DNA from: an uncultured Chloroflexia bacterium
GTDB taxonomy: Bacteria > Chloroflexota > Limnocylindria > Limnocylindrales > CSP1-4
Assembly (NCBI GenBank): GCA_963735865.1
Contig: CAVTML010000002.1
Location: forward strand, 903,668-967,667
DNA: 64,000 bases
Reading direction: 5' to 3'
In this document: piece after piece, positions 1 through 64,000 of the stretch
How positions within the stretch are numbered: the stretch's first letter is position 1
Layout: every line of letters begins with the position of its first letter
Notes under the pieces: generated by a model
Told to the model about the DNA's origin: nothing
Seen by the model: only the letters and a program-made list of their open reading frames with translations
Database searches by the model: none
Position numbers and translations under genes: made by a program

Positions 1-1
1 C

Positions 2-733
2 ATCCTCAACGGGACGACCAATCACATCCTGTGCCACATGGACCTCCACGGCGCGTCGTATGCCGATGCCCTGGCCGGGGCGCAGGCCGCCGGGTACGCC
101 GAGGCCGACCCGAGCGGCGACGTGGAGGGCCGCGACGCGGCCGACAAGCTGGCCATCCTGATCCGCTTCGCCTTCGGCGCCTGGCCCGACGTGGCCGCCA
201 TCCGCCGGGCGCCGCCGGCCCTCGACGGTGACGGCGCCCCGGGCATCACCGGCGTCACGCCGGCGCTGCTGCAGGTCGCCAGGCGTGAAGGCCTCGTGAT
301 GCGCCTCGTGGCCCACGCCGAACTGGCCCCCCGCGGCGAGGTGGCCGCGTGGGTCGTGCCGGCCGCCGTGCGGGCGGGCTCCGGCCTTGGCCGCACCGAG
401 TGGGTCGACAACCGGCTCGAATTGGAGGGTGAACCGGTGGGGCGGGTGGCGATCGGCGGCCCAGGGGCCGGTGGTCCGGCGACCAGCTCCGCCGTCCTGG
501 GGGACCTGCTGGCCATCGCCCGCGGTGAGGGGTCGAGCTGGGGCGGCCTGCCACCGGCGCCGGCGACGCCGATACAGCCGCTGGACCGTCTGGGCCCCGC
601 GCGGCGCTGGCTCATCGCCGACCCGCCCGGCAACGGCTTCACCAGCATCCGGACCCTCGCCCAGCTGCGCGGGGAGCTGCGCGGCAGTGGCTACCAGGCC
701 ACGCTCTTCCCCATCCTCGACGAGGCCCGCTGA
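2..733 (+). CDS. hom: homoserine dehydrogenase, C-terminal part (5' end outside window)
   Basis: Open in frame from the window edge. Carries ILNGTTNHIL and DPSGDVEGRDAADKLAIL motifs, then an ACT-like tail. Followed by thrC-thrB. Confidence 0.9.
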   Translation: MLNGTTNHILCHMDLHGASYADALAGAQAAGYAEADPSGDVEGRDAADKLAILIRFAFGAWPDVAAIRRAPPALDGDGAPGITGVTPALLQVARREGLVMRLVAHAELAPRGEVAAWVVPAAVRAGSGLGRTEWVDNRLELEGEPVGRVAIGGPGAGGPATSSAVLGDLLAIARGEGSSWGGLPPAPATPIQPLDRLGPARRWLIADPPGNGFTSIRTLAQLRGELRGSGYQATLFPILDEAR

Positions 734-735
734 CC

Positions 736-1854
736 ATGCGCATGAGCGATGTCCTGCGCCAGCTGCGGCAGCAGCACGTGGCGGCCGAGGCTCGTCCGCG
801 CCTCCTGCATCGCTACGCGGCCTTCCTGCCGCTGACCGACGCGACCCCGCCGCTCAGCCTCGGGGAGGGTGGCACGCCGCTGCTCCATGCCCGGACGCTG
901 GGGCGGGCCATCGGCTGCCCCGAGCTGTACCTCAAGCTGGAGGGCAGCAACCCGACCGGCTCCTTCAAGGACCGGGGCATGGTCGTGGCGGTCGCCAAGG
1001 CGCTCGAGGCCGGGGCGCACGCCATCGTCTGCGCCTCGACCGGCAACACCGCGGCATCGGCGGCCGCCTATGGCGCGGCGGCCGGCCTCGAGGTGGTGGT
1101 CGTCCTGCCCGCCGGCCAGATCGCGGCCGGCAAGCTGGTCCAGGCCCAGATAGCCGGGGCCAGGGTCATCGCCGTCGACGGCAACTTCGACGCGGCCCTG
1201 CGCATTGTGCGCGAGCTGGTCGCCCAGGGCGCCTCGCACGGTCACCCCCTTACGCTCGTCAACTCGGTCAACCCGCACCGCATCGCCGGCCAGAAGACGG
1301 GCGCGTTCGAGGTCTGCGACGACCTGGGCGGCGCACCCGACTACCTCGCCATCCCGGTCGGCAACGCCGGCAACATCACGGCTTACTGGCGCGGCTTCAC
1401 GGAGTACCGGGACGCCGGCCTGGTGGAGACGCGTCCGATGATGCTGGGCTTCCAGGCCGTCGGCGCGGCGCCGCTCGTGCTGGGCCACGACGTCGCCGAC
1501 CCGGCCACCGTGGCCACGGCCATCCGCATCGGCCATCCCGCCAGCGGGGACCACGCGCTGCGCGCGCGGGACGAGTCGAGCGGCCTGATCGACTCCGTCA
1601 CCGACGAGGAGATCCTGGCCGCCTACCGCGACCTGGCCCGCCTGGAGGGCGTCTTCTGCGAACCGGCCAGCGCCGCGGCCGTGGCCGGCGTGCGCAAGGT
1701 GGCGGCCGAGGGGCGCATCGATCCGTCGGCTACCATCGTCTGCGTGCTGACCGGTCACGGCCTGAAGGATCCCGCCACGGCCCAGGCGCAGGCGGCACCC
1801 GTCATCGACGCGGCCGCCGACCCGGCCGCCGTGATGGAGGCCCTGGGCTGGTGA
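736..1854 (+). CDS. thrC: threonine synthase
   Basis: 372-aa ORF with PLP-lysine motif GSNPTGSFKDRG. Lies between hom and thrB. Confidence 0.93.
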   Translation: MRMSDVLRQLRQQHVAAEARPRLLHRYAAFLPLTDATPPLSLGEGGTPLLHARTLGRAIGCPELYLKLEGSNPTGSFKDRGMVVAVAKALEAGAHAIVCASTGNTAASAAAYGAAAGLEVVVVLPAGQIAAGKLVQAQIAGARVIAVDGNFDAALRIVRELVAQGASHGHPLTLVNSVNPHRIAGQKTGAFEVCDDLGGAPDYLAIPVGNAGNITAYWRGFTEYRDAGLVETRPMMLGFQAVGAAPLVLGHDVADPATVATAIRIGHPASGDHALRARDESSGLIDSVTDEEILAAYRDLARLEGVFCEPASAAAVAGVRKVAAEGRIDPSATIVCVLTGHGLKDPATAQAQAAPVIDAAADPAAVMEALGW

Positions 1855-2831
1855 CCAGCTCGACGCCCCCGGCCGACGCCCTGCCCGACGGCATCGGCGT
1901 GCGCCGCGTCGTCGTCGAGGTGCCGGCCACGACGGCCAACCTTGGCGCGGGCTTCGATGCCCTCGCCCTGGCCCTCGACCTGAAGGACCGTTTCGAGGTC
2001 GACCTCCTGCCCGGAGCCGACCTGGAGATCGAGGTCGAAGGGGAGGGCGCCGCGCCCGGCGAGATCTCGCGGGGCGCCGACGACCGGTTCGTGCAGGCGC
2101 TGGAGACGGGCCTGCGCTGGGCCCTGGGGCAGCTGCCGCCCGGGCTGGGGTGGCGCGTCCGGATGCGCAACGAGATCCCCCTGGCCCGCGGCCTCGGCTC
2201 GTCCGCGGCGGCCACCGTCGGCGGGCTGGTGGCGGCCGATGCCTTCGCCGGCGGCCGGCTCAATGAACGACGCATGCTGACGCTGGCGGTCGAGCTGGAA
2301 GGCCACCCCGACAACGTGGCGGCCGCACTGCTGGGCGGCTTCGTCGTCACGGCGATGGTGGAGGGGCGGCCGGAGACGATGCGCTTCGACGCCCCGCGCG
2401 ACCTGCGGGCGGTCGTCTTCGTGCCCGACCTGCGCCTATCCACGGTCGCCATGCGGCAGGTCCTGCCGGCCACGGTGCCCCACCGCGACGCCGCGTTCAA
2501 CGTGGGCCGCGTCGCCCTCGGCGTGGCCGGGATGGCGAGCGGGCGCACGGACATGCTGCGGGTCCTGACGGAGGACCGGCTCCACGAGCCCTACCGGACG
2601 GAGGTCTACCCGGCCCTGCCCGCCCTCATCGCGGCCGCCCGCAAGGCGGGGGCCCTGGGCGCGTGCCTGTCAGGTTCGGGGTCGTCGGTCATCGCCTTCG
2701 GCGACTCGGTGCACGGCCTTGCCGCCGTCGAATCGGCCCTCCTGGCGGCGGCGGCCGAGGCCGACCTGACGGGCTCGGTGCGCATCGTCATGCCGCGCAA
2801 CGCGGGTGCCGTGGCGGTGGAGGCGAAGTAG
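1851..2831 (+). CDS. thrB: homoserine kinase
   Basis: GTG 1851 overlaps the thrC stop (GTGA). GHMP-kinase motifs ANLGAGFDALA and PLARGLGSSAAA. The 814-aa ORF in the track is upstream read-through. Confidence 0.9.
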   Translation: MTSSTPPADALPDGIGVRRVVVEVPATTANLGAGFDALALALDLKDRFEVDLLPGADLEIEVEGEGAAPGEISRGADDRFVQALETGLRWALGQLPPGLGWRVRMRNEIPLARGLGSSAAATVGGLVAADAFAGGRLNERRMLTLAVELEGHPDNVAAALLGGFVVTAMVEGRPETMRFDAPRDLRAVVFVPDLRLSTVAMRQVLPATVPHRDAAFNVGRVALGVAGMASGRTDMLRVLTEDRLHEPYRTEVYPALPALIAAARKAGALGACLSGSGSSVIAFGDSVHGLAAVESALLAAAAEADLTGSVRIVMPRNAGAVAVEAK

Positions 2832-2850
2832 GGCGGCCCCGGACGCCGTC

Positions 2851-2856
2851 TAGAAT
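2851..2856 (+). promoter_or_regulatory. -10-like hexamer TAGAAT, 6 nt before the ask GTG (leaderless-type promoter)
   Basis: TAGAAT-cgctcc-GTG with no Shine-Dalgarno. Same geometry recurs at 12 other genes. Confidence 0.4.
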
Positions 2857-2862
2857 CGCTCC

Positions 2863-4140
2863 GTGCTCATCGTCCAGAAGTACGGCGGCTCCTCGCTCGC
2901 CACGGCCGACCGCATCCGCCGCGTGGCGGGGCGGATCGCCCGTGAGCGCGCCGACGGCGAACGGCTGGTCGTGGTGGTCAGCGCCATGGGCGACACGACC
3001 GACGACCTCCTCGCCCTGGCCGCCCAGATCACGCCCGACCCGGATCCGCGCGAGCTCGATGTGCTGCTGGCGACCGGCGAGCACATGAGCGGGACGCTGG
3101 TGGCGATGGCGCTCCACGCGCTCGGCATCCCGGCCATCAGCCTCACCGGCCCGCAGGCGGGCATCCGCACCGACACGCGGCACGGGCGGGCGCGCATCGC
3201 CAACGTCGATCCCGCGCGCCTCGTCCGCGAGCTCGACGCAGGCCGCGTGGTGATCGTGGCCGGCTTCCAGGGCGCGACCGGTGAGGGGTTCCTGGAGAGC
3301 GACGTCACCACCCTCGGGCGGGGCGGCTCGGACACCACGGCCGTCGCCCTGGCCGCCCGCCTGGGCGCCGACCGGTGCGAGATCCTGACCGACGTCGAAG
3401 GCATCTTCACGGCCGACCCGCGGGTCGTGCCGGACGCCCGGCTGCTGCCCGTCATCGGCTACGAGGAGATGCTCGAGCTGGCCCAGCAGGGCGCCCAGGT
3501 CATGCAGACCCGCGCCGTCGAGCTGGGCTGGGTCAACGGCGTGGTCATCGCCGTGCGCTCGACCTTCTCCGACCATCCCGGCACGCACATCAAGGAGGAC
3601 CCGCTCGTGGAGCAGCGCAACAAGGTGCGCGGCCTGGCCACCGACCGCCACGTCGCCAAGGTCACGCTGGTCGGGGTGCCCGACCGGCCGGGCGTCGCCC
3701 ACGCCGTCTTCGCCCCGCTCGCCGAGGCCGGCATCAACGTCGACATGATCGTCCAGAACGTCGGCCATGCCGGCACGACCGACCTGTCGTTCACGATCCC
3801 CTCGGTCGACCTCGCGAGCGCCGACCGGCTGCTCGAGGCGATCCGCCGCGAGCTCGGTGCCGCCGAGGTGACCACCGACCGGGCGGTCGCCAAGGTCTCC
3901 ATCGTCGGGGCCGGCATCCAGAACGCCCCCGGCTACGCGGCGCGGATGTTCGGCACGCTGGCCGACGCCGGCATCAATATCGAGATGATCTCGACCAGCG
4001 AGATCCGCATCACCTGCATCATCGCCGAGGCCGACGTGGAGGCCGCCGCCCAGGCCCTCCACCGTGCCTTCGCCCTGGAGCGGCCCGAGACGGTCGGCAT
4101 GGAGCCCCTGGTCGGGGGCGCCGAGGCCGCCGCCGAGTGA
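2863..4140 (+). CDS. ask: aspartate kinase
   Basis: 425 aa. N-terminal KYGGSSL kinase motif and two C-terminal ACT-type repeats (VAKVTLVG / VAKVSIVG). Confidence 0.93.
   Translation: MLIVQKYGGSSLATADRIRRVAGRIARERADGERLVVVVSAMGDTTDDLLALAAQITPDPDPRELDVLLATGEHMSGTLVAMALHALGIPAISLTGPQAGIRTDTRHGRARIANVDPARLVRELDAGRVVIVAGFQGATGEGFLESDVTTLGRGGSDTTAVALAARLGADRCEILTDVEGIFTADPRVVPDARLLPVIGYEEMLELAQQGAQVMQTRAVELGWVNGVVIAVRSTFSDHPGTHIKEDPLVEQRNKVRGLATDRHVAKVTLVGVPDRPGVAHAVFAPLAEAGINVDMIVQNVGHAGTTDLSFTIPSVDLASADRLLEAIRRELGAAEVTTDRAVAKVSIVGAGIQNAPGYAARMFGTLADAGINIEMISTSEIRITCIIAEADVEAAAQALHRAFALERPETVGMEPLVGGAEAAAE
3607..4140 (+). CDS. possible aspartate kinase beta subunit from an in-frame internal GTG
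   Basis: AAGGAGG (3592-3598) lies 8 nt before in-frame GTG 3607, at the start of the ACT region. Mirrors the nested lysC alpha/beta arrangement known in Corynebacterium. Confidence 0.35.
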   Translation: MEQRNKVRGLATDRHVAKVTLVGVPDRPGVAHAVFAPLAEAGINVDMIVQNVGHAGTTDLSFTIPSVDLASADRLLEAIRRELGAAEVTTDRAVAKVSIVGAGIQNAPGYAARMFGTLADAGINIEMISTSEIRITCIIAEADVEAAAQALHRAFALERPETVGMEPLVGGAEAAAE

Positions 4141-4958
4141 GCCGGACGCGCCCGTTCGTCTCGCGCCTGGAGCGCTTCGTGGAGGTCGACTCGACACAGC
4201 GGATCGTGGCCGGCTGGCTGGTCGCCGGGGCCCCGGAGGTCGCCGTCGCCACGGCCGACATCCAGACCGCCGGCCGCGGCCGCACGGGCCGCAGGTGGCA
4301 GGCTCCGTCGGGCACCGCGCTCCTCATGACCGGCGGCTTCCGGCCGCGCGGCCTGCCGCTGGCCCAGGCGTGGCGCATCGCCGCGATCGCCTCCCTGGCC
4401 CTGGTGGAGGCGGCCGAGGCGCAAGGTTTCAAGGACGGCATGATCGGCCTGAAATGGCCCAACGACCTGATCGCCGACGGGCCCAACGGGGAGCCGCTGA
4501 AGCTGGCCGGCGTGCTCGGTGAGGTCGCCGCGGCGGACGATGGGACGGTCGCCACGTGCTTGGTCGGGCTGGGGATCAACGTGGACTGGCCTGCGGTGGC
4601 CTTCCCACGGGAGCTGGCGCCGACGATGACGAGCCTGCGTGAGTTGGCCCATCGGCCAGTCGACCGGGATGCCGTCCTGGAGGGCTTCCTGGACCGGCTC
4701 GAGCCGCGTTACGAGGCGTTGATGGCGGGCCGCTTCGACAGCGCCGGCTGGACGGGCCGCCAGCGCACCACGGGGCGTCTGGTCACCCTACAGGTCGGCG
4801 ACGAGGTCGTGGAAGGGACGGGGGCGGGCGTGGACCCGCTGTCGGGAGCGCTCGCCCTCGAGGTGGGCGGTTCGATCCGCCACTTCGACAGCGCCGAGGT
4901 CCTGCGCTGCCGGATCACGGCGGCCGGCCGGTCGGAGGCCTCGATCAAGGCCGGGTGA
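4137..4958 (+). CDS. birA: biotin-[acetyl-CoA-carboxylase] ligase, class I (no HTH)
   Basis: GTG 4137 overlaps the ask stop (GTGA). GRGRTGRRW biotin-ligase signature; no N-terminal DNA-binding domain. Confidence 0.8.
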   Translation: MSRTRPFVSRLERFVEVDSTQRIVAGWLVAGAPEVAVATADIQTAGRGRTGRRWQAPSGTALLMTGGFRPRGLPLAQAWRIAAIASLALVEAAEAQGFKDGMIGLKWPNDLIADGPNGEPLKLAGVLGEVAAADDGTVATCLVGLGINVDWPAVAFPRELAPTMTSLRELAHRPVDRDAVLEGFLDRLEPRYEALMAGRFDSAGWTGRQRTTGRLVTLQVGDEVVEGTGAGVDPLSGALALEVGGSIRHFDSAEVLRCRITAAGRSEASIKAG

Positions 4959-4964
4959 GCGAGC

Positions 4965-6164
4965 CTACTGGCCGCGGAAGGCGTCGCCTAACCGCACCCG
5001 CTTGCCGACCCGCAGGACCGAGTTGGCGTAGATGCGGCCGGCGAGCCACATCAGGCCCCCGATGCTGACGACCATCAGGGCGACCGCGAGCACCACCTGC
5101 CACGCCACGGCGTCACCGGTCGCGATGCGCGCCGACATCAGCACCGGCGTGAACGGCGGCAGGAGCGAGAGCACCGTGCTGGTGGGGCTCGCCGGATCGG
5201 TCACGACGACGAACATCAGCAGGTACGACCCCAGCAGCAGGACCGTGACCGGCGCGATGGCGCTGGTGACCTCTTCCTGGCGCGAGACGGTAGCGGCGAC
5301 CGCGGCGAAGGCGGTGGCGTAGAAGAGGAAGCCGAGCAGGAACCAGACGAGGTCCCCCACCACGGCGGGGAGGCTGATGGCCGGGATGGCCGCGACGTGG
5401 GTCAGCGTCGCCAGGATGAGCGTGGCCGCGCCCGCGATCCCGAGTTGCAGCAGGCCGACCAGACCGACGCCGATCACCTTGCCCGCAAGCAGCTGGCTCG
5501 GTCGGACCGTGGCGAGCAGGATCTCCACGATCCGCGTCGACTTCTCCTCGACCACGCCCTGGGCCACGAACCCGCCGTAGGCGCCGATCGTCACGTACAG
5601 CAGGATGGCGAGGGCGATCGCGCTGGTGATCTCCGCGTCGCGGTTCGGATCGACTGGCGTGACTGGGGTGACGGTCTGGACGATGACGTTGGTGCCGTTG
5701 ACCACGTCCGTGACGGTGGCCGGGGGGATGCCGACGGCGGACATCCGCGCCTCGAGCACGGCCACGTCGAGGGCCGACTCGATGTCCGAGGAGAGCGTGC
5801 CGACGACGATCGCCGTCGGGGCAGGCGGCGCACCGGTGACGAGCACGTCAAGCTTCCCCTCAGTGACCTGCGTCGTGCCCGTCGCGACATCGGGGACGTC
5901 GGAGATCGCGACCTGCAGGCCAGCGGCCGCGGCTGCCGACGTGAACACCGGCTCGAGCGCCGTCGCTGCGCCAGTGAAGCCCACATGGTCCATGGAGGTC
6001 CCACTGCTGCTGCCCGGCGCGGCGAGCAACGTCCAGGCCACCAAGCCGGCCGCGATGAGCGCGACCATCGCGCCGGTCCCGAGCGTGAACGCACGCGAGC
6101 GCAGCCGCGTCCGGATTTCGCGCAGGGCGACGAGCAGGATGGTCGGCCGGCCCTCACCAGTCAT
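4965..6164 (-). CDS. ABC-2 type transporter permease (NatB-like)
   Basis: ATG 6164 overlaps the ATPase stop (ATGA). One N-terminal TM, a large loop, then a multi-TM C-terminal half. The upstream 64 codons of the ORF are Arg/Pro-rich and look non-coding. Confidence 0.75.
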   Translation of the reverse strand: MTGEGRPTILLVALREIRTRLRSRAFTLGTGAMVALIAAGLVAWTLLAAPGSSSGTSMDHVGFTGAATALEPVFTSAAAAAGLQVAISDVPDVATGTTQVTEGKLDVLVTGAPPAPTAIVVGTLSSDIESALDVAVLEARMSAVGIPPATVTDVVNGTNVIVQTVTPVTPVDPNRDAEITSAIALAILLYVTIGAYGGFVAQGVVEEKSTRIVEILLATVRPSQLLAGKVIGVGLVGLLQLGIAGAATLILATLTHVAAIPAISLPAVVGDLVWFLLGFLFYATAFAAVAATVSRQEEVTSAIAPVTVLLLGSYLLMFVVVTDPASPTSTVLSLLPPFTPVLMSARIATGDAVAWQVVLAVALMVVSIGGLMWLAGRIYANSVLRVGKRVRLGDAFRGQ

Positions 6165-7072
6165 GCGGTGGCTCCCTCGAGGACGGTGCGGAAGATCTCG
6201 CCAAGGCTGGGCTCGACGCGGTGGAACTCGCTGACCGGACCGGTCGCGAGGGCCGCCCGGAGCAGCGCCTGGTCGTCGCCGCCAGGGTCGATCTCGAACA
6301 GCCGGCGCGAGCCGTCCTGGATGACCAGCGTTGCGCCGGCGATGCCCTCGCCCCAACTCGCGGGCGCACTCGGCACCTCGATCAAACGTCGCTCCGGCGC
6401 CCCCGCCCTCAGTTCGGCGACGGTGCCATTTGCCACAAGGCGACCCTTATCGATGATGGCCACGCGATCGCACAGCCGTTCGACGAGTGCGAGCTCATGG
6501 CTTGAGAAGAGCACCGGCCGACCGGCGTCGGCCTGCTCGCGCAACACGCCGCTCATGACGTCGACGGCGACCGGGTCGAGGCCGGCGAACGGCTCGTCGA
6601 GCACGAGCAGGTCGGGCGTGAACACGAGGGCAGCCGCGAGCTGGACCCGCTGTTGGTTGCCGAGGCTGAGGCTCTGCACGTCGTCTTTGGCGCGGTCGGC
6701 GAGCCCGAAACGCTCGAGCCACGACGCGGCCGCGGTCCGTGCAGCGATGGCGGCCATGCCGTGCAGCTCGGCGAGGTAGGCGAGCTGCTCGCCGACCCGC
6801 ATCTTCGGGTACAGGCCGCGCTCCTCCGGCATGTAGCCGATCCGCCGGCGTGCAGCGAACGTGAGCGGCGCCCCGCCGAACCGCACCTCGCCGGCATCGG
6901 CGGTCAGCACGCCGAGTACGATCCGCATGGTGGTCGTCTTGCCGGCGCCATTGCGTCCGACGAACCCGCAGAGCTGTCCGGCGGGCACCGTGAGGGTGAG
7001 GTCATCGACGGCGACGACGGCCCCATAGCGCTTGGAGACGCCCATGATCTCGAGGACGTGATCGGGGGCCAC
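6161..7072 (-). CDS. ABC transporter ATP-binding protein (NatA-like)
   Basis: Walker A GRNGAGKTT, signature LSLGNQQR, Walker B LLVLDEP. GTG start. Confidence 0.9.
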   Translation of the reverse strand: MAPDHVLEIMGVSKRYGAVVAVDDLTLTVPAGQLCGFVGRNGAGKTTTMRIVLGVLTADAGEVRFGGAPLTFAARRRIGYMPEERGLYPKMRVGEQLAYLAELHGMAAIAARTAAASWLERFGLADRAKDDVQSLSLGNQQRVQLAAALVFTPDLLVLDEPFAGLDPVAVDVMSGVLREQADAGRPVLFSSHELALVERLCDRVAIIDKGRLVANGTVAELRAGAPERRLIEVPSAPASWGEGIAGATLVIQDGSRRLFEIDPGGDDQALLRAALATGPVSEFHRVEPSLGEIFRTVLEGATA

Positions 7073-7078
7073 GAGCGG

Positions 7079-7084
7079 AGGCTA
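7079..7084 (-). promoter_or_regulatory. -10-like hexamer TAGCCT, 6 nt before the ABC ATPase GTG
   Basis: Minus strand reads TAGCCT-ccgctc-GTG. Confidence 0.35.
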
Positions 7085-7182
7085 CCGCGTCCGTGCCTCA
7101 GCCGCGGCGCCTAGGGCCGCCCGTCCACTTCATGTGCTCGCGGCCGGCCGCGCACGTTCACGAACGGTGCCCGAGTAACGGC

Positions 7183-7188
7183 TAGACT
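7183..7188 (+). promoter_or_regulatory. -10-like hexamer TAGACT, 6 nt before the ECF sigma GTG
   Basis: TAGACT-gcgccg-GTG. Confidence 0.4.
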
Positions 7189-7194
7189 GCGCCG

Positions 7195-7788
7195 GTGTTC
7201 AGGAAAGCAGCGGAACGAGGCCGCCAGCGCCTCGTCCCGTTCGACGCCGATCGCTCGGCCGTCGAGGCGGCCAGGCGCGATCCGCGCCGTTTCGAGCCGC
7301 TGTACCGCAAGTACGTGGGGCAGGTATACAGCTTTGCGGCTTATGAACTCCGTGACCACCATGCGGCGGAAGACGTGACCGAACAGGTCTTCATGCAGGC
7401 GCTCCGGGGGCTGTCCTCGTTCGAGGAGCGCGGCGACGGGTCGGTCAGCACCTTCCGCGTGTGGCTCTTCCAGATCGCCCGCAACGCGCTCGCCAACGAG
7501 CACCGCCGCCGGGCCCGCCACCCCCAGGCGCCCCTCGACGCGGCCCTCGACGTGTCGGCGCCAGGCCAGGATCCGGCCGTCCTGGCCGTCTCGTCCGACG
7601 AGACGCGACGTGCCTGGCGGGCCATCAGCCGGCTGCCGACCGAACGCCGCCGCGCCCTGACGCTGCGCTTCGTGGAAGAGATGTCGACCCCCGAGATCGC
7701 CGGCGTGATGGGCCGTTCCGAGGGCGCCGTACGCGTGCTCATCCATCGGGCCCTGCGCGCCGTGGCGACCGAGCTGGAGCGTGACTGA
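7195..7788 (+). CDS. ECF-type RNA polymerase sigma factor
   Basis: 197 aa. Sigma-70 region 2 (FEPLYRKYVGQVYSFA...DVTEQVF) and region 4 (LPTERRRALTLRFVEEMSTPEIAGVMGRSEGAVRVL). Confidence 0.85.
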   Translation: MFRKAAERGRQRLVPFDADRSAVEAARRDPRRFEPLYRKYVGQVYSFAAYELRDHHAAEDVTEQVFMQALRGLSSFEERGDGSVSTFRVWLFQIARNALANEHRRRARHPQAPLDAALDVSAPGQDPAVLAVSSDETRRAWRAISRLPTERRRALTLRFVEEMSTPEIAGVMGRSEGAVRVLIHRALRAVATELERD

Positions 7789-8194
7789 CGAGGTGGTCCG
7801 GCTGGACGCCTACGTGGAGGGCGTGCTGGCCGGACGACCGGCCGGGCCGCGGCCGCTGATGGACCAGGCGGACATCGACCCCGCCGCGGGCCGGGCGGCC
7901 GATATCCTGGCCCGTTCGCTGGTGCGCTTCCATCCCTCGTTCCGCTTCGAGGATGCCCTCGCGGCACGGCTGCGCGCGCTCGGCGAGGCGATGCACGACG
8001 AACGCCCGGAACCGCTCATCGGGGGCCCCGTGCTCGTCTTCCCGGGCGGCCCCGAGGGGTCGCTTGAGCCTGTCGACGAGCCGGCGGGGCCGTTCGGCCG
8101 CGGCCTGCTGGTCGGTGGAGCGATCGCCTCGGGCCTGTCCCTGGCCGGGGCGGCCTACCTGGCCTGGCGCCGCGGTCACCGGGTGGCCTCGTGA
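7781..8194 (+). CDS. putative anti-sigma factor, single C-terminal TM
   Basis: GTG overlaps the sigma gene end by 8 nt. 137 aa with one hydrophobic helix (LLVGGAIASGLSLAGAAYLAW). Function inferred from position only. Confidence 0.5.
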   Translation: MTDEVVRLDAYVEGVLAGRPAGPRPLMDQADIDPAAGRAADILARSLVRFHPSFRFEDALAARLRALGEAMHDERPEPLIGGPVLVFPGGPEGSLEPVDEPAGPFGRGLLVGGAIASGLSLAGAAYLAWRRGHRVAS

Positions 8195-8207
8195 GGAGCG
8201 TCGTGCG

Positions 8208-9131
8208 ATGCCGCTGAAGCTGCCCTTCCGCACGCGCGGCCAGGAGTACCCGCCCGACCTCTGGACCCGCTGCCCGAGCTGCGAAGAGATGATCTACAAC
8301 AAGCAGCTCGACAAGAACCTGCGCGTGTGCCCCACCTGCGGGCACCACTTCCGGCTGAGCGCGACGGCGCGGATCGCGCTGATGGTCGACCCCGGCTCGT
8401 TCGTCGAGCGCGACGCCGGCCTGGCTTCGGTGGACGCCCTTGGGTTCGTCGATCAGAAGCCGTACCCGGAGCGCCTGGCCGCCGCCACCGCGGCGACCGG
8501 CCTCGGCGACGCCGCCGTGTGGGGCATGGCGACCCTGGCCCAGCATCGCATCGCCCTCGCCGTCATGGACTTCGCCTTCATGGGTGGCTCGATGGGCTCG
8601 GTCGTGGGCGAGAAGGTGACCCGGGCCGCGGAGGCGGCACTGGCCGATCGGGTGCCGCTCGTCATCGTCTCGGCTTCCGGCGGCGCGCGGATGCAGGAAG
8701 GGACGCTGGCCCTGATGCAGCTGGCCAAGACGGTCGGCGCCATCGGCCGCCTGGATGCCGCGGGCGTGACCTTCATCAGCGTCATGACCGACCCCACGAC
8801 CGGCGGCGTGTTCGCCTCCTTCGCTGCGCTCGGCGACGTCAACGTGGCCGAGCCCAACGCCCTCATCGGCTTCGCCGGCTCCCGCGTCTCGGCGGGCACC
8901 ATCGCCGAGTCGCTGCCGCCCGGCTTCCAGCGCTCCGAATTCCTCTTCAACCACGGGTTCATCGACCTCATCGTGCCCCGCCATCAGCTCCGCGACGAGC
9001 TGGGGCGCCTGCTCCAGTACCTCCGACCGGCGCCCGTTCCTGCCGACCGGGCGGCCCCGGCGGCCTCCGGCAACGGCTCCTTCCCGCGCTCGCTCCTCGA
9101 GTCCCTGGCGGGGGATCCCAGCCGTGGCTGA
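8208..9131 (+). CDS. accD: acetyl-CoA carboxylase carboxyltransferase beta subunit
   Basis: N-terminal Zn ribbon CPSCEEMIY...CPTCGHHFR, then a carboxyltransferase domain. ATG 8208. Confidence 0.9.
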   Translation: MPLKLPFRTRGQEYPPDLWTRCPSCEEMIYNKQLDKNLRVCPTCGHHFRLSATARIALMVDPGSFVERDAGLASVDALGFVDQKPYPERLAAATAATGLGDAAVWGMATLAQHRIALAVMDFAFMGGSMGSVVGEKVTRAAEAALADRVPLVIVSASGGARMQEGTLALMQLAKTVGAIGRLDAAGVTFISVMTDPTTGGVFASFAALGDVNVAEPNALIGFAGSRVSAGTIAESLPPGFQRSEFLFNHGFIDLIVPRHQLRDELGRLLQYLRPAPVPADRAAPAASGNGSFPRSLLESLAGDPSRG

Positions 9132-10128
9132 GCGGGTCGTCGACAGCCCCCCGGCGCTGGCCGAACAGGAGCGCAACGCGGTCTGGGAGCGCGTCCGCCT
9201 GGCCCGCAACATCCGCCGGCCGCACTCCCTGGAGCTCCTCCAGGCGATGGCCACCGACGTCATCGAGCTGCACGGCGACCGCTACTTCGGCGACGACGGC
9301 GCGATCGTGGCCGGCTTCGCCCGCCTGGACGGGCGGCCGATCATGTTCGTGGGCCAGCAGAAGGGCAGCGACACGGAGGAGAACATCCGCCGCAACTTCG
9401 GCAGCGCCCACCCCGAGGGCTTCCGCAAGGCGATGCGCATCTTCCGCCTGGCGGAGAAGCTGCACCTGCCGGTCGTCACCCTGGTGGACACGGCGGGGGC
9501 GCATCCGGGCGCGGCATCCGAGGAACGCGGCATCGCCGAGGCCATCGCCCGCTCGATCATGACGATGCTGGGTCTGCGCACGCCGATCGTGGTGGCCATC
9601 ATCGGCGAGGGCGGCTCGGGCGGCGCCCTGGCCGTGGCCGCCGGCGACGTGGTCCTGGCCCTGGAGAACGCCGTCTACGCGGTGATCAGTCCCGAGGGCT
9701 GTGCCAGCATCCTGTGGCGCAGCAGCGAGGCCGCGCCGCAGGCCGCCGCCGCGATGCGCATGACCGCGCCGGAGCAGGCGCGGCTGGGCGTTGTCGATGG
9801 CGTCGTGCCCGAGCCGCCGGGCGGCGCCCAGGAGGACGCGGGCCGCACCGCCACCCAGCTGCGCGCGGCCATCATCACCGAGCTCGACCGCCTCGCGGCG
9901 CTGTCGACGCCGGCGCTGCTCGAGGCCCGCTACCAGCGCTACCGGCGGATGGGCGCCTTCACCGTGCACGAGGCCGCGGCCGAGGGCCGGGTGGAGCGCC
10001 CCGGCCTGACCGACCGCCTGCGCAACATCCTGGACCTGGGACGGCATACCCTTGCGGGGATCGATCCGTCCGATGGCCCGCCGGATCCGGCCGCCGCGGA
10101 CGAGCCACCGCTGCGGGAGGAGCTGTAG
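9124..10128 (+). CDS. accA: acetyl-CoA carboxylase carboxyltransferase alpha subunit
   Basis: 334 aa. LHGDRYFGDDGAIVAGFARLDGRPIMFVGQQKG and TLVDTAGAHPG motifs. Overlaps accD by 8 nt. Confidence 0.9.
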   Translation: MAERVVDSPPALAEQERNAVWERVRLARNIRRPHSLELLQAMATDVIELHGDRYFGDDGAIVAGFARLDGRPIMFVGQQKGSDTEENIRRNFGSAHPEGFRKAMRIFRLAEKLHLPVVTLVDTAGAHPGAASEERGIAEAIARSIMTMLGLRTPIVVAIIGEGGSGGALAVAAGDVVLALENAVYAVISPEGCASILWRSSEAAPQAAAAMRMTAPEQARLGVVDGVVPEPPGGAQEDAGRTATQLRAAIITELDRLAALSTPALLEARYQRYRRMGAFTVHEAAAEGRVERPGLTDRLRNILDLGRHTLAGIDPSDGPPDPAAADEPPLREEL

Positions 10129-10713
10129 ATGGCCGACCGACCCGCCCGCCGCGCTGCGGGGCCCGCCGCTCCGCCTGGCGGGGACGCGGCCGCCATGGGC
10201 CGCCTCGCCGACGAGCTCCTGCCGGCCCTCATCGCACGTCTCGAGGCGAGCACGCTCGGCGAGCTGGAGATCCGCCGCAACGGCTGGCGCGTCCGCCTGC
10301 GCCGGGCCACGCTGGACGCCGCCCCGATCGACGGCACGGCACGGCGCGGTGGGGGGCGCTCCCGCCCCACGGCCGACCAGCCGGCCGCGACCGGCCGGTC
10401 CGCGCCGCTCGCGGCGGTCGGCCCCGGCCTGCCCGCCAAGAGCGCCGATCGGCGACCCGCGGCGCTCTCGCCGGCCGTAGGCTACTTCAGCCCCCTCGGC
10501 AGCCTCACCGCCGGCGTCGCCGTCCGTTCCGGCGACGTCCTCGGCCACGTCGACGTGCTGGGGGTGCGCCAGGACGTGGTGGCCCCGGCCGACGGCGTCG
10601 TGGGGCGGTATCTGGCCGAAGCGGGGGAGGCCGTGGAGTACGGCCAGGAGCTCGTGCGCCTCGAGGCCGGCCGCGACGGATCGGTGGCCGCCGTGCCCGC
10701 CGAGGCCGGCTGA
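10129..10713 (+). CDS. biotin carboxyl carrier protein-like protein lacking the biotinyl-lysine
   Basis: BCCP layout: N-terminal LIARLEASTLGELEI and a C-terminal lipoyl/biotinyl-type hairpin. Where accB has EAMKL it reads VDVLGV, with no Lys in the domain. Confidence 0.75.
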   Translation: MADRPARRAAGPAAPPGGDAAAMGRLADELLPALIARLEASTLGELEIRRNGWRVRLRRATLDAAPIDGTARRGGGRSRPTADQPAATGRSAPLAAVGPGLPAKSADRRPAALSPAVGYFSPLGSLTAGVAVRSGDVLGHVDVLGVRQDVVAPADGVVGRYLAEAGEAVEYGQELVRLEAGRDGSVAAVPAEAG

Positions 10714-12095
10714 TGTTCGAGCGGATCCTCATCGCCAACCGCGGCGAGATCGCCCTGCGCATCCTGCGCACCTGCCGGCGCATGGGCATCGGGGCGGTCG
10801 TCGCCTACAGCGAGGCCGACCGCGATACGCGGGCCGTGCAGCTGGCCGACGAGGCCATCTGCGTCGGACCCGCCGAGGCCAAGCGCAGCTACCTCTCGGC
10901 GCCGGCCATCCTCTCGGCCGCCATCGTCACCGGCTGCGACGCCATCCACCCGGGCTACGGCTTCCTGTCGGAAGACGACACGTTCGCCGAGATGACGCGG
11001 GCGCACGGCCTGACCTTCATCGGGCCGCCCGCCGAGGTGCTGGAGCGGTTCGCCTCCAAGGCCGGTACGCGCCACCTGCTGGCGAGCCACGGGCTGCCCA
11101 CCGTGCCCGGCTCGGCCGAGATGCTGCGCGACGACGCGGAAGCCCTGGTGGAGGCCGAGCGGATCGGTTACCCGGTGCTCATCAAGCCGTCCGCCGGAGG
11201 CGGGGGACGGGGCATGCGCATGGTCCGTTCGCCGCGCGAGCTCGAGCAGGCCCTCACCGTCTGCCGCTCGGAGGCCCGGGCCGCCTTCGGCGACGACTCC
11301 CTGTACCTGGAGAAGTGGCTGGAGGAGACGCGCCACGTGGAGGTCCAGGTGATCGTGGACCGCTACGGCCACGGCGTCCACGTGGGCGAACGCGACTGCT
11401 CGGTCCAGCGGCGCCACCAGAAGCTCGTCGAGGAGAGCCCCTCGCCGGCCCTCACCCCCGAGGCCAGCGCGGAACTGTGCCGCACCGCCGTCGAGGCCGT
11501 CGTGGCCGCCGGCTACGAGAACGTGGGCACGCTCGAGTTCCTCGTCGACCAGTCGGGACAGGCCTACTTTATCGAGATCAACTGCCGCATCCAGGTCGAG
11601 CACCCGGTCACGGAGATGCGCTCCGGCCTCGACTTCGTGGCCGAGCAGATCCGCATCGCCGCCGGCGAGCCCCTCGGCTACAGCCAGGCCGACGTCGTCC
11701 TGCGGGGCCATGCCGTGGAGTTCCGCATCAACGCCGAGGACGTGGCCCACGACTTCCGGCCGCAGGCCGGCGAGGTGCAGCGCTACCTTGCGCCGGGCGG
11801 CCCCGGCGTGCGCATGGACAGCCACCTCTTCCCGGCCTACGAGGTGCCCCCGTTCTACGACTCGCTGCTGGGCAAGCTGGTCGTGTGGGGCCCCGATCGA
11901 TCGTCCGCGCTGGCCCGCGCGCGGGGCGTCCTCGACGAGGTGGTGCTGGAGGGCCTCATCACCAACCTGGACTTCCACCGCGCCCTGCTGCGCAACGAGA
12001 CGTTCATCGAGGGCGCCTTCACCACCAACCTGCTCGACCGGATCGGCAGCGCGGCCTTCGTCTCCAGCGTCGCGCGCCCACAGGCGGTCGGATGA
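10713..12095 (+). CDS. accC: biotin carboxylase
   Basis: ATG 10713 overlaps the preceding stop (TGATG). MFERILIANRGEIALRILR and an ATP-grasp core. The 793-aa ORF in the track is read-through. Confidence 0.93.
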   Translation: MFERILIANRGEIALRILRTCRRMGIGAVVAYSEADRDTRAVQLADEAICVGPAEAKRSYLSAPAILSAAIVTGCDAIHPGYGFLSEDDTFAEMTRAHGLTFIGPPAEVLERFASKAGTRHLLASHGLPTVPGSAEMLRDDAEALVEAERIGYPVLIKPSAGGGGRGMRMVRSPRELEQALTVCRSEARAAFGDDSLYLEKWLEETRHVEVQVIVDRYGHGVHVGERDCSVQRRHQKLVEESPSPALTPEASAELCRTAVEAVVAAGYENVGTLEFLVDQSGQAYFIEINCRIQVEHPVTEMRSGLDFVAEQIRIAAGEPLGYSQADVVLRGHAVEFRINAEDVAHDFRPQAGEVQRYLAPGGPGVRMDSHLFPAYEVPPFYDSLLGKLVVWGPDRSSALARARGVLDEVVLEGLITNLDFHRALLRNETFIEGAFTTNLLDRIGSAAFVSSVARPQAVG

Positions 12096-12547
12096 GCGAG
12101 GCGGTCCTCACTTCGGCCCAGATCCAGGCCCTCATCCCGCACCGCTGGCCCTTCCTGCTGGTCGACCGCATCGTCGAGTACGACCCGGCGGCGCAGCGCA
12201 TCGTGGGCCAGAAGGGCGTGACCGCCTCGGAATGGTTCTTCCAGGGCCATTTCCCGGGGCTACCCGTTATGCCCGGCGTGCTGCAGGTGGAGGCGCTGGC
12301 CCAGACGATGGCCGTCTACGTGGCCCAGCAGGAGGGCTTCGGCGACCGCATCGGGCTGTTCGCCGGCATCGAGGAGTGCCGCTTCAAGCGCCTCGTCCAG
12401 CCCGGCGACACGCTCCGCCTGGAGGTCGTCATGGAGCGGCTCGGCCGGCGCTTCGGTCGCGGGCGGGGCGTGGCCAGCGTCGACGGCGAGGTCGCCTGCG
12501 AGGCGCTGCTGAGCTTCATCATCCCCGGCGAGGGGGTCCTGAAATGA
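12092..12547 (+). CDS. fabZ: 3-hydroxyacyl-ACP dehydratase
   Basis: ATGA overlap with accC. HFPGLPVMPGVLQVEALAQ hot-dog motif. Confidence 0.9.
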   Translation: MSEAVLTSAQIQALIPHRWPFLLVDRIVEYDPAAQRIVGQKGVTASEWFFQGHFPGLPVMPGVLQVEALAQTMAVYVAQQEGFGDRIGLFAGIEECRFKRLVQPGDTLRLEVVMERLGRRFGRGRGVASVDGEVACEALLSFIIPGEGVLK

Positions 12548-13290
12548 CCTTCCGCCTGGCCGTCTTCGGCGACATCCACGGCAACGTCGCGGCGCTCGAC
12601 GCAGCGCTGGCGGCCGTGGAGCGGGCCCGCCCCGACGCGGTGGCGGTGACCGGCGACCTGGTCATGAACGGGCCGCGGCCGGCCGAGGTGCTGGCGCGCA
12701 TCCGCACTCTCGAGCAGGCCGGCGCCTGCGTCGTCCAGGGCAACACGGACATCGCCGTGGCCGACCTGGACATGAGTGCCGCGTTCCCCTGGCTGGAGGA
12801 GGTGCCCGCCGCGCAGCGCGCGGCCGCCGAGTGGGCCCACGACATCCTGGCGCCAGCCGACCTGGACCTGCTGCGCCGGCTGCCCTCCGAGCGGCGCCTG
12901 CGGGTCGGCGACGACCTGGTCCTGATCTGCCACGGCTCACCGGGCAGCCAGACCGACGGCCTGGCGGCGGGCCTTGATGCGGCGGTGACCGTGCAGCGCA
13001 TCACGCGCACCGACGCACGGGTCATCGTGTGCGGTCACACGCACGTGGCCGAGACGCGCGAGTTCGGCCGGCGGCTCATCTGCAACCCGGGCTCGTGCGG
13101 CTACAGCTTCGACGGCGACGCCGACGCGGCCTGGGCCCTCCTGACCTTCGAGCCCGACGGGGCCATCACGGCCGACCTGCGGCGGGCCTCGTACGATCCG
13201 CTGCCGATGGCCGAGGAGGTCGCCGCTCGCGGCCTGCCCGGCGATGTCTACCGGGCGGCCACGATCCGCACCGGGCGCTTCGTCCGATGA
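12544..13290 (+). CDS. metallophosphoesterase (YfcE/MJ0936-like)
   Basis: ATGA overlap with fabZ. Motifs GDIHGN, TGDLV, GNTD, GHTH. Confidence 0.8.
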   Translation: MTFRLAVFGDIHGNVAALDAALAAVERARPDAVAVTGDLVMNGPRPAEVLARIRTLEQAGACVVQGNTDIAVADLDMSAAFPWLEEVPAAQRAAAEWAHDILAPADLDLLRRLPSERRLRVGDDLVLICHGSPGSQTDGLAAGLDAAVTVQRITRTDARVIVCGHTHVAETREFGRRLICNPGSCGYSFDGDADAAWALLTFEPDGAITADLRRASYDPLPMAEEVAARGLPGDVYRAATIRTGRFVR

Positions 13291-14558
13291 GCGGCCCCAC
13301 CCCGCTCGGGCGGCGCCGCGTGGTGGTCACCGGCATGGGCACGGTGACGCCGCTGGCCAACGACGTGGCCGGCACCTGGGCGGCCCTCGTGGCCGGACGG
13401 TCGGGCGTGCGGCCCATCACGTCGTTCGACCCGTCCCGCCTGACGAGCCGCATCGCCGGTGAGGTGCAGGACCTGGACGCCTCCGGCGTGCTGGACCGCA
13501 AGGAGCTGCGGCGCACCGACCGCTTCACCCAGTTCGCCCTGGTGGCGGCGCGGGAGGCGATGGCCCAGGCCTGCCTGCCGGCCCGCCTCGAGGGCGCCAT
13601 GGCCGAGGAGACCGGGACGCTGGTGGCGTCGGGCATGGGCGGCACGGGCACGCTGGTGGAGCAGATCGCCATCTCGGCCACCCGCGGTCCCGATCGCATC
13701 AGCCCGTTCTTCATCCCCATGGCCATCAGCAACATGGCCGCCGGTCAGGTCTCCATCGTCCTCGGGCCGCAGGGGCCGTCGTTCGCGCCGGTCAGTGCCT
13801 GCGCCAGCGGCGGGCACGCCATCGGGGAGGGGGCCGAGATCATCCTGCGCGGCGACGCCGAGATGATGATCGCGGGCGGCTCCGAGGCGCCCATCTTCGA
13901 GGCTTTCGTGGGCGCCTTCGCGGCGATGCGGGCGCTCTCCACGCGCAACGATGACCCGGCCGGGGCCTCGCGTCCGTTCGACCAGGGCCGCGACGGGTTC
14001 GTGGCGGCCGAGGGCGCCGCCATGCTCGTCCTGGAGGAGGCCGGCCACGCCCAGCGGCGCGACGTGCCCATCCTGGCCGAGGTGGTCGGGTACGGCGCCA
14101 CGTCCGACGCGGTCCACGTGACGCTGCCCGCGCCGGGCGGCGCGGGCGCCCTGCGGGCGGCGCGGCGGGCCCTGGCCAAGGCCGGCCTGCCACCGACCGC
14201 CATCGACACCGTCAGTGCCCACGCCACCAGCACGCCGGAAGGCGACCCGGCCGAGCTGGCCGCGTTCCGATCGCTCTTCGGCGAGCACGGGCCCCGCGTC
14301 AGCATCACCGCCACGAAGGGCGCCATCGGCCACACCCTCGGCGCGGCGGGCGCCATCGGCGCCGTCGTGACGATCATGTCGATGCGCGACGGGCGGGTGC
14401 CGCCGACCCTCAACCTGGTGGCGCCCGATCCGGCCGTCGGCGATCTCGACTGCACGCCCCTGGTGGCCCGCCAGCGGGAGCTCAACGTGGGGCTCGTCAA
14501 CGCCTTCGGCTTCGGCGGCCAGAACAGCTGCGTCGTCCTCAAGCGGTGGGAGGCCTAG
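13287..14558 (+). CDS. fabF: 3-oxoacyl-ACP synthase II
   Basis: ATGA overlap. Active-site ACASGGHAIG plus HATSTPEGD and GHTLGAAG. Confidence 0.92.
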   Translation: MSGPTPLGRRRVVVTGMGTVTPLANDVAGTWAALVAGRSGVRPITSFDPSRLTSRIAGEVQDLDASGVLDRKELRRTDRFTQFALVAAREAMAQACLPARLEGAMAEETGTLVASGMGGTGTLVEQIAISATRGPDRISPFFIPMAISNMAAGQVSIVLGPQGPSFAPVSACASGGHAIGEGAEIILRGDAEMMIAGGSEAPIFEAFVGAFAAMRALSTRNDDPAGASRPFDQGRDGFVAAEGAAMLVLEEAGHAQRRDVPILAEVVGYGATSDAVHVTLPAPGGAGALRAARRALAKAGLPPTAIDTVSAHATSTPEGDPAELAAFRSLFGEHGPRVSITATKGAIGHTLGAAGAIGAVVTIMSMRDGRVPPTLNLVAPDPAVGDLDCTPLVARQRELNVGLVNAFGFGGQNSCVVLKRWEA

Positions 14559-14559
14559 G

Positions 14560-15036
14560 GTGGCGCAGCGAGCCCGCTCCTCCGACGGCGAGGCGGCTGA
14601 ACTGGTGGCCCTCATCGATCGCCTGGAGGCGATCCTGGCGGCGTCGAACCTGTCCGAGCTGGAGGTCGAGGTCGGCGAGACCGCCCTCGTCCTGCGCAAG
14701 CCGGTGGCTCTGCCCGCCGAGGCGGCAGCCGCGGCTCATATGGCGCGCGAGGACGCCCCTGACCATCCGCCCGAGCCGGCCGCGCCGGCCTCGCCCTACC
14801 ACCAGGTGCTGGCGCCGCTGACCGGCCTGCTCTACCTCTCGCCGAGCCCCGACGCCGCGCCCTACGTGCAGGTTGGGCGCGAGGTCAATCAGGGCCAGGT
14901 GATCGGCCTGATCGAGGCCATGAAGCTGTTCAACGAGATCAAGTCCGACGTGCGCGGCCGGGTGGTGCGCATCCTGGCCGAGCATGGCGCGCTGATCAAG
15001 GCGCGCCAGCCCATCCTGGACGTCGATCCCTCATGA
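14560..15036 (+). CDS. accB: biotin carboxyl carrier protein (canonical)
   Basis: 158 aa. C-terminal GQVIGLIEAMKLFNEI with the biotinylation Lys. Confidence 0.88.
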   Translation: MAQRARSSDGEAAELVALIDRLEAILAASNLSELEVEVGETALVLRKPVALPAEAAAAAHMAREDAPDHPPEPAAPASPYHQVLAPLTGLLYLSPSPDAAPYVQVGREVNQGQVIGLIEAMKLFNEIKSDVRGRVVRILAEHGALIKARQPILDVDPS

Positions 15037-16250
15037 CAACCGGGAGGCAACCGCCCATGGGTCCCGCCAGCGTCCGCCTGACCGGCTGGGGCCGGTACGT
15101 CCCGGAGCGCGTCCTGACCAACCAGGACCTGGGCCGGCTCGTGGAGACGAACGACGAGTGGATCACGTCGCGGACGGGCATCCGCGAGCGCCGCGTGGCG
15201 GGTCCGCACGAGACGACCGCCTCGCTGGCGGCCGTCGCCGGCGCCCGCGCCCTGGCCGTGGCCGGCCTGGATCCGGCCGACCTCGACCTCATCCTGGTCG
15301 GCACCTGCACGCCGGACTACGGCATGCCGGCCACCGCGGTCTTCGTCAAGGAGGCGCTCGGGGCGACCCACGCCGCGGCCATGGACCTCTCGGCCGTCTG
15401 CTCGGGCTTCGTCTATGCCTTCTCCGCCGGCCACGCCTACCTCGCCAGCGGGCTGTACCGCACCGTGCTGGTCATCGGGGCGGAGGTCCTCACGCGCATC
15501 CTGGACTACCGCGACCGCAACACCTGCGTGCTGTTCGGCGATGGAGCTGGGGCCGTCGTGCTGGCCGCGTCCGACGAGCCCGGCGGCGGCCTGCTGGGCT
15601 TCGAGCTGACGGCCGACCCGGAGGGCGCCTACAACATCTGGACGCCGGCCGGCGGCACGGCCCTGCCGACCGATCCGGTGAACCTCGAGGGGCGCATGCG
15701 CTTCGTGCGCATGAAGGGCCAGGAGACGTACCGCTACGCCACCCGGACGATGGCGCGGACGGTGGAGAAGGCGCTCGCGCGGGCCGGCCTCACCGCCGAC
15801 GACATCGCCCTCTTCGTGCCCCACCAGGCCAACGTGCGCATCATCGAGGCCGTGGGCAGGCAGCTGGGCATCGGGCTCGACCGGGTCTACGTCAACGTCG
15901 ACCGCTACGGCAACACGAGCGCCGCATCGGTGCCCATCGCCCTGGCCGAGGCGGTCGACGCCGGGCGCGTCCGGCCGGGCGACAAGGTCGTGTTCGTGGC
16001 CTTCGGCTCGGGCTACACCAGTGGCGCCTGCGTGGTCGAGTGGACGGCCGATCCGGCGAACGCCGCGCGGGCTGCGGCGGTGCCGCCGTTCGTGACGATC
16101 CAGCCGCCCGCCGACGTCCCCCTCGGCGACCCCACGCCGGCCGAGCTGCAGCCCATCTTCGCCGAGAAGGAGGCCGCCGCGGCGCGCCAGGCCGAGGAGG
16201 GCCCGGCCACGCCAGCAGAGCGGCCGACGCCCGCAGGGGCACGGGCATGA
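15033..16250 (+). CDS. fabH: 3-oxoacyl-ACP synthase III with a ~70-aa C-terminal extension
   Basis: ATGA overlap. AVCSGFVYA, HQANVRI and GNTSAAS motifs. Pro/Ala/Glu-rich tail follows the normal FabH end (CVVEW). Confidence 0.88.
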   Translation: MTTGRQPPMGPASVRLTGWGRYVPERVLTNQDLGRLVETNDEWITSRTGIRERRVAGPHETTASLAAVAGARALAVAGLDPADLDLILVGTCTPDYGMPATAVFVKEALGATHAAAMDLSAVCSGFVYAFSAGHAYLASGLYRTVLVIGAEVLTRILDYRDRNTCVLFGDGAGAVVLAASDEPGGGLLGFELTADPEGAYNIWTPAGGTALPTDPVNLEGRMRFVRMKGQETYRYATRTMARTVEKALARAGLTADDIALFVPHQANVRIIEAVGRQLGIGLDRVYVNVDRYGNTSAASVPIALAEAVDAGRVRPGDKVVFVAFGSGYTSGACVVEWTADPANAARAAAVPPFVTIQPPADVPLGDPTPAELQPIFAEKEAAAARQAEEGPATPAERPTPAGARA

Positions 16251-16996
16251 TCGACCTCAGCGGGCAGCACGCCCTGGTCACCGGCGGGGCGCGCGGCATC
16301 GGGCGCGCCATCGTGCTGCGGCTGGCGCGCCAGGGGGCCGACGTGGCGTTCAGCTATCGCGCCAACGCGGAGGCCGCGGCGGAGGCCGTGGCGGAGGTCG
16401 AGGCGCTCGGGCGGCGCGGGCTGGCCATCCAGGGCGATGCCAGCGATCCGGCCACCGCGGAGGCGCTGGTCAAGGCCACCTTGGCGGCCTTCGGGACGAT
16501 CGAGATCCTGGTCAATAATGCCGGCACGACCCGCGACGACCTCATCATGCGCATGAGCCCCGAGGCGTGGCGCGTGGTCCTGGAGACCAACCTCTTCGGC
16601 GCGTTCTATGCCATCAAGGCCGTCACCCGCCCCATGCTCAAGGCGCGCCGCGGCCGGATCATCAACATCACCAGCGTCTCGGGCCAGGCCGGCCAGACCG
16701 GGCAGGCGAACTATTCCTCGGCCAAGGCGGGCCTCATCGGCCTTACCAAGGCGACCGCCCGCGAGCTGGCCAGCCGCGGCATCACCGCCAACGCCGTGGC
16801 GCCGGGCTTCGTGGACACCGACCTGACCCACGACCTGCCCGAGGCGTTGAAGGAGCAGATCCGCGCCGCGACGCCCCTGGGGCGGTTCGGCACGGCCGAG
16901 GAGGTCGCCGATGCGGTGGCCTTCCTGGCGTCCGACGAAGCCGCCTTCATCACCGGTCAGGTCCTGGCCGTCGACGGTGGCCTGGTGATGATGTGA
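16247..16996 (+). CDS. fabG: 3-oxoacyl-ACP reductase
   Basis: ATGA overlap. SDR motifs TGGARGIGRAI, NNAG, YSSAKAG. Confidence 0.92.
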   Translation: MIDLSGQHALVTGGARGIGRAIVLRLARQGADVAFSYRANAEAAAEAVAEVEALGRRGLAIQGDASDPATAEALVKATLAAFGTIEILVNNAGTTRDDLIMRMSPEAWRVVLETNLFGAFYAIKAVTRPMLKARRGRIINITSVSGQAGQTGQANYSSAKAGLIGLTKATARELASRGITANAVAPGFVDTDLTHDLPEALKEQIRAATPLGRFGTAEEVADAVAFLASDEAAFITGQVLAVDGGLVMM

Positions 16997-17544
16997 CGGC
17001 CGCCGCGGCCGGCTGGACCGGCACCCCCATCGCCGACGTCCTGCGGCGGCGCATGGTGGCCCACGCCGACAATCGGGGTGCCTTCAGCGAACTGTGGCGG
17101 GCCTCCTGGACCGACCCCCTTGGTGGCCGGCCGTTCGTCCAGGCCAACCTCTCGCGCTCGCTGCCGCGCGTCCTGCGGGGCCTCCACGTGCACCGCCACC
17201 AGGCCGACCTGTGGAGCGTCCTGGCCGGCGTGGGCACGATCGCCCTGGTCGACCTGCGGCCGGCGCTGGCCGGCGCCGGCGGGGCGCCGCCGACGGCCGT
17301 GCTGCCGGTGGAGGCCGGTGACCAGGTCTACATCCCGGCCCTAGTGGGCCACGGCTTCTACGCCCACAGCGAGCTGCAGCTGTGCTACCTCGTGACCAAC
17401 GAGTACGACGGCACCGACGAGCTGGGCTTCGCCTGGGACGACCCGGCAGCCGCCGTGGCGTGGCCCGAGCGTGAGCCCATCCTCTCCGACCGCGACCGGG
17501 CCAATCCGCCGCTGGGCGACCTCGTGGCCCGCCTCCGCGGCTGA
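16993..17544 (+). CDS. rfbC: dTDP-4-dehydrorhamnose 3,5-epimerase
   Basis: GTG 16993 overlaps the fabG stop (GTGA). DNRGAFSE, LRGLHVH and VGHGF cupin motifs. Confidence 0.85.
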   Translation: MTAAAAGWTGTPIADVLRRRMVAHADNRGAFSELWRASWTDPLGGRPFVQANLSRSLPRVLRGLHVHRHQADLWSVLAGVGTIALVDLRPALAGAGGAPPTAVLPVEAGDQVYIPALVGHGFYAHSELQLCYLVTNEYDGTDELGFAWDDPAAAVAWPEREPILSDRDRANPPLGDLVARLRG

Positions 17545-17710
17545 CCGCGTTCGCCGGCAGCGAACACCAAGGACCTGAGGCGCGGCCGCGAGGGCCGGGA
17601 GATGGGCGTTGGCCAGGCCGCGTTCGCCGGCAGCGAACACCAAGGACCTGAGGCACGCCTCGTCAGCCGGCAGGCGCGCTTTTCCCAAGCCGCGTTCGCC
17701 GGCAGCGAAC
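17545..17710. repeat. three direct copies of a hairpin-containing element (37, 37 and 21 nt) at 72-73 bp spacing
   Basis: CCGCGTTCGCCGGCAGCGAACACCAAGGACCTGAGGC at 17545-17581 and 17618-17654. First 21 nt repeated at 17690-17710. Internal palindrome GTTCGC-CGGCA-GCGAAC. Confidence 0.8.
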
Positions 17711-17756
17711 CGCGGGGTTGGAACCATAGCTCCGCGGGCCGCGGGATTCGCTTCGG

Positions 17757-18641
17757 CTATGCCCGCATCCGTTCCGCGAGGGCATCGGGCCACGGCCGCA
17801 TGACCACGCCGAGCGCCGCCGCCCGACCGGCGTCCAGCACGGCCCAGCGGGGGGGCCGCGAGTCTCGCTTGAAGGCATCCTGGCTGATCGGCCGCACGGG
17901 GGTCTCCCGACCGGCGCCCACGAGGACGGACCGGGCCCATTCGAGACGTGACACCTGCCCGGCGTTGACCAGGTGGTACAGGCCACCTGGCGCCCGCTCG
18001 ATCAGCTCGAGCAGGGCGGCCGCGAGGTCCGGCGCGTAGGTCGGCGACCCGACCTCATCGGCGACCATCGGGAGCGCCTCGCCCGGCGGGAGCCGGTCGG
18101 CGGCGGCGAGGATCTTGGTCGGGAAGTCGGGTGCGCCGGGGCCGAACAGCCAGGCCGTGCGGATGACCCACAGGTCGGCAGAGCGGCCGGCGCGGCCGAA
18201 GGCCACCACGGCTGCCCGTTCTCCGGCCAGCTTGCTGGCGCCGTAGGCGTTGGGTGGCTCGACCGGATCGTCCTCGCGGTAGGGGCGGCCATCGGTGCGT
18301 GAGCCGTCGAAGACCTCGTTGGTGGACACGAGGACGAGACGGGCGCCCGCCGCCGCGGTGGCCTCGGCCAGTTCGCGGACCGCCCGGGCGTTGCGCCGCA
18401 TGGCCGTTTCCGGGTCACGAGCGCAGCCATCCACGTCCGTCCAGGCGGCGCAGTGGATCACGATCTTCGGGCGGTCACGGGCCACCAGCGCCGCCGCCGC
18501 GTCGGCCGAGTCCAGGTCGTACGCCGGGCGATCCCATGCCACGACGGGGGCGCCGGCCGAGACCAGGTGCGCCATGAGCGCGCGTCCCAGCCGGCCGCGG
18601 GCGCCGGTGACGACGGTCGGCGCCTCCGCGGGCCCGGTCAC
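17757..18641 (-). CDS. rfbD: dTDP-4-dehydrorhamnose reductase
   Basis: GTG 18641 overlaps the rfbB stop. VTGARGRLG Rossmann motif and YGASKLAGE. Confidence 0.85.
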   Translation of the reverse strand: MTGPAEAPTVVTGARGRLGRALMAHLVSAGAPVVAWDRPAYDLDSADAAAALVARDRPKIVIHCAAWTDVDGCARDPETAMRRNARAVRELAEATAAAGARLVLVSTNEVFDGSRTDGRPYREDDPVEPPNAYGASKLAGERAAVVAFGRAGRSADLWVIRTAWLFGPGAPDFPTKILAAADRLPPGEALPMVADEVGSPTYAPDLAAALLELIERAPGGLYHLVNAGQVSRLEWARSVLVGAGRETPVRPISQDAFKRDSRPPRWAVLDAGRAAALGVVMRPWPDALAERMRA

Positions 18642-19681
18642 GCCTCGACGGAATTGGCCAGGCGCTGGCCGTACTGGCGCTCGTAGTAGGCGTCCCAGGC
18701 CGCGTCCCGCCGGCGGCGCCACCAGGCCTCGTGGTCGCGGTACCAGGCCACGGTGCGGGTCATGCCGTCCTCGAAGTCGATCGCGGCGCGCCAGCCAAGG
18801 GCCTCCGCCCGCGTCCCGTCCATGGCGTAGCGGCGGTCGTGGCCCGGCCGGTCCGGCACGCGGCGGGCCAGCGACCAGGGCTTGTGGAGGCGTTCCAGGA
18901 TCGCCGCCGTGACCTCCCGGTTGGTCCGCTCGCCGGCGCCGGGCAGGTTGTAGACGCCGCCGCTGGCGCCCCGCTCGAGGACGGCGGCCACCCCGTCGGC
19001 GTGGTCGTCGACGTAGAGCCAGTCGCGCCGCTGGAGGCCGTCGCCGTAGATCGGCAGCGGCAGGTCCTGGATGGCGCTGGTGACGAAGAGGGGCACCAGC
19101 TTCTCGGGGTGCTGGTGCGGGCCGTACGTGTTGGCGCCGCGCGTGATGACGGTGTCCAGGCCGTGCGTCACGCGGTAGGCCTGCACGAGCAGCTCGCCGG
19201 CGGCCTTGGCCGCGGCGTACGGGCTGCGCGGCGCCAGGGGGTCGCCCTCCCTGCTCTCGCCCGTTTCCACCGAGCCGTAGACCTCGTCGGTCGAGACCTG
19301 CAGCAGGCGGCGTGGCCGCGCATCGGCCGCCGCGGCGGCGCGCACCGCCTCCAGCAGCACGTGCACGCCGATGACACCCGTGCGCAGGAAGTCGTCGGCG
19401 GCGAGGATGCTGCGGTCGACGTGCGACTCGGCCGCGAAGTTGACCACCGCGTCGGCCTCCGCCACGAGCGGCGCCACGACCGCCGCGTCGGCGATGTCGC
19501 CGCGGACGAAACGCAGCCGCCCGGCCGCGGCGGGGTCCTCGAATGCCTCGTCCAGGTTGTCGCGGTCGCCGGCGTAGGTGAGCTTGTCCAGGACCACCAG
19601 CTCATCGCTGGTGGCCGCCAGGCGCCGCCGGACGAAGGCGCTGCCGATGAAGCCGGCGCCGCCGGTCACGAGCAGCTTCAC
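18638..19681 (-). CDS. rfbB: dTDP-glucose 4,6-dehydratase
   Basis: GTG 19681 overlaps the rfbA stop. VTGGAGFIGS and YAAAKAAGE (YxxxK). Confidence 0.9.
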   Translation of the reverse strand: MKLLVTGGAGFIGSAFVRRRLAATSDELVVLDKLTYAGDRDNLDEAFEDPAAAGRLRFVRGDIADAAVVAPLVAEADAVVNFAAESHVDRSILAADDFLRTGVIGVHVLLEAVRAAAAADARPRRLLQVSTDEVYGSVETGESREGDPLAPRSPYAAAKAAGELLVQAYRVTHGLDTVITRGANTYGPHQHPEKLVPLFVTSAIQDLPLPIYGDGLQRRDWLYVDDHADGVAAVLERGASGGVYNLPGAGERTNREVTAAILERLHKPWSLARRVPDRPGHDRRYAMDGTRAEALGWRAAIDFEDGMTRTVAWYRDHEAWWRRRRDAAWDAYYERQYGQRLANSVEA

Positions 19682-20475
19682 GCCGTGCCCGTCTCCCCGT
19701 TGGCCGGCCGCGGGCCGCGCCGATCGGCCACCGGCGGCGCGGCAAGGTGCCCCTCGGCCGCGGCGTGGCTGGCCGCCATCGAGGCGTGCAGGAGCGACTC
19801 CACGGTCCCCGCGTCGGACCACTCGCCCTCGTAGCGGCGCCAGAAGAAGCGGCCCGACCCGACGTAGTGGTTGAGCACGTCGGTGATCTCGAATTCGCCG
19901 CGTCCCGACGGCGAGAGGCCCTCGATGACCTCGAACGCATCGGGCCGCAGGAAGTAGACGCCGATGGGGATCAGGTCGCTCTTTGGCGTGGCCGGCTTCT
20001 CCTCGAAGCCCACGACATGGCCGGCGGCGTCGAACTCGGCGACGCCGAAGCGCTCCGGGTCGGGCACCTGGTAGAGGAGGGTGCCGGCGTCGAAGGGGCC
20101 CTCCTCGAAGTCACGGGCCGTGTCGGCGAGGGGCGGGCCGATGAGGATGTTGTCACCGAGCACGACGCAGAACGCCTCGCGGCCCACGAAATCGCGGGCC
20201 AGGCCGATGGCGTGGGCGATGCCAAGCGCGCCGCGCTGGTAGCGGTAGGTGAGGTCGAGGCCGAAGTCCCGCCCGTCGGCCAGCAGCTCGACGATGTCGC
20301 CCACGCTCCGGCCACCGAGCACGACCATCACTTCGCGCACGCCCATGCCACGCAGCGTCTCGATGGGGTAGAAGAGCATCGGCCGGTCGTGGATGGGCAG
20401 CAGGTGCTTGTTGGTGACCGTCGTCAGGGGATACAGCCGGGTCGCCGTGCCGCCGGCCAGGATGAGGCCCTTCAC
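19678..20475 (-). CDS. rfbA: glucose-1-phosphate thymidylyltransferase-type sugar nucleotidyltransferase
   Basis: 265 aa. LAGGTATRLYPLT motif. First gene of the rfbA-B-D operon. Confidence 0.85.
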   Translation of the reverse strand: MKGLILAGGTATRLYPLTTVTNKHLLPIHDRPMLFYPIETLRGMGVREVMVVLGGRSVGDIVELLADGRDFGLDLTYRYQRGALGIAHAIGLARDFVGREAFCVVLGDNILIGPPLADTARDFEEGPFDAGTLLYQVPDPERFGVAEFDAAGHVVGFEEKPATPKSDLIPIGVYFLRPDAFEVIEGLSPSGRGEFEITDVLNHYVGSGRFFWRRYEGEWSDAGTVESLLHASMAASHAAAEGHLAAPPVADRRGPRPANGETGTA

Positions 20476-20481
20476 CGGCTC

Positions 20482-20487
20482 ATCGTA
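20482..20487 (-). promoter_or_regulatory. -10-like hexamer TACGAT, 6 nt before the rfbA GTG
   Basis: Minus strand reads TACGAT-gagccg-GTG. Confidence 0.4.
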
Positions 20488-20591
20488 GCCGACCGGTGGG
20501 ACGAAAAGATCACGCCGACGGCCTGCCCCAGGTTGGTAGACTCGTCCCGTCGGCGGGCCGCCCAGCGCCCGGACGGGACAGGAGGGATCGC

Positions 20592-23156
20592 ATGCGCCAG
20601 CGGGTCCTGACCACGGTCGCCGCGCTCGTCCTCCTCGCCGGCGCCTTGCCGGGGGCGTCCCCCGTGCTCGCCGCGAACCCCGTCATCGCGCCTGTGGCTG
20701 CGGCGCGAGTCCTGCCCATGACGGTGGACCGCTCGGTGCAGACGCGGACCGTGGACGTGGCCTCGGCCGCGGTCGCCGTACCCCGGACCGCGCCGGTGGC
20801 TCTTCCGCCGCTCCACCCCGCCGCGGGCGGACCCGCAGCCAGCCATCCCCTCATCACGACGCCGAGCCCGGTCCAGGCGACCAGCAACGGCGACCCTGCC
20901 GTGCCGACCACGCTCGTCAGCCGGCCGGGCCTGACCAATGCCGACGTCGTCGCCCCTGGGGACCCCTACGTGGCCGTGGGCGTCTCCGAGGTCGTGGAGA
21001 TGGTGAACGAGCAGATCCGCATCACCGACCGGCGGGGCACGCAGCAGACGGACATCCAGCAGGACTTCTTCTTCGGCGGCAGTGGCACCGGTTTCGGCAC
21101 CGGCCGCATCATCTATGACAGCCTCCACCAGCGCTGGCTGGCGGTGCGTGAGCGCATCGACTGCCAGGCGGCGGCGCCGGGGCCGGTCGGCTACATCGAC
21201 TTCGCCCGCTCCGACTCATCCGACCCGCGCGGCACCTGGCTGGTGCGTTCGCTTGGCTTCGGCCAGAACCTGCCCGATCTGCCGACCATCGGCACGTCGA
21301 CCGACAAGATCGCCTTCGGCGCCGACATCTACACGCTCGGCAGCGACGGCAGCGGCCCGCTGACATGCCTGGGCACGGGGTTTGGCACCCTCATGGGCGG
21401 CAAGCTGGTGGTCATGAACTGGGCGGCCGCCCTCGGCACCGGCTCGCTCGACTTCGCGACGTCGGTCAGCGGCGGCTTCACGTCCACCCTGGAGTGGCAG
21501 CCCGCCATCCAGGAACCGGCCACCAGCAGCACCCTCTTCGGGGCCTTCCAGTACGACACGAGTGGTTCCGGCGGCAGCGCCACCGGGTTCGGCTACCTTC
21601 GGGCCACCGGGCTGGAGGGCGGCAGCCTCACCGTGTTCATCGACAGTCTGACGGACGGCTTCGTCTCTGCCGCGTTCGCGGCCCAGGGCGCCCTGACGCC
21701 GCCCCGCGAACCAAGCTCCGGCCCGCTCACCCTGGGCATCCGGGCCGGACCCAGCGGGGCCGTCTGGCAGGGCGACCGGCTGTTCGTGGTCTCGGCCTGG
21801 GGCGCCACCCCGAGTGGCGACACCATGGCCCGCGACACGGTCCGGGTGACCCAGCTCGACACCACCGGCGGCGACTTCCCCACCGAGGCCCAGGACTTCT
21901 ACGTGGCGTTGACCGGCGTCGATCTGTACGGCGGGGGCATCGGCCTCGACGGCAACGGCACGCTCCACGTCGTCGGCACGGCCAGCGGCCCCAGCCAGTC
22001 CATCGCCTCGTTCGATGTCTACCAGCGCGCCCGCGACGCGGCCAACAGCGTCAGCGCCATGGCCGGCATGGCCGGCGGGACCGACGACTACACCGGCTCG
22101 CGTTGGGCCAACTACGTCGGGGTGGCCCCCGACCCGACCGACTCGGACGAGGCCTGGATCGGGACCCAGTTCGCCACCGCGACCGGGGACTGGACGACCG
22201 ACGTGTCGGCGTTGCTGCCCGAGAACGAGGTCGCCCGCCTGTACGGCAACGACCGGTACACCACCGCGGTAGCGGTCAGTGACGTGTTCTTCTTCACCGG
22301 CGCGAGCCAGGTCTTCATCGCGTCCGGGGCCAATTACCCCGACGCGCTGGCTGGTGCGGCCGTGGCCGGCCCCCTGGGGGCGCCGCTGCTGCTCGTGCCG
22401 CCCGGCTCGACCATCCCCCTCGCGGTCGATCGTGAGCTGCGCCGCCTCGCGCCCACCGACATCTACGTCCTGGGCGGCCTGGCCAGTGTCTCGGCGGCCA
22501 TCCAGTCAGCGCTCGCCGCGTACGTCGGTGGCGGGACGCATGTCCACCGCGTGTCAGGCACCGACCGCTACGGCACCTCGGCGGCGATCGCCGCCCAGTT
22601 CGCCAGCGCCACCGGCCATCACGTCTACGTGGCCAACGGCACCGAGTTCCCCGACGCCCTCGCCGGAGGGCCGCTGGCGGCCAAGAACGGCGGGCCCCTG
22701 CTGCTCCTGACGAAGAACACCATCCCCGCTGCGACCGCGACCGAGCTGGGGCTGCTGGCGCCGGCCGACATCACCATCCTGGGCGGCGTGGGGGCGGTCT
22801 CCCCGGCCGTCGAGACCGCCCTCAAGGCGTTCGTGGGGCACGATGCCGCGAGGGTCCACCGCATCGGTGGTACCGATCGCTACGACACGGCCCGCAAGAT
22901 CGTCCAGAACGGCTGGCCGACGAGCCCGCAGGGCACCATCTACCTCGCCTCAGGGGCCAACTTCCCGGACGCTCTGGCCGGTGCCGCGAGGGCGGGTACG
23001 ACGGGGGCGCCGCTGCTCCTGCTCACGGCCACCGGCATCCCCGCCCCGACGGCCGCGGAGCTGACCTTCCTGGATCCGGACTTCCTGGTGCTCCTTGGCG
23101 GACCGGTCTCGGTGGGCGACCCGGTGAAGCTGATCCTGGAGGGATCCCTGCCCTGA
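20592..23156 (+). CDS. secreted wall-associated protein with three C-terminal CWB2 (cell wall binding repeat 2) modules
   Basis: GGAGGGA box before ATG 20592. Signal peptide LLAGALPGASPVLAANP. Three repeats of DRYxTA...GANxPDALAG...PLLL. Confidence 0.8.
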   Translation: MRQRVLTTVAALVLLAGALPGASPVLAANPVIAPVAAARVLPMTVDRSVQTRTVDVASAAVAVPRTAPVALPPLHPAAGGPAASHPLITTPSPVQATSNGDPAVPTTLVSRPGLTNADVVAPGDPYVAVGVSEVVEMVNEQIRITDRRGTQQTDIQQDFFFGGSGTGFGTGRIIYDSLHQRWLAVRERIDCQAAAPGPVGYIDFARSDSSDPRGTWLVRSLGFGQNLPDLPTIGTSTDKIAFGADIYTLGSDGSGPLTCLGTGFGTLMGGKLVVMNWAAALGTGSLDFATSVSGGFTSTLEWQPAIQEPATSSTLFGAFQYDTSGSGGSATGFGYLRATGLEGGSLTVFIDSLTDGFVSAAFAAQGALTPPREPSSGPLTLGIRAGPSGAVWQGDRLFVVSAWGATPSGDTMARDTVRVTQLDTTGGDFPTEAQDFYVALTGVDLYGGGIGLDGNGTLHVVGTASGPSQSIASFDVYQRARDAANSVSAMAGMAGGTDDYTGSRWANYVGVAPDPTDSDEAWIGTQFATATGDWTTDVSALLPENEVARLYGNDRYTTAVAVSDVFFFTGASQVFIASGANYPDALAGAAVAGPLGAPLLLVPPGSTIPLAVDRELRRLAPTDIYVLGGLASVSAAIQSALAAYVGGGTHVHRVSGTDRYGTSAAIAAQFASATGHHVYVANGTEFPDALAGGPLAAKNGGPLLLLTKNTIPAATATELGLLAPADITILGGVGAVSPAVETALKAFVGHDAARVHRIGGTDRYDTARKIVQNGWPTSPQGTIYLASGANFPDALAGAARAGTTGAPLLLLTATGIPAPTAAELTFLDPDFLVLLGGPVSVGDPVKLILEGSLP

Positions 23157-23157
23157 G

Positions 23158-24426
23158 TCAGGAGCCGCGGCGCGAGAAGAGCCGCGGCAGGCGATGCTTC
23201 CAGCCGCTCGGCAGGACGGTGTCGATGGCGTCGTCGATGGTGACGATGCCCTCGAGGCGGCCTTCATCGTCCACGACCGGCACGGCCAGCAGGTTGTAGC
23301 GAGCCACGACCTGGGCCACCTCGTCCTCGTCGGCCAGCACGCCCACCGCCACCGGCTCGGGGAACATGAAGGTGCGCACCAGGGTGTCCGGGGGCGACAC
23401 GATCAGGTCGCGCAGGGAGACGACCCCGACCAGGTGTTCCGCGTCGTCGACGACGTAGATGTAGTAGATCGTCTCGGCGTCGGGCTCCAGCTCGCGCAGG
23501 CGCTGGATGGTCTGCTCGGCCGTCAGGTCGTCGCGCACGGCCACGAACTCGGTCGTCATCATGCCGCCCGCCGAGTCCTCGGGGTAGCCCAGCAACTCGG
23601 CCATCTCCCGGGCCTCGGTGGGCTCCATGAGGGGCAGGATCTCGTCGCGGGCGGTCCGTGACAGGTCGGCGATGAGGTCGGCGGCGTCGTCGGGGCTCAT
23701 CTCCTCGAGGATGTCGGCGGCGCGCTCCGGGAGGAGGTCCTCCAGGACCTCGACCTGTGTGTCGGGCTCCATCTCCTCGATGGCGTCGGCCGCGGCCTCG
23801 TCGTCCAGGCTGGCCAGCACGCCGGCCCGGTCGCGCGGCGCCAGCTGGTCGATGATCGAGGCCAGGTCGGCCGGGTGCAGCTCGCGCAGGCCGGCGTGGG
23901 GCACGCGCAGGCGGATCGAGGCGATCGACGTCTCGACCGGGTCCACGTCCTCCCAGTCGATGTAGCGCTCGGGCAGCGGCAGGCGCAGGTTGCGGGCGAT
24001 GGTGCGATACGGCCCCTCGATGCCCAGCCGTCGCAGCAGGCCGGCCGCCCCCACGTCGACCGCCACGAGGTGCAGCATGCCCTCGAGCTCGTCGAGGCGG
24101 AGGTCGTTGACGCGCACGACCTTGCGCCCGTCCAGGTCCACGATCTGCTTGTCCTGCAGGTCCGCCTGGAGCAGCAGCTCGTTGGGGCGCTGGCGGAACT
24201 TCGTGATGTCGATGCGGTCGGTGTTGAGGGTCGCCCCGGCGAGGTCGAAGGAGGCCACGTCCGACCAGGGCAGGAAGATACGCCGGCCGTCGGTGCGCAC
24301 GACGAGCCCGGTCACCGGCGGATAGCGGTCGCCGATGGCGACGATCAGGTCGGCCACCTTGCCGATGGCCTCGCCCTGCGGATCACGGACGGGGCGGCCC
24401 ACGACCTGGCTCAGGTAGAACTGCAT
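23158..24426 (-). CDS. MgtE-N/CBS-pair Mg-sensor protein with N-terminal PRC-barrel-like repeats, no membrane domain
   Basis: Acidic MgtE N-domain helices (EEMEPDTQVEVLEDLLPERAADILEEMSPDDAADLIADL) then two CBS motifs. The ORF ends without any TM segment. Confidence 0.8.
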   Translation of the reverse strand: MQFYLSQVVGRPVRDPQGEAIGKVADLIVAIGDRYPPVTGLVVRTDGRRIFLPWSDVASFDLAGATLNTDRIDITKFRQRPNELLLQADLQDKQIVDLDGRKVVRVNDLRLDELEGMLHLVAVDVGAAGLLRRLGIEGPYRTIARNLRLPLPERYIDWEDVDPVETSIASIRLRVPHAGLRELHPADLASIIDQLAPRDRAGVLASLDDEAAADAIEEMEPDTQVEVLEDLLPERAADILEEMSPDDAADLIADLSRTARDEILPLMEPTEAREMAELLGYPEDSAGGMMTTEFVAVRDDLTAEQTIQRLRELEPDAETIYYIYVVDDAEHLVGVVSLRDLIVSPPDTLVRTFMFPEPVAVGVLADEDEVAQVVARYNLLAVPVVDDEGRLEGIVTIDDAIDTVLPSGWKHRLPRLFSRRGS

Positions 24427-24596
24427 GCGGAACCTCGTCGGCGGGGATGCCGGGGCCATGCTGGGGGGACCGCTGGCAGTGTAAGTCGGCACGGCGCGGA
24501 GCGGCAACCTCGCGCCACGGCGTCCCAGTTCGCGGCCAGTACGTCCGGGCCGCCCGAGGGTACCTCTGGTCCTGTCCGGCGGCGTCCGGCCACCCA

Positions 24597-24602
24597 TACG
24601 AT
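24597..24602 (+). promoter_or_regulatory. -10-like hexamer TACGAT, 6 nt before in-frame GTG 24609
   Basis: TACGAT-cgtgcc-GTG. Confidence 0.4.
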
Positions 24603-24608
24603 CGTGCC

Positions 24609-26756
24609 GTGGACGAGCCCATGCCGCCCCGCCATGCCCCGCGCCCGGCGTCGGGGCACGCCCGCCATCGACCGGTCGGCGCGCCGGCGCCCGAGGCGCC
24701 CCCCGGCAACGAGCGGTTCTTCAGCTCGCTGGCCCACGCCGCGGCGCGCCTGTCGGGCAGCCTCGAGCGCGCCGCGATCCTGCACATCGTCGTCGGCGAG
24801 GTGGCCGAGACCCTCCAGGTCGACGCGGTCACGGTCCGGCTGATCGACGACGAGGGCCGCCTGCCGGTCCTCGCCTGGGCGGGCCTGCCCGCCCGCCAGG
24901 CCCGCCGCCTGCCCCCCTTCACGGTCGACGAGCCGTGGTTCGCCCGGCTGCGGCGCAGCCCGCGGCCGTGGGTCCGCCACCGCCTCGCCCCCGACGATGC
25001 CTACGATCCCGACCTTCGCTTCGAGGCCTCGGCCGTGGTGCCGCTGGTCCAGGAGCGCCAGGTCATCGGCCTGCTGTCGGCGGTGCGTCGCGTCGCCCGC
25101 AACTGGGCGCCCGAGGAAGTTGCCTTCCTGGAGGCCGTGGCCGGGCAGGCCGCCATCGCCCTCCACAACGCCGGCCTGTACGAAGAGGCCCACCGCTGGG
25201 CCGGGCAGCTCTCGGTGGTCCAGGCCTCGGTCAACCGCATGAACCGCCTCACCTCGGTCGCCGAGATCGGCGAGGCCGTCGTGGAGGAGACCCGCCGCGT
25301 CGTCGACTACCACAACTGCCGCGTCTACGTCATCGAGCCGCCGGATGTCGTGCCCATCGCCTTCAAGGGCGACGTCGGGACGTACGACACGATCCCGGTC
25401 GACGTCCTGCGGACGCGCATCGGCGAGGGCTTCACCGGCTGGGTGGCGGAGCACGGCGAGCCGCTCCTCATCCACGACGCCAACGCCGACCCGCGCGGCG
25501 CGACCATCCCCGGCACCGACAACGTCGACGAGTCGATGGTCGTGGTGCCCATGAAGTACGACGACCTGGCCATCGGGGTGGTGACCCTCTCCAAGCTCGG
25601 CCTGCGGCAGTTCGACCTGCGCGACCTGCAGCTGATGCAGATCCTGGCCAACGCCGCCGCCACGGCCATCCAGTCGGCGCGGGCCCTGGCCGAGACGCGG
25701 CAGGCCGCCGAGCGGATGCAGAACCTGCTGCAGATGTCGAGCGAGCTGACGCTCAGCCTGGAGCCCGCCACGGTGGCCGACATCCTGGCTCGCCACCTCT
25801 CCGAGGCGACCGGCCTTGACGAGTGCACCATCAGCTTCTGGGAGCGCGAGACCGACCGCATCGTCTCGTGGGGCTTCTGGCCGCCGCGTGCCGCCCCCGA
25901 CCGCACCGAGATCTACGACCTGGGCGCCTTCCCCGAGACACGGCGCGTGCTTGAGCAGCAGGTGGCCGCCACGATCGACCGCCACGACGAAGCCGCGGAT
26001 GAGGCCGAGCGGGACGAGCTGGGCCTCCTGGGCTTCGACGGCATGTGCATGCTGCCGCTGGTGGCCAAGGGCCAGTCGATCGGGCTCATCGAGCTGTACG
26101 GGCGCATGCCCATCCACCTCGACGCTGCCCAGCTGGACCTGGCTCGCGCGATGGCCAACGAAGCCGCCATGGCCCTGGAGAACGCCCGCCTCTACGAGGC
26201 CGCGCGGCGCCTCGCCGACCGCGACCCGCTGACGGGGTTCCTGAACCACCGCGCCTTCCACGAGCGCCTCGGCGAGGAGATCCTGCGGGGCCACCGCAGC
26301 CGCCGGCCGGTCGGCCTGCTGATGCTTGACGTGGACGACTTCAAGCTCGTCAACGACACGCTCGGCCACCAGATCGGGGACCAGGTCCTGCGGTGGGCCA
26401 GCGAGTGCATCGCCGCGACCCTCCGCGCGACGGACGTGGCGGCCCGTTACGGCGGTGACGAGTTCGCCGTGATCCTGCCCGAGGCCGAGGCGGCCGATGC
26501 CCAGCAGGCCGCCATGCGCATCATCGAGACCTTTGCCGCCAAGGCCTTCCAGACCGAAGCCCGCGGCGAGGTGCCCATCGCCGTGTCGATCGGGGTGGCC
26601 GCGTATCCGGTGGATGCGCGCTCGGCCGGCGACCTCGTCGGCGCGGCCGACGCCGCCCTCTACAGCGTCAAGCGCGCGGCCGGTGGCGCCTGGGCCCTGG
26701 CCGGCCAACCGGAGGTCCCGACGCCGGCCCCCACGCTGGTTCGCGCCGCCGGCTGA
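24609..26756 (+). CDS. multi-GAF diguanylate cyclase (GGDEF)
   Basis: GAF-like repeats, then DPLTGFLNHRAF...DVDDFKLVND...RYGGDEFAV. Start could be GTG 24609 or ATG 24621. Confidence 0.85.
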   Translation: MDEPMPPRHAPRPASGHARHRPVGAPAPEAPPGNERFFSSLAHAAARLSGSLERAAILHIVVGEVAETLQVDAVTVRLIDDEGRLPVLAWAGLPARQARRLPPFTVDEPWFARLRRSPRPWVRHRLAPDDAYDPDLRFEASAVVPLVQERQVIGLLSAVRRVARNWAPEEVAFLEAVAGQAAIALHNAGLYEEAHRWAGQLSVVQASVNRMNRLTSVAEIGEAVVEETRRVVDYHNCRVYVIEPPDVVPIAFKGDVGTYDTIPVDVLRTRIGEGFTGWVAEHGEPLLIHDANADPRGATIPGTDNVDESMVVVPMKYDDLAIGVVTLSKLGLRQFDLRDLQLMQILANAAATAIQSARALAETRQAAERMQNLLQMSSELTLSLEPATVADILARHLSEATGLDECTISFWERETDRIVSWGFWPPRAAPDRTEIYDLGAFPETRRVLEQQVAATIDRHDEAADEAERDELGLLGFDGMCMLPLVAKGQSIGLIELYGRMPIHLDAAQLDLARAMANEAAMALENARLYEAARRLADRDPLTGFLNHRAFHERLGEEILRGHRSRRPVGLLMLDVDDFKLVNDTLGHQIGDQVLRWASECIAATLRATDVAARYGGDEFAVILPEAEAADAQQAAMRIIETFAAKAFQTEARGEVPIAVSIGVAAYPVDARSAGDLVGAADAALYSVKRAAGGAWALAGQPEVPTPAPTLVRAAG

Positions 26757-26820
26757 ACCGCGCGGCGGCGGCGCTCAGGGTCGGGCCGCGCCCGACCGCG
26801 GCGTCGGGCACACTGGGGCG

Positions 26821-28710
26821 ATGCCGGCCGAGCCACCCTACCCGCTGCCCCCGGACCCCGAGGCGCCGCCGTACGAGTCACGGCCGCGAGCGTCACGTGG
26901 CGACGACATCCCGCTGCTCTCCAACGGGGCTCTGGCGCGGCTGTTCGTGGAGGCAGGCGACCTGATGGACCTCAAGGGCGAGCTGGTCTTCAAGGGCGTG
27001 GCCTACCGCCGTGCCGCCGAGGCCATCGAGCGCAGCCCGGTCGCCGTGGCACAGGCCTACCGGGCGGGCGATCCACCGCGCCTGCCGGGGGTCGGCGCGG
27101 CCATCACCGACAAGCTCGCCGAGCTGGCCGACACCGGCCGGCTGCGCTTCTACGAACGGCTGCGCCGAGACGTGCCGGCCGGCCTGCTCGACATCCTCGA
27201 CATGCCCGGCCTTGGGCCGCGAACCGTCCACCTGCTGCACACCGAACTCGGCATCGTCGACCTGGCCGGGCTGGAGGCGGCCGCCAAGGCGGGCCGCATC
27301 CGCTCCGTGCGCGGCCTCGGCCAGCGCACGGAGGAGCGCATCCTGGCCTCGCTGGCCGACCGCGCCGGGACGGCTGCCCGGCTGCGCCTGGGCCAGGCCG
27401 CCGAGGTCCTGGGCCACGTCTTCGGCGGGCTGGAGGACACGCCCGGCCTGCTCGGCCTCATCCCGGCCGGGTCGTTCCGGCGGCGGCGCGAGACGATCGG
27501 GGACCTGGACGTGCTGGCCGAGACCGATCGGCCCGACGAGCTCGTCAAGCGGTTCGTGGAGCTGCCCGAGGTGGAGAGCGTCATCGGCCGGGGCTCGCGC
27601 AAGGCCGCCGTGCGCCTGCGCCGAGGGCCGCAGGTGGATCTCATGCTCATGCCACCGGGTGAAGGTGGGGCGTACCTCGTCCACTTCACCGGCTCGGCGG
27701 CCCACAACGTCCGCCTGCGCGGGCGGGCCCGCGACCGCGGGTGGAGCCTCTCGGAGCAGGGGTTCGTCCGCCTCGGGGACGACGGCCAGCCTTTGTCGGG
27801 GGCCGCGGCCGAGCGACGGGCGTTCGAGACCGAGGCGGAGGTGTACGCCTTCCTGGACCTCGCCTGGATCCCACCCGAGCTGCGCGAGGACACCGGCGAG
27901 ATCGAGGCCGCCGAGGCGGGCAGACTGCCCCACCTCGTGGAGCTGGCCGACCTGCGGGGCGACTGCCACAGCCACTCCGACTGGTCGGACGGCCATGCGT
28001 CGCCGGAACGGATGGCGGAGGTCGCCCGCGGCCGGGGCCTGTCGTATCTCGTGCTGACGGACCACACCCAGAGCCTGGGCATCGCCCGCGGCCTGGATCC
28101 GGAGCGCGTCGAGCACCAGCGCACCGTGATCGCCGAGCTCAATGAGCGGTACCGCCACGAGGAGGAGGAGGGGAGTGCCCCGGCCGGCAGCCACCCCGGC
28201 GGCTTCCGCCTGCTGCACGGCTGCGAGCTGGAGATCCGTGCCGACGGGCGCCTGGACTACCCCGACCGCCTGCTGGCCAGCTTCGATGTCGTCGTGGCCA
28301 GCCTCCACGTCGGGCGCAAGCAGCCCACGGCACAGCTGATGGCGCGCTACACCGGCGCCCTCGCCAACCCCCACGTCGACATCATCAGCCACCCGTCGGG
28401 CCGCAAGCTGGGCGAGCGCGACGACCTGGACCTGGACTGGACCACCTTCTACGGCGAGGCCGCCCGCAGCGGTACCTGGCTGGAGATCAACGGCTCGGAC
28501 GAGCGCCTGGACCTGGCCCCCGAGCGGGCCCGCGCCGCACGGGCCGCCGGCTGCCGCTTCACGATCGACTCGGACGCCCACTACCTCCACGAGTTCGACA
28601 ACCTGGCCTGGGGCACGGCCATGGCCCGGCGCGCCTGGCTGGAGGCCGGCGACATCGTCAACACGCTGCCGCGCGATGCGTTCCTGGAGGCCGTGCGCGC
28701 TCGCGGTTAA
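26821..28710 (+). CDS. polX: DNA polymerase X family protein with C-terminal PHP phosphoesterase domain
   Basis: HhH LPGVGAAITDKL, nucleotidyltransferase GSFRRRRETIGDLDVL, PHP motif DCHSHSDWSDG. Confidence 0.88.
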   Translation: MPAEPPYPLPPDPEAPPYESRPRASRGDDIPLLSNGALARLFVEAGDLMDLKGELVFKGVAYRRAAEAIERSPVAVAQAYRAGDPPRLPGVGAAITDKLAELADTGRLRFYERLRRDVPAGLLDILDMPGLGPRTVHLLHTELGIVDLAGLEAAAKAGRIRSVRGLGQRTEERILASLADRAGTAARLRLGQAAEVLGHVFGGLEDTPGLLGLIPAGSFRRRRETIGDLDVLAETDRPDELVKRFVELPEVESVIGRGSRKAAVRLRRGPQVDLMLMPPGEGGAYLVHFTGSAAHNVRLRGRARDRGWSLSEQGFVRLGDDGQPLSGAAAERRAFETEAEVYAFLDLAWIPPELREDTGEIEAAEAGRLPHLVELADLRGDCHSHSDWSDGHASPERMAEVARGRGLSYLVLTDHTQSLGIARGLDPERVEHQRTVIAELNERYRHEEEEGSAPAGSHPGGFRLLHGCELEIRADGRLDYPDRLLASFDVVVASLHVGRKQPTAQLMARYTGALANPHVDIISHPSGRKLGERDDLDLDWTTFYGEAARSGTWLEINGSDERLDLAPERARAARAAGCRFTIDSDAHYLHEFDNLAWGTAMARRAWLEAGDIVNTLPRDAFLEAVRARG

Positions 28711-28746
28711 GCGGCGGGGGTCGGCGCCAGACACCGCAGGCTGGCG

Positions 28747-30891
28747 TCAAGGGGTCAGCGCGGACCAAGTCAGGCCACCGTCGGTCGTTCCTTCGAGAGC
28801 GGCGGCCGGGCACGGGCCGAGAGCCGTACACAGCACCGCGCCGACGCCGGCCCAGCCGACGCCGCTATTGGTCGGGAAATCGAGCCAGCGGGCCGGGCCG
28901 GCCAGACCTGGGGCCGGCAGCGGCGACCAGTGGATGCCGCCGTCGGTGGTCCCCTCGAGGGTTGGGGTCTGTGGTGAGGCGACGAACCAGTGGTCTTGCG
29001 AGAGGATGGCCACCGGGCCGGACCCACCGATGGAGCCGGCCGGGGTCCACGTCTGACCGGCGTCGTGTGTGGCGTAGAAGGCCGTCACCCCACCAGCGCC
29101 TGCGTAGACGCGCCACGTGACCGCGTCGGCGGCCCCGAACAGCCGCGTCTGGACATCGACCCCACCGCCGGACACGGGCGCGGCGGCCGCGATGCCGCTC
29201 GGCCGCGGTAGGCTCACCGGCTGCCACGTCTGTCCGCCGTCGGCCGTGCGGTAAAGAGTCGGTAGGCTCGCCAGCGAGGTCGCTGGGCTCGACACGGGGT
29301 ACGCGAACTCACTCGGGACATCGTCAGCGATGCCGTGCAGCGCATCGAACATGTGGATCGACTGCACGGTCAGCCCGCCGGACGCGGGCAGGGCGATGGC
29401 GTGGCGCGTCCAGGTCGCGCCGCCGTCGGTCGTGGCCAAGATGAATGCCCCATTCCCCGACAGCGGCAGCGCCACGAACGTGCCGTGGTCGGCGTCGTTG
29501 AACCACGGGTTACCGATTGCGAAGTACGGGCCGCCCGGCACGGCCACGGTCGACCAGCTGCGCCCGCCATCGAGCGTGCGGTGCAGACCCGTGGTCTGGT
29601 TGAAGACCCAGCCGTCGAGGGGGTCGGTGAACCCAGGATCATCGCCGCTCGGCCAGGCGGCCGACTGCCAGGTGAGCCCGCCGTCTTCCGTCACCCGGAA
29701 CCCGGCCTCCGTGCGCACCCAGCCGAACGACGATGTCACCAGCTGCTCGGCGGCGATCTCACCGCCCGGCACCACGCTTGATGAGGGCACGGGCGTCGCC
29801 GTCAGGTCGATGACGACGGTCGAGGTGGTCGTCGGGCCGGTGGCCACCAGCGCCCAGCAGCCGGCCCGTGGAAGGGTCAGCGTCGTGACCTGGCCATTGG
29901 CGGTGGCCGACGGCAGACCGACCTGCGGCGCGTCGGGCAGGAACGTGGCCGCCTGACTCGAGCCCGATGCCGGCGTTTCGAGGGGCACCGCGACGACATG
30001 TGGCACGGAACCGCCGATCGGACCATCGACGGTGATCTGCGTCGGCTGACCGCGCTGCCACGAGCCCGGGTCAAGGTTCCACACGGTCGAACCATCGAGC
30101 CAGTACGGCCCGGTCCCCGGCGGGTGCCTCGGCGTCAGACTCTGCGGGCAGACAGTTGTCGGGGTCGCGGCGCTCGCTGCCGCGGGCACGTTCTGGCTGG
30201 ATGGGTCCGGGGGCGTCGCCGGAGGCACCGCGGCCTCGACGACGATCGAGCTGCGCAGGTTCGGGCCGACCGCCGTGAGCAGCCAGCATCCCGCAGTGGG
30301 CAGCCCGATCGCGAAGATGAAGCCCGGGCCATCGCCCTCCGGGTAGACGACGTGGGTCGGCAACGACGCGACACGGGTCGCGTTTAGGGCCGAGGAGAGG
30401 CTGACGGCGTCGATCTCGGTCGCGTTGACGGCGCCACCCAGCTCCGTCCACAGCCCAACCTTCTGCCCCACGCCGGCCTGCCAGGTGAGCCCGCCGTAGC
30501 GCCAGCGCACCCCACTCACGAGCGTCTCCGGGTCCGTGCCACCGACGAGATCCGTGATCGGCGTGACCGGGCAGGTCCCCGCGACGTACGGCGGAGGGGT
30601 CACCAGGCGATCCGTGGGTGTGGGCAGCCCCGTCGGCGTTCCCGAGCCTGGGCTGATCGCGCCCTTGCCGCCGAAAGGACCGAGCGCCAGCCCGATCAGC
30701 GCCGCGACGATGGCGGCGACCCCTGCGAGCCAGCCGAGGCGCCCCACATGCAGCGGTGACGCCCGCCGTACGGCATGCAGCTGGGCGACCCCGGGCAGGG
30801 CGGACAGCGCGTCTCGGGCCGCCGCGTTCGCATCCAGGCGGGTGGCCCGCGCCTCGAGCATGGCCCGCAGCTCGTCGTCGCTGAAGCTCAT
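28747..30891 (-). CDS. membrane-anchored anti-sigma factor with extracytoplasmic BNR/Ycf48-like beta-propeller
   Basis: Overlaps the sigma gene by 4 nt. One TM (LGWLAGVAAIVAALIGLALG). Two repeats ending LP(T/R)AGCW. Seven D(G/A)GxxW blades. Confidence 0.7.
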   Translation of the reverse strand: MSFSDDELRAMLEARATRLDANAAARDALSALPGVAQLHAVRRASPLHVGRLGWLAGVAAIVAALIGLALGPFGGKGAISPGSGTPTGLPTPTDRLVTPPPYVAGTCPVTPITDLVGGTDPETLVSGVRWRYGGLTWQAGVGQKVGLWTELGGAVNATEIDAVSLSSALNATRVASLPTHVVYPEGDGPGFIFAIGLPTAGCWLLTAVGPNLRSSIVVEAAVPPATPPDPSSQNVPAAASAATPTTVCPQSLTPRHPPGTGPYWLDGSTVWNLDPGSWQRGQPTQITVDGPIGGSVPHVVAVPLETPASGSSQAATFLPDAPQVGLPSATANGQVTTLTLPRAGCWALVATGPTTTSTVVIDLTATPVPSSSVVPGGEIAAEQLVTSSFGWVRTEAGFRVTEDGGLTWQSAAWPSGDDPGFTDPLDGWVFNQTTGLHRTLDGGRSWSTVAVPGGPYFAIGNPWFNDADHGTFVALPLSGNGAFILATTDGGATWTRHAIALPASGGLTVQSIHMFDALHGIADDVPSEFAYPVSSPATSLASLPTLYRTADGGQTWQPVSLPRPSGIAAAAPVSGGGVDVQTRLFGAADAVTWRVYAGAGGVTAFYATHDAGQTWTPAGSIGGSGPVAILSQDHWFVASPQTPTLEGTTDGGIHWSPLPAPGLAGPARWLDFPTNSGVGWAGVGAVLCTALGPCPAAALEGTTDGGLTWSALTP

Positions 30892-31421
30892 GCCTCGGCC
30901 TCGAGCTCACGCTCCAGCGCCCGACGGGCCGCGTGGAGGCGCGACTTGACCGTGCCGGTAGGGACGCCGAGGCGCTCCGCCATCTCGGTCAGGGGAAGTC
31001 CGGCGAGATGGTGCAGGACGAGCAACGTTCGCGCCTCGGGATCGAGTCGCTCGAAGGCCGCCTCGAGAGCCCGCCGCTCCAGCGCGGTGGTTTCCGGGTC
31101 GCCGCTGACGCCAGAACTCGACAGGGGAGCCATCCCGAGCGCGACCTCATGATGTTCGTGCCGCCGTCGCCGACGCAGGGTCAGACGGCAGCGGTTGACG
31201 AGGATGCGCCCCGACCAGGCGGCGAACCGATCCGGGTCGCGTAGCGCGGGCAGCTCGCGCCACATCGCAGTCAGCGCTTCCTGCAATGCCTCCCGTGCTT
31301 CGCTCTCGTCACCGATGATCGCCATCGCCACTCGCGCCATCGCCTGGACCTCTGGCCGGATGAGCGCCTCGAAGGCGCCGAGGTCACCGTCGCGAGCGCG
31401 CTCCACGAGGCTGGGCTCCAC
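30888..31421 (-). CDS. ECF-type RNA polymerase sigma factor
   Basis: 177 aa. Region 2 (FEALIRPEVQAMARVA...) and region 4 (LLVLHHLAGLPLTEMAERLGVPTGTVKSRLH). GGGAGGAG box upstream. Confidence 0.85.
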   Translation of the reverse strand: MEPSLVERARDGDLGAFEALIRPEVQAMARVAMAIIGDESEAREALQEALTAMWRELPALRDPDRFAAWSGRILVNRCRLTLRRRRRHEHHEVALGMAPLSSSGVSGDPETTALERRALEAAFERLDPEARTLLVLHHLAGLPLTEMAERLGVPTGTVKSRLHAARRALERELEAEA

Positions 31422-31513
31422 CTGCTCCTCCCGAAACGGGGACCCTACTTCAATCGAGTAGCGAGGGGTGCCTCAGGTTCAGCACATGGCCGCCCGGAAG
31501 TGGTGCCCGCAGG

Positions 31514-32029
31514 TCAAACACCGAGGAGGAAGTCGGCGGCCATCTCGAGCGCTTCCTCGAGGTGGCCGCGGAGGCCGTGGACGGCGCCCGGGAAGACCAT
31601 CAGGCGCCCGTGCGGCAGCGTCGCGGCCGCCGCGCGCAGCAGGTCGATCCGGGCGAACGGGTCGCGGTCGCCGGAGAGCAGCAGGACCGGGCAGCTGATG
31701 TCGGGCCAGTGCGCGACCCGTGAGCCCAGTTCGGGCTGGCCGGGGCGGTGGACGGGGTAGCTGAAGCAGACCAGCGCCGGCACCTGCGTCCGGGCGGCCG
31801 CCAGGCTCGCCATGCGGCCGCCGAACGAGTGGCCGCCCAGCGCGAGGCCCGGGTCCGCCGCGGCCGCGGCGAGGAAGATCTGGACCGCCGCCTCGGGGCG
31901 CCCGCGCGGCAGGTCCACGGCACGGGCGTCCAGCCCGCGGCGGGTCAGGGCGTCCACGTACGGCTGCATCGACAGCGCGGTGCCGGACGCGCCATGGCCG
32001 AGCACGATGCGTCTTGCCAGGGATGCCAT
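31514..32029 (-). CDS. small alpha/beta-fold hydrolase (dienelactone hydrolase / KANL3-like)
   Basis: 172 aa from ATG 32029. Nucleophile-elbow-like GGHSFGG and a C-terminal GAVHGL. Confidence 0.7.
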   Translation of the reverse strand: MASLARRIVLGHGASGTALSMQPYVDALTRRGLDARAVDLPRGRPEAAVQIFLAAAAADPGLALGGHSFGGRMASLAAARTQVPALVCFSYPVHRPGQPELGSRVAHWPDISCPVLLLSGDRDPFARIDLLRAAAATLPHGRLMVFPGAVHGLRGHLEEALEMAADFLLGV

Positions 32030-32035
32030 CCGGCC

Positions 32036-32041
32036 ATCGTA
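32036..32041 (-). promoter_or_regulatory. -10-like hexamer TACGAT, 6 nt before the hydrolase ATG
   Basis: Minus strand reads TACGAT-ggccgg-ATG. Confidence 0.4.
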
Positions 32042-32051
32042 GCCCCGCCGT

Positions 32052-32310
32052 GAACGCCAGAGGTTCGTAACGACGAACAAGCGGTCAGGCAGGCCTCCGG
32101 ATCGGCCGTTCCTCGGTCGTGGTGAACCTCGGAGGTTCAGGAACGCTGCGGAGAGGCCTCGAATCGGCCCTTCCTTCGTCGTTGTGCACCTATGAGGTTC
32201 ATCCGGCCCGGATCAGCTGTGCGGGGGCCGAACGCTGCGGAGAGGCCTCGAATCGGCCCTTCCTTCGTCGTTGCGCACCTCAGAGGTTCATCCGGCCCGG
32301 GATCGGCCAG
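32052..32310. repeat. intergenic tandem repeat array (two ~75-nt near-identical units 89 bp apart, plus degenerate copies) carrying four GAACCTC-N-GAGGTTC-type palindromes
   Basis: AACGCTGCGGAGAGGCCTCGAATCGGCCCTTCCTTCGTCGTTG... starts at 32142 and 32231. Palindromes at 32052, 32124 (perfect), 32186 and 32275. Confidence 0.75.
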
Positions 32311-32361
32311 GTGCGGGTCGTCCCCGGCCACCGCCGTCCCCGGCGCGCCCGCCCGGGACCG

Positions 32362-32367
32362 TAGACT
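32362..32367 (+). promoter_or_regulatory. -10-like hexamer TAGACT, 6 nt before ATG 32374
   Basis: TAGACT-cgcgcc-ATG. Confidence 0.4.
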
Positions 32368-32373
32368 CGCGCC

Positions 32374-33183
32374 ATGCATGACCGTCGGGCCCGCATCCTG
32401 AACCTGACCGCCCTCGTGGTGGCGCTCAGCGTGCCGGTGGGCCTGCTGGACGGGCCCGCCTGGTGGCTCGGCGTGGCGGCCCTGATGGCAGCGACGGCGG
32501 TCGCCACACGCGCATCGACGGATCGATCGTGGCACGGCCTGCCGCTCGCCCCGGCGGCGCTGCCCATGCTGGCCGCGTTCAGCGCGGCCGGGCTGACCCA
32601 CCTCGCCGGCGATGGTGCCCTGTGGCTGCTCGCCGTCGCCTGCGGCGGAGCGCTGGTGGCGATGACGCTCCTCGCCGAGGCGCGCCTGGCCGGCCCCGCC
32701 GACGACCGGCGAGCGCGCCTGGAGCGCCAGGTCGTGCCCCTCGCCATCGTCGTCGCGTTCGGCGCGTTCCTGGCCGCGGCCGGCGCCATCACCGGTGGGC
32801 TTGCAAACACCGCCGGCCAGTCGACCGACGCCGCCCTTGGCGCCCTGACTGCCTCGGGCGTCCTCCTGCTGGCGCTGGCCGATGCGGCCGTGGCGGCCAC
32901 CCTCGGCTACCGGCTCGCCGCCCTGCGCACGACCAACCTCGCCGAAGCGTTGCGCATCGCCGGCACGTATGCCGTGGTGACCGGGCTCGCGGCGGCGCTG
33001 CTGCGCGTCCTGGAGCTGCCGCGGCTGTTCGGACCGGCCGTGCTGGCCGGCGTCTTCTACCTCTGGAGCGCCTACCGCGACGCCTCGGCGGCCCAGCGGC
33101 GGACGTCCGCGTGGCTGCTGGAATACGGGTTGCTGGTGGCCGCGCTGGTACTTGTGGTGGGGTGGAACCTGCTACTCCATTGA
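32374..33183 (+). CDS. polytopic membrane protein, unknown function
   Basis: 269 aa, Ala/Leu-rich with roughly 7-8 hydrophobic segments. No recognisable motif. Confidence 0.65.
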   Translation: MHDRRARILNLTALVVALSVPVGLLDGPAWWLGVAALMAATAVATRASTDRSWHGLPLAPAALPMLAAFSAAGLTHLAGDGALWLLAVACGGALVAMTLLAEARLAGPADDRRARLERQVVPLAIVVAFGAFLAAAGAITGGLANTAGQSTDAALGALTASGVLLLALADAAVAATLGYRLAALRTTNLAEALRIAGTYAVVTGLAAALLRVLELPRLFGPAVLAGVFYLWSAYRDASAAQRRTSAWLLEYGLLVAALVLVVGWNLLLH

Positions 33184-33258
33184 CCCGCTCCCAGGGGTCG
33201 CCAAGCCGGGTCTGGTGCGGCCGCGGGACCATCGGGCTATTCGTCCGGGGTCCCCAAC

Positions 33259-35481
33259 GTGCGACAACTGGGGGGCGCACGGAAGCACCGGCGCTCCTCA
33301 CGGCTGGCCGCCGTCCGACAGGTGTGCACCGCGATCGTCTCGACCACCCGCGTCGCGTCAACAGCACCCCCCGGTGGGCCGTCCCTGCGCGCCCTCGGCA
33401 CAGGTCTCGCCCTGGCCATGCTCACCGCCGCCCTGGTGACCCTGGTGGTGGCGATCGGCATCCTGCCGGCCCTTGGCTCGAATGGCTCGCGGGGCGGCGC
33501 CGGTAGTCAGAGCGCCTCCGGCGGGAGCACCGTCGCCGGTGGCCTTGACCAGGCCCGCACGTCAGCCCTCGGCATGGCGGGCGACCCCAGCGCCGCCCAG
33601 GTGATCGCGGCGAAGCCGGGCGCGGCTCCGTCCAAGGGTGCCGTCACCGCCCTGCAGCATGCGTTCACGGCGGCGGGTCCGGCCGCCGTCCGCATCGTCC
33701 TCAGCGACGCCACCGGCCGGCCACACCTCGTGTGGACTGGCGCCGGCGTGGGCGCCGTGCCAGCCGGCCAGCCGGCCCAGCCGCTGCCCGCCGTCGGGAC
33801 GACCACGGTGTCGGCCCCGTTCGTGGCCCCCGATGGCGACCACCAGCTCACGGTCGCGACCGGCGTCAGCGGCACGGTCGCCGGCCACGTGGTCAGCGGC
33901 GCCGTCCTCCTGACGATCTCCCTGGACGCGCTCAGCGCGGCCGCTCCGCCGCCGGCGCCTTCGATCGCGCCACCGAGCGGTCTCCCGGCCGCGCCGTTCT
34001 GGGCCGTGGTCCTGGTGGTGCTCCTCCTGGCCGGGGCTTGGGCCGTGCGCCGCGTCCTGCGGCCGGCGCGCGAGATGGTCGAGTCACGCGCCGACCTCGA
34101 GCAGCGCTACCAGGAGGCGGTGGCCAACGCCTACCTTGACGGCCTCACGGGCCTGGGCAACCAGCGCGCCTTCTCTGAAGCGTTCGAGCACGGCCTGCAG
34201 GCGGCGGTCCGCGACCACCTGCCGCTGGCCCTCCTGCTCATCGACCTCGACGACTTCAAGCGGGTCAACGACACGGACGGCCACAGCGCCGGCGACGCGC
34301 TCCTGCGGCGCTTCGCGCGCATCGTGGAGGGCACCGTCCGGCGCACCGACCGCGCCTACCGGCTGGGCGGCGACGAGTTCGGCGTGCTGATGCCGGCGAC
34401 CGACGCCGAGGGCGCGTCTGTGGTGGCCCGCCGCCTCCTGGCCGCGGCCCTTGAGCCGCCGCGCGAACGCGAGTTCGGCAAGGGCACGGCTCCCAAGGGC
34501 GTCTCGTTCTCGGCCGGCATCACGGCCGCCCCGCACTTCGGGACCGCCCAGGTGGAGTTGTACCGCCAGGCCGACGCGGCCCTCTACTGGTCCAAGCGGC
34601 ACGGCCGGACGGACGTCACGATCTTCGATGCGGGGCGGCACGACCTGGGGGCGCCGCTGGCCTCGGTCGACGACGCGACTGCGGTCCAGACGGTCCTGGA
34701 TGAGCGCCTCCTGCGGGCCGTCTTCCAGCCCATCGTGGCCCTGGCGACCGGCCGCATCATCGGCTACGAGGGCCTCATCCGGCCCACGCGGAGCGCCTTC
34801 CCCGATCCGGGAGCCATGTTCACGGCGGCCGAGGCGTGCGGCCGCACGCTCGAGCTCGACCGGGCCTGCCTGGAGACGGTGGCCGCCGCCGCGGCGGCGA
34901 TCCCAGCCGACAAGTGGGTCAGCCTGAACCTCTCACCGCGCACCCTCGAGGCTCCCGAGTTCAACGCCCTGGCCCTGTGCCGCCAGCTGGCCCGCCTGGG
35001 CCTGCCGTCGCAGCGCATCGTGCTCGAGCTGACCGAGCGCGAGGCCATCGAGGACCTCGAGCGTCTCCGCCACAACCTGGAGGGGCTGCGCGCCCTCGGC
35101 GTACGGGTGGCGGCCGACGACGTCGGCGCGGGCAACGCCGGCCTGCGCCTGCTCAGCCTCGTCGCTTTTGACGTCGTCAAGGTGGACCTTTCGCTGGTCC
35201 AGGATGCCGCCACGCGCCAGACCTCGGCCCATGTGCTGGAGACGCTGCAGGAGATCTCCGCGCGACGCGGCGCGATGGTCATCGCCGAAGGCCTGGAGAC
35301 GGCCCAGCAGCTGCAGGTCGTGCGCGCCGCCGGCATCGAGGCCGCCCAGGGGTACCTGCTGGGGCGCCCCGCGGAGGCGGTCGACCACGACACCATCGAC
35401 CTTGACGCCCTGGCCATCGGCGACCACGTGCGGCGGCTCTATGCCGGGTCGGCCCAGGGACCGGCACCCGACCGCCGCTGA
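33259..35481 (+). CDS. membrane-anchored GGDEF-EAL c-di-GMP protein
   Basis: Two TM segments flank a periplasmic region. RLGGDEFGV; EAL-domain motifs YEGLIRP, DDVGAGNAG, AEGLET, QGYLLGRP. Start uncertain (33259 to about 33418). Confidence 0.85.
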   Translation: MRQLGGARKHRRSSRLAAVRQVCTAIVSTTRVASTAPPGGPSLRALGTGLALAMLTAALVTLVVAIGILPALGSNGSRGGAGSQSASGGSTVAGGLDQARTSALGMAGDPSAAQVIAAKPGAAPSKGAVTALQHAFTAAGPAAVRIVLSDATGRPHLVWTGAGVGAVPAGQPAQPLPAVGTTTVSAPFVAPDGDHQLTVATGVSGTVAGHVVSGAVLLTISLDALSAAAPPPAPSIAPPSGLPAAPFWAVVLVVLLLAGAWAVRRVLRPAREMVESRADLEQRYQEAVANAYLDGLTGLGNQRAFSEAFEHGLQAAVRDHLPLALLLIDLDDFKRVNDTDGHSAGDALLRRFARIVEGTVRRTDRAYRLGGDEFGVLMPATDAEGASVVARRLLAAALEPPREREFGKGTAPKGVSFSAGITAAPHFGTAQVELYRQADAALYWSKRHGRTDVTIFDAGRHDLGAPLASVDDATAVQTVLDERLLRAVFQPIVALATGRIIGYEGLIRPTRSAFPDPGAMFTAAEACGRTLELDRACLETVAAAAAAIPADKWVSLNLSPRTLEAPEFNALALCRQLARLGLPSQRIVLELTEREAIEDLERLRHNLEGLRALGVRVAADDVGAGNAGLRLLSLVAFDVVKVDLSLVQDAATRQTSAHVLETLQEISARRGAMVIAEGLETAQQLQVVRAAGIEAAQGYLLGRPAEAVDHDTIDLDALAIGDHVRRLYAGSAQGPAPDRR

Positions 35482-35599
35482 CCGCTCGCCCGGCGTGGGC
35501 CGTTGCCGACTCGGGCCAGGTGTGGTACAACCGAGGGCCATCCCCGTGCCCTGTCCCGCCGCGTCCTGCCGCGCCCGACCCAGCTGATCGAAGGAGCCC

Positions 35600-36448
35600 A
35601 TGAGCCTTACGCCTGCCGCCGAATCCGCCCCGAACCCGGTGCGCCTCAAGCGCCAGCTGGTCGACCAGGCCATCGACGCCGCGCGCAAGGCCGACTGGGC
35701 GGGTGCCGCGGAGATCAACCGGCGCATCCTGGAGCTCGGCCCCGACAGCCCCTCGGAGAACCGCCTGGCGAAGTCGCTGTGGGAGCTTGGTGAGCTGGCC
35801 GAGGCCCGTGTCCATTACCAGGCGGCCCTGGCGCTCGATCCCACCAACCGCATCGCCGAACGCAACATCGACCGCCTGCGGGTCCTCCTCAACGAGGCCG
35901 GCGATCGCACCACGCCGGCCAAGCTGGGCAGCAAGGCGCCGGTCTCGATCTTCGTCGAGGAGACCGGCAAGACGGGTTTCGCCGGCCTCTATGACCTGGC
36001 CCGGCCCAAGCAGCTGGCCCAGGTCAACCCTGGTGACGCGGTCGAGCTCGTGCCCCGCGCGGCGGAGCTGCGGGCGACGTCCAACGGCGTCGAGATCGGC
36101 GCCGTGGAGCGCTCGGTCGCAGCGCGCCTGCTCAAGCTGATGGCCGACGGCAACCAGTACGCGGCCGGCGTGACGAGCCTTGGCGACCGCGACGTGCGCA
36201 TCATCATCCGCGAGATCTACCAGGACCCGCGCAACTACGGCAAGGTCTCGTTCCCCACCGCGGCCAAGGCCTCGGACCTGCGGCCGTACACCAAGGGCAC
36301 CCTCATCCGCGAGGAGATGGACTTCGAGGAGGACCTCGACCTCGACGATGAGGACGAGGAGATCGATGACATCGAGCGCGTCCTGCCGGTCGAGGTGACC
36401 GAGGAGGAGGCCTTCATCGAGGAGCCCGAGGATCTCGAGGAGGAGTAG
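35600..36448 (+). CDS. TPR-like / HIRAN-like protein with polyacidic C-terminal tail
   Basis: GAAGGAG box upstream. N-terminal TPR-like helices. The central segment NPGDAVELVP...GVEIGAVERSVAARLLKLMADGNQY resembles a HIRAN fold. Last ~50 aa are almost all D/E. Confidence 0.7.
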   Translation: MSLTPAAESAPNPVRLKRQLVDQAIDAARKADWAGAAEINRRILELGPDSPSENRLAKSLWELGELAEARVHYQAALALDPTNRIAERNIDRLRVLLNEAGDRTTPAKLGSKAPVSIFVEETGKTGFAGLYDLARPKQLAQVNPGDAVELVPRAAELRATSNGVEIGAVERSVAARLLKLMADGNQYAAGVTSLGDRDVRIIIREIYQDPRNYGKVSFPTAAKASDLRPYTKGTLIREEMDFEEDLDLDDEDEEIDDIERVLPVEVTEEEAFIEEPEDLEEE

Positions 36449-36473
36449 TCGCCGCCGCGCCACCCGGCGCGGC

Positions 36474-36479
36474 TAGACT
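36474..36479 (+). promoter_or_regulatory. -10-like hexamer TAGACT, 7 nt before ATG 36487
   Basis: TAGACT-gccgtcg-ATG, inside the 38-bp gap after the upstream gene. Confidence 0.35.
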
Positions 36480-36486
36480 GCCGTCG

Positions 36487-39204
36487 ATGGCGGAGCCGCT
36501 CTCCTCGCTCATCCGTCCGGACACCGGTCCCAGCCTTCCCTTCCTCGCCCGCCTCGCGCCGCCTCCGGCGCCGAACCTCCTGGGGGCCGAGCTCGAGGGT
36601 CGGTCCAGCCCGGGGGACGTCGTCATCGACCTCTTCGGGCGCGGCGGGTGGGTCGCGCGCGCGGCCGTCGGCCGCCTGCGCCGGACGCTGGATTTCGAAT
36701 CGATGGCCCTGACGCGCCTGGTCGCCGAGGTCGTGCTGCGTCCGCCGGACCTGCGCCACTTCGACGCGGCCGTCGGCTCGCTCGGCGCCCAGCCGCGCGG
36801 CGAGAGCGGCCTCCGCCAGGCGCTGAACGCCTCGTTCGCCTCACGCTGCCCGACCTGCGGCCGGCCCATCGTGGTCGACGAGTTCGTCTGGGACGGTGAC
36901 GCCCCGGCCCCGTTCCGCAAGACCTACCGCTGCACGGCCTGCCGCGACCAGCTGGGCGGCGGCGAGCAGCGCTCGGCACCCACCGACGACGCCGACATCG
37001 CCCTCGCTTCGGCACTCGTCGGCTCGGCCGAGGCGACCCGGGCGCGCGAAGCGCTGCGGGAGCGCTTCCCTGAGCCGGAAGGCGCCAACGACCTGGCCGA
37101 CCGCATCCTGGACCTCTACACGGCGCGCACCATGGTGGCCCTGCAGGCCATCCTCGAGCGCATCGAGCTGGACCTGCGCGCCGCGCCGATCGAGGCCGGC
37201 CTCCGCCTTGGCCTGGCCCATGCGCTGCTGCCGGCCAGCCGCCTCCACAGCTACCCCGGCCGCGTCGGCGCCCTGCGCATCGTGAACGGCACCGTCCGCC
37301 TGCCGGCCGACCGGCAGTGGCGCGAACGCAACCCGTGGCTGCTGTTCGAGGACGGCTGCCGCCTCGTGCGCGGGTTCATCCAGCGCCTGGAGGCCTCACC
37401 CGGTGGACCGCTCCAGGCGCGCCTGGGCGACGACCTGCAGGCCCTCGTCGAGGGCGCGGCCAATGTGGCCCTGCGCCGCGGCTCGGCCGCCCTGCCCGGC
37501 CAGGTCACGGTGGCCGACCGGACGGCGCCCGGCCGCAACCGCGTGCGCCTCGTACTGAGCCAGCCGCCGGTGCGCTGGTCGACCGAGACGCTCTCCTTCG
37601 CCTACCTCGCCACCTCGGTCGTCCTGGGCCGCGAAGCCGCCTCGCAGCTGCCCAGCGAGCCGCTCTTCACGTCGCTCCCGCGAGCGGAGTGGGGCTGGGA
37701 GGCGACGGCCCTGCGCCGAGGCATGGCCGCCGTGGTGCCCCTGCTGGCGTCCGACGCGCGCGCCATCCTGCTGCTCGAGGCGGGGCCCGCGGAGGGCCTC
37801 GTGGCCGGCGTCCTGGGCGGCGTCGGGGCGGGCTATGCCCTGACCGCGGCGCTGCTGGCCGAGAGCGAGGACGGCTACACCGGCGTCCTCGAGTTCGCAC
37901 CGCCGGGGGCGGCCCTCGGCCGGGGGCCGCGGACCCGTGCCAACGTGCCCCTGCCATCGCTCGAGGAGGCGGCCGAGGAGGGCGGTGCCTTCCGCCTGGC
38001 CGACGTGGAGGCGGCCACGGCCGAGGTCGCCGTGGAGGTGCTCAAGGCGCGCGGTGAGCCGGCCCGCTTCGAGCGGCTGCTCGGCGAGGTCATGGTCGGC
38101 CTGGACCGGCGGGGCCACCTGCGACGCCTCGTCGGCACCCGCACGTTCGGGGAGACGGAGGCGCGCAGCGCACGGGCCGCGGAGGCCCTGGGGCTGTTCG
38201 GCGAGGCCGGGCCACCACCGCTCGAGGCGCCGGCGGAAGAGCCCGGGGAGGTGGCCGAGCCGCCCGCCGCCCGCCCGCGGCGGGGACCGACCGGCGACTC
38301 TCCGATCGCGCCGCGGGGCAGCGACCAGGTGGGCCTGCTGCTCGACCTGATCATGGGCGAGCTGCGCCGGCCGCAGCATCCCCGGCTGGAGGAGCTCGAG
38401 CCGGGCCGCTGGTGGCTGCGCGACAAGCACGACATCGCCGAGGCGGCGGTGCCCCTGGCCGACCGGCTCGAATGGGCCGTCTTCTCGCTGCTCTCGACCT
38501 CCGGCCAGATCGGGGAGGCGGCCTTCTTCGATCGCATCGCCAGCATGTTCCGCGGCCACGACGCGCCCGACGAGGCGCTCGTGCGGGCCTGCCTGGAGAG
38601 TTACCGCAGCCCCGTCTCCACGGCCGAGGCGCTGCGCCCGGCGGACGATCTGCACGTCCGCTCGCGCGAGCACGCCGAGGCCATCGGCCTCATCACCGAC
38701 TTCGGCCATCGCCTCGGCATGCGCTGCTGGATCGGCGCCGCCGAGCAGCGCCACCTCTACGAGGGTGTGCCCCTCGGCGAGCGGCTGACCGAAGCCGAGC
38801 GGCGCGCCTACCTGCCGCTCATCTCGCGCGGCGCCCAGGAGGCCCTGGAGACGACCGACGCCATCTGGTACATCCGCCACAAGGCGACCTTCCTCTTCGA
38901 GGTCGAATGGACGGCCATGCTGACCGAGCCGGTCCTGCGCCGCGGGCCGCGCATCCCCACCGACGACGCCGTGGTGCGCTTCCTGGTCATCGCCCCCGAG
39001 CGCACGGAGCTGCTGCGCTACAAGCTGGCCTACTCGCCGCTGCTGCGGCGGACGATGGCGGCCGACAACTGGCACATCCTCAAGACGGACCACCTGCGCA
39101 CGCTCGTCGAGGGCGAGCCCGACCTGGGCCGCCTCGCGCCGCTGCTGGGCCTGGATCCGGAGATCGAGTCGGGCGGTGAGCAGCTGTCCCTCTTCGCCGG
39201 CTGA
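36487..39204 (+). CDS. 905-aa methyltransferase-like / Zn-ribbon / nuclease-like protein, unknown function
   Basis: SAM motif-I-like PGDVVIDLFGRGGW...LDFE. CPTCGRP...CTACRD ribbon. QPPV (37561-37572) where (D/N/S)PP(Y/F) is expected. C-terminal D-x13-FEVEW (38857-38910). Confidence 0.75.
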   Translation: MAEPLSSLIRPDTGPSLPFLARLAPPPAPNLLGAELEGRSSPGDVVIDLFGRGGWVARAAVGRLRRTLDFESMALTRLVAEVVLRPPDLRHFDAAVGSLGAQPRGESGLRQALNASFASRCPTCGRPIVVDEFVWDGDAPAPFRKTYRCTACRDQLGGGEQRSAPTDDADIALASALVGSAEATRAREALRERFPEPEGANDLADRILDLYTARTMVALQAILERIELDLRAAPIEAGLRLGLAHALLPASRLHSYPGRVGALRIVNGTVRLPADRQWRERNPWLLFEDGCRLVRGFIQRLEASPGGPLQARLGDDLQALVEGAANVALRRGSAALPGQVTVADRTAPGRNRVRLVLSQPPVRWSTETLSFAYLATSVVLGREAASQLPSEPLFTSLPRAEWGWEATALRRGMAAVVPLLASDARAILLLEAGPAEGLVAGVLGGVGAGYALTAALLAESEDGYTGVLEFAPPGAALGRGPRTRANVPLPSLEEAAEEGGAFRLADVEAATAEVAVEVLKARGEPARFERLLGEVMVGLDRRGHLRRLVGTRTFGETEARSARAAEALGLFGEAGPPPLEAPAEEPGEVAEPPAARPRRGPTGDSPIAPRGSDQVGLLLDLIMGELRRPQHPRLEELEPGRWWLRDKHDIAEAAVPLADRLEWAVFSLLSTSGQIGEAAFFDRIASMFRGHDAPDEALVRACLESYRSPVSTAEALRPADDLHVRSREHAEAIGLITDFGHRLGMRCWIGAAEQRHLYEGVPLGERLTEAERRAYLPLISRGAQEALETTDAIWYIRHKATFLFEVEWTAMLTEPVLRRGPRIPTDDAVVRFLVIAPERTELLRYKLAYSPLLRRTMAADNWHILKTDHLRTLVEGEPDLGRLAPLLGLDPEIESGGEQLSLFAG

Positions 39205-39355
39205 GGTCGCCGGTCGCCTGAGCCGCCGGGTGGCGTTGCGATGCGTTCAGCGGCTATGATGGGGCCCTCAGCCACGTGATTCGCACGTGCGCGTGGCATC
39301 TCGCACGAATATCGCGGTCCGGCCGAGCCGGAGCCGCACAGCAACCGGAGGCCCC

Positions 39356-40702
39356 ATGGCCGTCAAGCCCGCCCCGCCCCGTCTCGCCCGTGAGCGTCAG
39401 ATCGAGCTTCGCCGCCGTGCCGAGCGGATCATGCCCGGCGGTGTCGACAGCAACTTCCGCGACTGGGGCGCCGACACCATCTATGTCGCGCGCGGCAAGG
39501 GCGGCCGGGTCTGGGACCTCGACGACAACGAGTACATCGACCTCCGCATGGGCTACGGGCCGGCCATCCTGGGCCACGGCGACCCGCGCATCGACGACGC
39601 GGTGGCCGAGCGGATGCGGCTGGGGGTCAGCTTCAGCCTGACCAGCGAGGACGAGGTCCGGGCGTGCCAGCTGGTGGTCGACCTGACCTTCTGCGACATG
39701 GCCCGCCTGGCCACCTCGGGCAGCGACGCGACGATGCACGCGATGCGGCTGGCGCGGGCCTTCACCGGGCGCGACCTGATCGTCAAGTTCGAGGGCCAGT
39801 ACCACGGCATGCACGACTACGCGCTGATCAGCGTGCTGCCCAACGACGTCAGCGAGCTCGGCGACGTGGATGAGCCGGTGCGCCTGGCCTGGGGCCGCGG
39901 CATCCCGCGCGCGGTGGCCGACACCATGGTGCCGGTCCGCTACAACGACCTGGCCGGGTTGCGCCGCATCTTCGAGCGCGACGGCGACCGCATCGCCGGG
40001 GTCATCATCGAGCCGGTCCTCGGCAACGCCCAGGGCATCCTGCCCCAGGCGGGTTTCCTGGCCGGGGTGCGGGCCCTGACCGAGGAGTTCAAGGCCGTCC
40101 TGATCTTCGACGAGGTCAAGACCGGCTTCCGCTTCGCCCGCGGCGGCGCGGCCGAGTTCTTCGGCATCCGGCCGGACCTGGCCACGTACGCCAAGGCGAT
40201 GGGCAACGGCTACCCGGTGGCCGCCTTCGGCGGGCGCCGCGACATCCTGGAGCTGCTGCCCCACCACGTCAGCCACGGTGGGACGTACGCCGGCAACCGG
40301 GTCGCCGCGTCGGCCGCGGTGGCGACCCTGACGATCCTCAAGGAGACCGAGGCGCTGGCCACGGTGGCCACCACCGGCCGCCGGGTGCAGGGCGAGCTGC
40401 GCGCCATCCTGGACCGCCGCGGCCTGCCCTTCGTCTTCACCGGCCACCCCACGATGTTCGGCATCATGTTCACCGACGTGCTGCCGACCGATTACCGCGG
40501 CTGGGCCGACACCGACCACGAGCTGTACGACGAGCTGGCCAAGCAGATGATCCTGCGCGGGGCGATGCCCGAGCCCGACTCGCGCGAGCCGTGGTTCATG
40601 TGCGAGGCCCACGCCGCGGGCGACGACGTCGACCGGGTCGTGACGGCCTTCGAGGGCGCCCTCGACGCGGCGCTGGAGGCCCGCGCGGCCTCCCCGGCCT
40701 GA
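39356..40702 (+). CDS. class III pyridoxal-phosphate aminotransferase (glutamate-1-semialdehyde aminomutase-like)
   Basis: GGAG box before ATG 39356. IMPGGVDSNFR; PLP-lysine context FDEVKTGFR. Confidence 0.88.
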   Translation: MAVKPAPPRLARERQIELRRRAERIMPGGVDSNFRDWGADTIYVARGKGGRVWDLDDNEYIDLRMGYGPAILGHGDPRIDDAVAERMRLGVSFSLTSEDEVRACQLVVDLTFCDMARLATSGSDATMHAMRLARAFTGRDLIVKFEGQYHGMHDYALISVLPNDVSELGDVDEPVRLAWGRGIPRAVADTMVPVRYNDLAGLRRIFERDGDRIAGVIIEPVLGNAQGILPQAGFLAGVRALTEEFKAVLIFDEVKTGFRFARGGAAEFFGIRPDLATYAKAMGNGYPVAAFGGRRDILELLPHHVSHGGTYAGNRVAASAAVATLTILKETEALATVATTGRRVQGELRAILDRRGLPFVFTGHPTMFGIMFTDVLPTDYRGWADTDHELYDELAKQMILRGAMPEPDSREPWFMCEAHAAGDDVDRVVTAFEGALDAALEARAASPA

Positions 40703-40735
40703 TCGCCCCGCCGCCGCGGGGAGGCCCGCGGGCGG

Positions 40736-40741
40736 TAGGCT
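40736..40741 (+). promoter_or_regulatory. -10-like hexamer TAGGCT, 6 nt before GTG 40748
   Basis: TAGGCT-aatgcc-GTG. Confidence 0.35.
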
Positions 40742-40747
40742 AATGCC

Positions 40748-41587
40748 GTGGAGGAGCTGAACGCCTCACTGGTCGCCCTCGGCGAGCGCCTCGTGGTGGC
40801 CGTCCTCGTGGTCATCGTGGCGCTGCTGGCGCTGCGCGTCGGGCGCGGCGCGATCCGCCGCAGCGTCGCCGCCATGGCCGCCCGGGCGGAGGCCGAGGCG
40901 CCGGCCGATGCCCGCGAGGAAGGCCGCAAGCGCCTGGCCACGGTGGAGACCCTGGCCCGTTACGCGTGGCTGGTGTTCGTCACGGTCGTGGCATCGCTGA
41001 CGGTCCTCAGCCAGCTGGGCGTCGACGTGGGCCCCGCCATCACCGGCCTCGGCATCGTGGGCATCGCCATCGGCTTCGGGGCCCAGCAGATCGTCCGCGA
41101 CTACTTCGGCGGCACGCTCATCCTGCTGGAGAACCAGTACGCCAAGGGCGACGTGGTGACGCTGGTCGGGGTCACCGGAGTCGTCGAGGAGTTCACCCTG
41201 CGGCGGACGGTCCTGCGTGACACCGACGGCATCGTCCACAACGTGCCCAACGGGGCGATCGTGGTCGCCTCCAACCGCACCCGCGTGTGGCGCCGCATCA
41301 ACCAGGACGTGGTCATCGCCTACGGCCACGACGTGGAGCAGGCCATCGCCGTGCTCGACGACGTGGGCCAGCGCCTGGCCGCCGACCCGGCCTGGCGCGA
41401 CCGCATCCTGGAGGTGCCACGCGTCGATCGGGTCGACCGTCTGGGCGACCAGGGGGTCACGCTCAAGATCCTGGGCACCGTCCGCGCCGCCGACCACCTG
41501 GCCGTGGCCGGCGAGCTGCGGCGTCGCCTGGCCGTGGCCATGGCGGCGAGCGGCCTCGACCCGCGACCGCCCGCGCCGCCCGCCTAG
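40748..41587 (+). CDS. small-conductance mechanosensitive channel (MscS family)
   Basis: Three TM segments, then GIAIGFGAQQIVRDYFGG...GDVV...G.VEEFTLRRTVLRDTDG. Confidence 0.85.
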   Translation: MEELNASLVALGERLVVAVLVVIVALLALRVGRGAIRRSVAAMAARAEAEAPADAREEGRKRLATVETLARYAWLVFVTVVASLTVLSQLGVDVGPAITGLGIVGIAIGFGAQQIVRDYFGGTLILLENQYAKGDVVTLVGVTGVVEEFTLRRTVLRDTDGIVHNVPNGAIVVASNRTRVWRRINQDVVIAYGHDVEQAIAVLDDVGQRLAADPAWRDRILEVPRVDRVDRLGDQGVTLKILGTVRAADHLAVAGELRRRLAVAMAASGLDPRPPAPPA

Positions 41588-41590
41588 AAT
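41585..41590 (+). promoter_or_regulatory. -10-like hexamer TAGAAT, 9 nt before the acs ATG
   Basis: TAGAAT-gagccgagg-ATG. The longer gap makes this a weaker instance. Confidence 0.3.
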
Positions 41591-41599
41591 GAGCCGAGG

Positions 41600-43561
41600 A
41601 TGAGCACCGAACCCGCCGAGATCGAGAACCTCCTGGCCGAGCGCCGGACGTTCCCGCCCGATCCCGCCTTCACCGCCCAGGCCAACGCCAAGCAGGGTCT
41701 CTACGCGGAGGCCGAGCGGGACCCCGAGGCCTTCTGGGCGCGCATCGCGCGCGAGCGGATCAGCTGGTCGACGCCGTTCGAGACGACGCTCGAATGGGAC
41801 CTCCCGTTCGCCAAGTGGTTCGTCGGCGGCAAGCTCAACGTGGCCTATAACTGCGTCGACCGGCACGTCGAGGCGGGCCTGGGGGCCAAGGTCGCCTACC
41901 ACTGGATCGGCGAGCCCGGCGACGTGCGGACGATCACCTACGCCGACCTGCTGGCGGAGGTCCAGAGGGCCGCCAACGCCCTCAAGGCGCTCGGCGTGGA
42001 GACCGGCGACCGGGTCGCCATCTACATGCCCATGATCCCCGAGCTGCCCATCGCCATGCTGGCCTGCGCCCGCCTCGGGGCACCCCACACGGTCGTCTTT
42101 GGCGGCTTCAGCGCCGAAGCCCTGGCCGGCCGTATCAACGACGCCCAGGCCAAGCTGGTCATCACCGCCGACGGCGGCTGGCGGCGTGGCAAGCCGAGCG
42201 AGCTCAAGCCGGCCGTTGACGCGGCGCTCCTGGAGACGCCCAGCGTGGAGCACGTCCTGGTGGTGCGGCGCCTCGGCGACGCGGCCACGGGCGTGACCAT
42301 GACGCCGGAGCGCGACGTGTGGTGGCACGACCTCGTGGCGAGCCAGGCGGCCGACTGCCCGCCGGTGCCGGTCGACAGCGAGCACATGCTCTACCTGCTC
42401 TACACCAGCGGCACGACGGCCAAGCCCAAGGGCATCGTCCACACCACCGCCGGGTACCTTGTGGGCACGAGTTACACCCACCAGGCGATCTTCGACCTCA
42501 AGCCCGACGACGTGTACTGGTGCGCCGCCGACGTGGGCTGGGTCACCGGCCACAGCTACATCGTCTACGGGCCGCTGGCCAACGCCGCCACCGGCGTGAT
42601 GTACGAGGGGACGCCCGACACGCCGGCCTGGGACCGCTGGTGGCAGATCGTGGAGCAGCACAAGGTCTCGATCCTCTACTGCGCCCCGACGGCCATCCGG
42701 GCCTTCATGAAGCAGGGCGAGGCGTGGCCCGAGAAGCACGACCTCTCGACCCTCCGCCTGCTCGGCTCGGTCGGCGAGCCCATCAACCCCGAGGCCTGGC
42801 TGTGGTACCAGCGCGTCATCGGGAGCGGCCGGGCGCCCATCGTCGACACCTGGTGGCAGACCGAGACGGGCATGATCATGATCACGCCCCTGCCCGGCGT
42901 CACGACGACCAAGCCGGGCAGCGCGACGTTCCCGTTCCCCGGCGTCGAGGCCGACGTCGTCGACGCCAAGGGCCGCTCCGTGCCCTTCGGGGGCGGCGGC
43001 TACCTCGTCCTCAAGCGTCCGTGGCCGGCCATGCTGCGGGGCATCTACGGCGACCCGGAGCGGTATCGCCAGACCTACTGGAGCCGCTTCCCCGGCATGT
43101 ACTTCGCGGGCGACGGCGCGAAGCGCGACGAGGACGGCTACATCTGGCTGCTGGGGCGCGTCGACGACGTGATGAACGTCTCCGGCCACCGCCTCTCGAC
43201 CATCGAGGTCGAGTCGGCCCTGGTCGACCACCCGTCGGTGGCCGAGGCGGCCGTGGTCGGCCGGACCGACCCGATCACCGGCCAGGCCATCTTCGCCTTC
43301 GTCATCCTCAAGGCGGGGCAGGAGCCGTCCGACGCGCTCGGCCACGAGCTCCGTGAGCATGTCGCCCAGGTCATCGGGCCGCTGGCGAGGCCGCGCTATC
43401 TGCTCTTCACGCCGGATCTGCCCAAGACCCGCTCGGGCAAGATCATGCGCCGCCTCTTGCGCGATCTGGCGGAAGGTCGCACGCTTGGCGACACGACCAC
43501 GCTCGCCGATGCCGGCGTCGTGGAGACGATCCGCTCGAACACCGGTCGGGCGGAGGAGTAG
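41600..43561 (+). CDS. acs: acetyl-CoA synthetase
   Basis: 653 aa. AMP-binding [11 protein letters not shown] and a C-terminal [11 protein letters not shown]. Confidence 0.95.
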
Positions 43562-43572
43562 GAGAGCCCTCG

Positions 43573-44217
43573 ATGCCGTCGTTCAGGCTCTTCGGACGCA
43601 ACGAAGCCCCGGCTCCCCCGGAGGAGGAGGCGCCGCGGGCGCCGCGCGCCCCCGCACCCGACACCGACCAGGGCGTGCCGTTCGACGCCCTGACCGAGGA
43701 CTGGCGCCTGCTGGGCATGATGCGCATCAAGGGCCGCCTCTCGGATGCCCTCAACAAGCGCGAGGCGATCCCCATCACGGATGTCAGCTGGGCGCCCTCC
43801 GATGGCAGCGCTGCGTTCACGCCGGCGCCCGGGCTGCAGGCGGTGGACCCCTACGATCTCGTCGTCGTGCTGGGCGGCAAGGACTCGCTACCGCCGCAGA
43901 CCGATGAGGAGCGCTCGGCCCATCGCATCCACAAGGTGGACTACGCGGTCGCCCTGGAGTGCCCGCCGTTCCGCATCGTCGGCATGGTGCACCTGTTCCC
44001 CGGCACCGAGCCGGCTCGCCTCCTGGACCGCACCACGGAGCTGTTCATCCCCGTGACCAATGCCCAGGCGTTCCACGGCAGCCAGCGGGTGGGTGACGCG
44101 AACGTGGACGTGGCGCTCGTGAACCGCAGCTACCTGCGGGGCGTCGAGCAGCTCGACGAAGGGTCGGTGGCGCCGGGCGCCGCTGGCTCGTCCGAGGCCC
44201 GCGCCCAGGAGGGCTGA
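43573..44217 (+). CDS. hypothetical protein
   Basis: 214-aa ORF 11 nt after acs, with genome-typical codon bias. No recognisable motif. Confidence 0.6.
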   Translation: MPSFRLFGRNEAPAPPEEEAPRAPRAPAPDTDQGVPFDALTEDWRLLGMMRIKGRLSDALNKREAIPITDVSWAPSDGSAAFTPAPGLQAVDPYDLVVVLGGKDSLPPQTDEERSAHRIHKVDYAVALECPPFRIVGMVHLFPGTEPARLLDRTTELFIPVTNAQAFHGSQRVGDANVDVALVNRSYLRGVEQLDEGSVAPGAAGSSEARAQEG

Positions 44218-44224
44218 CGGGCGG

Positions 44225-45446
44225 TCAGACGCGCGCGGGCTGAGGCCGGCTGAGGAGGTTGCCCAGGAAGCCGCGCTCGACCTGCGGCTCGGGGGCCCGG
44301 TCGAGCAGGCGGTCGGCCAGGACCAGGAAGTCCTCGGTGACCTTCTCGCGCGGGAAGCGCTCCACGACGGTCGTGCCCTCGTTGGCCGCCTTGACGAAGA
44401 GCGGCCCGGCGGAGCGGATCTCGGCGAAGGCGCGCAGGCCGGTCGTCTTCTCCATGTCGCTGATGCTCACACCGCTGTTGGCGCGGTTGACGACCATCGT
44501 GAGCCGGTCACGGATGCCGGCCTGATCGGCGATCTCCAGGAACTGCATCGCGGCGCGCAGGGCCGGCACGTCCGGGCGTGACCGGCACGAGGATGCGGTC
44601 GCACCGCTCGAAGATGGCCCGGTTGAGGGCGCCGTAGTCGGGGTGCATGTCGATGATGACGATGTCGAAGCCGAACCGCGAGCGGGCCAGGGCCTCGCCC
44701 ATGGCCGCCGGGTCGATCTGCTCCACCTGGAGCGGGTTGCTGACCAGCGCGGCCACGCGCAGCCCGTTGGCATGCGCGGCGGCGATGCCGCCGAAGTTGC
44801 GCGGCACGCCCTCGTCGTCGTCAAGCGCATCGGCGACGGACTTGAGGTGCTCGAGGCCGAGTGACGTGGCGATGTGGCCGCTCGTCGTGTCGGCGTCGAT
44901 GAGGAGGACGTTCTGGCCGCGCTGCGTCTGGAGCGCCGACGCCAGGTTGGTCGCCAGGCTCGTCTTGCCCACGCCGCCCTTGGGATTGAAGATGCCGATC
45001 ACGAGGGCCCGCGTGGCCAGGCCGTCGCCCGGCAGCTCGGCGGCCAGGATGGGGCCGCTCCCGTCATCGAACGTCTGGGAGCGGATGAGCATCGCTTCGA
45101 CCCGCCAGCGCAGCGACTCGGCGCTGTAGGGCCGGGTGAAGTACTCGGTCGAGTCGGCGTCCATGGAGTTGGTCGTCAGCCGCTCGAAGGCCTTGGGCGA
45201 GACGACCATGAGGGTCGGCACCTCGACGCCGTTGCCATGGAGCAGGCTGTACAGCTCGAGCGAGTCGTCGAAGTCGGTCTCGCCGTCGATGATGGCGACG
45301 CCGATGTCACGTCGCTTGGCCAGGGTGGGCCCGGCCTGCGCCGCGTTGGCGGCGTGGAGGACGGAGAAGCCGGCCTCGGTCAGGGCCGCGCCGACGGGCG
45401 TGCACTCATCGATGGGCAGGCAGCACAGGATGGTCGGACGGGCCAC
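44225..45446 (-). pseudogene. receiver-domain / ParA-MinD (CpaE-like) ATPase interrupted by a 1-nt frameshift
   Basis: Two overlapping ORFs join cleanly as ...RILVPVTP|DVPALRAAMQFLEI... if one base is dropped from CCCGGAC (fwd 44571-44577). Deviant Walker A NPKGGVGKTS. Confidence 0.75.
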
Positions 45447-45471
45447 GGACGCGATGCCTCCTCGCCCGGGT

Positions 45472-46839
45472 CTAGTTCTCGGGGTCGCGCGCCGAGACGT
45501 TGATCACGCCGTCGCCGGCTGAGGTCACGCGCACGCTGTATCCGCTGATCGTGGGCAGGAGGTCCTTGAGGTTGGTGCCAGGGGCGTGGTTGGCCTTGAA
45601 GATGAACTCGCCGTCGGGGCCCGAGCTGACGCCGACCGAGTTGACGCCGGCCAGGCGGCTCAGGTGGCGCTTGAACGAGGCGATCGAGGCGACGCTCACC
45701 AGGCCGGTCACGATGACCTGCGTGGAGACCATGTCCTCCGCGGGCGCCGCGCGCTGGATGGCGCCGACGTGCTCGGGCACCAGACCGTTGAGGCGGGCGG
45801 CCACGATGTCGGCCTCGCTCTCGGGGATCTCCTCGGACTCCTCGCTCACGGAGGTCGCGGCATCCACCGCGGCCTGTGACTCGGCGGCCGCCAGGTCCTC
45901 GCTCGCGGCGAGGGCCGCGGTGCGCGGGTCCTGCGGATCCATCGGGTTGCTCTCGTCGACCGTCTCGGCGGCGCCGGCCTCGGCCACGCGGGCATCCGCT
46001 TCGACCGTCTCGGCGGCGTTGGCTTCGGCCACGGGGGCCTCTGCCTCGCCGGCCTCGGCGGGCTGCTCTGGCGTCGTCTCGTCCTGCGCGTTGCCGGCCC
46101 GGATGAGGTCCGCAAGGGCCTCGGAGCGGGCCTCGGCGCCGGCCGCCTCCAGCGAGGGCGGTTCAGGCACCTGCTGCGCGGCGGACGCGAACGCGGCCGG
46201 GTCCTCGATCTGGGCCAGGCTGGCGAAGAAGGCGTCGATCTCCGCCTCGTAGGCGGTGACGCGGGCCTGGACCTTCTCGATCTCCCGCTCGATCAGCGCG
46301 GCATGCTCCTCGAGGTGCGACTCGAGCTCGCCCTTGCGCGTCTCGATGCGCTCCTCGGTCTCGGCGCGGATGCGGGCGATCTCGGCCTTGGACCATTCGC
46401 GGACGCCGGCGATGTCCTCGTCGGCGATCTGGCGGAGTTCGGTGACCTCCTCGGCGGAGCGCTTGTGGACGCCCTCGACGTGGTTCTTGGCTTCGACGCG
46501 GAACTCGTCGAGCGTGCTGTCGCGGTGCTTCTCCAGCTCGGCGCGCATGGCGCGCACGAGCTCGGTCACGAAGCGGGCCGGCTTGTGCGGCGCGATGGCA
46601 GCCGCCAGCGGCGCGGTGGCGCTCGCGGCCGACTGCTCCTCGGCGGGGGCCGACTGCTCGGCCGACCCGCCATCGGCGGGGGCCTCGGTCGGGTCGGCGG
46701 TGGCGATGCTCATCTGGGCGCCTTCCTGGTCGACCTGCGGCGAGCCGTCCTCGGGCTGCGTCTCCGGCTCGGGGGCATCCGTTGACGCGGAGCCACCCCA
46801 GGGGAGGCGGAAGCCGGCTTTCTGTTCGGTAGAAGCCAT
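45472..46839 (-). CDS. acidic coiled-coil protein with a small globular C-terminal domain
   Basis: 455 aa. Central heptad-like helix region (residues about 90-200), Ala/Glu low-complexity with 15-aa repeats, and a ~90-aa C-terminal alpha/beta-like domain. Confidence 0.65.
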   Translation of the reverse strand: MASTEQKAGFRLPWGGSASTDAPEPETQPEDGSPQVDQEGAQMSIATADPTEAPADGGSAEQSAPAEEQSAASATAPLAAAIAPHKPARFVTELVRAMRAELEKHRDSTLDEFRVEAKNHVEGVHKRSAEEVTELRQIADEDIAGVREWSKAEIARIRAETEERIETRKGELESHLEEHAALIEREIEKVQARVTAYEAEIDAFFASLAQIEDPAAFASAAQQVPEPPSLEAAGAEARSEALADLIRAGNAQDETTPEQPAEAGEAEAPVAEANAAETVEADARVAEAGAAETVDESNPMDPQDPRTAALAASEDLAAAESQAAVDAATSVSEESEEIPESEADIVAARLNGLVPEHVGAIQRAAPAEDMVSTQVIVTGLVSVASIASFKRHLSRLAGVNSVGVSSGPDGEFIFKANHAPGTNLKDLLPTISGYSVRVTSAGDGVINVSARDPEN

Positions 46840-47049
46840 CGGTCACGACCCTCGTTGCAGGGGTGGTTCGGTGTGGTCAGACGACTCGGTCATGCTAGGT
46901 CGGAGGTCGGAGCATGCGGAGGCCGCTAGAGGTACCAACTCTTCACGCCGGTGGTACCGGAACGCACCACTTCCGCACTCCACCGCTCACCCCGGCGGCC
47001 ACGCTCGGGACTCCCTGGCCGGCCGTGGCTGCTCTTGCGGGTGACCGCG

Positions 47050-47055
47050 TACGAT
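47050..47055 (+). promoter_or_regulatory. -10-like hexamer TACGAT, 6 nt before GTG 47062
   Basis: TACGAT-tgggcc-GTG. Confidence 0.4.
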
Positions 47056-47061
47056 TGGGCC

Positions 47062-48135
47062 GTGAGAAGCTCACCCTCCGCACTGACCCCCCGGTCGGCC
47101 GCGTCCCCGGCTGGCTCGGCACGTCGCGTTGAGGTCGTCGATCGCCTCGGTCGCTCGCTGCGCGATCTGCGCATCTCGGTCACCGACCGCTGCAACTTCC
47201 GCTGCGTCTACTGCATGCCCCGTGAGGTCTTCGGGCGGGACTTCCAGTTCCTCGAACGCTCGGAGCTGCTGACCTTCGAGGAGATCGCGACGCTGGCCCG
47301 GCTCTTCGTCGCCGCGGGGGTGCGCAAGATCCGCCTCACCGGTGGCGAGCCGCTGGTCCGTCGGGACCTTCCCAGCCTCGTCCGCCTGCTGGCGGACGTC
47401 CCGGGCCTGGAGGACCTGACCCTGACCACGAACGGCTCGCTGCTGGCGCGGCAGGCGGCGGACCTCGCCGCTGCCGGCCTGGGCCGCGTCACGGTCAGCC
47501 TGGATTCCCTGGACGACGCCGTCTTCCGGCGCATGAACGACGTCGACTTCCCGGTCGACCGCGTCCTCGAGGGCATCGCCGCGGCGGAGCGGGCCGGCCT
47601 GGCGCCGCTCAAGGTCAACATGGTCGTACGGCGCGGCCTCAACGAGCAGAGCGTTGTACCCATGGCGCGCTACTTCCGCGAGCGCGGCATCATCCTGCGG
47701 TTCATCGAGTACATGGACGTGGGCCACACCAACGGCTGGCGGCTGGAAGATGTCGTGCCGGCGGCCGAGATCATCGCCTCGATCGATGCCCAAATGCCTC
47801 TGCAGGCCGTGCCGCCCAACTACCCCGGCGAGGTCGCCAACCGGTGGCGCTACCGCGACGGATCCGGTGAGGTCGGCCTCATCGCCTCCGTGACCCAGCC
47901 CTTCTGCGGCGCGTGCACGCGCGCGCGGCTGTCGGCTGAAGGGCTGCTCTACACCTGCCTCTTCGGCGTCCGGGGCCACGACCTGCGCACGCCGCTGCGG
48001 ACGGGGGCCACGCATGAGGCGCTGGCCGAGCTGGTCCGCGGCATCTGGAGCCACCGCACCGACCGCTACTCCGAGCTGCGGTCCGAGGCGACCGTGGGCC
48101 TGCCCAAGGTGGAGATGTCGCACATCGGCGGCTAG
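47062..48135 (+). CDS. moaA: GTP 3',8-cyclase (molybdenum cofactor biosynthesis protein A)
   Basis: Radical-SAM [10 protein letters not shown] and [10 protein letters not shown]. Start set at GTG 47062 from the -10 spacing; upstream in-frame codons are Arg/Pro-rich and look non-coding. Confidence 0.88.
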
Positions 48136-48149
48136 GTGGCCACCATCCG

Positions 48150-48560
48150 TCAGTAGGGCGGGCAGGCCCCGTTCTGCGGCATGGGGCTGTCGTTTGCCTC
48201 GTTGCCGACCAGCGCGATGTGGCCGGTGCCGTCGATCACGTAGGTGACCACAACACCGCCCTGAGGTGGTGCGTGGAGCACGAAGGTCAGGCTGTCGGTC
48301 GCGCTCGTGATGGTGACGGGGTAGTCGCCGGGCCAGAAGCCGAAGTCGTTGGAGTTGCAGGGCCCGAGCGACCTGGTATCCGTGCCGGCGCCCAGCGGGG
48401 TACCGAAGAACCCCGGCGTCGGCCAACTGACCGATGCGGCCTCGTGGGTGTAGTTGGCGACGATCACCTGTCCGGCCCCGGGTGCCACTGGGGACGGTGA
48501 GCAGGCCCCTACGAGCGCGCCCGCCGCTAGCATCAGCCCGAACCGCCACGGCACCCGCAT
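48150..48560 (-). CDS. small lipoprotein, Cys-pair family
   Basis: Lipobox LVGAC after the ATG 48560 signal peptide. Paralogous by eye to 60300-60761 (C-x3-DFG-x3-G-x3-(V/I)T). Confidence 0.6.
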   Translation of the reverse strand: MRVPWRFGLMLAAGALVGACSPSPVAPGAGQVIVANYTHEAASVSWPTPGFFGTPLGAGTDTRSLGPCNSNDFGFWPGDYPVTITSATDSLTFVLHAPPQGGVVVTYVIDGTGHIALVGNEANDSPMPQNGACPPY

Positions 48561-48765
48561 CGCGCTAACACGGTACGCCTCATCTCCCCACCGGGCACCC
48601 GCTCGGCTGCGGGCGACCCGCGGGGTCACCTCGGCGCGTCGTGTGTAGCAACGGTGCTCGGGTGCTGGTGATGCCAATCAGCTCGGCCGTCGTACGACCC
48701 GCCGAGGGGTGGCACGGGCAACCTGCGCACCATCTGCGGATGCCGCGTGCTCGCACAATGTGCCA

Positions 48766-49503
48766 ATGCGATTTCACCTCCGGTCGAACGGCACCGCACC
48801 TGACCGCGGGGCGATGATGCCCGACCAGGACGTCGGCTGGATCGCTATGAACCGGCGGCCCTTCTCCGACTTCGCGGTCGGCTCGCTCGTGCCCGCTGTG
48901 TTCGAGGGCTACGCCCGCATCCTCCATCCCGCGTGGGCGAGTCCCGGGGTGCCGGTGCGGTGGGCGACGGTCGCCGCGTGGGCAAGCCGCCACATCGATT
49001 CGCTCGCGCAATGGGACTTCATCTCTCGACCGAAGGGCGAACCTGGCGGCGGCCCGGCGCCCTTCGCCGCGCACCCTGACAAGAACGGCTTGCCACCCTG
49101 GCAGCTCGCGGCGCTGTGCGAGCTGCTGGCCACCCATACGAACACCCCGGAGCTGTGCTTCGTCGGCGTGTGGGAAGGCTACGGTTGGCACGACGATTGG
49201 TCGGCGTCGCCGACCTTGCGGCTGGATCAGCGGACGTTCCTCGTCCGCCAGGGTCCCCTGGGCCTCGCGTTGGCGGTGGGCCGCGGCGGACCGAACGGCG
49301 GGATCACCATCGTGCCGCCCAGCCTCATCTGGCCGGCGGATCGAGCGTGGTTTGTCGCTTCTGATCCGGACCTGGACTCAACCTACCTCGGCGGATCGAA
49401 TGCCTTGATCGAGGCGGTGGTGACTCATCCCGATCTCGAGGCGTGGCGTGCGACGGCTGGTGATCTGGTCGCCATTGGAAGCGACGAGACCAACGCGGAG
49501 TAG
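48766..49503 (+). CDS. hypothetical cytoplasmic protein
   Basis: ORF with typical codon bias. CACAAT-6-ATG geometry at 48754/48766. No motif recognised. Confidence 0.6.
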   Translation: MRFHLRSNGTAPDRGAMMPDQDVGWIAMNRRPFSDFAVGSLVPAVFEGYARILHPAWASPGVPVRWATVAAWASRHIDSLAQWDFISRPKGEPGGGPAPFAAHPDKNGLPPWQLAALCELLATHTNTPELCFVGVWEGYGWHDDWSASPTLRLDQRTFLVRQGPLGLALAVGRGGPNGGITIVPPSLIWPADRAWFVASDPDLDSTYLGGSNALIEAVVTHPDLEAWRATAGDLVAIGSDETNAE

Positions 49504-49537
49504 CAACCCTGCCGCCTCTGCCTTCGTCCACAGGCTC

Positions 49538-50107
49538 CTAGCCGCTGGTCTCCTCGGCACCCGCGATGCGCCGGCGGAGCTCGTCAAGGAAGGCGACGAC
49601 GTCGGCCGGACCGCCGAGGCCGCGCTTCGGGATGATCGCGACCCGTCCCGCCCACCCGACGATGACGATGTGCCGCCATTGGACGGTCGCCTTCCGCAGG
49701 GTGGCCCACGGTTGGACCGAGGTCTGCCCGAGGCTGTTCCTGATCGTGAGGGCCTCGCGGTCGAGCGTCAAGGTGACGTCGAGACCAACCGCCCGTCGCC
49801 ATACGTGGAGGCCACGGTACTGGCGCACCGCGAGTGAGGCGGCAACCAAGAGGCCGCAGGCCAGGACGAGCACGCCCGTGCTGGCCGACGACGGCCCCGT
49901 GCCGATGATGACGACGCCCCACACCACTAGGACCACCCCGGCGAGCCCGAAGAGGACCACCCCGGCGAGCCCGAGCCGGGACCAGGGGACATCGCGCCAC
50001 CCGATCGTATAGCGCACGGAGAGCGGCTCGGGCATCGAAGCTCGCACCTCGGTCTCCACACCACTGAGAGTAGCCGCGGCGGTCGACCATGAGCTGAGCT
50101 TCCTCAC
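49538..50107 (-). CDS. two-TM membrane protein (YcxB-like layout)
   Basis: Two adjacent TM helices, then a soluble C-terminal domain. Start may be ATG 50035. Contains a 24-bp tandem duplication. Confidence 0.55.
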   Translation of the reverse strand: MRKLSSWSTAAATLSGVETEVRASMPEPLSVRYTIGWRDVPWSRLGLAGVVLFGLAGVVLVVWGVVIIGTGPSSASTGVLVLACGLLVAASLAVRQYRGLHVWRRAVGLDVTLTLDREALTIRNSLGQTSVQPWATLRKATVQWRHIVIVGWAGRVAIIPKRGLGGPADVVAFLDELRRRIAGAEETSG

Positions 50108-50179
50108 GTGGTGGGCCGTTTGCGGCCATTCAGGATTGGCTTGTGCAACCGTTCAAGTAGGCGCAACGTCACCCACTAC

Positions 50180-50989
50180 ATGAAGGCGCTCATCCTCGTC
50201 GCTCTGAGCGTCATCGTCGTGGCGTGCGGGTCGTCTAACGTGACCCCGACCTCATCGCCCGCCCCATCACCCTCCGGTCCGGCCCCGGTGCCGACCTGGC
50301 CGGTGCCGGCGGAGGTGCTGCCCGACGCCACCTCGAGTTCCCCGGAAGCGCTGCTCACCTGTGGCGGGCGCACCTTCCCGCGGGCTGGTCTCGACGCGCC
50401 GACCGGGGCCCAGGGTGAGCAGGGTCCGACGTTCGATGCCCTCCGCGCCGCCCTGGTGGAATTCGGCGCGGCGTTCCCGGGCGCACCCACGTGGGCGTGG
50501 CGCCTGGCCGGCCAGGACGACACCGGCGCCGTCTTCCTGGCCCGTACCGATGCCCTGGGGCCGCCGGGCTGGGTGGCTGTGGAGGTCACGGCGGACGCCA
50601 GCGGCTGGCACCCCGTGACCATGGGGCAGTGCGACCCGCAGGTGGTCCTCTCGGCGGACTTCGGCCCGGCGACATGGGCCCTCGACCCGGCCTTCCCGGC
50701 GCCCACGCCCAGCACCACCGATCTCCACGTCTTGGTCTGGGAGACGGCCTGTTCCAACGGTTCGCCCGCCACCGGGCGGATCTCGGCGCCCGTCATCGCG
50801 TACACCGCCACCACCGTGACCATCACGCTCGGTGTCCGGCCGCTGACGGCGGCACCGGGAGAAGCGTTTGCCTGCCCGATGCCGCCCGGCACGCCCGCCA
50901 CCCTGCGCCTGACCGAGCCACTCGGCACACGGACGCTGCTGGACGGTGGCCACGTCCCGCCCGTGCCCCCGTCGCCGGCGAATGGTTGA
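50180..50989 (+). CDS. lipoprotein, unknown function
   Basis: Signal peptide with lipobox IVVAC, then a Pro/Ser linker. Confidence 0.65.
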   Translation: MKALILVALSVIVVACGSSNVTPTSSPAPSPSGPAPVPTWPVPAEVLPDATSSSPEALLTCGGRTFPRAGLDAPTGAQGEQGPTFDALRAALVEFGAAFPGAPTWAWRLAGQDDTGAVFLARTDALGPPGWVAVEVTADASGWHPVTMGQCDPQVVLSADFGPATWALDPAFPAPTPSTTDLHVLVWETACSNGSPATGRISAPVIAYTATTVTITLGVRPLTAAPGEAFACPMPPGTPATLRLTEPLGTRTLLDGGHVPPVPPSPANG

Positions 50990-51028
50990 GCCGGCCGGAC
51001 GTAACCACCGGGGCGAGGGCAGCGTCTC

Positions 51029-51490
51029 ATGAACGTGAGGTCTATCGCGCTCGTCGTCGCCGCGCTGTGTGTCCTGCTGGCGGGATGCGCCGCGCCGCTG
51101 CCATCCGCGAGCCCGACCGCCACGCCATCATCCGCGTCGCAGCGACCCAACCTCGGAGTCGCCAACGGCACCACCCTGACCGTGACCCTCGTGGTCAACG
51201 GCCAGCGTGTCGCAGTCTTTCCCTCGGGCGGGCCCGAGCCGTCGATCGACCTGACGGCGCTGCCGCCTCTACCGTGGACGGTCGAAGCCCTCTCGCCATC
51301 GGGCCGCGTCCTGACCGCCTTTCGGGTGGAGCTCGGGGCGGTGTCGCTCGATGCGAACGGCTATCGGTCCGCGACGAGCGGACCCATCGACCTCTCCTGC
51401 GGCCGCCTGATGGTCTGGGCGGGTCCGATGGAGCCCCCCGCGCCTGCGCCGGCGGCGTCGCCGGGCGTGCCGGGTGACTGCGCTCCCTGA
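51029..51490 (+). CDS. small lipoprotein, PGDCAP-tail family
   Basis: Lipobox LLAGC. Paralogue of 52673-53347 (NGTTLTVTLVVNG, PW.VEA.SPSGRVLT, DLSCGRL, PGDCAP end). Confidence 0.65.
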   Translation: MNVRSIALVVAALCVLLAGCAAPLPSASPTATPSSASQRPNLGVANGTTLTVTLVVNGQRVAVFPSGGPEPSIDLTALPPLPWTVEALSPSGRVLTAFRVELGAVSLDANGYRSATSGPIDLSCGRLMVWAGPMEPPAPAPAASPGVPGDCAP

Positions 51491-51558
51491 GCAGGTCGCG
51501 AGCACGACCGCCCTGGCGTAGGTTGGTGGATTGACCGGCCCCGGGCTGCCAACAGAAG

Positions 51559-52002
51559 ATGACGGCGGAGCGAGGAGTGATGCGGATGCAGCCGCCGATC
51601 CGGCCCCCAGCGCAGTCGTCACTGGCGTGGACCGTCATAGGCGTCGCCGAGGTGGCCTTGGGAGCCGCTTCGATCCTCGGGTGGGTGGTCCTCACAACGG
51701 TGCGGCCGAGCGTCGGACCGGTCTCGCTGGAGCCCTGGCAGCCTGACGGTCTCGGTCTGTTGGTCGTGGCCTACTGGGTCCTCGTCATCATGGCCGGCGT
51801 TCGTCTCGCGGCCGGTAGCCGCGCCAGATGGCTCGGGTGGGCCCAGGCGTCGCTCGTCCTCGCCCTGGTCGCGCCGGCATACCTCGCGGTGACGGGGCCG
51901 GCAGGCGGCGGCGACTCAGTCTTCTTCGGGGTGACGGCCGTGGTGTGCGGTGGCGGGATGCTCGCCGCCTTGGCGTCCGCCGTGGCCCTGCTGCGGCGCT
52001 GA
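51559..52002 (+). CDS. four-TM membrane protein
   Basis: 147 aa, four hydrophobic segments. No motif. Confidence 0.5.
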   Translation: MTAERGVMRMQPPIRPPAQSSLAWTVIGVAEVALGAASILGWVVLTTVRPSVGPVSLEPWQPDGLGLLVVAYWVLVIMAGVRLAAGSRARWLGWAQASLVLALVAPAYLAVTGPAGGGDSVFFGVTAVVCGGGMLAALASAVALLRR

Positions 52003-52086
52003 GGACCACCGTCACCCCACGAGGCCAGGAGCCGGCATCCGCAGAGACCCGCGTCACACTGCGGGGGACGCCCTCGCAGCCCCGCT

Positions 52087-52665
52087 CTACGGCTGCGGCT
52101 GGCCCTGACAGGCGGGCAGCGTTGCTGTGTCGATCTCCCCGATGTAAACGTGCGTCCCGTCGGACGCGACGACGACGCTCAGCACGCCGTTGAAGTCGCG
52201 TGGGGTCTTGAACCCGACGGACAGGGGGATGGCACCGGGCATCGTGGTCGCTCCCGGACCCGGGAAGCGCACGTCCGCGAGGCGGGTCGAGGAACACGGC
52301 GCGAGGCCCAACACCGGACCGACCGCCACCGCCACCTCGGTGCGGTTGTAGACGGCCCACGAGAAGACCGGTGGCCCCACCGGCCCACCGGGCCGGAACC
52401 AGACGGTAAGGATCGCGAGGAAGACCAGCAGCAGGCTGAGCCCGAAACCGACCCCGCCCAGGAGCATCGCGGTCACGATCTGGCGCGGACGGATGGCCCC
52501 TCGACGGACCAACAGCAGACCGGTCAGGATGGTGACGGCCAGGCCCGCGATGACGGCTGGCGATGTCAGCCAGGGCACGTAGTCCTGCGCCCCGAACCCC
52601 ACGGCCAGCCAACCGCCGACAAAGACCGGCAAGGCCAGCCCAAGGGTCAGCGACCGGTGAGCCAT
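52087..52665 (-). CDS. membrane protein with C-terminal Cys-pair domain
   Basis: Four TM segments, then a domain resembling 48150-48560 and 60300-60761 (mid Cys; LPACQGQPQP end). Confidence 0.6.
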   Translation of the reverse strand: MAHRSLTLGLALPVFVGGWLAVGFGAQDYVPWLTSPAVIAGLAVTILTGLLLVRRGAIRPRQIVTAMLLGGVGFGLSLLLVFLAILTVWFRPGGPVGPPVFSWAVYNRTEVAVAVGPVLGLAPCSSTRLADVRFPGPGATTMPGAIPLSVGFKTPRDFNGVLSVVVASDGTHVYIGEIDTATLPACQGQPQP

Positions 52666-52672
52666 CGGGTTC

Positions 52673-53347
52673 CTATGGCGCGCAGTCGCCGGGCGACCCC
52701 GGGCCGGGCGCCGGCCCGATCATCGGCGTGCCGGACCAGATGTCCAGCCGCCCGCACGAGAGGTCGACCCGGGCGCCATCGCTCTGGTCCTGGACGCTCC
52801 CGTCAGGCAGGACCGACCGCCAGACATCGCCGGCCTTGACGGTCATCGAGGTCAGCACCCGGCCGCTGGGCGACCGCGCCTCGACGACCCACGGCAGCGC
52901 GGGCAGGGCGCTGGCAGGGACGGGGGCGACCGCCATCCCGGGCGCCGCGGTCGCGACGACCGTCCCGTTCACCACCAGCGTGACCGTGAGAGTGGTGCCG
53001 TTGTCGATGTTGAGGGTCATCGCCTCCAGGGGCAGGACCTGGCGCCCAACCCCGGCACTCGTCGCCGTGGCGCTACCCGATGAGCCGGGGGCCGCGAGCA
53101 CGACGCAGCCACCGACCAGCACGACGAGCAGCAGTGCGGCGATGGTGACCACCCCACGCGGCGCGCTCGACGTGTCGGGCGCCACCCGTGGCCGGGTCAC
53201 GAGGAACAGGGTCAGCACCCAGGCTAGCGGCGCCAGCAGGAGGGAGGCGAGGAACCAGCCGAGGCTTGAGCGGCCGCAGCGCGCCGCCAGCCACGCATTC
53301 AGCAGTGCGAGGATGAGCACGAACCCGCCAGTGGTCGCTTGCGGCAT
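52673..53347 (-). CDS. membrane-anchored PGDCAP-tail family protein
   Basis: AAGGAGG box upstream. N-terminal TM segments, then a domain paralogous to 51029-51490 with an identical PGDCAP C-terminus. Confidence 0.65.
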   Translation of the reverse strand: MPQATTGGFVLILALLNAWLAARCGRSSLGWFLASLLLAPLAWVLTLFLVTRPRVAPDTSSAPRGVVTIAALLLVVLVGGCVVLAAPGSSGSATATSAGVGRQVLPLEAMTLNIDNGTTLTVTLVVNGTVVATAAPGMAVAPVPASALPALPWVVEARSPSGRVLTSMTVKAGDVWRSVLPDGSVQDQSDGARVDLSCGRLDIWSGTPMIGPAPGPGSPGDCAP

Positions 53348-53642
53348 GGCCCCGGCCTCCTTCGCCCAGCGTCTGCCGCCGACCTTGCCCCGTCAAGGGC
53401 CAGCAGTCGCTAGGGCGATTGACAGACGGCGGAAGCCATCGCGGGCGTTGCTCAGGCGTTCGGTTGCCGGCACGACCGCCGCTCATCCTCGTCGGCCAGC
53501 GGCGGAGGCCGAGCCGCTGCGCCCCGTCCAGCGCCACGTCGCCCCGGGGCTTGGGTTCCTGCTGAACGGCCCTTGACGACCGCGGTGCGCCGGTCGAGGC
53601 TGCACGGGCAGGGCAGCACCTGCCCCAACCTGACGTGCAGCC

Positions 53643-54725
53643 ATGGACCTGATAGACGTCTCCGTCCCGTCGCCCTCCACCGCCCGGTCGAACCGGCGGA
53701 TCTCGCTGGTGATCGGCGCGGTGGTGATGATCGTCCTCCTGGTGATGGCGGTGATCTGGCTGCAAGGGCGGGAGGAGCACGGTGACGGCCAGGGACCGCT
53801 CGGGTCGTGTGGCACGCCGTGCGGCTGGGCCGACAAGGTCGCCCAGGTACCGGGCGTGACGTCGTGGACCTTCGGTGTCGCCCTGTGCCTCGAGCCAGGT
53901 ACCGGGGTCGCCGTCCTCGACTCGGTCGCGCCCATCACCACGGTCGGTAATGGCTTCACGCTCCTGGGCACCGGCGTCCGCCAGTTCACGGCAACGCCCA
54001 GTCATACCTCCATCATCAGCGTCGACGGCTGGCCTCCGCCCGCGGACCAAGTCCCGGATGTGGTCTCGTCAGTGCAGCGGTACGCCATCTCCACCCCGCC
54101 ATGTAGCCCCACTGGCTCGCCGAGCACCGAGCCCTACACCGAGTTGCTCGTCGGCCTGGGCCTTGTCAGCGGTGATGGCGGTGGCTGGCAGGGCCTGGCC
54201 ATCGGCTACACGGCTGGCGGCCGCCATCGCGTCCTGGACCTCGACGTCGGCCTGCTGATCTGCGGCACGAGCGTCGACTGTGGCGGGCCATCACCGACGA
54301 CGGCACCGGCGACTAAGCTGCCAACCGCCGCGGTCCCCAGCGCCATCGTGGCAGCCGATACGGCCAGCGCGGACGCCCTGGTCGAACGTTACGAGACGGC
54401 CCTCACGACGGGCGATAGCGCGACCGCCTGGGCCCTCCTGGCGCCGTGGTCGCAGGCCATGTTCCCCTCGTATGCGTCATTCGCCGATGCGAGCGCCCGG
54501 CTCGTGGCGCAGGACGGACGCGGCTTCCTCGTCGGCACCCCGCGGACCGACGATCCGTACATCGCCGTGTTGCTGGCCAAGGGCGATCCGGGGATCGCCG
54601 ATGCGATCCGCGTGTACTCGGTGTCGGTGACCCACCCCGACGCCACGCCGAGCGCGGCCCACACCGACGTCCTCTACGTCGCGCTGGACCAGGCTGGTGC
54701 CTGGAAGATCTGGCTCATCGGCTGA
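53643..54725 (+). CDS. single-pass membrane-anchored exported protein
   Basis: 360 aa. N-terminal TM ISLVIGAVVMIVLLVMAVIWL. No motif. Confidence 0.6.
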   Translation: MDLIDVSVPSPSTARSNRRISLVIGAVVMIVLLVMAVIWLQGREEHGDGQGPLGSCGTPCGWADKVAQVPGVTSWTFGVALCLEPGTGVAVLDSVAPITTVGNGFTLLGTGVRQFTATPSHTSIISVDGWPPPADQVPDVVSSVQRYAISTPPCSPTGSPSTEPYTELLVGLGLVSGDGGGWQGLAIGYTAGGRHRVLDLDVGLLICGTSVDCGGPSPTTAPATKLPTAAVPSAIVAADTASADALVERYETALTTGDSATAWALLAPWSQAMFPSYASFADASARLVAQDGRGFLVGTPRTDDPYIAVLLAKGDPGIADAIRVYSVSVTHPDATPSAAHTDVLYVALDQAGAWKIWLIG

Positions 54726-54737
54726 TAGGAGGCAGGT

Positions 54738-55262
54738 GTGAAGGCGCCAGCCATCGGGTCACTCGTGATCGTCCTCGTCCTCGCGGTACTGACCCTCGCG
54801 ACGCCGACCCCGTCACGCGCCGCCACGTGCCGCGCCGACAACGTCCTGCTCGGCCAGGTGCCGGTCCTGACGGGTCAGACCTCGACCGACTGGTTCAACG
54901 TGTTCGGGTTCGACTTCGACCCATCCCTGCCGCCCACGATCACCTTCGGTGCCCCGGTCGTCCTGTATCCGGGCGAGACGTCTCAGGGCCTGCCACCCTC
55001 CGTGACGTCGTTCGTGGTGCCCACCACGTTCTTCGATGGGTCCTTCAAGCTGACCTTCCGGGCGCGTGACAGCGATGTGCGGACGATCACTGCGCGCATC
55101 GTTGGCGAGGGATGCGTCGCGAACACGATCGTGCAGTTGACGCTGCCCGGGACCTCGACCGACGCCCCGGCGACGCCGTCGCTCGGCGGGCTGGCCCTGA
55201 TCCTCCTTGTGTCGCTGGGGGCGGCCGCGGCGCTCTGGCGTCGATTGCAGAAGGTCGAGTAG
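54738..55262 (+). CDS. secreted protein with C-terminal LPGTS-TM-RR sorting-signal-like tail
   Basis: AGGAGG box. Signal peptide ...TPSRAA. C-terminus LPGTS-x12-hydrophobic helix-WRRLQKVE. Confidence 0.6.
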   Translation: MKAPAIGSLVIVLVLAVLTLATPTPSRAATCRADNVLLGQVPVLTGQTSTDWFNVFGFDFDPSLPPTITFGAPVVLYPGETSQGLPPSVTSFVVPTTFFDGSFKLTFRARDSDVRTITARIVGEGCVANTIVQLTLPGTSTDAPATPSLGGLALILLVSLGAAAALWRRLQKVE

Positions 55263-55332
55263 CCCCCCTCGGGCCGGACCGGCCACAAGGCCGCTTGTGC
55301 AACTGGCGTGGCGGGCGCACCGTCTGATTGAC

Positions 55333-55776
55333 ATGAAGCCAATCGTCGTGGCCGTGTTGTGTGCCGTGCTCACCGCCTGCGCAGCGCCACTGTCCTCAGC
55401 CGCACCAACACCCACGCCACCACTGGACGCGCCAACGGGTTCCCCGTCCGCCGTGCCGCCGTCGTCTTCTCCGGCCCCATTGCCGTCCGGCGAGATGCCC
55501 TTGCCCACCGACGCTTTCGACGCAGCGTGCGCCATGATCGGTTTCAGCGCCGTCCTCCATGGCAGCGCCACCGATCCACACCTGACCTGGGTCGTCAACG
55601 ACCTGGGCACCCGCATCGACGTCCTCTGGCCGCCGGGCTATCGGGCGCGGTTCACCCCGAACCTTGAAGTCCTCGATGCGAGCGGGGTCGTGGTCGCCAG
55701 GTCGGGCGACCCGGTCGGCGGCGGGTGTGGCACGGGCAACCCGCACGTCGTGCTCCTGGAGCCGCCGCTCAAGTAG
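55333..55776 (+). CDS. lipoprotein, unknown function
   Basis: Lipobox VLTAC, then a Pro-rich linker. Confidence 0.6.
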   Translation: MKPIVVAVLCAVLTACAAPLSSAAPTPTPPLDAPTGSPSAVPPSSSPAPLPSGEMPLPTDAFDAACAMIGFSAVLHGSATDPHLTWVVNDLGTRIDVLWPPGYRARFTPNLEVLDASGVVVARSGDPVGGGCGTGNPHVVLLEPPLK

Positions 55777-55861
55777 TGTTCTTGGCGCGAACCTGCGCCG
55801 TTGAGGGCCGGTCGGGTAGACCTCCGTCTGCAAGGAACCGCCAGTCCAGCGCGTATAGGTT

Positions 55862-56422
55862 GTGATGCTCGAGCCAGAGGCGCGGCTTGCCGCGGTCGAC
55901 CAGGCGTACCGAGACCACGCCGACGATCTGTACCGCGTCGCCTTCGGCATCCTGCGCGACGTCGATGCGGCGGTCGATGCCACGCAGGTCGCCTTCGCCC
56001 GGGCCTTCGAGCGATGGGGCCAGTACGACCCGCGCCGACCGCTCCTGCCATGGCTGCACGGCATCGTGATCCACGAAGCACTGGACGCGGTGCGGCGGGC
56101 ACGAGTCCGTCACGTTGCAGTCGCTACCACCGGTGGCGGGTCTGGCACAACGTCGTTCGAGGGTGACGTCGCCGCACGGGTCGCCGACCGTGCGGCGATC
56201 GCGGCAGGCTTGGCCCAGCTCAAGCCGGCTGCCCGAGCCGCCGTCGTGCTGTACGACGTGTACGGCTACGACTACGCCGAGATCGGCCGGATGCTGGGCA
56301 CCAGCCCCGGCAACGTCGGGTCGACCCTGACCCGAGCACACGCCCGCCTGCGTGAGGCACTAACGACGACCGAAGCATCACCCGACGCCGCGCACGCGGT
56401 ATCCCCGCACTCGCTGCCCTGA
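55862..56422 (+). CDS. ECF-type RNA polymerase sigma factor
   Basis: Region 2 (DDLYRVAFGILRDVDAAVDATQVAF) and region 4 (VVLYDVYGYDYAEIGRMLGTSPGNVGSTLTRAH). Confidence 0.85.
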   Translation: MMLEPEARLAAVDQAYRDHADDLYRVAFGILRDVDAAVDATQVAFARAFERWGQYDPRRPLLPWLHGIVIHEALDAVRRARVRHVAVATTGGGSGTTSFEGDVAARVADRAAIAAGLAQLKPAARAAVVLYDVYGYDYAEIGRMLGTSPGNVGSTLTRAHARLREALTTTEASPDAAHAVSPHSLP

Positions 56423-56437
56423 ACCCGAGGTGGACTG

Positions 56438-58213
56438 ATGAACAGTGAGGCTGACCCCACGGGGCTCGACGACGTCGGTCGTGCGGTCCGCGACCTCGCG
56501 ACGTCATGGACGATGCCCCCGGCGACTCGTGATGTGGCCGGCTGGCGGGATCGGATCGCCCCCACGGGCGCGATCCGCCGACGCTGGGGTTCATGGGGCC
56601 GACCGGTCGCCGCCGCCGCTGGACTCGCTCTGACGATCTCCATCGCAGCCGCGCTGCTGGCGGTCTGGCTCGTGCTGCCGCCACGCGGCGGTCCCGGCCC
56701 AGGCGCGTCCGGCCAGCCGTCCTCCACGCCGCGGCCGACACCCAACCCGGCCCTGCTGTACTCGGCGCCGCCAACAGCGACGCCCCTCCCGACGCTCCCG
56801 GCGTACGCCCTCTTCGGGGCGCAGCTGCCCGTTGGGCGGGTCCTGGTCAGCGCGGGCAGCGGGCCCGCCCTGCTCGACCTGACCAACGGCACCTTGACGG
56901 CCATCGACCCCACGGCTGGCCTCGGGAATGACCAGGTCTTCCCGCTGCCGGGTGGCGGATTCCTGTGCGCCTGTGTCACGAGCGTGGGGACCGTCGACCC
57001 CGCAACCACGTCGCTGGACACCACGACGACCGTCACGTTGCGGTGGCTCGCCGCAGACGGCACGACGGGGCGATCCGTGGTCCTGCCGCCGTACGTCGGC
57101 CGCGCCGACCCAGCGGTCGCCAACGAGGCGCCCCATTCGGCGGTCACGACGAGCCTGAGCCCCGACGGCAGCAGGCTGTACGTCGGCTGGGAGGTCGAGC
57201 GGCCGCCCGTGTGGCAGGGCGGCATCGACGTGGTCGACCTGGCGGCGGGTCGGATCGTCCAGACGGTCAACCTGCCTGGCCTGGCTGACGCCGTCGCCGG
57301 CCAGTCGCAGGCCCCCGATGGCGCGACCGTTGCGGTGGCACCCGATGGCGCATCGGCGCTGATCGGCCGGGTCCTGTGGTACCCCGGTGGTGGCACGCCG
57401 AGCTCGTGGCACGCGACCGCGCCGCTGCACGCCGGCCGGTTCGGGCTGCCCGTGGCCGTCCCGGCCGATCCACATGGCCTCGATGGGGCCCCCTGCGCCG
57501 GGGTCCTGGGACCCGGCGGCTTCGCCACCCCGACCATCTACTACGAGGTGTGCACCGGCGACAGCGGGGCGCTCGTCCGGCGGGTCGACCAGGCGGGCCG
57601 ACCGCTCGGGGACACGTCTCTGGGCGGCAGCAACGGCATCGACTTCGGCCTCGGCACGGTTGTCGATCAGGCTCGTCACCTTCTGTACGCCTGGGACCCG
57701 TTCGGCGCCCGTCTCGTGCGCGTCGACCTCACCACCGGCCGGATCACCGGCAGCACGGCGCTGCCGACGCCGGCTGCCTTGACCGACCCGCTTACCGCGG
57801 CGGCCCGGGCGCTCGCCGGCTGGCTGGCCCCGGCGACGGAGGCCAAGGACTACCTCAGCCCCTCGCTGGCCATCGCCGCCGACGGGTCGCGCCTCTATGC
57901 GTTGGGCACCGCGGCCACCGACCCGACATCGCCCGCAGGTGGCTCGACCGGCGTGTGGGTCTTTGACACATCGTCGCTGGCCATCGTCGGCCACTGGGCG
58001 CCGCTCGCCGACTACATCTCGGTGACTCTCGCCGATGGCGGCCTGGTCCTTGTCGCGGGGATGCCCGGCGTGGATACCAGCGGGGTCCAGAACGACCAGC
58101 AGGGCGCCTCTGTCGTCGCCTACGACCCGGCCAGCGGCGCCGTCCGGATCGTCGCCGGCCAGGTGCAGGGCAGCTCCGCTGGCTGGGTCCTCTTCCCGTC
58201 ACCCGGCCCGTAG
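56438..58213 (+). CDS. putative anti-sigma factor with extracytoplasmic beta-propeller-like domain
   Basis: 15 nt after the sigma gene, with a GAGGTGG box. One TM (VAAAAGLALTISIAAALLAVWLVL). Repeated DGSRLY(V/A) motifs. Confidence 0.65.
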   Translation: MNSEADPTGLDDVGRAVRDLATSWTMPPATRDVAGWRDRIAPTGAIRRRWGSWGRPVAAAAGLALTISIAAALLAVWLVLPPRGGPGPGASGQPSSTPRPTPNPALLYSAPPTATPLPTLPAYALFGAQLPVGRVLVSAGSGPALLDLTNGTLTAIDPTAGLGNDQVFPLPGGGFLCACVTSVGTVDPATTSLDTTTTVTLRWLAADGTTGRSVVLPPYVGRADPAVANEAPHSAVTTSLSPDGSRLYVGWEVERPPVWQGGIDVVDLAAGRIVQTVNLPGLADAVAGQSQAPDGATVAVAPDGASALIGRVLWYPGGGTPSSWHATAPLHAGRFGLPVAVPADPHGLDGAPCAGVLGPGGFATPTIYYEVCTGDSGALVRRVDQAGRPLGDTSLGGSNGIDFGLGTVVDQARHLLYAWDPFGARLVRVDLTTGRITGSTALPTPAALTDPLTAAARALAGWLAPATEAKDYLSPSLAIAADGSRLYALGTAATDPTSPAGGSTGVWVFDTSSLAIVGHWAPLADYISVTLADGGLVLVAGMPGVDTSGVQNDQQGASVVAYDPASGAVRIVAGQVQGSSAGWVLFPSPGP

Positions 58214-58216
58214 GGG

Positions 58217-59455
58217 CTACGGCAGCTGCCACCCGGCTGGCGGGACGCGGAACGCCACGAGGGTCGCTGCCCACGACCCGTTGCCCGTCGGCGCCAGGGT
58301 CGCCGCGGCCACGAGGTCGGTGCCGAGGAAGGTCGCGTAGGCCGCGGGCCCGGTCGAGGCGACGGGGCACGCGGCGGCACCCAGGAACGGTGCGCAGCCG
58401 AACCCGTTCGGCAGGATGGTCACGCTCGCGACCGCGTAGCCCGCGTGGGCCACCGCGGCGAGGACCGCCGCCACCTGGCCGGGACACTGGGGGTCCGGCG
58501 CCGTGGTCGCGGGCGCAGTGGGGCTCCCGCCCGCGGCGGCGGGACAGTCGATGACCACGTGCGTGATCACAACCGGCGCGGTCGGCGATGGTGCGATGTT
58601 CGGCGTCGGGGCCGGCTGGGGCCCGGTCGCCGCGGGGAGGGACGGTGTGACGTGTTGCGGATCGGCTGGGATGGCGGTGACACTGCCGACCATGGTCACG
58701 AAGTCATCCACGACCCCCTGGGCCTGCAGGGAGCCCAGGTCCCCGTCGGTGCCGGTCGCGCCCAGGCTGACGATCAGGGGCTGGCCTTGAGCGACGATGT
58801 ACGCCACGACGAAGGCGTAGCCACTTGCCCCGTTCGGTAGGGCGAGCGCGTAGATCTTCGCCTCGGGCAGGGTCCGCAGGAGCTCGAAGGGCTGTCCCTC
58901 TCGAGTCATGAGCGCCTCGAGCCCCGCCGTCCAGCCACTGAGGGATGGCGCGGACTCGAAGAGGGGCCACTCGACGCTCCCACCGGGTCCGGCCGGGTGG
59001 GCCGCCGGTAGCAGGAGGTTCACGGCGCGGATGACGATGTCCCCGCTGGGGGTGCTGCCCGGGGCGACATACTCCCGGCCGTTCGGGAACTGGCCCCCGG
59101 TAGGTGTCCAGTTGGTTGGTCGGAGCATCGCGTAACCGTAGATCCCATCGATCTGCTCGACCCAACCGGCCACGAGCGAGCTGCGCGGCGACGGGCTGCC
59201 GCCCGGCACGACGGTCGGTCGCGTCCCCAGCACAAGGAGGGCAGCCACCCCCAGGACGCCCACGGTGGCGACCGCGCCTGCGAGGCGCTTTCGTCCCCGC
59301 AACCAGGTGCGTTCCCGGGAGTCTGGCAGGCGCTGCATGGTCTGGGCCAGGACGGTGCGCAGCATGGGGGGCACCTCATTCGGCGCCAGCTCGTCGAGGA
59401 CGGCGCGCAGGTCCCGCTCGAACGGATCGTCGGTTGTGAGGCGTTCGTCGCTCAC
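58217..59455 (-). CDS. putative anti-sigma factor with extracytoplasmic domain
   Basis: GTG 59455 overlaps the sigma stop (GTGA). One TM (AVATVGVLGVAALLVLG). The upstream 112 codons of the ORF look non-coding. Confidence 0.6.
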   Translation of the reverse strand: MSDERLTTDDPFERDLRAVLDELAPNEVPPMLRTVLAQTMQRLPDSRERTWLRGRKRLAGAVATVGVLGVAALLVLGTRPTVVPGGSPSPRSSLVAGWVEQIDGIYGYAMLRPTNWTPTGGQFPNGREYVAPGSTPSGDIVIRAVNLLLPAAHPAGPGGSVEWPLFESAPSLSGWTAGLEALMTREGQPFELLRTLPEAKIYALALPNGASGYAFVVAYIVAQGQPLIVSLGATGTDGDLGSLQAQGVVDDFVTMVGSVTAIPADPQHVTPSLPAATGPQPAPTPNIAPSPTAPVVITHVVIDCPAAAGGSPTAPATTAPDPQCPGQVAAVLAAVAHAGYAVASVTILPNGFGCAPFLGAAACPVASTGPAAYATFLGTDLVAAATLAPTGNGSWAATLVAFRVPPAGWQLP

Positions 59456-60021
59456 AGGGTCGACCTCCCCGAGCTCCGGCCATCGGCGTCGTACGCGGCG
59501 TGCAGGGCCTTGAGCGCGTAGTGGAGCCGGGACTTCACCGTCCCAAGTCGCTGGCCCGTCCGGTCGGCGATCTCGACTAGTGACAGGTCGGCTGAGTAAC
59601 GCAGCACGACCACCAGTCGCTGGTCCGCGGTCAGGCTGTCGAGAGCCCGCCGCAAGGCGTCTCGATCTGCTGAGGTGGCGTCGCGAGCCAGGGTATCCGC
59701 CCCCAACTGGTCGTCGAGGGGCACAATCCGGACACGGCGACGCCGGCGGAGCCGGTCCCGGCATTGGTTGACGAGGATGCGCTGGAACCATGCCTCGAAC
59801 CGCTCGGGATTGCGCAGGCTTGCGAAACGCTCCCAGGCGATCACCGCCGCATCTTGGACCGCATCCTGCGCCTCAGGTTCGCTGCCGAGGAGGACTGCGG
59901 CGAGTCGGTAGAAGGAACTCAGATGGCGGTCGGTCAGCTGACTGAACGCGGCGGCGCGGGCACTGCCCGCCCCATCGCTGCCTGCCACCTGTCCTCGCAC
60001 CCATACCTCCCTGCCAAGCAT
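59452..60021 (-). CDS. ECF-type RNA polymerase sigma factor
   Basis: Region 2 (DAVQDAAVIAWERFASLRNPERFEAWFQRILVNQCRD) and region 4 (VVVLRYSADLSLVEIADRTGQRLGTVKSRLH). Start may be 60021 or 60069. Confidence 0.8.
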   Translation of the reverse strand: MLGREVWVRGQVAGSDGAGSARAAAFSQLTDRHLSSFYRLAAVLLGSEPEAQDAVQDAAVIAWERFASLRNPERFEAWFQRILVNQCRDRLRRRRRVRIVPLDDQLGADTLARDATSADRDALRRALDSLTADQRLVVVLRYSADLSLVEIADRTGQRLGTVKSRLHYALKALHAAYDADGRSSGRSTL

Positions 60022-60299
60022 CGTGTCGTCCAGACGATGGACGCAGCCCGGAGGTTCAATCTTCGCCATGACCCACAGCGCCACCTCGAAGTAGGTGGTC
60101 TGTTGCGAGCACAGCGCGGCTGTCAGTCGACGTGACGTGCCTGATGGGCGCTTCGAATCGCCCACGTACTCCCAGACGATGCGAATGCCGAGATTGACCC
60201 GACCGGGTCTGAACATCCGCGGCTTCGTTGCCCCCCTCGAAGGTCGAGCCGAGAGACGTCCTGACTGGCCGAGTAGAGTGGGCGTGGAGGTGTCGCGGC

Positions 60300-60761
60300 G
60301 TGCACATCACTCGCGGTCGCTCGCTGGGCGCGGCGCTCGCCGTGATCCTCGTCTGCGGGGTCGTGGCGGGTTGTGATGGGAGTGGCGCGCCCTATGCGGC
60401 CGCCCTGCGCGTGCGGAACGTATCGAGCGAGCCGGTCACGTTCGAGTTCGACACGCCGGGCACCGGGCTGCTGGGTTTCGTGGGCGTCGACCGGCACACC
60501 CTGGTGCTCGATCCGTGGCAACCGGGCTGGTGCCCAGCCGCCGACTTCGGCTTGCCGACGGGGACGATCACGATCACCCTCGCCGGCTCGCAGATCCAAG
60601 GCACGCCGTCGCACTCGTGGCAGGTCATGAGCGACCCACTGGCTCCGCCACGTGATCTCGACGTCGTGGTCGACGCTGGCGGAGCGGTGACGTTCGATGC
60701 CCCGATCCCCCCGAACGCGAGCCCGTGTCTCGACCCGCCGCTGCGAACGCCAGCGCCGTGA
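60300..60761 (+). CDS. small lipoprotein, Cys-pair family
   Basis: GTG 60300. Lipobox VVAGC. Paralogue of 48150-48560. Confidence 0.6.
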   Translation: MHITRGRSLGAALAVILVCGVVAGCDGSGAPYAAALRVRNVSSEPVTFEFDTPGTGLLGFVGVDRHTLVLDPWQPGWCPAADFGLPTGTITITLAGSQIQGTPSHSWQVMSDPLAPPRDLDVVVDAGGAVTFDAPIPPNASPCLDPPLRTPAP

Positions 60762-61332
60762 AGAGTGATAACGGATGGGTCGACGCAAATGGCTGGTCGT
60801 GGCGGTGCTGCTGGGCCTCGTCGGAGGCGCCGTCGCGATAGACCGGGTCATCCACCACCTCGACGGGGTCGCTTGGCCCGGCAGCCCGCCCGTGAAGGCG
60901 GTCAAGCGCCGTGCGGGCGCAAATCCGTGCTCCTCTCCACAGGCTGTCCACAATGACGGTGGAATACGTGGATGAAGTCGGCACCTCTTCCGTTCATTTC
61001 GTGGATAAGTACGTTGACCCGGCTGGGCTGCGGCCGGTAACGTACGTCTTGCCCGAAGGGGCCGTCGGAGACGGGATCGGAGACCGAGGCGACTCGGCCG
61101 CCACCCTCGACGGTCAGGGGAACCGAGATTGCATCAAGGATCTCCGGACCAGCGAGGACGCTGAGATTGCATCAAGGCAGTCCCGCTTCTGAGCCGGTTC
61201 TTTCGGGCGCTTCGTTTGCCCGAGGCTCCGCACGGCACTCCGGTGCCGGGCGGTTCGTCGGGACCGGCTGGTGGGGCGTGATCGGCATCCCGGTGTCGAT
61301 ACCCTCATCGGCCGGACGAAGTCCCCACCCCG

Positions 61333-61338
61333 TATCCT
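61333..61338 (+). promoter_or_regulatory. -10-like hexamer TATCCT, 5 nt before in-frame GTG 61344 (8 nt before ATG 61347)
   Basis: TATCCT-caccc-GTGATG. Confidence 0.35.
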
Positions 61339-61346
61339 CACCCGTG

Positions 61347-62192
61347 ATGACGGACGCCCCCGGCCCGGCCGCCTGGCCCGCCGCGCTCGACGCGCTCGAG
61401 CTTGCCGTGCGGGCCCGCTCGTCGCTCATCCCGCGTGTCGGGCTCGTCCTGGGTTCCGGCCTCGGTGGCCTGGCCGACGCCCTCACCGACACGACGGCCA
61501 TCCCCTTCGCCGACCTGCCCGGTTGGCCCGCGGCCTCCGCGCCCGGCCATGCCGGCCGCCTGCTGCTTGGTCACCTCGAGGGCGTCCCGGTCGCCTGCCT
61601 GCAGGGCCGGTTGCACGTCTACGAGGGCCACCCGCCGGGACTTGTCGTCCAGCCGGTGCTGCTGATGGGCCGCCTCGGCGCGCGCACGATCGTCCTGACC
61701 AACGCCGCCGGCGGGGTGGACCGGTCCTTCACGGCCGGCACCCTGATGGTCATCCGCGACCACCTCAACCTGACCGGCCTGAACCCTCTGATCGGGCCGA
61801 ACGCCGACGCCCTCGGGCCACGCTTCCCCGATCTCAGCCGGGCCTGGGACCCCGGCCTTCGCGAGCGGCTCCTGGCGGCCGGTCGGGCGGTCGGCGTGCC
61901 CCTTGCCGAGGGTGTCTACGCCGGCCTGCTGGGGCCCAATTACGAGACCCCGGCCGAGGTCGGCATGCTGCGGACCCTGGGCGCGAACGCGGTGGGCATG
62001 TCGACGGTCCTGGAGGCGATCGCCGCGGCCTGGGCGGGCCTGGCCGTCTGTGGCGTGTCGCTGGTCACGAATCCCGGTGCCGATGTGGCCGCCGCGCCGC
62101 TGACCCACGAGGAGGTCCTGACGGCTGCGAACGAAGCGGGTCCGCGCCTGGCCCTCGTGTTGCGCCGGTTCGTGGCCGACCTCGCCGCGTAG
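61347..62192 (+). CDS. punA: purine nucleoside phosphorylase (trimeric PunA type)
   Basis: LVLGSGLGGLAD, APGHAGRLLLG, LQGRLHVYEGH and GMSTVLEA motifs. Start may be GTG 61344. Confidence 0.9.
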   Translation: MTDAPGPAAWPAALDALELAVRARSSLIPRVGLVLGSGLGGLADALTDTTAIPFADLPGWPAASAPGHAGRLLLGHLEGVPVACLQGRLHVYEGHPPGLVVQPVLLMGRLGARTIVLTNAAGGVDRSFTAGTLMVIRDHLNLTGLNPLIGPNADALGPRFPDLSRAWDPGLRERLLAAGRAVGVPLAEGVYAGLLGPNYETPAEVGMLRTLGANAVGMSTVLEAIAAAWAGLAVCGVSLVTNPGADVAAAPLTHEEVLTAANEAGPRLALVLRRFVADLAA

Positions 62193-62475
62193 ACGAGGCC
62201 GGTCCGTCACGGTGGGTGAACGGATCGGGGTCGAGCAGGCGCCTGGGACGGCCGAGGAGCCGCCGAGCGGCATCGGTCGCTGGCAGTGAACAAAACCGGG
62301 TCCAAGGATGGTTCGGCGGGTCGGATGTGCCGCCTCGAGGCGGGATCGTTCGCTGTGGGTGACCGCTGGCCGCGCAAGGCGGGTGCGATCGACCACGGGG
62401 GCCCTTCAGGAGCAACGTGTTCGCTGTGAGTGACACCCGGGGGGACTGACCCGCGGGCCGAGGCCGCAGGACCGG

Positions 62476-63336
62476 CTAGACCGTGGGCAGGTCGCGTCCG
62501 GCGGCCTTGGCGGCCTCCCGCTTCTCCGCCCAGGCGGCCAGGACGACGTCCTTGTGCGGCCGGATCGGGCAGTGGCCGTCGCGGTTGCCCATCTCGTCGC
62601 AGTAGCCCAGTGGCACGCACTTGGGGGCCAGGAACGAGCCTAGGAACGGGCTGACCTGGAAGATCTCGTGGCGGATCAGCTGGAAGAGCCGCCGGATCTC
62701 CCACTGGGCCATGGTGCACAGGCGCAGGCCCGACATGTGGATCAGGGCCCGCAGGTTGGTCGTCATGACCAGGTTGGTGCGGGTCGCGTTGGGGAACACG
62801 AACCGCGCGTCCTCGCCGGCCACGCCGGCGGCCAGGAGGTCGCCGTACAGCTCGAGCGCGCCGCCGACCTGGGCCTCGTACCGTTCCCGGAGGGCCGGAT
62901 CGCCCTCCGCGATGGTGGTCGGCTCGAGGGTCGCCGCGCCCTTGAACTTGACGTATCGCTGGCTCTGCTGGTCGAAGGCCACGCCCGCCCGGTGGCGCAC
63001 CAGCTGGTGCGACAGCGTCCGGCTCACGCCGCTGATGCCGAAGGTGAAGACGACGTGCTCGATGGTGCTGCCGTGGCCCGACTCGATGACGCCCTGGATG
63101 AGGCGCTGCTGGCGCACCGGGTCGACCTCGCCGGCGACCGCCTTGCGAAAGATCTCCTCGGGCTCCATCTCGGAGTAGCAGGTCCGGCAGGCCGTGTAGA
63201 TGAGGGGCACGTAGAAGCGCTCGACGATCTCGCGATCGGGGAAGAGGAGGGTCGCCTTCAGGCCCAGGTCGCGGCGCCCCGGGTTCTGCGGCATCGCCCT
63301 GGCCGGCGGGTCGGGCGTGCTCGCAGGGACCGTCAT
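62476..63336 (-). CDS. thyX: FAD-dependent thymidylate synthase
   Basis: GHGSTIEHVVFTF and RHRAGVAFDQQSQRY signature region. 286 aa. Confidence 0.9.
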   Translation of the reverse strand: MTVPASTPDPPARAMPQNPGRRDLGLKATLLFPDREIVERFYVPLIYTACRTCYSEMEPEEIFRKAVAGEVDPVRQQRLIQGVIESGHGSTIEHVVFTFGISGVSRTLSHQLVRHRAGVAFDQQSQRYVKFKGAATLEPTTIAEGDPALRERYEAQVGGALELYGDLLAAGVAGEDARFVFPNATRTNLVMTTNLRALIHMSGLRLCTMAQWEIRRLFQLIRHEIFQVSPFLGSFLAPKCVPLGYCDEMGNRDGHCPIRPHKDVVLAAWAEKREAAKAAGRDLPTV

Positions 63337-63342
63337 GGCCGT

Positions 63343-63348
63343 AGTCTA
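63343..63348 (-). promoter_or_regulatory. -10-like hexamer TAGACT, 6 nt before the thyX ATG
   Basis: Minus strand reads TAGACT-acggcc-ATG. Confidence 0.4.
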
Positions 63349-63500
63349 GCCGCCGGGCGGGCCATCGCGAGCGTCGGGCGAGTTGACGCCGGGCACCGCG
63401 GGACGTACCGTCCGCATCTCCAGCAGGCCCGCGGGAGGCGGCGCGGGAGAGCGCACTCAAGGCCGCGGGCTGCCGGCTGATGACACGTGATGGAGGAGCC

Positions 63501-64000
63501 ATGTCGAGATCCCTGAGGTTGCTGGGCCTGTCGCTCGGCGCGATCCTGGTCGTGGGCGCGTGCAGCGCCGGCGCGACCGCCACCCCGACGCCGGCCCCGA
63601 CCGGCACGCCCGCGGCCACCGGCACCCCGTCCGGGTCGACCGCGCCGACGGCCACCCCGGTCGCCTCGGCGACGCCCGTCGCGTCCCTCGCGGACGGTCA
63701 GACGATCTTCGCCGGCAAGCTCGTCGTCTGCTCGGACATCCCCTATCCGCCGCAGGAGTTCTTCGACGCCCAGGGCAACCCGATCGGCTCCGACATCGAG
63801 ATCGGCCAGACGATCGCCCAGCGGCTGGGCCTCACCCCTGAGATCCAGAACTCGGTCTTCGACACGATCATCGCGGCCCTCCAGGGCGGCAAGTGCGACA
63901 TCATCATCAGCGCCCAGAACATCACCTCTGACCGCATCAAGCAGGTCGACATGATCCCGTACTTCCAGGCGGGCCAGTCGTTCGTCGTGGCGGCCGGCAA
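63501..64000 (+). CDS. ABC transporter substrate-binding lipoprotein, family 3 (amino-acid type), 3' end outside window
   Basis: Not in the ORF track because no stop lies in the window. GGAGGA box, ATG 63501, lipobox VVGAC, Thr/Pro linker, then LVVCSDIPYPPQEF...GSDIEIG...FDTIIAALQGGKCDIIISA. Confidence 0.8.
   Translation, partial: MSRSLRLLGLSLGAILVVGACSAGATATPTPAPTGTPAATGTPSGSTAPTATPVASATPVASLADGQTIFAGKLVVCSDIPYPPQEFFDAQGNPIGSDIEIGQTIAQRLGLTPEIQNSVFDTIIAALQGGKCDIIISAQNITSDRIKQVDMIPYFQAGQSFVVAAG

Follow-up and report, generated by a model that had tools for sequence, protein, structure and literature searches.

Gene content of the locus

The window analysed here, a stretch of 64,000 nucleotides from an uncultured Chloroflexia bacterium, contains the genes of a heteromeric acetyl-CoA carboxylase (ACC) together with fab genes of fatty-acid synthesis (Table 1). 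Between accA and accC lies an open reading frame with an ATG start and a product of 194 amino acids, here called gene X, which encodes a paralogue of the biotin carboxyl carrier protein (BCCP) without the biotinylation lysine. A preliminary description of this DNA had placed a BCCP-shaped gene in the slot between accA and accC, and this position is confirmed by the reading frame itself, by the Pfam-typed neighbours and by the abutting and overlapping codons at its two ends. The same description pointed to a true accB nearby and to a BirA-type ligase 5 kb upstream, and both genes are found. The genuine accB holds the sole [E/D/S]-x-M-K motif that a six-frame scan of the window detects, and the ligase gene lies ∼5.2 kb upstream of X. 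At the matching position, the related locus L081 contains a PF03099 gene for a protein of 266 amino acids.

Table 1. Features of the acc/fab region and of gene X (positions are those of the window; residue numbers are those of the X product)
Feature	Position	Strand	Basis
Class I biotin protein ligase, without DNA-binding domain	4137..4958	+	Pfam BPL_LplA_LipB (PF03099), E 8.7e-12, and BPL_C
accD, carboxyltransferase beta with Zn ribbon	8208..9131	+	Pfam Zn_ribbon_ACC and Carboxyl_trans
accA, carboxyltransferase alpha	9124..10128	+	Pfam ACCA, E 2.8e-110
Shine-Dalgarno sequence GGGAGGAG of X	10115..10122	+	Sequence read directly; ends 6 nt before the X ATG
Gene X, BCCP paralogue without biotinylation lysine	10129..10713, including stop codon	+	Open reading frame and sequence
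X, N-terminal alpha/beta/beta module, residues 18-58 (helix 18-40, strands 45-50 and 53-58)	10180..10302	+	AlphaFold2, pLDDT about 86-88
X, Pro/Ala/Arg/Gly-rich flexible linker with K104, residues 59-110	10303..10458	+	pLDDT 51-67
X, C-terminal biotinyl/lipoyl-type barrel-sandwich domain, lysine-free, residues 111-180	10459..10668	+	pLDDT 96-98
X, hairpin tip D142-V143-L144-G145-V146, in place of E-A-M-K-M	10552..10566	+	BLASTP, MAFFT and profile alignments
X, G145 codon GGG, at the biotinyl-lysine column	10561-10563	+	
accC, biotin carboxylase	10713..12095	+	Pfam Biotin_carb_N, CPSase_L_D2 and Biotin_carb_C
fabZ	about 12092-12547		
Metallophosphoesterase	about 12544-13290		
fabF	about 13287-14558		
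Genuine accB, 158 amino acids, with EAMKL, full-length thumb and N-terminal module, between fabF and fabH	14560..15036	+	TIGR00531, 97.6 bits; Pfam Biotin_lipoyl, 50 bits
fabH	15033-16250		
fabG	about 16247-16996		

The TAG stop codon of accA (10126-10128) directly abuts the start codon of X, and the TGA stop codon of X overlaps the ATG of accC at 10713 in the sequence ATGA. By this abutment and overlap, together with the strong Shine-Dalgarno sequence, X is translationally coupled to both accA and accC. An alternative start at Met23 (10195) is not preceded by a Shine-Dalgarno sequence. Residues 1-22 are weakly conserved, with a dN/dS of 0.49, so that the start codon is slightly uncertain despite the Shine-Dalgarno sequence. 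A promoter and terminator scan of positions 7000 to 17500 returned neither element, a result that carries no information in a Chloroflexota genome of high GC content.

Replacement of the biotinyl-lysine

The hairpin that carries biotin in BCCPs, (E)-A-M-K-(M/L), shows Gly145 in place of the lysine in X. BLASTP aligns GHVDVLGVRQDVVAPADG of X with GLIEAMKLFNEIKSDVRG of the true accB, the same pairing that had been made by eye in the preliminary description. In the MAFFT alignment, the column of K122 of E. coli BCCP holds a glycine in X. A profile built from 64 members of the X family and aligned to full-length E. coli BCCP (4hr7_B, residues 28-176 covered) matches with an E value of 4.7e-15 and places L-G-V opposite M-K-M. 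Here, the profile stretch GDvlGhvdvLGV faces GDTLCIVEAMKM of E. coli BCCP, with Gly145 opposite the biotinyl-lysine. The exchange of the Met-Lys of AMKL for Leu-Gly, as first described, is borne out by the agreement of all three alignments, and the profile alignment, which had been proposed as a check, finds glycine and no lysine at the hairpin tip.

The only lysine of X, K104, is located in the linker, and the folded C-terminal domain contains none, in agreement with the earlier claim of a lysine-free domain. The absence extends to most of the family, with 204 of 245 members showing no lysine anywhere in the domain. Glycine occupies the lysine column in 119 of 119 scored members and in all 226 family sequences that match the hairpin pattern. 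The variants among these 226 sequences are VLGV (186), VLGI (15) and MLGV (11), plus others; members outside the pattern read D-C-L-G-V or are fragments. Within the tip, L144 and G145 are invariant in the family, and D142, V143 and V146 are conserved in at least 90% of its members. Judged by its sequence, X should be incapable of being biotinylated or of carrying CO2.

Domain architecture and predicted fold

X shows the N-terminal module, the Pro/Ala linker and the biotinyl-domain fold of a BCCP. The structure was predicted by AlphaFold2 with the family alignment as input (Table 1). In the family profile alignment, the N-terminal module is matched by the initial ∼30 residues of E. coli BCCP, and six of its residues (P32, L34, G44, E45, E47 and R56) are invariant in the family. 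A Foldseek search of the PDB with the domain model returns biotinyl domains as the top matches. The C-terminal domain matches E. coli BCCP 1bdo with a TM score of 0.80 (on the target), an rmsd of 1.8 Å and 31% identity, and Pyrococcus BCCP 2evb with a TM score of 0.88. Further matches are 4hr7, the BC-BCCP complex of E. coli, and 9a87, BCCP1 of Arabidopsis. The architecture of an N-terminal helix, a Pro/Ala/Arg linker and a C-terminal hairpin domain, proposed from the letters of the DNA, is upheld by the TIGR00531 match, the AlphaFold2 model and the Foldseek matches. The biotinyl-domain fold, on which that proposal depended, is recovered in a prediction that superposes on 1bdo.

The match to NCBIfam TIGR00531 covers profile positions 8-155 of 156 with an E value of 3.5e-10. 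Its score of 40.5 bits lies far under the equivalog cut-off of 115.2, while the true accB of the window scores 97.6 bits. Against Pfam Biotin_lipoyl (PF00364), X reaches 20.6 bits, with a gathering score of 22.1. A further difference is found in the "thumb" of the BCCP domain, which is 6 residues shorter in X; the profile alignment places 6 additional residues of E. coli BCCP at this point. Of the X family, 196 members show a spacing of 27 residues from the xVGxF motif to the hairpin, compared to 33 in E. coli BCCP and in 33 of 33 other true BCCPs with measurable motifs. The replaced lysine, the score and the short thumb all place X outside the BCCP equivalog family.

Distribution, synteny and selection

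At least 1,402 homologues of X are found in a 90%-clustered database, and the best 120 of these all belong to Chloroflexota or Candidatus Limnocylindria-type metagenome-assembled genomes (MAGs), whose taxonomic labels were taken as deposited. Searching 1.84 billion representatives exhaustively with a profile yields 152 clusters at 50% identity with E values up to 1e-30, followed by a clear drop to ordinary BCCPs. The X family is large and old, neither a one-off nor a relic. A survey of relatives for the same lysine-less paralogue had been suggested at the outset; the gene and its glycine recur in L081 and in 58 other species-level loci.

These 59 loci come from one scan of species-representative genomes. 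They are of the Limnocylindria type and share the order accD-accA-X-accC...fabF-accB(EAMKL)-fabH-fabG, apart from the following exceptions. The accA gene is located directly upstream of X in 55 of the 59; in the remaining 4, no accA match ends at the start of X, in most cases owing to a contig end at that point. Downstream, a genuine accB with the reading LIEAMKLFNEIKSD is present in every one of the 45 loci that extend for more than 5.5 kb on that side. In a deep subclade (L030-L058), in which X is ∼40% identical, an inserted fabD separates X from accC, which indicates that X stays with accA rather than with accC.

Selection was estimated against L081, in which X is 83% identical. The dN/dS of the whole gene is 0.205, compared to 0.200 for the whole accB. 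Within X, the N-terminal module has a value of 0.073 and the C-terminal domain one of 0.051, compared to 0.52 for the linker. Strong purifying selection acts on both folded modules, the lysine-less hairpin included.

Neighbor-joining (NJ) trees of X and of accB, built on ∼100 columns, show the same two major subclades. The trees are of low resolution, with bootstrap values of 49% for the X clade and 68% for the accB clade, and were used for the broad topology alone. With this weak bootstrap support, the shared subclades are consistent with vertical co-inheritance of X and accB since the ancestor of the class. The split between the two genes is old, as the X and accB products of one genome share only ∼29% identity. 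The C terminus of X keeps GEAVEYGQ, which is canonical in the BCCPs of other phyla, in contrast to the functional accB of this lineage with LVKAKQ. These termini suggest that X descends from the gene that first occupied the accB slot.

Lysine-less relatives outside the operon

A sister family of ∼149-residue proteins occurs in other Chloroflexota, with the hairpin G-[YF]-V-D-V-L-G-V and glycine at the lysine column. These proteins are ∼28% identical to X and show an X-like N-terminal module, a VEYGQ end and a thumb spacing of 33 residues, the length found in BCCPs. Their genes, on contigs of up to 3.6 Mb, follow alaS-ruvX-mltG-pepP-efp and precede secF/secD; no acc genes are present within 8 kb. 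The occurrence of the DVLGV hairpin next to efp, far from acc genes, implies that the operon position is not essential to the role of the hairpin. Proteins of the X type can thus persist outside acc operons and might have another partner. Because the efp-linked form combines the glycine with a full thumb, the exchange of lysine for glycine seems to be older than the Limnocylindria and the loss of the thumb a later event.

Other lysine-less BCCP-like genes are scattered. An Armatimonadota MAG (ALGI) and an unclassified MAG (EAMHL) each contain an isolated gene of this kind upstream of accC. Dictyobacter has one after efp (QSLNV), and the Chloroflexota MAG of L059 contains one with EVLRM.

Proposed role of X

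In E. coli BCCP, the first 30 residues form a predicted alpha/beta/beta motif that is proposed to oligomerise and so to tether the BCCPs in the active ACC tube (PMC11160672). X is proposed as a non-catalytic, co-translated subunit of ACC with a structural or assembly role, a dummy carrier, in line with the "glue" model put forward for the plant BADC proteins; we give this reading a probability of about 0.5. X has all the elements by which a BCCP belongs to the enzyme and none of those that carry biotin, and on this reading it is a former BCCP. The N-terminal module of X would co-oligomerise with that of AccB, and the biotin-free domain with its conserved hairpin would dock at the BCCP site of AccC, of the carboxyltransferase or of both. 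The ACC complex would then combine carrier BCCPs with dummies in a fixed mixture. In such a complex, X may stabilise the AccC-AccB subcomplex, and the enzyme would perhaps need fewer biotinylated chains. An assembly role is favoured over that of an on/off inhibitor because X is made in step with the catalytic subunits. The tight coupling to accA and accC, seen in the overlapping and abutting codons, suits a subunit made constitutively more than an inhibitor that can be switched.

The preliminary description had offered a competitive regulator and a scaffold of ACC as candidate functions. The same docking modules allow for a competitive negative regulator, which would displace biotinylated AccB from AccC or the carboxyltransferase or plug the biotin site, with the ACC flux set by the ratio of X to AccB. 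X retains the modules without the biotin, the invariance of D-V-L-G-V implies that the tip still serves for binding, and the plant BADC proteins were initially characterised as inhibitors. The invariance of the tip could equally indicate an active-site plug, which would make X an inhibitor. This explanation, the main rival, is nevertheless judged unlikely. X and accB are part of one tightly coupled operon with no evident means of varying their ratio, and an inhibitor that is always made together with the essential enzyme it blocks would make little sense barring post-translational control.

The efp-linked genes bear on a different explanation, in which X is unrelated to ACC catalysis and has stayed in the old accB slot. 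It might autoregulate the operon through its N-terminal module, as reported for AccB of E. coli, or bind another partner through the barrel-sandwich domain. The sister family carries the same hairpin after pepP-efp with no acc genes nearby, and the N terminus of AccB is discussed as a regulator of expression in E. coli (PMC11160672). Against this stand the synteny with accA in 55 of 59 loci, which survives the insertion of fabD, and the TIGR00531 and Pfam scans of X, which detect no DNA- or RNA-binding domain. A role apart from the carboxylase is considered improbable.

An action on biotin metabolism, with X as a non-substrate decoy that binds the ligase or as a biotin-sparing structural BCCP in a small-genome oligotroph, is viewed as very improbable. 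Of the BirA recognition motif, the hairpin retains the acidic residue and the hydrophobic flanks. Both the window and L081 have a ligase gene 5 kb upstream, and the contig that contains X measures ∼2.0 Mb. The ligase, though, has no repressor domain, which leaves a decoy with nothing to regulate, and the biotin-sparing idea overlaps with the assembly role preferred here. There is a negligible chance that X is a pseudogene in decay, a product of misassembly or a spurious reading frame: high-GC DNA yields many long spurious frames, as seen in this window, and X scores below the Pfam and NCBIfam cut-offs, but the dN/dS of 0.05 to 0.07 in the folded modules and the recurrence of X with the same glycine in hundreds of independent assemblies rule this reading out, and the confident AlphaFold2 fold, the Shine-Dalgarno sequence and the coupled stop and start codons stand against it as well.

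Implications

Heteromeric ACC catalyses the committed step of fatty-acid synthesis and is a target of antibiotics and herbicides. Non-biotinylated BCCP look-alikes have so far been discussed for plant plastids only, and X looks like a bacterial counterpart of the plant BADCs in a freshwater and soil lineage of Chloroflexota. If this is true, the dummy-carrier solution evolved more than once. A bacterial dummy carrier encoded in one operon with its presumed partners would offer a minimal system for BADC-type function that can be expressed in E. coli.

A wider proposal can be made tentatively, with odds somewhat below even. BADC-type dummy carriers would have arisen independently in bacteria, and the DVLGV proteins would be Chloroflexota-wide, obligate non-catalytic partners of biotin carboxylase, comprising X in the operon of Limnocylindria and the efp-linked form elsewhere, together with occasional analogues in Armatimonadota and others. 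By docking in the biotin site, the conserved hairpin without lysine would organise or gate the enzyme. Should this hold, heteromeric ACC would consist of five components in these bacteria and offer a simple recombinant system for resolving how BADC-like subunits work.

A practical consequence concerns annotation. Many homologues of X are publicly annotated as "acetyl-CoA carboxylase biotin carboxyl carrier protein", a misleading label. Counting proteins of the X type as functional BCCPs would lead to wrong metabolic reconstructions.

Comparison with known systems

X and the canonical bacterial BCCP (AccB, TIGR00531; E. coli 1bdo and 4hr7) share the same three-part architecture and fold. In contrast to the canonical protein, X has glycine for the biotinyl-lysine, a short thumb and no lysine in the domain. 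The efp-linked DVLGV proteins have the same hairpin as X but are shorter, show the full thumb spacing and have no acc neighbours. The literature searched contains no account of a bacterial BCCP paralogue that lacks the lysine.

Other accessory proteins of carboxylases may be compared to X. The epsilon subunits AccE and PccE of actinobacteria are described as small, non-catalytic proteins that tether or activate acyl-CoA carboxylase complexes (PMC13012033), and they are cited as "glue" (PMC11926652). Their resemblance to X is functional only. To our knowledge, these subunits are not homologues of BCCP. The mycobacterial ACC-binding proteins MSMEG_0435-0436, considered as a possible analogue, are described as sequestering the biotin of BCCP domains and, in the abstract, are not presented as BCCP-like.

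The closest parallel is formed by the plant BADCs, which lack AMKL and are reported to bind both BC and BCCP and to serve as the "glue" of the BC-BCCP subcomplex, a role suggested by in-vitro reconstitution (PMC11926652). Whether they act as inhibitors or as assembly glue is still disputed (PMC11926652; bioRxiv 10.1101/2024.11.04.621944), and a paper from 2025 calls them "unique to the plant htACCase" (PMC11926652). The preliminary description had likened X to these proteins, which is apt as an analogy, as X appears non-biotinylatable from its sequence and occurs beside a real BCCP. Both are BCCP homologues with a biotinyl-type domain, a disordered linker and no AMKL lysine, and both co-exist with a genuine BCCP, in the case of X an accB with EAMKL in 45 of 45 long loci. 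In contrast to the plant proteins, X is bacterial, is encoded by Chloroflexota inside an acc/fab operon with coupling to accA and accC, and has its own invariant DVLGV hairpin and a deletion of 6 residues in the thumb. X groups with Chloroflexota BCCP-like sequences in the NJ tree and probably arose independently of the plant BADCs.

Organization of the acc-fab gene cluster

The genes from accD to fabG lie on one strand and overlap at most of their junctions. The overlap amounts to 8 nt between accD and accA and 1 nt between X, the lysine-less BCCP paralogue, and accC; at most of the other junctions, an overlap of 4 nt is inferred. Two junctions show no overlap, as accA and X directly abut and fabF and accB are one base apart. 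A promoter and terminator scan of positions 7000 to 17500, a type of search that is uninformative for a high-GC Chloroflexota genome, found no terminator-like site between accD and fabG. Together with the mostly overlapping junctions, this suggests a single long, translationally coupled acc-fab operon.

A metallophosphoesterase gene is contained within the fab genes, flanked by fabZ and fabF with 4-nt overlaps, and this placement is conserved in the main Limnocylindria subclade. The deep subclade (loci L030 to L058) has no metallophosphoesterase gene and carries fabD inserted between X and accC.

Directly 5' of accD are a gene for an ECF-type sigma factor and an overlapping open reading frame without a Pfam match, the product of which is possibly an anti-sigma factor. 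The same layout is found in L081, an 83%-identical relative. Further upstream, the open reading frame for a 425-aa product overlaps the apparent start of the class I biotin ligase gene by 4 nt; L081 shows this pairing as well.

Coordinates of the features described (L numbers denote related loci from other genomes)
Feature	Location	Strand	Remarks
ORF, 425-aa product	within window 2863-4958, end at 4140	+	L081 counterpart with aspartokinase AA_kinase and ACT domains
Class I biotin ligase	window, apparent start 4137, end at 4958	+
ECF-type sigma factor	window 7195-7788	+
ORF, 137 aa	window 7781-8194	+	overlaps sigma factor gene
accD to fabG	window 8208-16996	+
Metallophosphoesterase	window 12544-13290	+	Metallophos in L081 orthologue
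accB	window 14560-15036	+
fabD (malonyl-CoA:ACP transacylase)	L030:~8470-9430; equivalent position in L031-L058		GHSVGEY motif
Second lysine-less family, examples	L066:7953-8411; L083:8001-8450
Single lysine-less BCCP-like genes	L074:7803-8210; L080:7734-8237; L063:4287-4811; L059 around 8000-8264

Other lysine-less BCCP-like proteins

Single BCCP-like genes without the lysine occur in several further lineages. The motif reads ALGI in an Armatimonadota MAG, with accC-nusB downstream; EAMHL in an unclassified MAG, with accC downstream; QSLNV in Dictyobacter, where the gene follows pepP-efp; and EVLRM in the Chloroflexota MAG of L059. The carrier lysine may have been lost repeatedly in the accB slot.

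Other Chloroflexota possess a second lysine-less BCCP-like family of ∼149 aa, comprising at least 55 clusters. Its gene follows alaS-ruvX-mltG-pepP-efp and precedes secF/secD, with no acc genes nearby. The hairpin G-[YF]-V-D-V-L-G-V is common to this family and X; in contrast to X, the thumb spacing of the second family is of BCCP length.

The functional accB of this lineage is located between fabF and fabH and does not adjoin accC. Its product has L-[VI]-K-A-[KR]-Q in place of the near-universal C-terminal VEYGQ motif, whereas the lysine-less X retains VEYGQ.

What the first reader, a model, noticed from the sequence alone, without database searches (positions are those of the whole stretch)
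35600..39204. Uncharacterised two-gene DNA-directed module: a TPR/HIRAN-like acidic-tail protein plus a degenerate methylase with Zn ribbon and nuclease-like domain
Gene 1 (282 aa) combines three parts.
- N-terminal TPR-like helices.
- A central segment (QVNPGDAVELVPRAAELRATSNGVEIGAVERSVAARLLKLMADGNQYAAGVTSLGDRDVRIIIRE). Its pattern resembles the HIRAN DNA-3'-end-binding fold: a Gd.v.L motif, then an iG(y/a)v..s.A..L..l motif, then a d.g...a.v motif.
- A ~50-residue tail that is almost pure Asp/Glu, which could be a DNA mimic or a protein-docking tail.

Gene 2 (905 aa, 38 bp downstream, with its own TAGACT box) has four recognisable parts.
- It begins with a Rossmann motif-I-like stretch, PGDVVIDLFGRGGWVARAAVGRLRRTLDFE. 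Compare the pGd.VLDPF.GSGTT..aA..lgR..iGiE pattern of DNA amino-methyltransferases.
- A four-Cys ribbon (CPTCGRP-x27-CTACRD) follows.
- About 220 residues later comes LVLSQPPVRWSTETLSFAYL. This sits where Zn-ribbon adenine methylases of the COG1743 type carry DPPY-x5-10-LSDFFYVWL. The catalytic tetrad is QPPV rather than (D/N/S)PP(Y/F/W), so methyl transfer is probably lost or altered.
- The C-terminal ~200 aa carry EAIGLITDFG...RCWIG...DAIWYIRHKATFLFEVEWT, reminiscent of a PD-(D/E)xK-type nuclease core with the Lys replaced.

I cannot match a pairing of a DNA-end binder with an inactivated-methylase/nuclease-like giant protein to any described restriction, BREX, DISARM or repair system. It may be a novel defence or DNA-maintenance module, or a conserved housekeeping pair of unknown role.
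Basis: partly seen in the sequence, partly recalled or inferred. Interest (0 to 1): 0.7.

Follow-up and report, generated by a model that had tools for sequence, protein, structure and literature searches.

The report
Clamp-tethered nuclease from a dead methylase
A gene pair fixed in one class of Chloroflexota bacteria encodes a former restriction-modification enzyme whose methylase catalytic motif has decayed but whose nuclease residues and a newly spotted sliding-clamp docking motif are conserved, plus a small acidic partner protein, so it looks like an undescribed DNA-repair module rather than an anti-phage system.

Summary

- **Gene 2 (905 aa).** It has an N6/N4 DNA-methylase fold. A Cys4 Zn-ribbon and helical insert sits after strand 2, as in PglXI/DUF1156-type methylases. 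The catalytic motif IV is non-canonical (QPPVRW). The C-terminal domain belongs to the NmeDI-type restriction-nuclease family, with D791, E805 and E807 invariant.
- **Gene 1 (282 aa).** It is TPR, then a small beta domain that is only weakly HIRAN-like, then an acidic tail.

New here:
- Gene 2 ends in QLSLF, the canonical beta-sliding-clamp-binding motif. About 62 of 65 orthologues from different species keep it.
- The gene 2 family occurs in at least 162 Chloroflexota species genomes. It has no hit on plasmids, phages or viral contigs.
- Gene 1 sits directly upstream only in Limnocylindria, and is translationally coupled in one clade.
- A family-X DNA polymerase (PolX) lies upstream in 24 Limnocylindria loci.
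- Anaerolineae orthologues lack gene 1 and have mostly lost the nuclease and SAM-loop residues, but keep the clamp motif.

Best reading: a domesticated R-M fusion working as a clamp-recruited DNA nuclease or reader in replication-linked repair. The mechanism is inferred, not shown.

The parts
35600..36448 (+). Gene 1 CDS, 282 aa: TPR, small beta domain, conserved linear motifs, acidic tail
   Evidence: ORF. More than 3800 homologues at 74-100% identity, all Limnocylindria/Chloroflexota MAGs. An AAGGAG Shine-Dalgarno lies 5 nt before the ATG.
35636..35899 (+). Gene 1 TPR helices (aa 13-100)
   Evidence: Pfam TPR_2 E 2e-6 and TPR_1 1.1e-5. PDB TPR proteins down to E 4e-23. Foldseek TPR hits with prob 1.0.
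35951..36220 (+). Gene 1 central beta-rich domain (aa 118-207), HIRAN-like at best
   Evidence: The AF2 model has six strands and a helix at pLDDT 60-77. Foldseek hit 3k2y_B: E 0.018, rmsd 2.6 A over 65 columns. Pfam HIRAN E 0.044-0.15 in 4 of 14 members. hhalign against the HLTF HIRAN domain gives only a local match, E 0.035.
36221..36313 (+). Gene 1 invariant linear motifs (NYGKVSFP...DLRPYTKGT), predicted disordered
   Evidence: These columns are invariant in A2 and A5 across two clades that are only about 50% identical. pLDDT is below 50.
36311..36445 (+). Gene 1 acidic tail (aa 238-282), 27 D/E of 45
   Evidence: An acidic tail is kept in both Limnocylindria clades.
36474..36479 (+). TAGACT, a -10-like hexamer 7 nt before the gene 2 ATG (possible leaderless start)
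   Evidence: The same hexamer and spacing occur in L002. The consensus promoter scan found nothing, and no terminator lies between the genes.
36487..39204 (+). Gene 2 CDS, 905 aa: pseudo-methylase, Zn ribbon, NmeDI-type nuclease, clamp-binding motif
   Evidence: ORF. 1650 homologues. AF2 pLDDT 81, pTM 0.76.
36544..36786 (+). Methylase fold, N-terminal part (aa 20-100): strand 1, motif I D48-L-F-G-R-G-G-W55, strand 2 ending in E71
   Evidence: The A1 profile aligns to the M.RsrI motif I region, weakly (E 1.2). Orthologues hit MTase models over the equivalent residues, about 17-140. G51, R52 and G53 are kept in 117-120 of 120 and E71 in 120 of 120 close orthologues.
36835..36981 (+). Cys4 Zn ribbon (C121, C124, C149, C152)
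   Evidence: Invariant in 120 of 120 close orthologues and about 41 of 43 aligned representatives.
36982..37521 (+). Helical/alpha+beta insert after core strand 2 (aa 166-345), TRD-like
   Evidence: Secondary structure. The equivalent residues 154-297 of orthologues match PADLOC PglXI positions 332-472. PMC12839542 describes the same placement of the TRD for type-3 BREX methylases.
37522..37911 (+). Methylase fold, C-terminal part (aa 346-475): strand 4 with degenerate motif IV Q359-P-P-V-R-W364, strands 5-7
   Evidence: Q at 359 in 106 of 120 and S in 14 of 120. No aromatic residue follows PP. Never canonical in 76 species loci. A Mad2 model matches this region in an orthologue.
38203..38319 (+). 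Disordered, length-variable linker (aa 573-611)
   Evidence: pLDDT 30-43. Large indels among orthologues.
38326..38646 (+). Helical domain with invariant GRWWL hairpin (aa 614-720); function untested
   Evidence: Secondary structure. R641, W642, W643 and L644 are invariant and G640 nearly so in A1.
38650..39111 (+). NmeDI_C-type PD-(D/E)xK-like nuclease domain (aa 722-875): E728, D791, E805-V-E807, K846, K866
   Evidence: PF27126 NmeDI_C is precomputed on orthologues, including one at 94% identity. PADLOC REase_II matches aa 766-878 of a 42%-identical orthologue. Alpha-beta-beta-beta-alpha-beta order in the model. Residue counts.
39181..39195 (+). QLSLF (aa 899-903), canonical beta-clamp-binding motif in a disordered C-terminal tail
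   Evidence: Sequence. Consensus QL[S/D]LF or QxxLF from PMC12309361. Kept in about 62 of 65 species loci and 110 of 120 close orthologues. Only 1 of 360 window ORFs carries such a motif in its last 12 residues. pLDDT below 50 for aa 889-905.
26497..28710 (+). Family-X DNA polymerase (PolX with PHP domain), conserved upstream neighbour
   Evidence: Pfam DNA_pol_B_thumb, HHH_8, HHH_5 and PHP. Found upstream on the same strand in 24 Limnocylindria loci and in none of the other loci.

Best explanation
Gene 2 encodes a domesticated restriction-modification fusion protein.

- **DNA-recognition part (inferred role).** The N-terminal two thirds are an N6/N4 DNA-methylase fold of the PglXI/DUF1156 kind. 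A Zn-ribbon and helical target-recognition insert sits after strand 2. The catalytic (D/N/S)PP(Y/F/W) loop has decayed to QPPVRW. This part therefore most likely no longer methylates. I infer that it serves as the DNA-recognition module, possibly SAM-binding.
- **Nuclease part (residues shown, activity inferred).** The C-terminal domain is an NmeDI-type restriction-nuclease fold. Its acidic residues D791, E805 and E807 form a BamHI-like D...ExE arrangement and are strictly conserved in this lineage.
- **Clamp motif (motif shown, binding inferred).** The protein ends in QLSLF, the canonical docking peptide for the DNA polymerase III beta sliding clamp. I infer that the protein is recruited to clamps left on newly replicated or repaired DNA and cuts or marks DNA there. 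This would be a replication-coupled repair or quality-control role, analogous to the clamp-dependent nuclease NucS/EndoMS or the domesticated restriction enzyme MutH.
- **Gene 1 (inferred role).** It is TPR, a small beta domain and an acidic tail, co-transcribed and in one clade translationally coupled with gene 2. I infer that it is a Limnocylindria-specific partner or regulator of the catalytically competent form.
- **PolX (inferred role).** The conserved upstream PolX could fill the resulting gaps.
For: **Fold and homology**
- AF2 pLDDT 81.
- Foldseek top hits are methylases: PDB SAM-dependent (mainly RNA) methylases; BFVD N4-cytosine DNA MTase at E 1.5e-6.
- Orthologues hit PF01555 (17/26), MTase_II (22/26, best 1.5e-16), PglXI (18/26), Mad2 (7/26) and REase_II (6/26).
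- PF27126 NmeDI_C is precomputed on close orthologues.

**Motif states**
- Motif IV is never canonical.
- D791, E805 and E807 are kept in 120, 119 and 117 of 120 close orthologues.
- The Cys4 ribbon is kept in 120 of 120.

**Clamp motif**
- QLSLF sits at the extreme C-terminus in a disordered tail.
- It is conserved in about 62 of 65 species loci across Anaerolineae, Ktedonobacter and Limnocylindria.
- It is unique among 360 window ORFs. The consensus is from PMC12309361.
- NucS/EndoMS is a precedent for a clamp-dependent nuclease with a C-terminal clamp motif (PMC6159521).

**Housekeeping character**
- 162 Chloroflexota species genomes hold a relative.
- Synteny is conserved.
- No homologue on 72,556 plasmids, 50,697 phages or IMG/VR contigs.
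- GC content is the same as the flanks.

**Linkage**
- Gene 1 lies directly upstream in every Limnocylindria locus that has upstream DNA.
- In clade 2 the gene 1 stop overlaps an AGGAG and gene 2 starts 8-10 nt later.
- PolX lies upstream in 24 Limnocylindria loci, although the downstream genes differ between clades.
- Gene 1, an intact nuclease triad and a GxG loop occur together.
Against: - Nothing is shown biochemically. Clamp binding, cleavage and SAM binding are all inferred from sequence.
- Most Anaerolineae-type orthologues have lost the ExE residues and the GxG loop but keep the protein and the clamp motif. The family's core role may therefore not need catalysis.
- The window protein itself gives no significant hit to any local Pfam, NCBIfam or PADLOC model. 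Homology is by transitivity through orthologues at 25-42% identity.
- No significant structural match to a nuclease was obtained. The only one was MmcB-like at E 0.78. The model could not be searched domain by domain.
- The link between gene 1 and an intact active site rests on essentially one clade, so it is phylogenetically confounded.
- PolX proximity could be inherited gene order.
- The HIRAN assignment for gene 1 is weak, and the gene 1 model is poor (pLDDT 57).
- Plasmids and phages of Chloroflexota are poorly sampled, so their lack of hits is a soft argument.
Confidence: 0.45

Rival explanations
1. A catalytically silent clamp-associated scaffold or regulator. On this view the conserved function of the family is DNA and clamp binding through the Zn ribbon, the TRD-like insert and the C-terminal motif. 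It might regulate replication, clamp unloading or chromosome organisation. The enzyme-like folds would be relics.
For: In most non-Limnocylindria orthologues both the SAM loop (DPFC[QR]xxx, no GxG) and the nuclease ExE (VLT, LIR, IWR and others) are degenerate. The Zn ribbon and the Q[LIM]x[LM]F tail persist. Motif IV is non-canonical everywhere.
Against: In the window's own class D791, E805, E807, K846, K866, the GxG loop and E71 are kept in 117-120 of 120. That argues for selection on active-site chemistry in this lineage.
Confidence: 0.2
2. A lineage-fixed restriction-like defence enzyme, of Type IIG/IIC or modification-dependent Type IV style. The inactive methylase module would read DNA modification or sequence and the NmeDI-type domain would cut foreign DNA. 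Gene 1 would be an acidic DNA-mimic inhibitor or sensor.
For: All detectable relatives of the domains are R-M or defence components: Type II MTases, PglXI of BREX type 3, Mad2 of MADS, the weak DUF1156_antiphage model and Type II REase. The architecture fuses a methylase with a nuclease. An unprotected nuclease would need an inhibitor, and an acidic tail could mimic DNA.
Against: - The window proteins have no significant PADLOC hit: none for gene 2, and only a weak Cas7b match for gene 1 (E 0.008).
- No BREX, MADS or other partner genes are nearby.
- The family is present in at least 162 Chloroflexota species, with synteny and identities that track taxonomy.
- It is absent from plasmids, phages and viral contigs.
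- A conserved clamp-binding motif and a PolX neighbour fit DNA maintenance better.
- Many orthologues lack nuclease residues.
Confidence: 0.15
3. An active, clamp-tethered maintenance DNA methyltransferase with an unusual catalytic loop. It would methylate newly replicated DNA while riding on the clamp, by analogy with eukaryotic DNMT1 and PCNA. The C-terminal domain would act as a DNA-binding or proofreading module.
For: In Limnocylindria the SAM-binding motif I is near-canonical: DPWAGTGW in clade 2 and DLHGRGGW in clade 1. The acidic residue at the end of strand 2 is invariant. Clade 2 carries SPP, which resembles the SPP(Y/F) of N4-cytosine methylases. The best structural hit is an N4-cytosine DNA MTase.
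Against: No aromatic residue follows PP in any orthologue. The first position is Q, S, A, T or E, so it is not conserved. The GxG loop is lost in most Anaerolineae. Strict conservation of nuclease acidic residues is not explained.
Confidence: 0.12

Closest known systems
PglXI (BrxXI) methylase of type-3 BREX and related DUF1156/Mad2-type Zn-ribbon N6-adenine DNA methylases (PF01555 lineage)
   Same: Same methylase fold, with motif I near the N-terminus. A large alpha+beta/helical target-recognition insert sits after core strand 2. Orthologues match PglXI positions 332-472, Mad2 and many Type II MTase models.
   Different: The catalytic motif IV is degenerate (QPPVRW, SPPP, [ST]APP). There are no BREX or MADS partner genes. 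A C-terminal nuclease domain and a clamp-binding motif are added. The family is vertically fixed in a phylum rather than patchy.
R.NmeDI, Type II restriction endonuclease of Neisseria meningitidis (351 aa; cuts both sides of RCCGGY; PMC2095814)
   Same: The C-terminal domain carries Pfam PF27126 NmeDI_C in orthologues. It also matches a 351-position PADLOC REase_II model over positions 178-296.
   Different: NmeDI is a stand-alone enzyme paired with an active C5 methylase and a Vsr (the Vsr from my own recollection). Here the domain is the tail of a 905-aa protein with no active methylase partner in sight. The NmeDI catalytic residues are not described in that paper.
Type IIG/IIC single-chain restriction-modification enzymes (e.g. 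MmeI; from general knowledge)
   Same: A methylase module and a PD-(D/E)xK-type nuclease module sit in one polypeptide. SAM may act as a cofactor.
   Different: In Type IIG enzymes the nuclease is N-terminal and the methylase is active. They are sporadically distributed defence genes and have no clamp motif.
EndoMS/NucS (PMC6159521, PMC8228993) and MutH
   Same: Working analogy only. NucS is a restriction-fold nuclease recruited by the sliding clamp through a C-terminal motif, acting in post-replicative repair. MutH is a restriction enzyme relative domesticated for repair.
   Different: No sequence or domain homology to NucS was detected or tested. The DNA-recognition module is different (methylase fold and Zn ribbon). 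The substrate is unknown.
HIRAN domain (PF08797; HLTF, Rad5, L. plantarum lp_0118 PDB 3k2y)
   Same: The gene 1 central domain is a small beta-rich domain with an '(N)G..IG.V....A..L..LM' stretch that aligns to HIRAN profile positions 45-72. There is a Foldseek hit to 3k2y.
   Different: Scores are far below the Pfam cut-off. The NPYD-type loop that holds the 3'-OH in HLTF is missing (about 7 residues shorter). The model is of low confidence.

Membership tests
N6/N4 amino-DNA methyltransferases (PF01555; PglXI/DUF1156-type) | Class I Rossmann-like SAM-methyltransferase fold | tested here: met
   The AF2 model has strand order 1-2-[insert]-4-5-6-7. The top Foldseek PDB hits are nearly all SAM methyltransferases. 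The BFVD top hit is an N4-cytosine DNA MTase, E 1.5e-6, prob 1.0.
N6/N4 amino-DNA methyltransferases (PF01555; PglXI/DUF1156-type) | Significant match to family sequence models | tested here: inconclusive
   The window protein has no hit. Full-length orthologues at 25-42% identity hit PF01555 in 17/26, MTase_II in 22/26 (best 1.5e-16) and PglXI in 18/26. Membership therefore holds only by transitivity.
N6/N4 amino-DNA methyltransferases (PF01555; PglXI/DUF1156-type) | Motif I (D/E)xFxGxG SAM-binding loop and an acidic residue at the end of strand 2 | tested here: met
   D48-L-F-G51-R-G53-G-W and E71 are present. G51, R52 and G53 are kept in 117-120 of 120 and E71 in 120 of 120. Most Anaerolineae orthologues have lost this motif.
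N6/N4 amino-DNA methyltransferases (PF01555; PglXI/DUF1156-type) | Catalytic motif IV (D/N/S)PP(Y/F/W) | tested here: not met
   The window has QPPVRW. Position 359 is Q in 106 and S in 14 of 120. No aromatic residue follows PP. No canonical motif occurs in 76 species loci.
N6/N4 amino-DNA methyltransferases (PF01555; PglXI/DUF1156-type) | Methyl transfer to DNA | not testable with these tools
   Needs a 3H-SAM assay or a long-read methylome.
NmeDI_C (PF27126) / PD-(D/E)xK restriction-nuclease fold | Match to the family model | tested here: met
   PF27126.1 is precomputed on most close orthologues, including P0001 at 94% identity, and is named NmeDI_C. The local Pfam copy lacks the model. PADLOC REase_II PDLC03534 hits 6/26 orthologues, at aa 766-878 of P0249.
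NmeDI_C (PF27126) / PD-(D/E)xK restriction-nuclease fold | Alpha-beta-beta-beta-alpha-beta core with D...(D/E)xK catalytic residues | tested here: inconclusive
   The secondary-structure order fits (H722-742, E746-749, E792-796, E800-807, H813-822, E829-835). D791, E805 and E807 are invariant, but the Lys position is Glu, as in BamHI by general knowledge. K846 and K866 are conserved elsewhere. No significant structural hit to a nuclease was found (MmcB-like, E 0.78).
Beta-sliding-clamp-binding proteins | Pentapeptide QL[S/D]LF or QxxLF in an exposed, flexible segment | tested here: met
   QLSLF lies at aa 899-903 of 905, with pLDDT below 50. It is conserved in about 62 of 65 species loci and 110 of 120 close orthologues. 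Only 1 of 360 control ORFs has it. The consensus is from PMC12309361.
Beta-sliding-clamp-binding proteins | Physical binding to DnaN | not testable with these tools
   Needs peptide-binding, pull-down or co-structure experiments.
HIRAN domain (PF08797) | Pfam match above the gathering score (24.7 bits) | tested here: not met
   12.3-14.1 bits, E 0.044-0.15, in 4 of 14 members, covering only profile positions 45-72.
HIRAN domain (PF08797) | Fold similarity to solved HIRAN structures | tested here: inconclusive
   Foldseek rank 50 is 3k2y_B: E 0.018, TM (target) 0.46, rmsd 2.6 A over 65 columns. The model has mean pLDDT 57. 3k2y is the next PDB hit after HLTF when the HLTF HIRAN sequence is used as query (E 0.12).
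HIRAN domain (PF08797) | 3'-OH-binding pocket residues (NPYD-type loop of HLTF; general knowledge) | tested here: not met
   The region between 'VELVP' and 'SNGVEIG' is about 7 residues shorter and has no N-P-Y-D. This rests on sequence inspection and the alignment.
TPR repeat proteins | TPR helical hairpins | tested here: met
   Pfam TPR_2 reaches its gathering score (27.9 vs 27, E 2e-6). PDB and Foldseek TPR hits.
Described defence systems (R-M, BREX, MADS, DISARM and others in PADLOC) | Model hits plus the system's partner genes in the neighbourhood, and patchy or mobile distribution | tested here: not met
   The window proteins give no significant PADLOC hit: none for gene 2, and only a weak Cas7b match for gene 1 (E 0.008). 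The neighbours are PolX, a membrane protein, GGDEF-EAL, an aminotransferase, MscS and Acs. The family is phylum-wide and vertical in distribution, with none on plasmids or phages.

The most novel reading that the evidence does not exclude
Chloroflexota possess a previously unrecognised replication-coupled DNA surveillance nuclease, built from a domesticated restriction-modification fusion. A methylase fold that can no longer methylate reads the DNA, perhaps its sequence, a lesion, a mismatch or its modification state. An NmeDI-type nuclease cuts. The beta clamp supplies recruitment and possibly strand or timing information. In Limnocylindria a TPR/beta-barrel/acidic-tail partner and PolX complete a dedicated repair pathway, a functional counterpart of MutH or NucS/EndoMS.
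Probability: 0.25. Interest if true: 0.85.

Novelty: new variant of a known kind. Interest (0 to 1): 0.66.

Why it matters
If the reading holds, this is a clear case of a restriction-modification enzyme captured by the host for chromosome maintenance and wired to the replisome through a clamp-binding motif.

- Only a few such domestications are known; MutH is the clearest, and Vsr and NucS are comparable cases. Each one revealed a repair pathway.
- The family is fixed across a large, poorly studied phylum that is abundant in soils and sediments.
- It shows a natural series from a catalytically intact form (Limnocylindria, with partner gene and PolX) to doubly 'dead' forms (most Anaerolineae) that still keep the clamp motif. 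That series makes the question of what a pseudo-methylase does at the clamp directly testable.
- It also gives a function-oriented handle on the Pfam domain NmeDI_C, and on an abundant protein annotated only as 'TPR repeat protein'.

Tried and rejected
- **Direct family scans.** Pfam, NCBIfam and PADLOC scans of the two window proteins gave nothing for gene 2. Gene 1 gave only TPR, a faint HIRAN hit, and chance-level hits such as Cas7b at E 0.008.
- **PDB sequence searches.**
  - The gene 2 single sequence and its profile gave LIM-domain noise on the Zn ribbon and a sub-threshold M.RsrI motif I match at E 1.2.
  - The gene 1 central-domain profile gave only mitochondrial IF3 at E 0.19-0.5. I rejected this as insignificant.
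- **Whole-chain Foldseek.** The gene 2 search is dominated by the methylase fold.
- **Gene 1 model.** The A2 alignment was too shallow (74% identity or more) and gave pLDDT 57.
- **Literature searches.** Searches for PF27126 and for 3K2Y with HIRAN found nothing useful.
- **Genome scan.** The search for related loci with the very diverse alignment A3 failed for lack of a conserved stretch. It worked with A4.
- **Conserved neighbour of non-Limnocylindria orthologues.** None was shared by more than 10 of 52 loci.
- **Distant relatives of the gene 1 central domain.** Only Limnocylindria-type proteins were returned.
- **Promoter and terminator scan.** The consensus scan found nothing between the genes.
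- **'Variable defence island gene'.** Considered and rejected on distribution, synteny, and absence from plasmids, phages and viral contigs.

Full report
**1. The observation**

The two ORFs are present exactly as described. Gene 1 is 35600..36448 + (282 aa) and gene 2 is 36487..39204 + (905 aa), separated by 38 nt. Window GC is about 0.70-0.75 throughout, and the two genes do not stand out.

Minor corrections:
- 21 residues, not 27, lie between CPTCGRP and CTACRD.
- The acidic tail (aa 238-282) has 27 D/E in 45 residues.
- TAGACT is at 36474-36479, 7 nt before the ATG.

Both are real genes.
- Gene 2 has 1650 homologues at E <= 1e-3 among the scored candidates, with identities of 53-94% among the 120 listed.
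- Gene 1 has 3829 homologues, with identities of 74-100% among the 120 listed.
- Almost all that carry a name come from Candidatus Limnocylindrales/Limnocylindria or Chloroflexota MAGs; a few carry other candidate-phylum MAG labels, probably mis-binned.
- The N-terminus of gene 2 (MAEPLSSLIRP) is conserved, which fixes its start.

**2. Gene 2 anatomy**

Direct scans of the window protein against Pfam, NCBIfam, PADLOC and PDB sequences gave nothing significant. Three lines of indirect evidence then converge.

(a) Structure.
- The AlphaFold2 model built on 30 orthologues is good: pLDDT 81, pTM 0.76.
- Its best Foldseek matches in PDB are nearly all SAM-dependent methyltransferases.
- In BFVD the top hit is an N4-cytosine DNA methyltransferase (E 1.5e-6, prob 1.0), followed by adenine DNA methylases.

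(b) Sequence homology through more distant orthologues. These are full-length and 25-42% identical to the window protein, and were found by the exhaustive profile search.
- 17 of 26 hit Pfam N6_N4_Mtase.
- 22 of 26 hit PADLOC Type II MTase models, best E 1.5e-16.
- 18 of 26 hit PglXI, the type-3 BREX methylase.
- 7 of 26 hit Mad2.
- 4 of 26 weakly hit NCBIfam DUF1156_antiphage.

(c) Where the hits fall.
- The MTase hits cover aa ~17-140, the motif I region.
- The PglXI hit covers aa ~154-297, the helical insert after the Zn ribbon.
- The Mad2 hit covers the motif IV region.

In the model the insert lies after core strand 2: strand 1 is aa 45-48, strand 2 is aa 66-70, and strand 4 is aa 353-358. 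A recent comparative study describes the same placement for type-3 BREX and related DUF1156 methylases (PMC12839542).

**3. State of the methylase motifs**

In 120 close orthologues:
- Motif I is D-L-(H/F)-G-R-G-G-W, with G51, R52 and G53 kept in 117-120 of 120.
- The acidic residue after strand 2 (E71) is invariant.
- Motif IV is Q(106)/S(14)-P-P-x-(R/H)-W, with no aromatic residue after PP.

Across 76 species-level loci, no orthologue has a canonical (D/N/S)PP(Y/F/W).
- A second Limnocylindria clade has an almost textbook motif I (VLDPWAGTGW) but SPPP at motif IV.
- Most Anaerolineae-type proteins have DPFC(Q/R)xxx, with no GxG, and (S/T)APP.

Amino-methyl transfer is thus probably lost family-wide. 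SAM binding may survive in Limnocylindria. This last point is inference.

**4. The C-terminal domain**

- The precomputed Pfam annotation on most close orthologues, including one at 94% identity, is PF27126, named NmeDI_C. That model is absent from the local Pfam copy.
- A 351-position PADLOC Type II REase model is the same length as R.NmeDI (PMC2095814). It matches aa 766-878 of a 42%-identical orthologue and hits 6 of 26 members.
- The model shows an alpha-beta-beta-beta-alpha-beta order for aa 722-835.
- D791 is kept in 120 of 120, E805 in 119 and E807 in 117. K846, K866 and R839 are kept in 119-120, and E728 in 110.
- D...E-x-E in place of D...(D/E)xK is the arrangement known from BamHI (general knowledge).
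- I obtained no significant structural hit to a nuclease. The only one was an MmcB-like protein at E 0.78. Fold membership therefore rests on sequence models.

**5. The new finding: a clamp-binding motif**

- The last seven residues are Q-L-S-L-F-A-G.
- QL[S/D]LF, or more generally QxxLF, is the consensus beta-clamp-binding motif. QLSLF is the C-terminal motif of B. subtilis PolC (PMC12309361).
- The tail is predicted disordered: pLDDT is below 50 for aa 889-905.
- In the 65 species loci whose C-terminus could be read, 59 match Q-[LMIVF]-x-[LMIFV]-[FLWPY] within the last 14 residues. Three more (L004, L005, L014) end in QLQLF before their stop. These loci cover Anaerolineae, Ktedonobacter and both Limnocylindria clades.
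- 110 of 120 close orthologues have the motif, against 0 of 120 gene 1 proteins and 1 of 360 stop-to-stop ORFs in the window, which is gene 2 itself.
- Q899 is invariant, and L900, L902 and F903 are at least 90% conserved in A1.

This is the most conserved linear feature of the family. It argues that every member docks on DnaN. Binding itself is inferred.

**6. Distribution**

- A scan of one genome per GTDB species, using only two peptide patterns, found 162 encoded relatives. All but two of the 79 loci kept are labelled Chloroflexota of some kind: Anaerolineae/Anaerolineales, Caldilineae, Ktedonobacter racemifer, Limnocylindria. One is labelled Steroidobacteraceae but is typical Limnocylindria clade 2, probably mis-binned; one is an unclassified 'uncultured bacterium'.
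- No homologue was found in 72,556 plasmids, 50,697 phage genomes or IMG/VR contigs.
- Identities follow taxonomy.

This is not how R-M or defence genes behave. One caveat applies: mobile elements of this phylum are poorly sampled.

**7. Gene 1 and the neighbourhood**

Gene 1 has four parts.
- TPR helices at aa ~13-100.
- A beta-rich domain at aa ~118-207.
- Invariant linear motifs (FVEETGKTGFA; NYGKVSFP...DLRPYTKGT) in segments predicted disordered.
- An acidic tail.

The HIRAN idea receives only weak, though convergent, support.
- Pfam HIRAN gives E 0.044-0.15 in 4 of 14 members, over profile positions 45-72 only.
- hhalign against a bona fide HLTF HIRAN sequence gives a local match at E 0.035.
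- Foldseek hits 3k2y_B at E 0.018, rmsd 2.6 A over 65 columns. 3k2y is the next PDB hit after HLTF for the HIRAN query.
- The gene 1 model is poor (pLDDT 57), and the NPYD-type 3'-OH loop is absent.
- I therefore call it 'HIRAN-like at best'.

A profile search with the central domain returned only Limnocylindria-type proteins.

Linkage of the two genes:
- Gene 1 lies immediately upstream of gene 2 in every Limnocylindria locus that has upstream DNA. That is 25 loci at 45-74% identity.
- It is absent next to all 52 non-Limnocylindria orthologues, which share no common neighbour.
- In the divergent Limnocylindria clade the gene 1 stop codon overlaps an AGGAG, and gene 2 starts 8-10 nt later, which indicates translational coupling.
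- In the window's clade the spacer carries TAGACT 7 nt before the ATG. The same is true in L002.
- No terminator lies between the genes.

PolX:
- A family-X DNA polymerase with a PHP domain (window 26497-28710) lies upstream on the same strand in 24 Limnocylindria loci, at 50-61% identity. It lies next to none of the other loci.
- The downstream genes differ between the two clades. One has aminotransferase, MscS and Acs. The other has PIG-L and an ABC transporter.
- The genes between PolX and gene 1 also vary.

**8. A correlation**

All Limnocylindria orthologues, which have gene 1 and PolX nearby, keep the GxG loop and the D...[ED]V[EQ] nuclease residues. Of the roughly 50 other orthologues only a handful keep E-V-E (L015, L038, L077; L004 and L005 have Q-V-E). 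The rest show VLT, LIR, IWR, AFK and similar, and most lack GxG. Yet they keep the Zn ribbon and the clamp motif. This fits the idea that gene 1 belongs with the catalytically competent form. It rests on one clade, so it is confounded by phylogeny.

**9. Mechanism proposed**

What is shown:
- the folds and homologies;
- the motif states;
- the clamp motif and its conservation;
- the operon structure;
- the PolX linkage;
- the vertical distribution.

What is inferred:
- The protein is recruited by its QLSLF tail to beta clamps on replicated or repaired DNA.
- The Zn-ribbon/TRD-like insert and the pseudo-methylase pocket recognise a DNA feature.
- The NmeDI-type domain cuts or nicks.
- The gene 1 protein regulates or targets it, using TPR for protein contacts, the beta domain possibly for DNA ends, and the acidic tail possibly as a DNA mimic or autoinhibitor.
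- PolX may fill gaps.

NucS/EndoMS is the closest working analogy: a clamp-dependent restriction-fold nuclease with a C-terminal clamp motif (PMC6159521; PMC8228993). I give this reading 0.45.

Rivals:
- A catalytically silent clamp-bound scaffold or regulator, 0.2. The doubly degenerate Anaerolineae forms favour it.
- A lineage-fixed restriction-like defence enzyme, 0.15.
- An active clamp-tethered maintenance methylase with an odd catalytic loop, 0.12.

**10. Comparison with known systems, and novelty**

- The protein cannot be filed as an amino-methyltransferase, because motif IV was tested and not met.
- It cannot be filed under any described defence system, because no partner genes are present and the distribution is wrong.
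- The gene 1 central domain cannot be filed as HIRAN, because it is below threshold and lacks the pocket motif.
- It does qualify as a relative of PglXI/DUF1156-type methylases fused to an NmeDI_C-type domain.
- I found no paper describing the family.
- I rate it a new variant of a known kind: a domesticated R-M fusion with a clamp-binding motif. There is a realistic chance, about 0.25, that it represents a new replication-coupled repair route in Chloroflexota.
- Interest is 0.66. This is a surprising and testable combination, but all evidence is computational.

Noticed in passing
window 26497-28710 (+): A family-X DNA polymerase with a PHP domain (PolX). It is the one upstream neighbour kept near the gene pair in both Limnocylindria clades. 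It lies about 1 kb upstream in clade 2, about 1.6 kb in L002 and about 6.9 kb here, because of inserted genes.
   Followed up: yes
window 32374-33183 (+); L055 4055-4831 (+): A 269-aa polytopic membrane protein with no Pfam match lies between PolX and gene 1. In clade 2 a conserved 258-aa membrane ORF occupies the same slot and overlaps the PolX stop. The two show only a weak collinear match (E 0.004 for the single comparison), so their equivalence is uncertain.
   Followed up: partly
window 33259-35481 (+): A GGDEF-EAL (c-di-GMP turnover) protein with an N-terminal sensor-like region lies directly upstream of gene 1. It is not present at this position in the related loci, so it looks like a lineage-specific insertion into the PolX-gene 1 interval.
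   Followed up: partly
window 28747-30891 (-): A 714-aa BNR/Asp-box repeat protein (Ycf48-like beta-propeller hits) lies on the opposite strand between PolX and the gene pair.
   Followed up: no
window 20496-23156 (+): An 886-aa protein with three CWB2 cell-wall-binding repeats at its C-terminus, which suggests an S-layer or wall-anchored protein.
   Followed up: no
L080 (contig CAYVLM010000001.1): This contig is labelled 'uncultured Steroidobacteraceae bacterium'. It carries the typical Limnocylindria clade 2 cluster (PolX, membrane ORF, gene 1, gene 2), so it is probably a mis-binned or mislabelled contig.
   Followed up: no
L016-L033 and other Anaerolineae loci (e.g. L021 5390-7645): Orthologues of gene 2 in which both the SAM loop and the nuclease ExE residues are degenerate still end in QLPLF or QIPLF. 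They look like doubly 'dead' enzymes that keep the clamp motif and the Zn ribbon.
   Followed up: partly
window 38203-38319 (gene 2 aa 573-611) and the equivalent region in orthologues: The disordered linker before the C-terminal third varies from near absence to more than 150 residues of Pro/Ala/Gly/Glu-rich low-complexity sequence among orthologues (columns about 690-960 of A1).
   Followed up: no
window 43573-44217 (+): A 214-aa protein with a DUF6812 domain lies just after acetyl-CoA synthetase. Its function is unknown.
   Followed up: no
L001 4743-6428, L002 10620-12299: In other Limnocylindria a DUF885 gene follows gene 2 directly. It is missing at this position in the window, where the class-III aminotransferase follows instead.
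   Followed up: no
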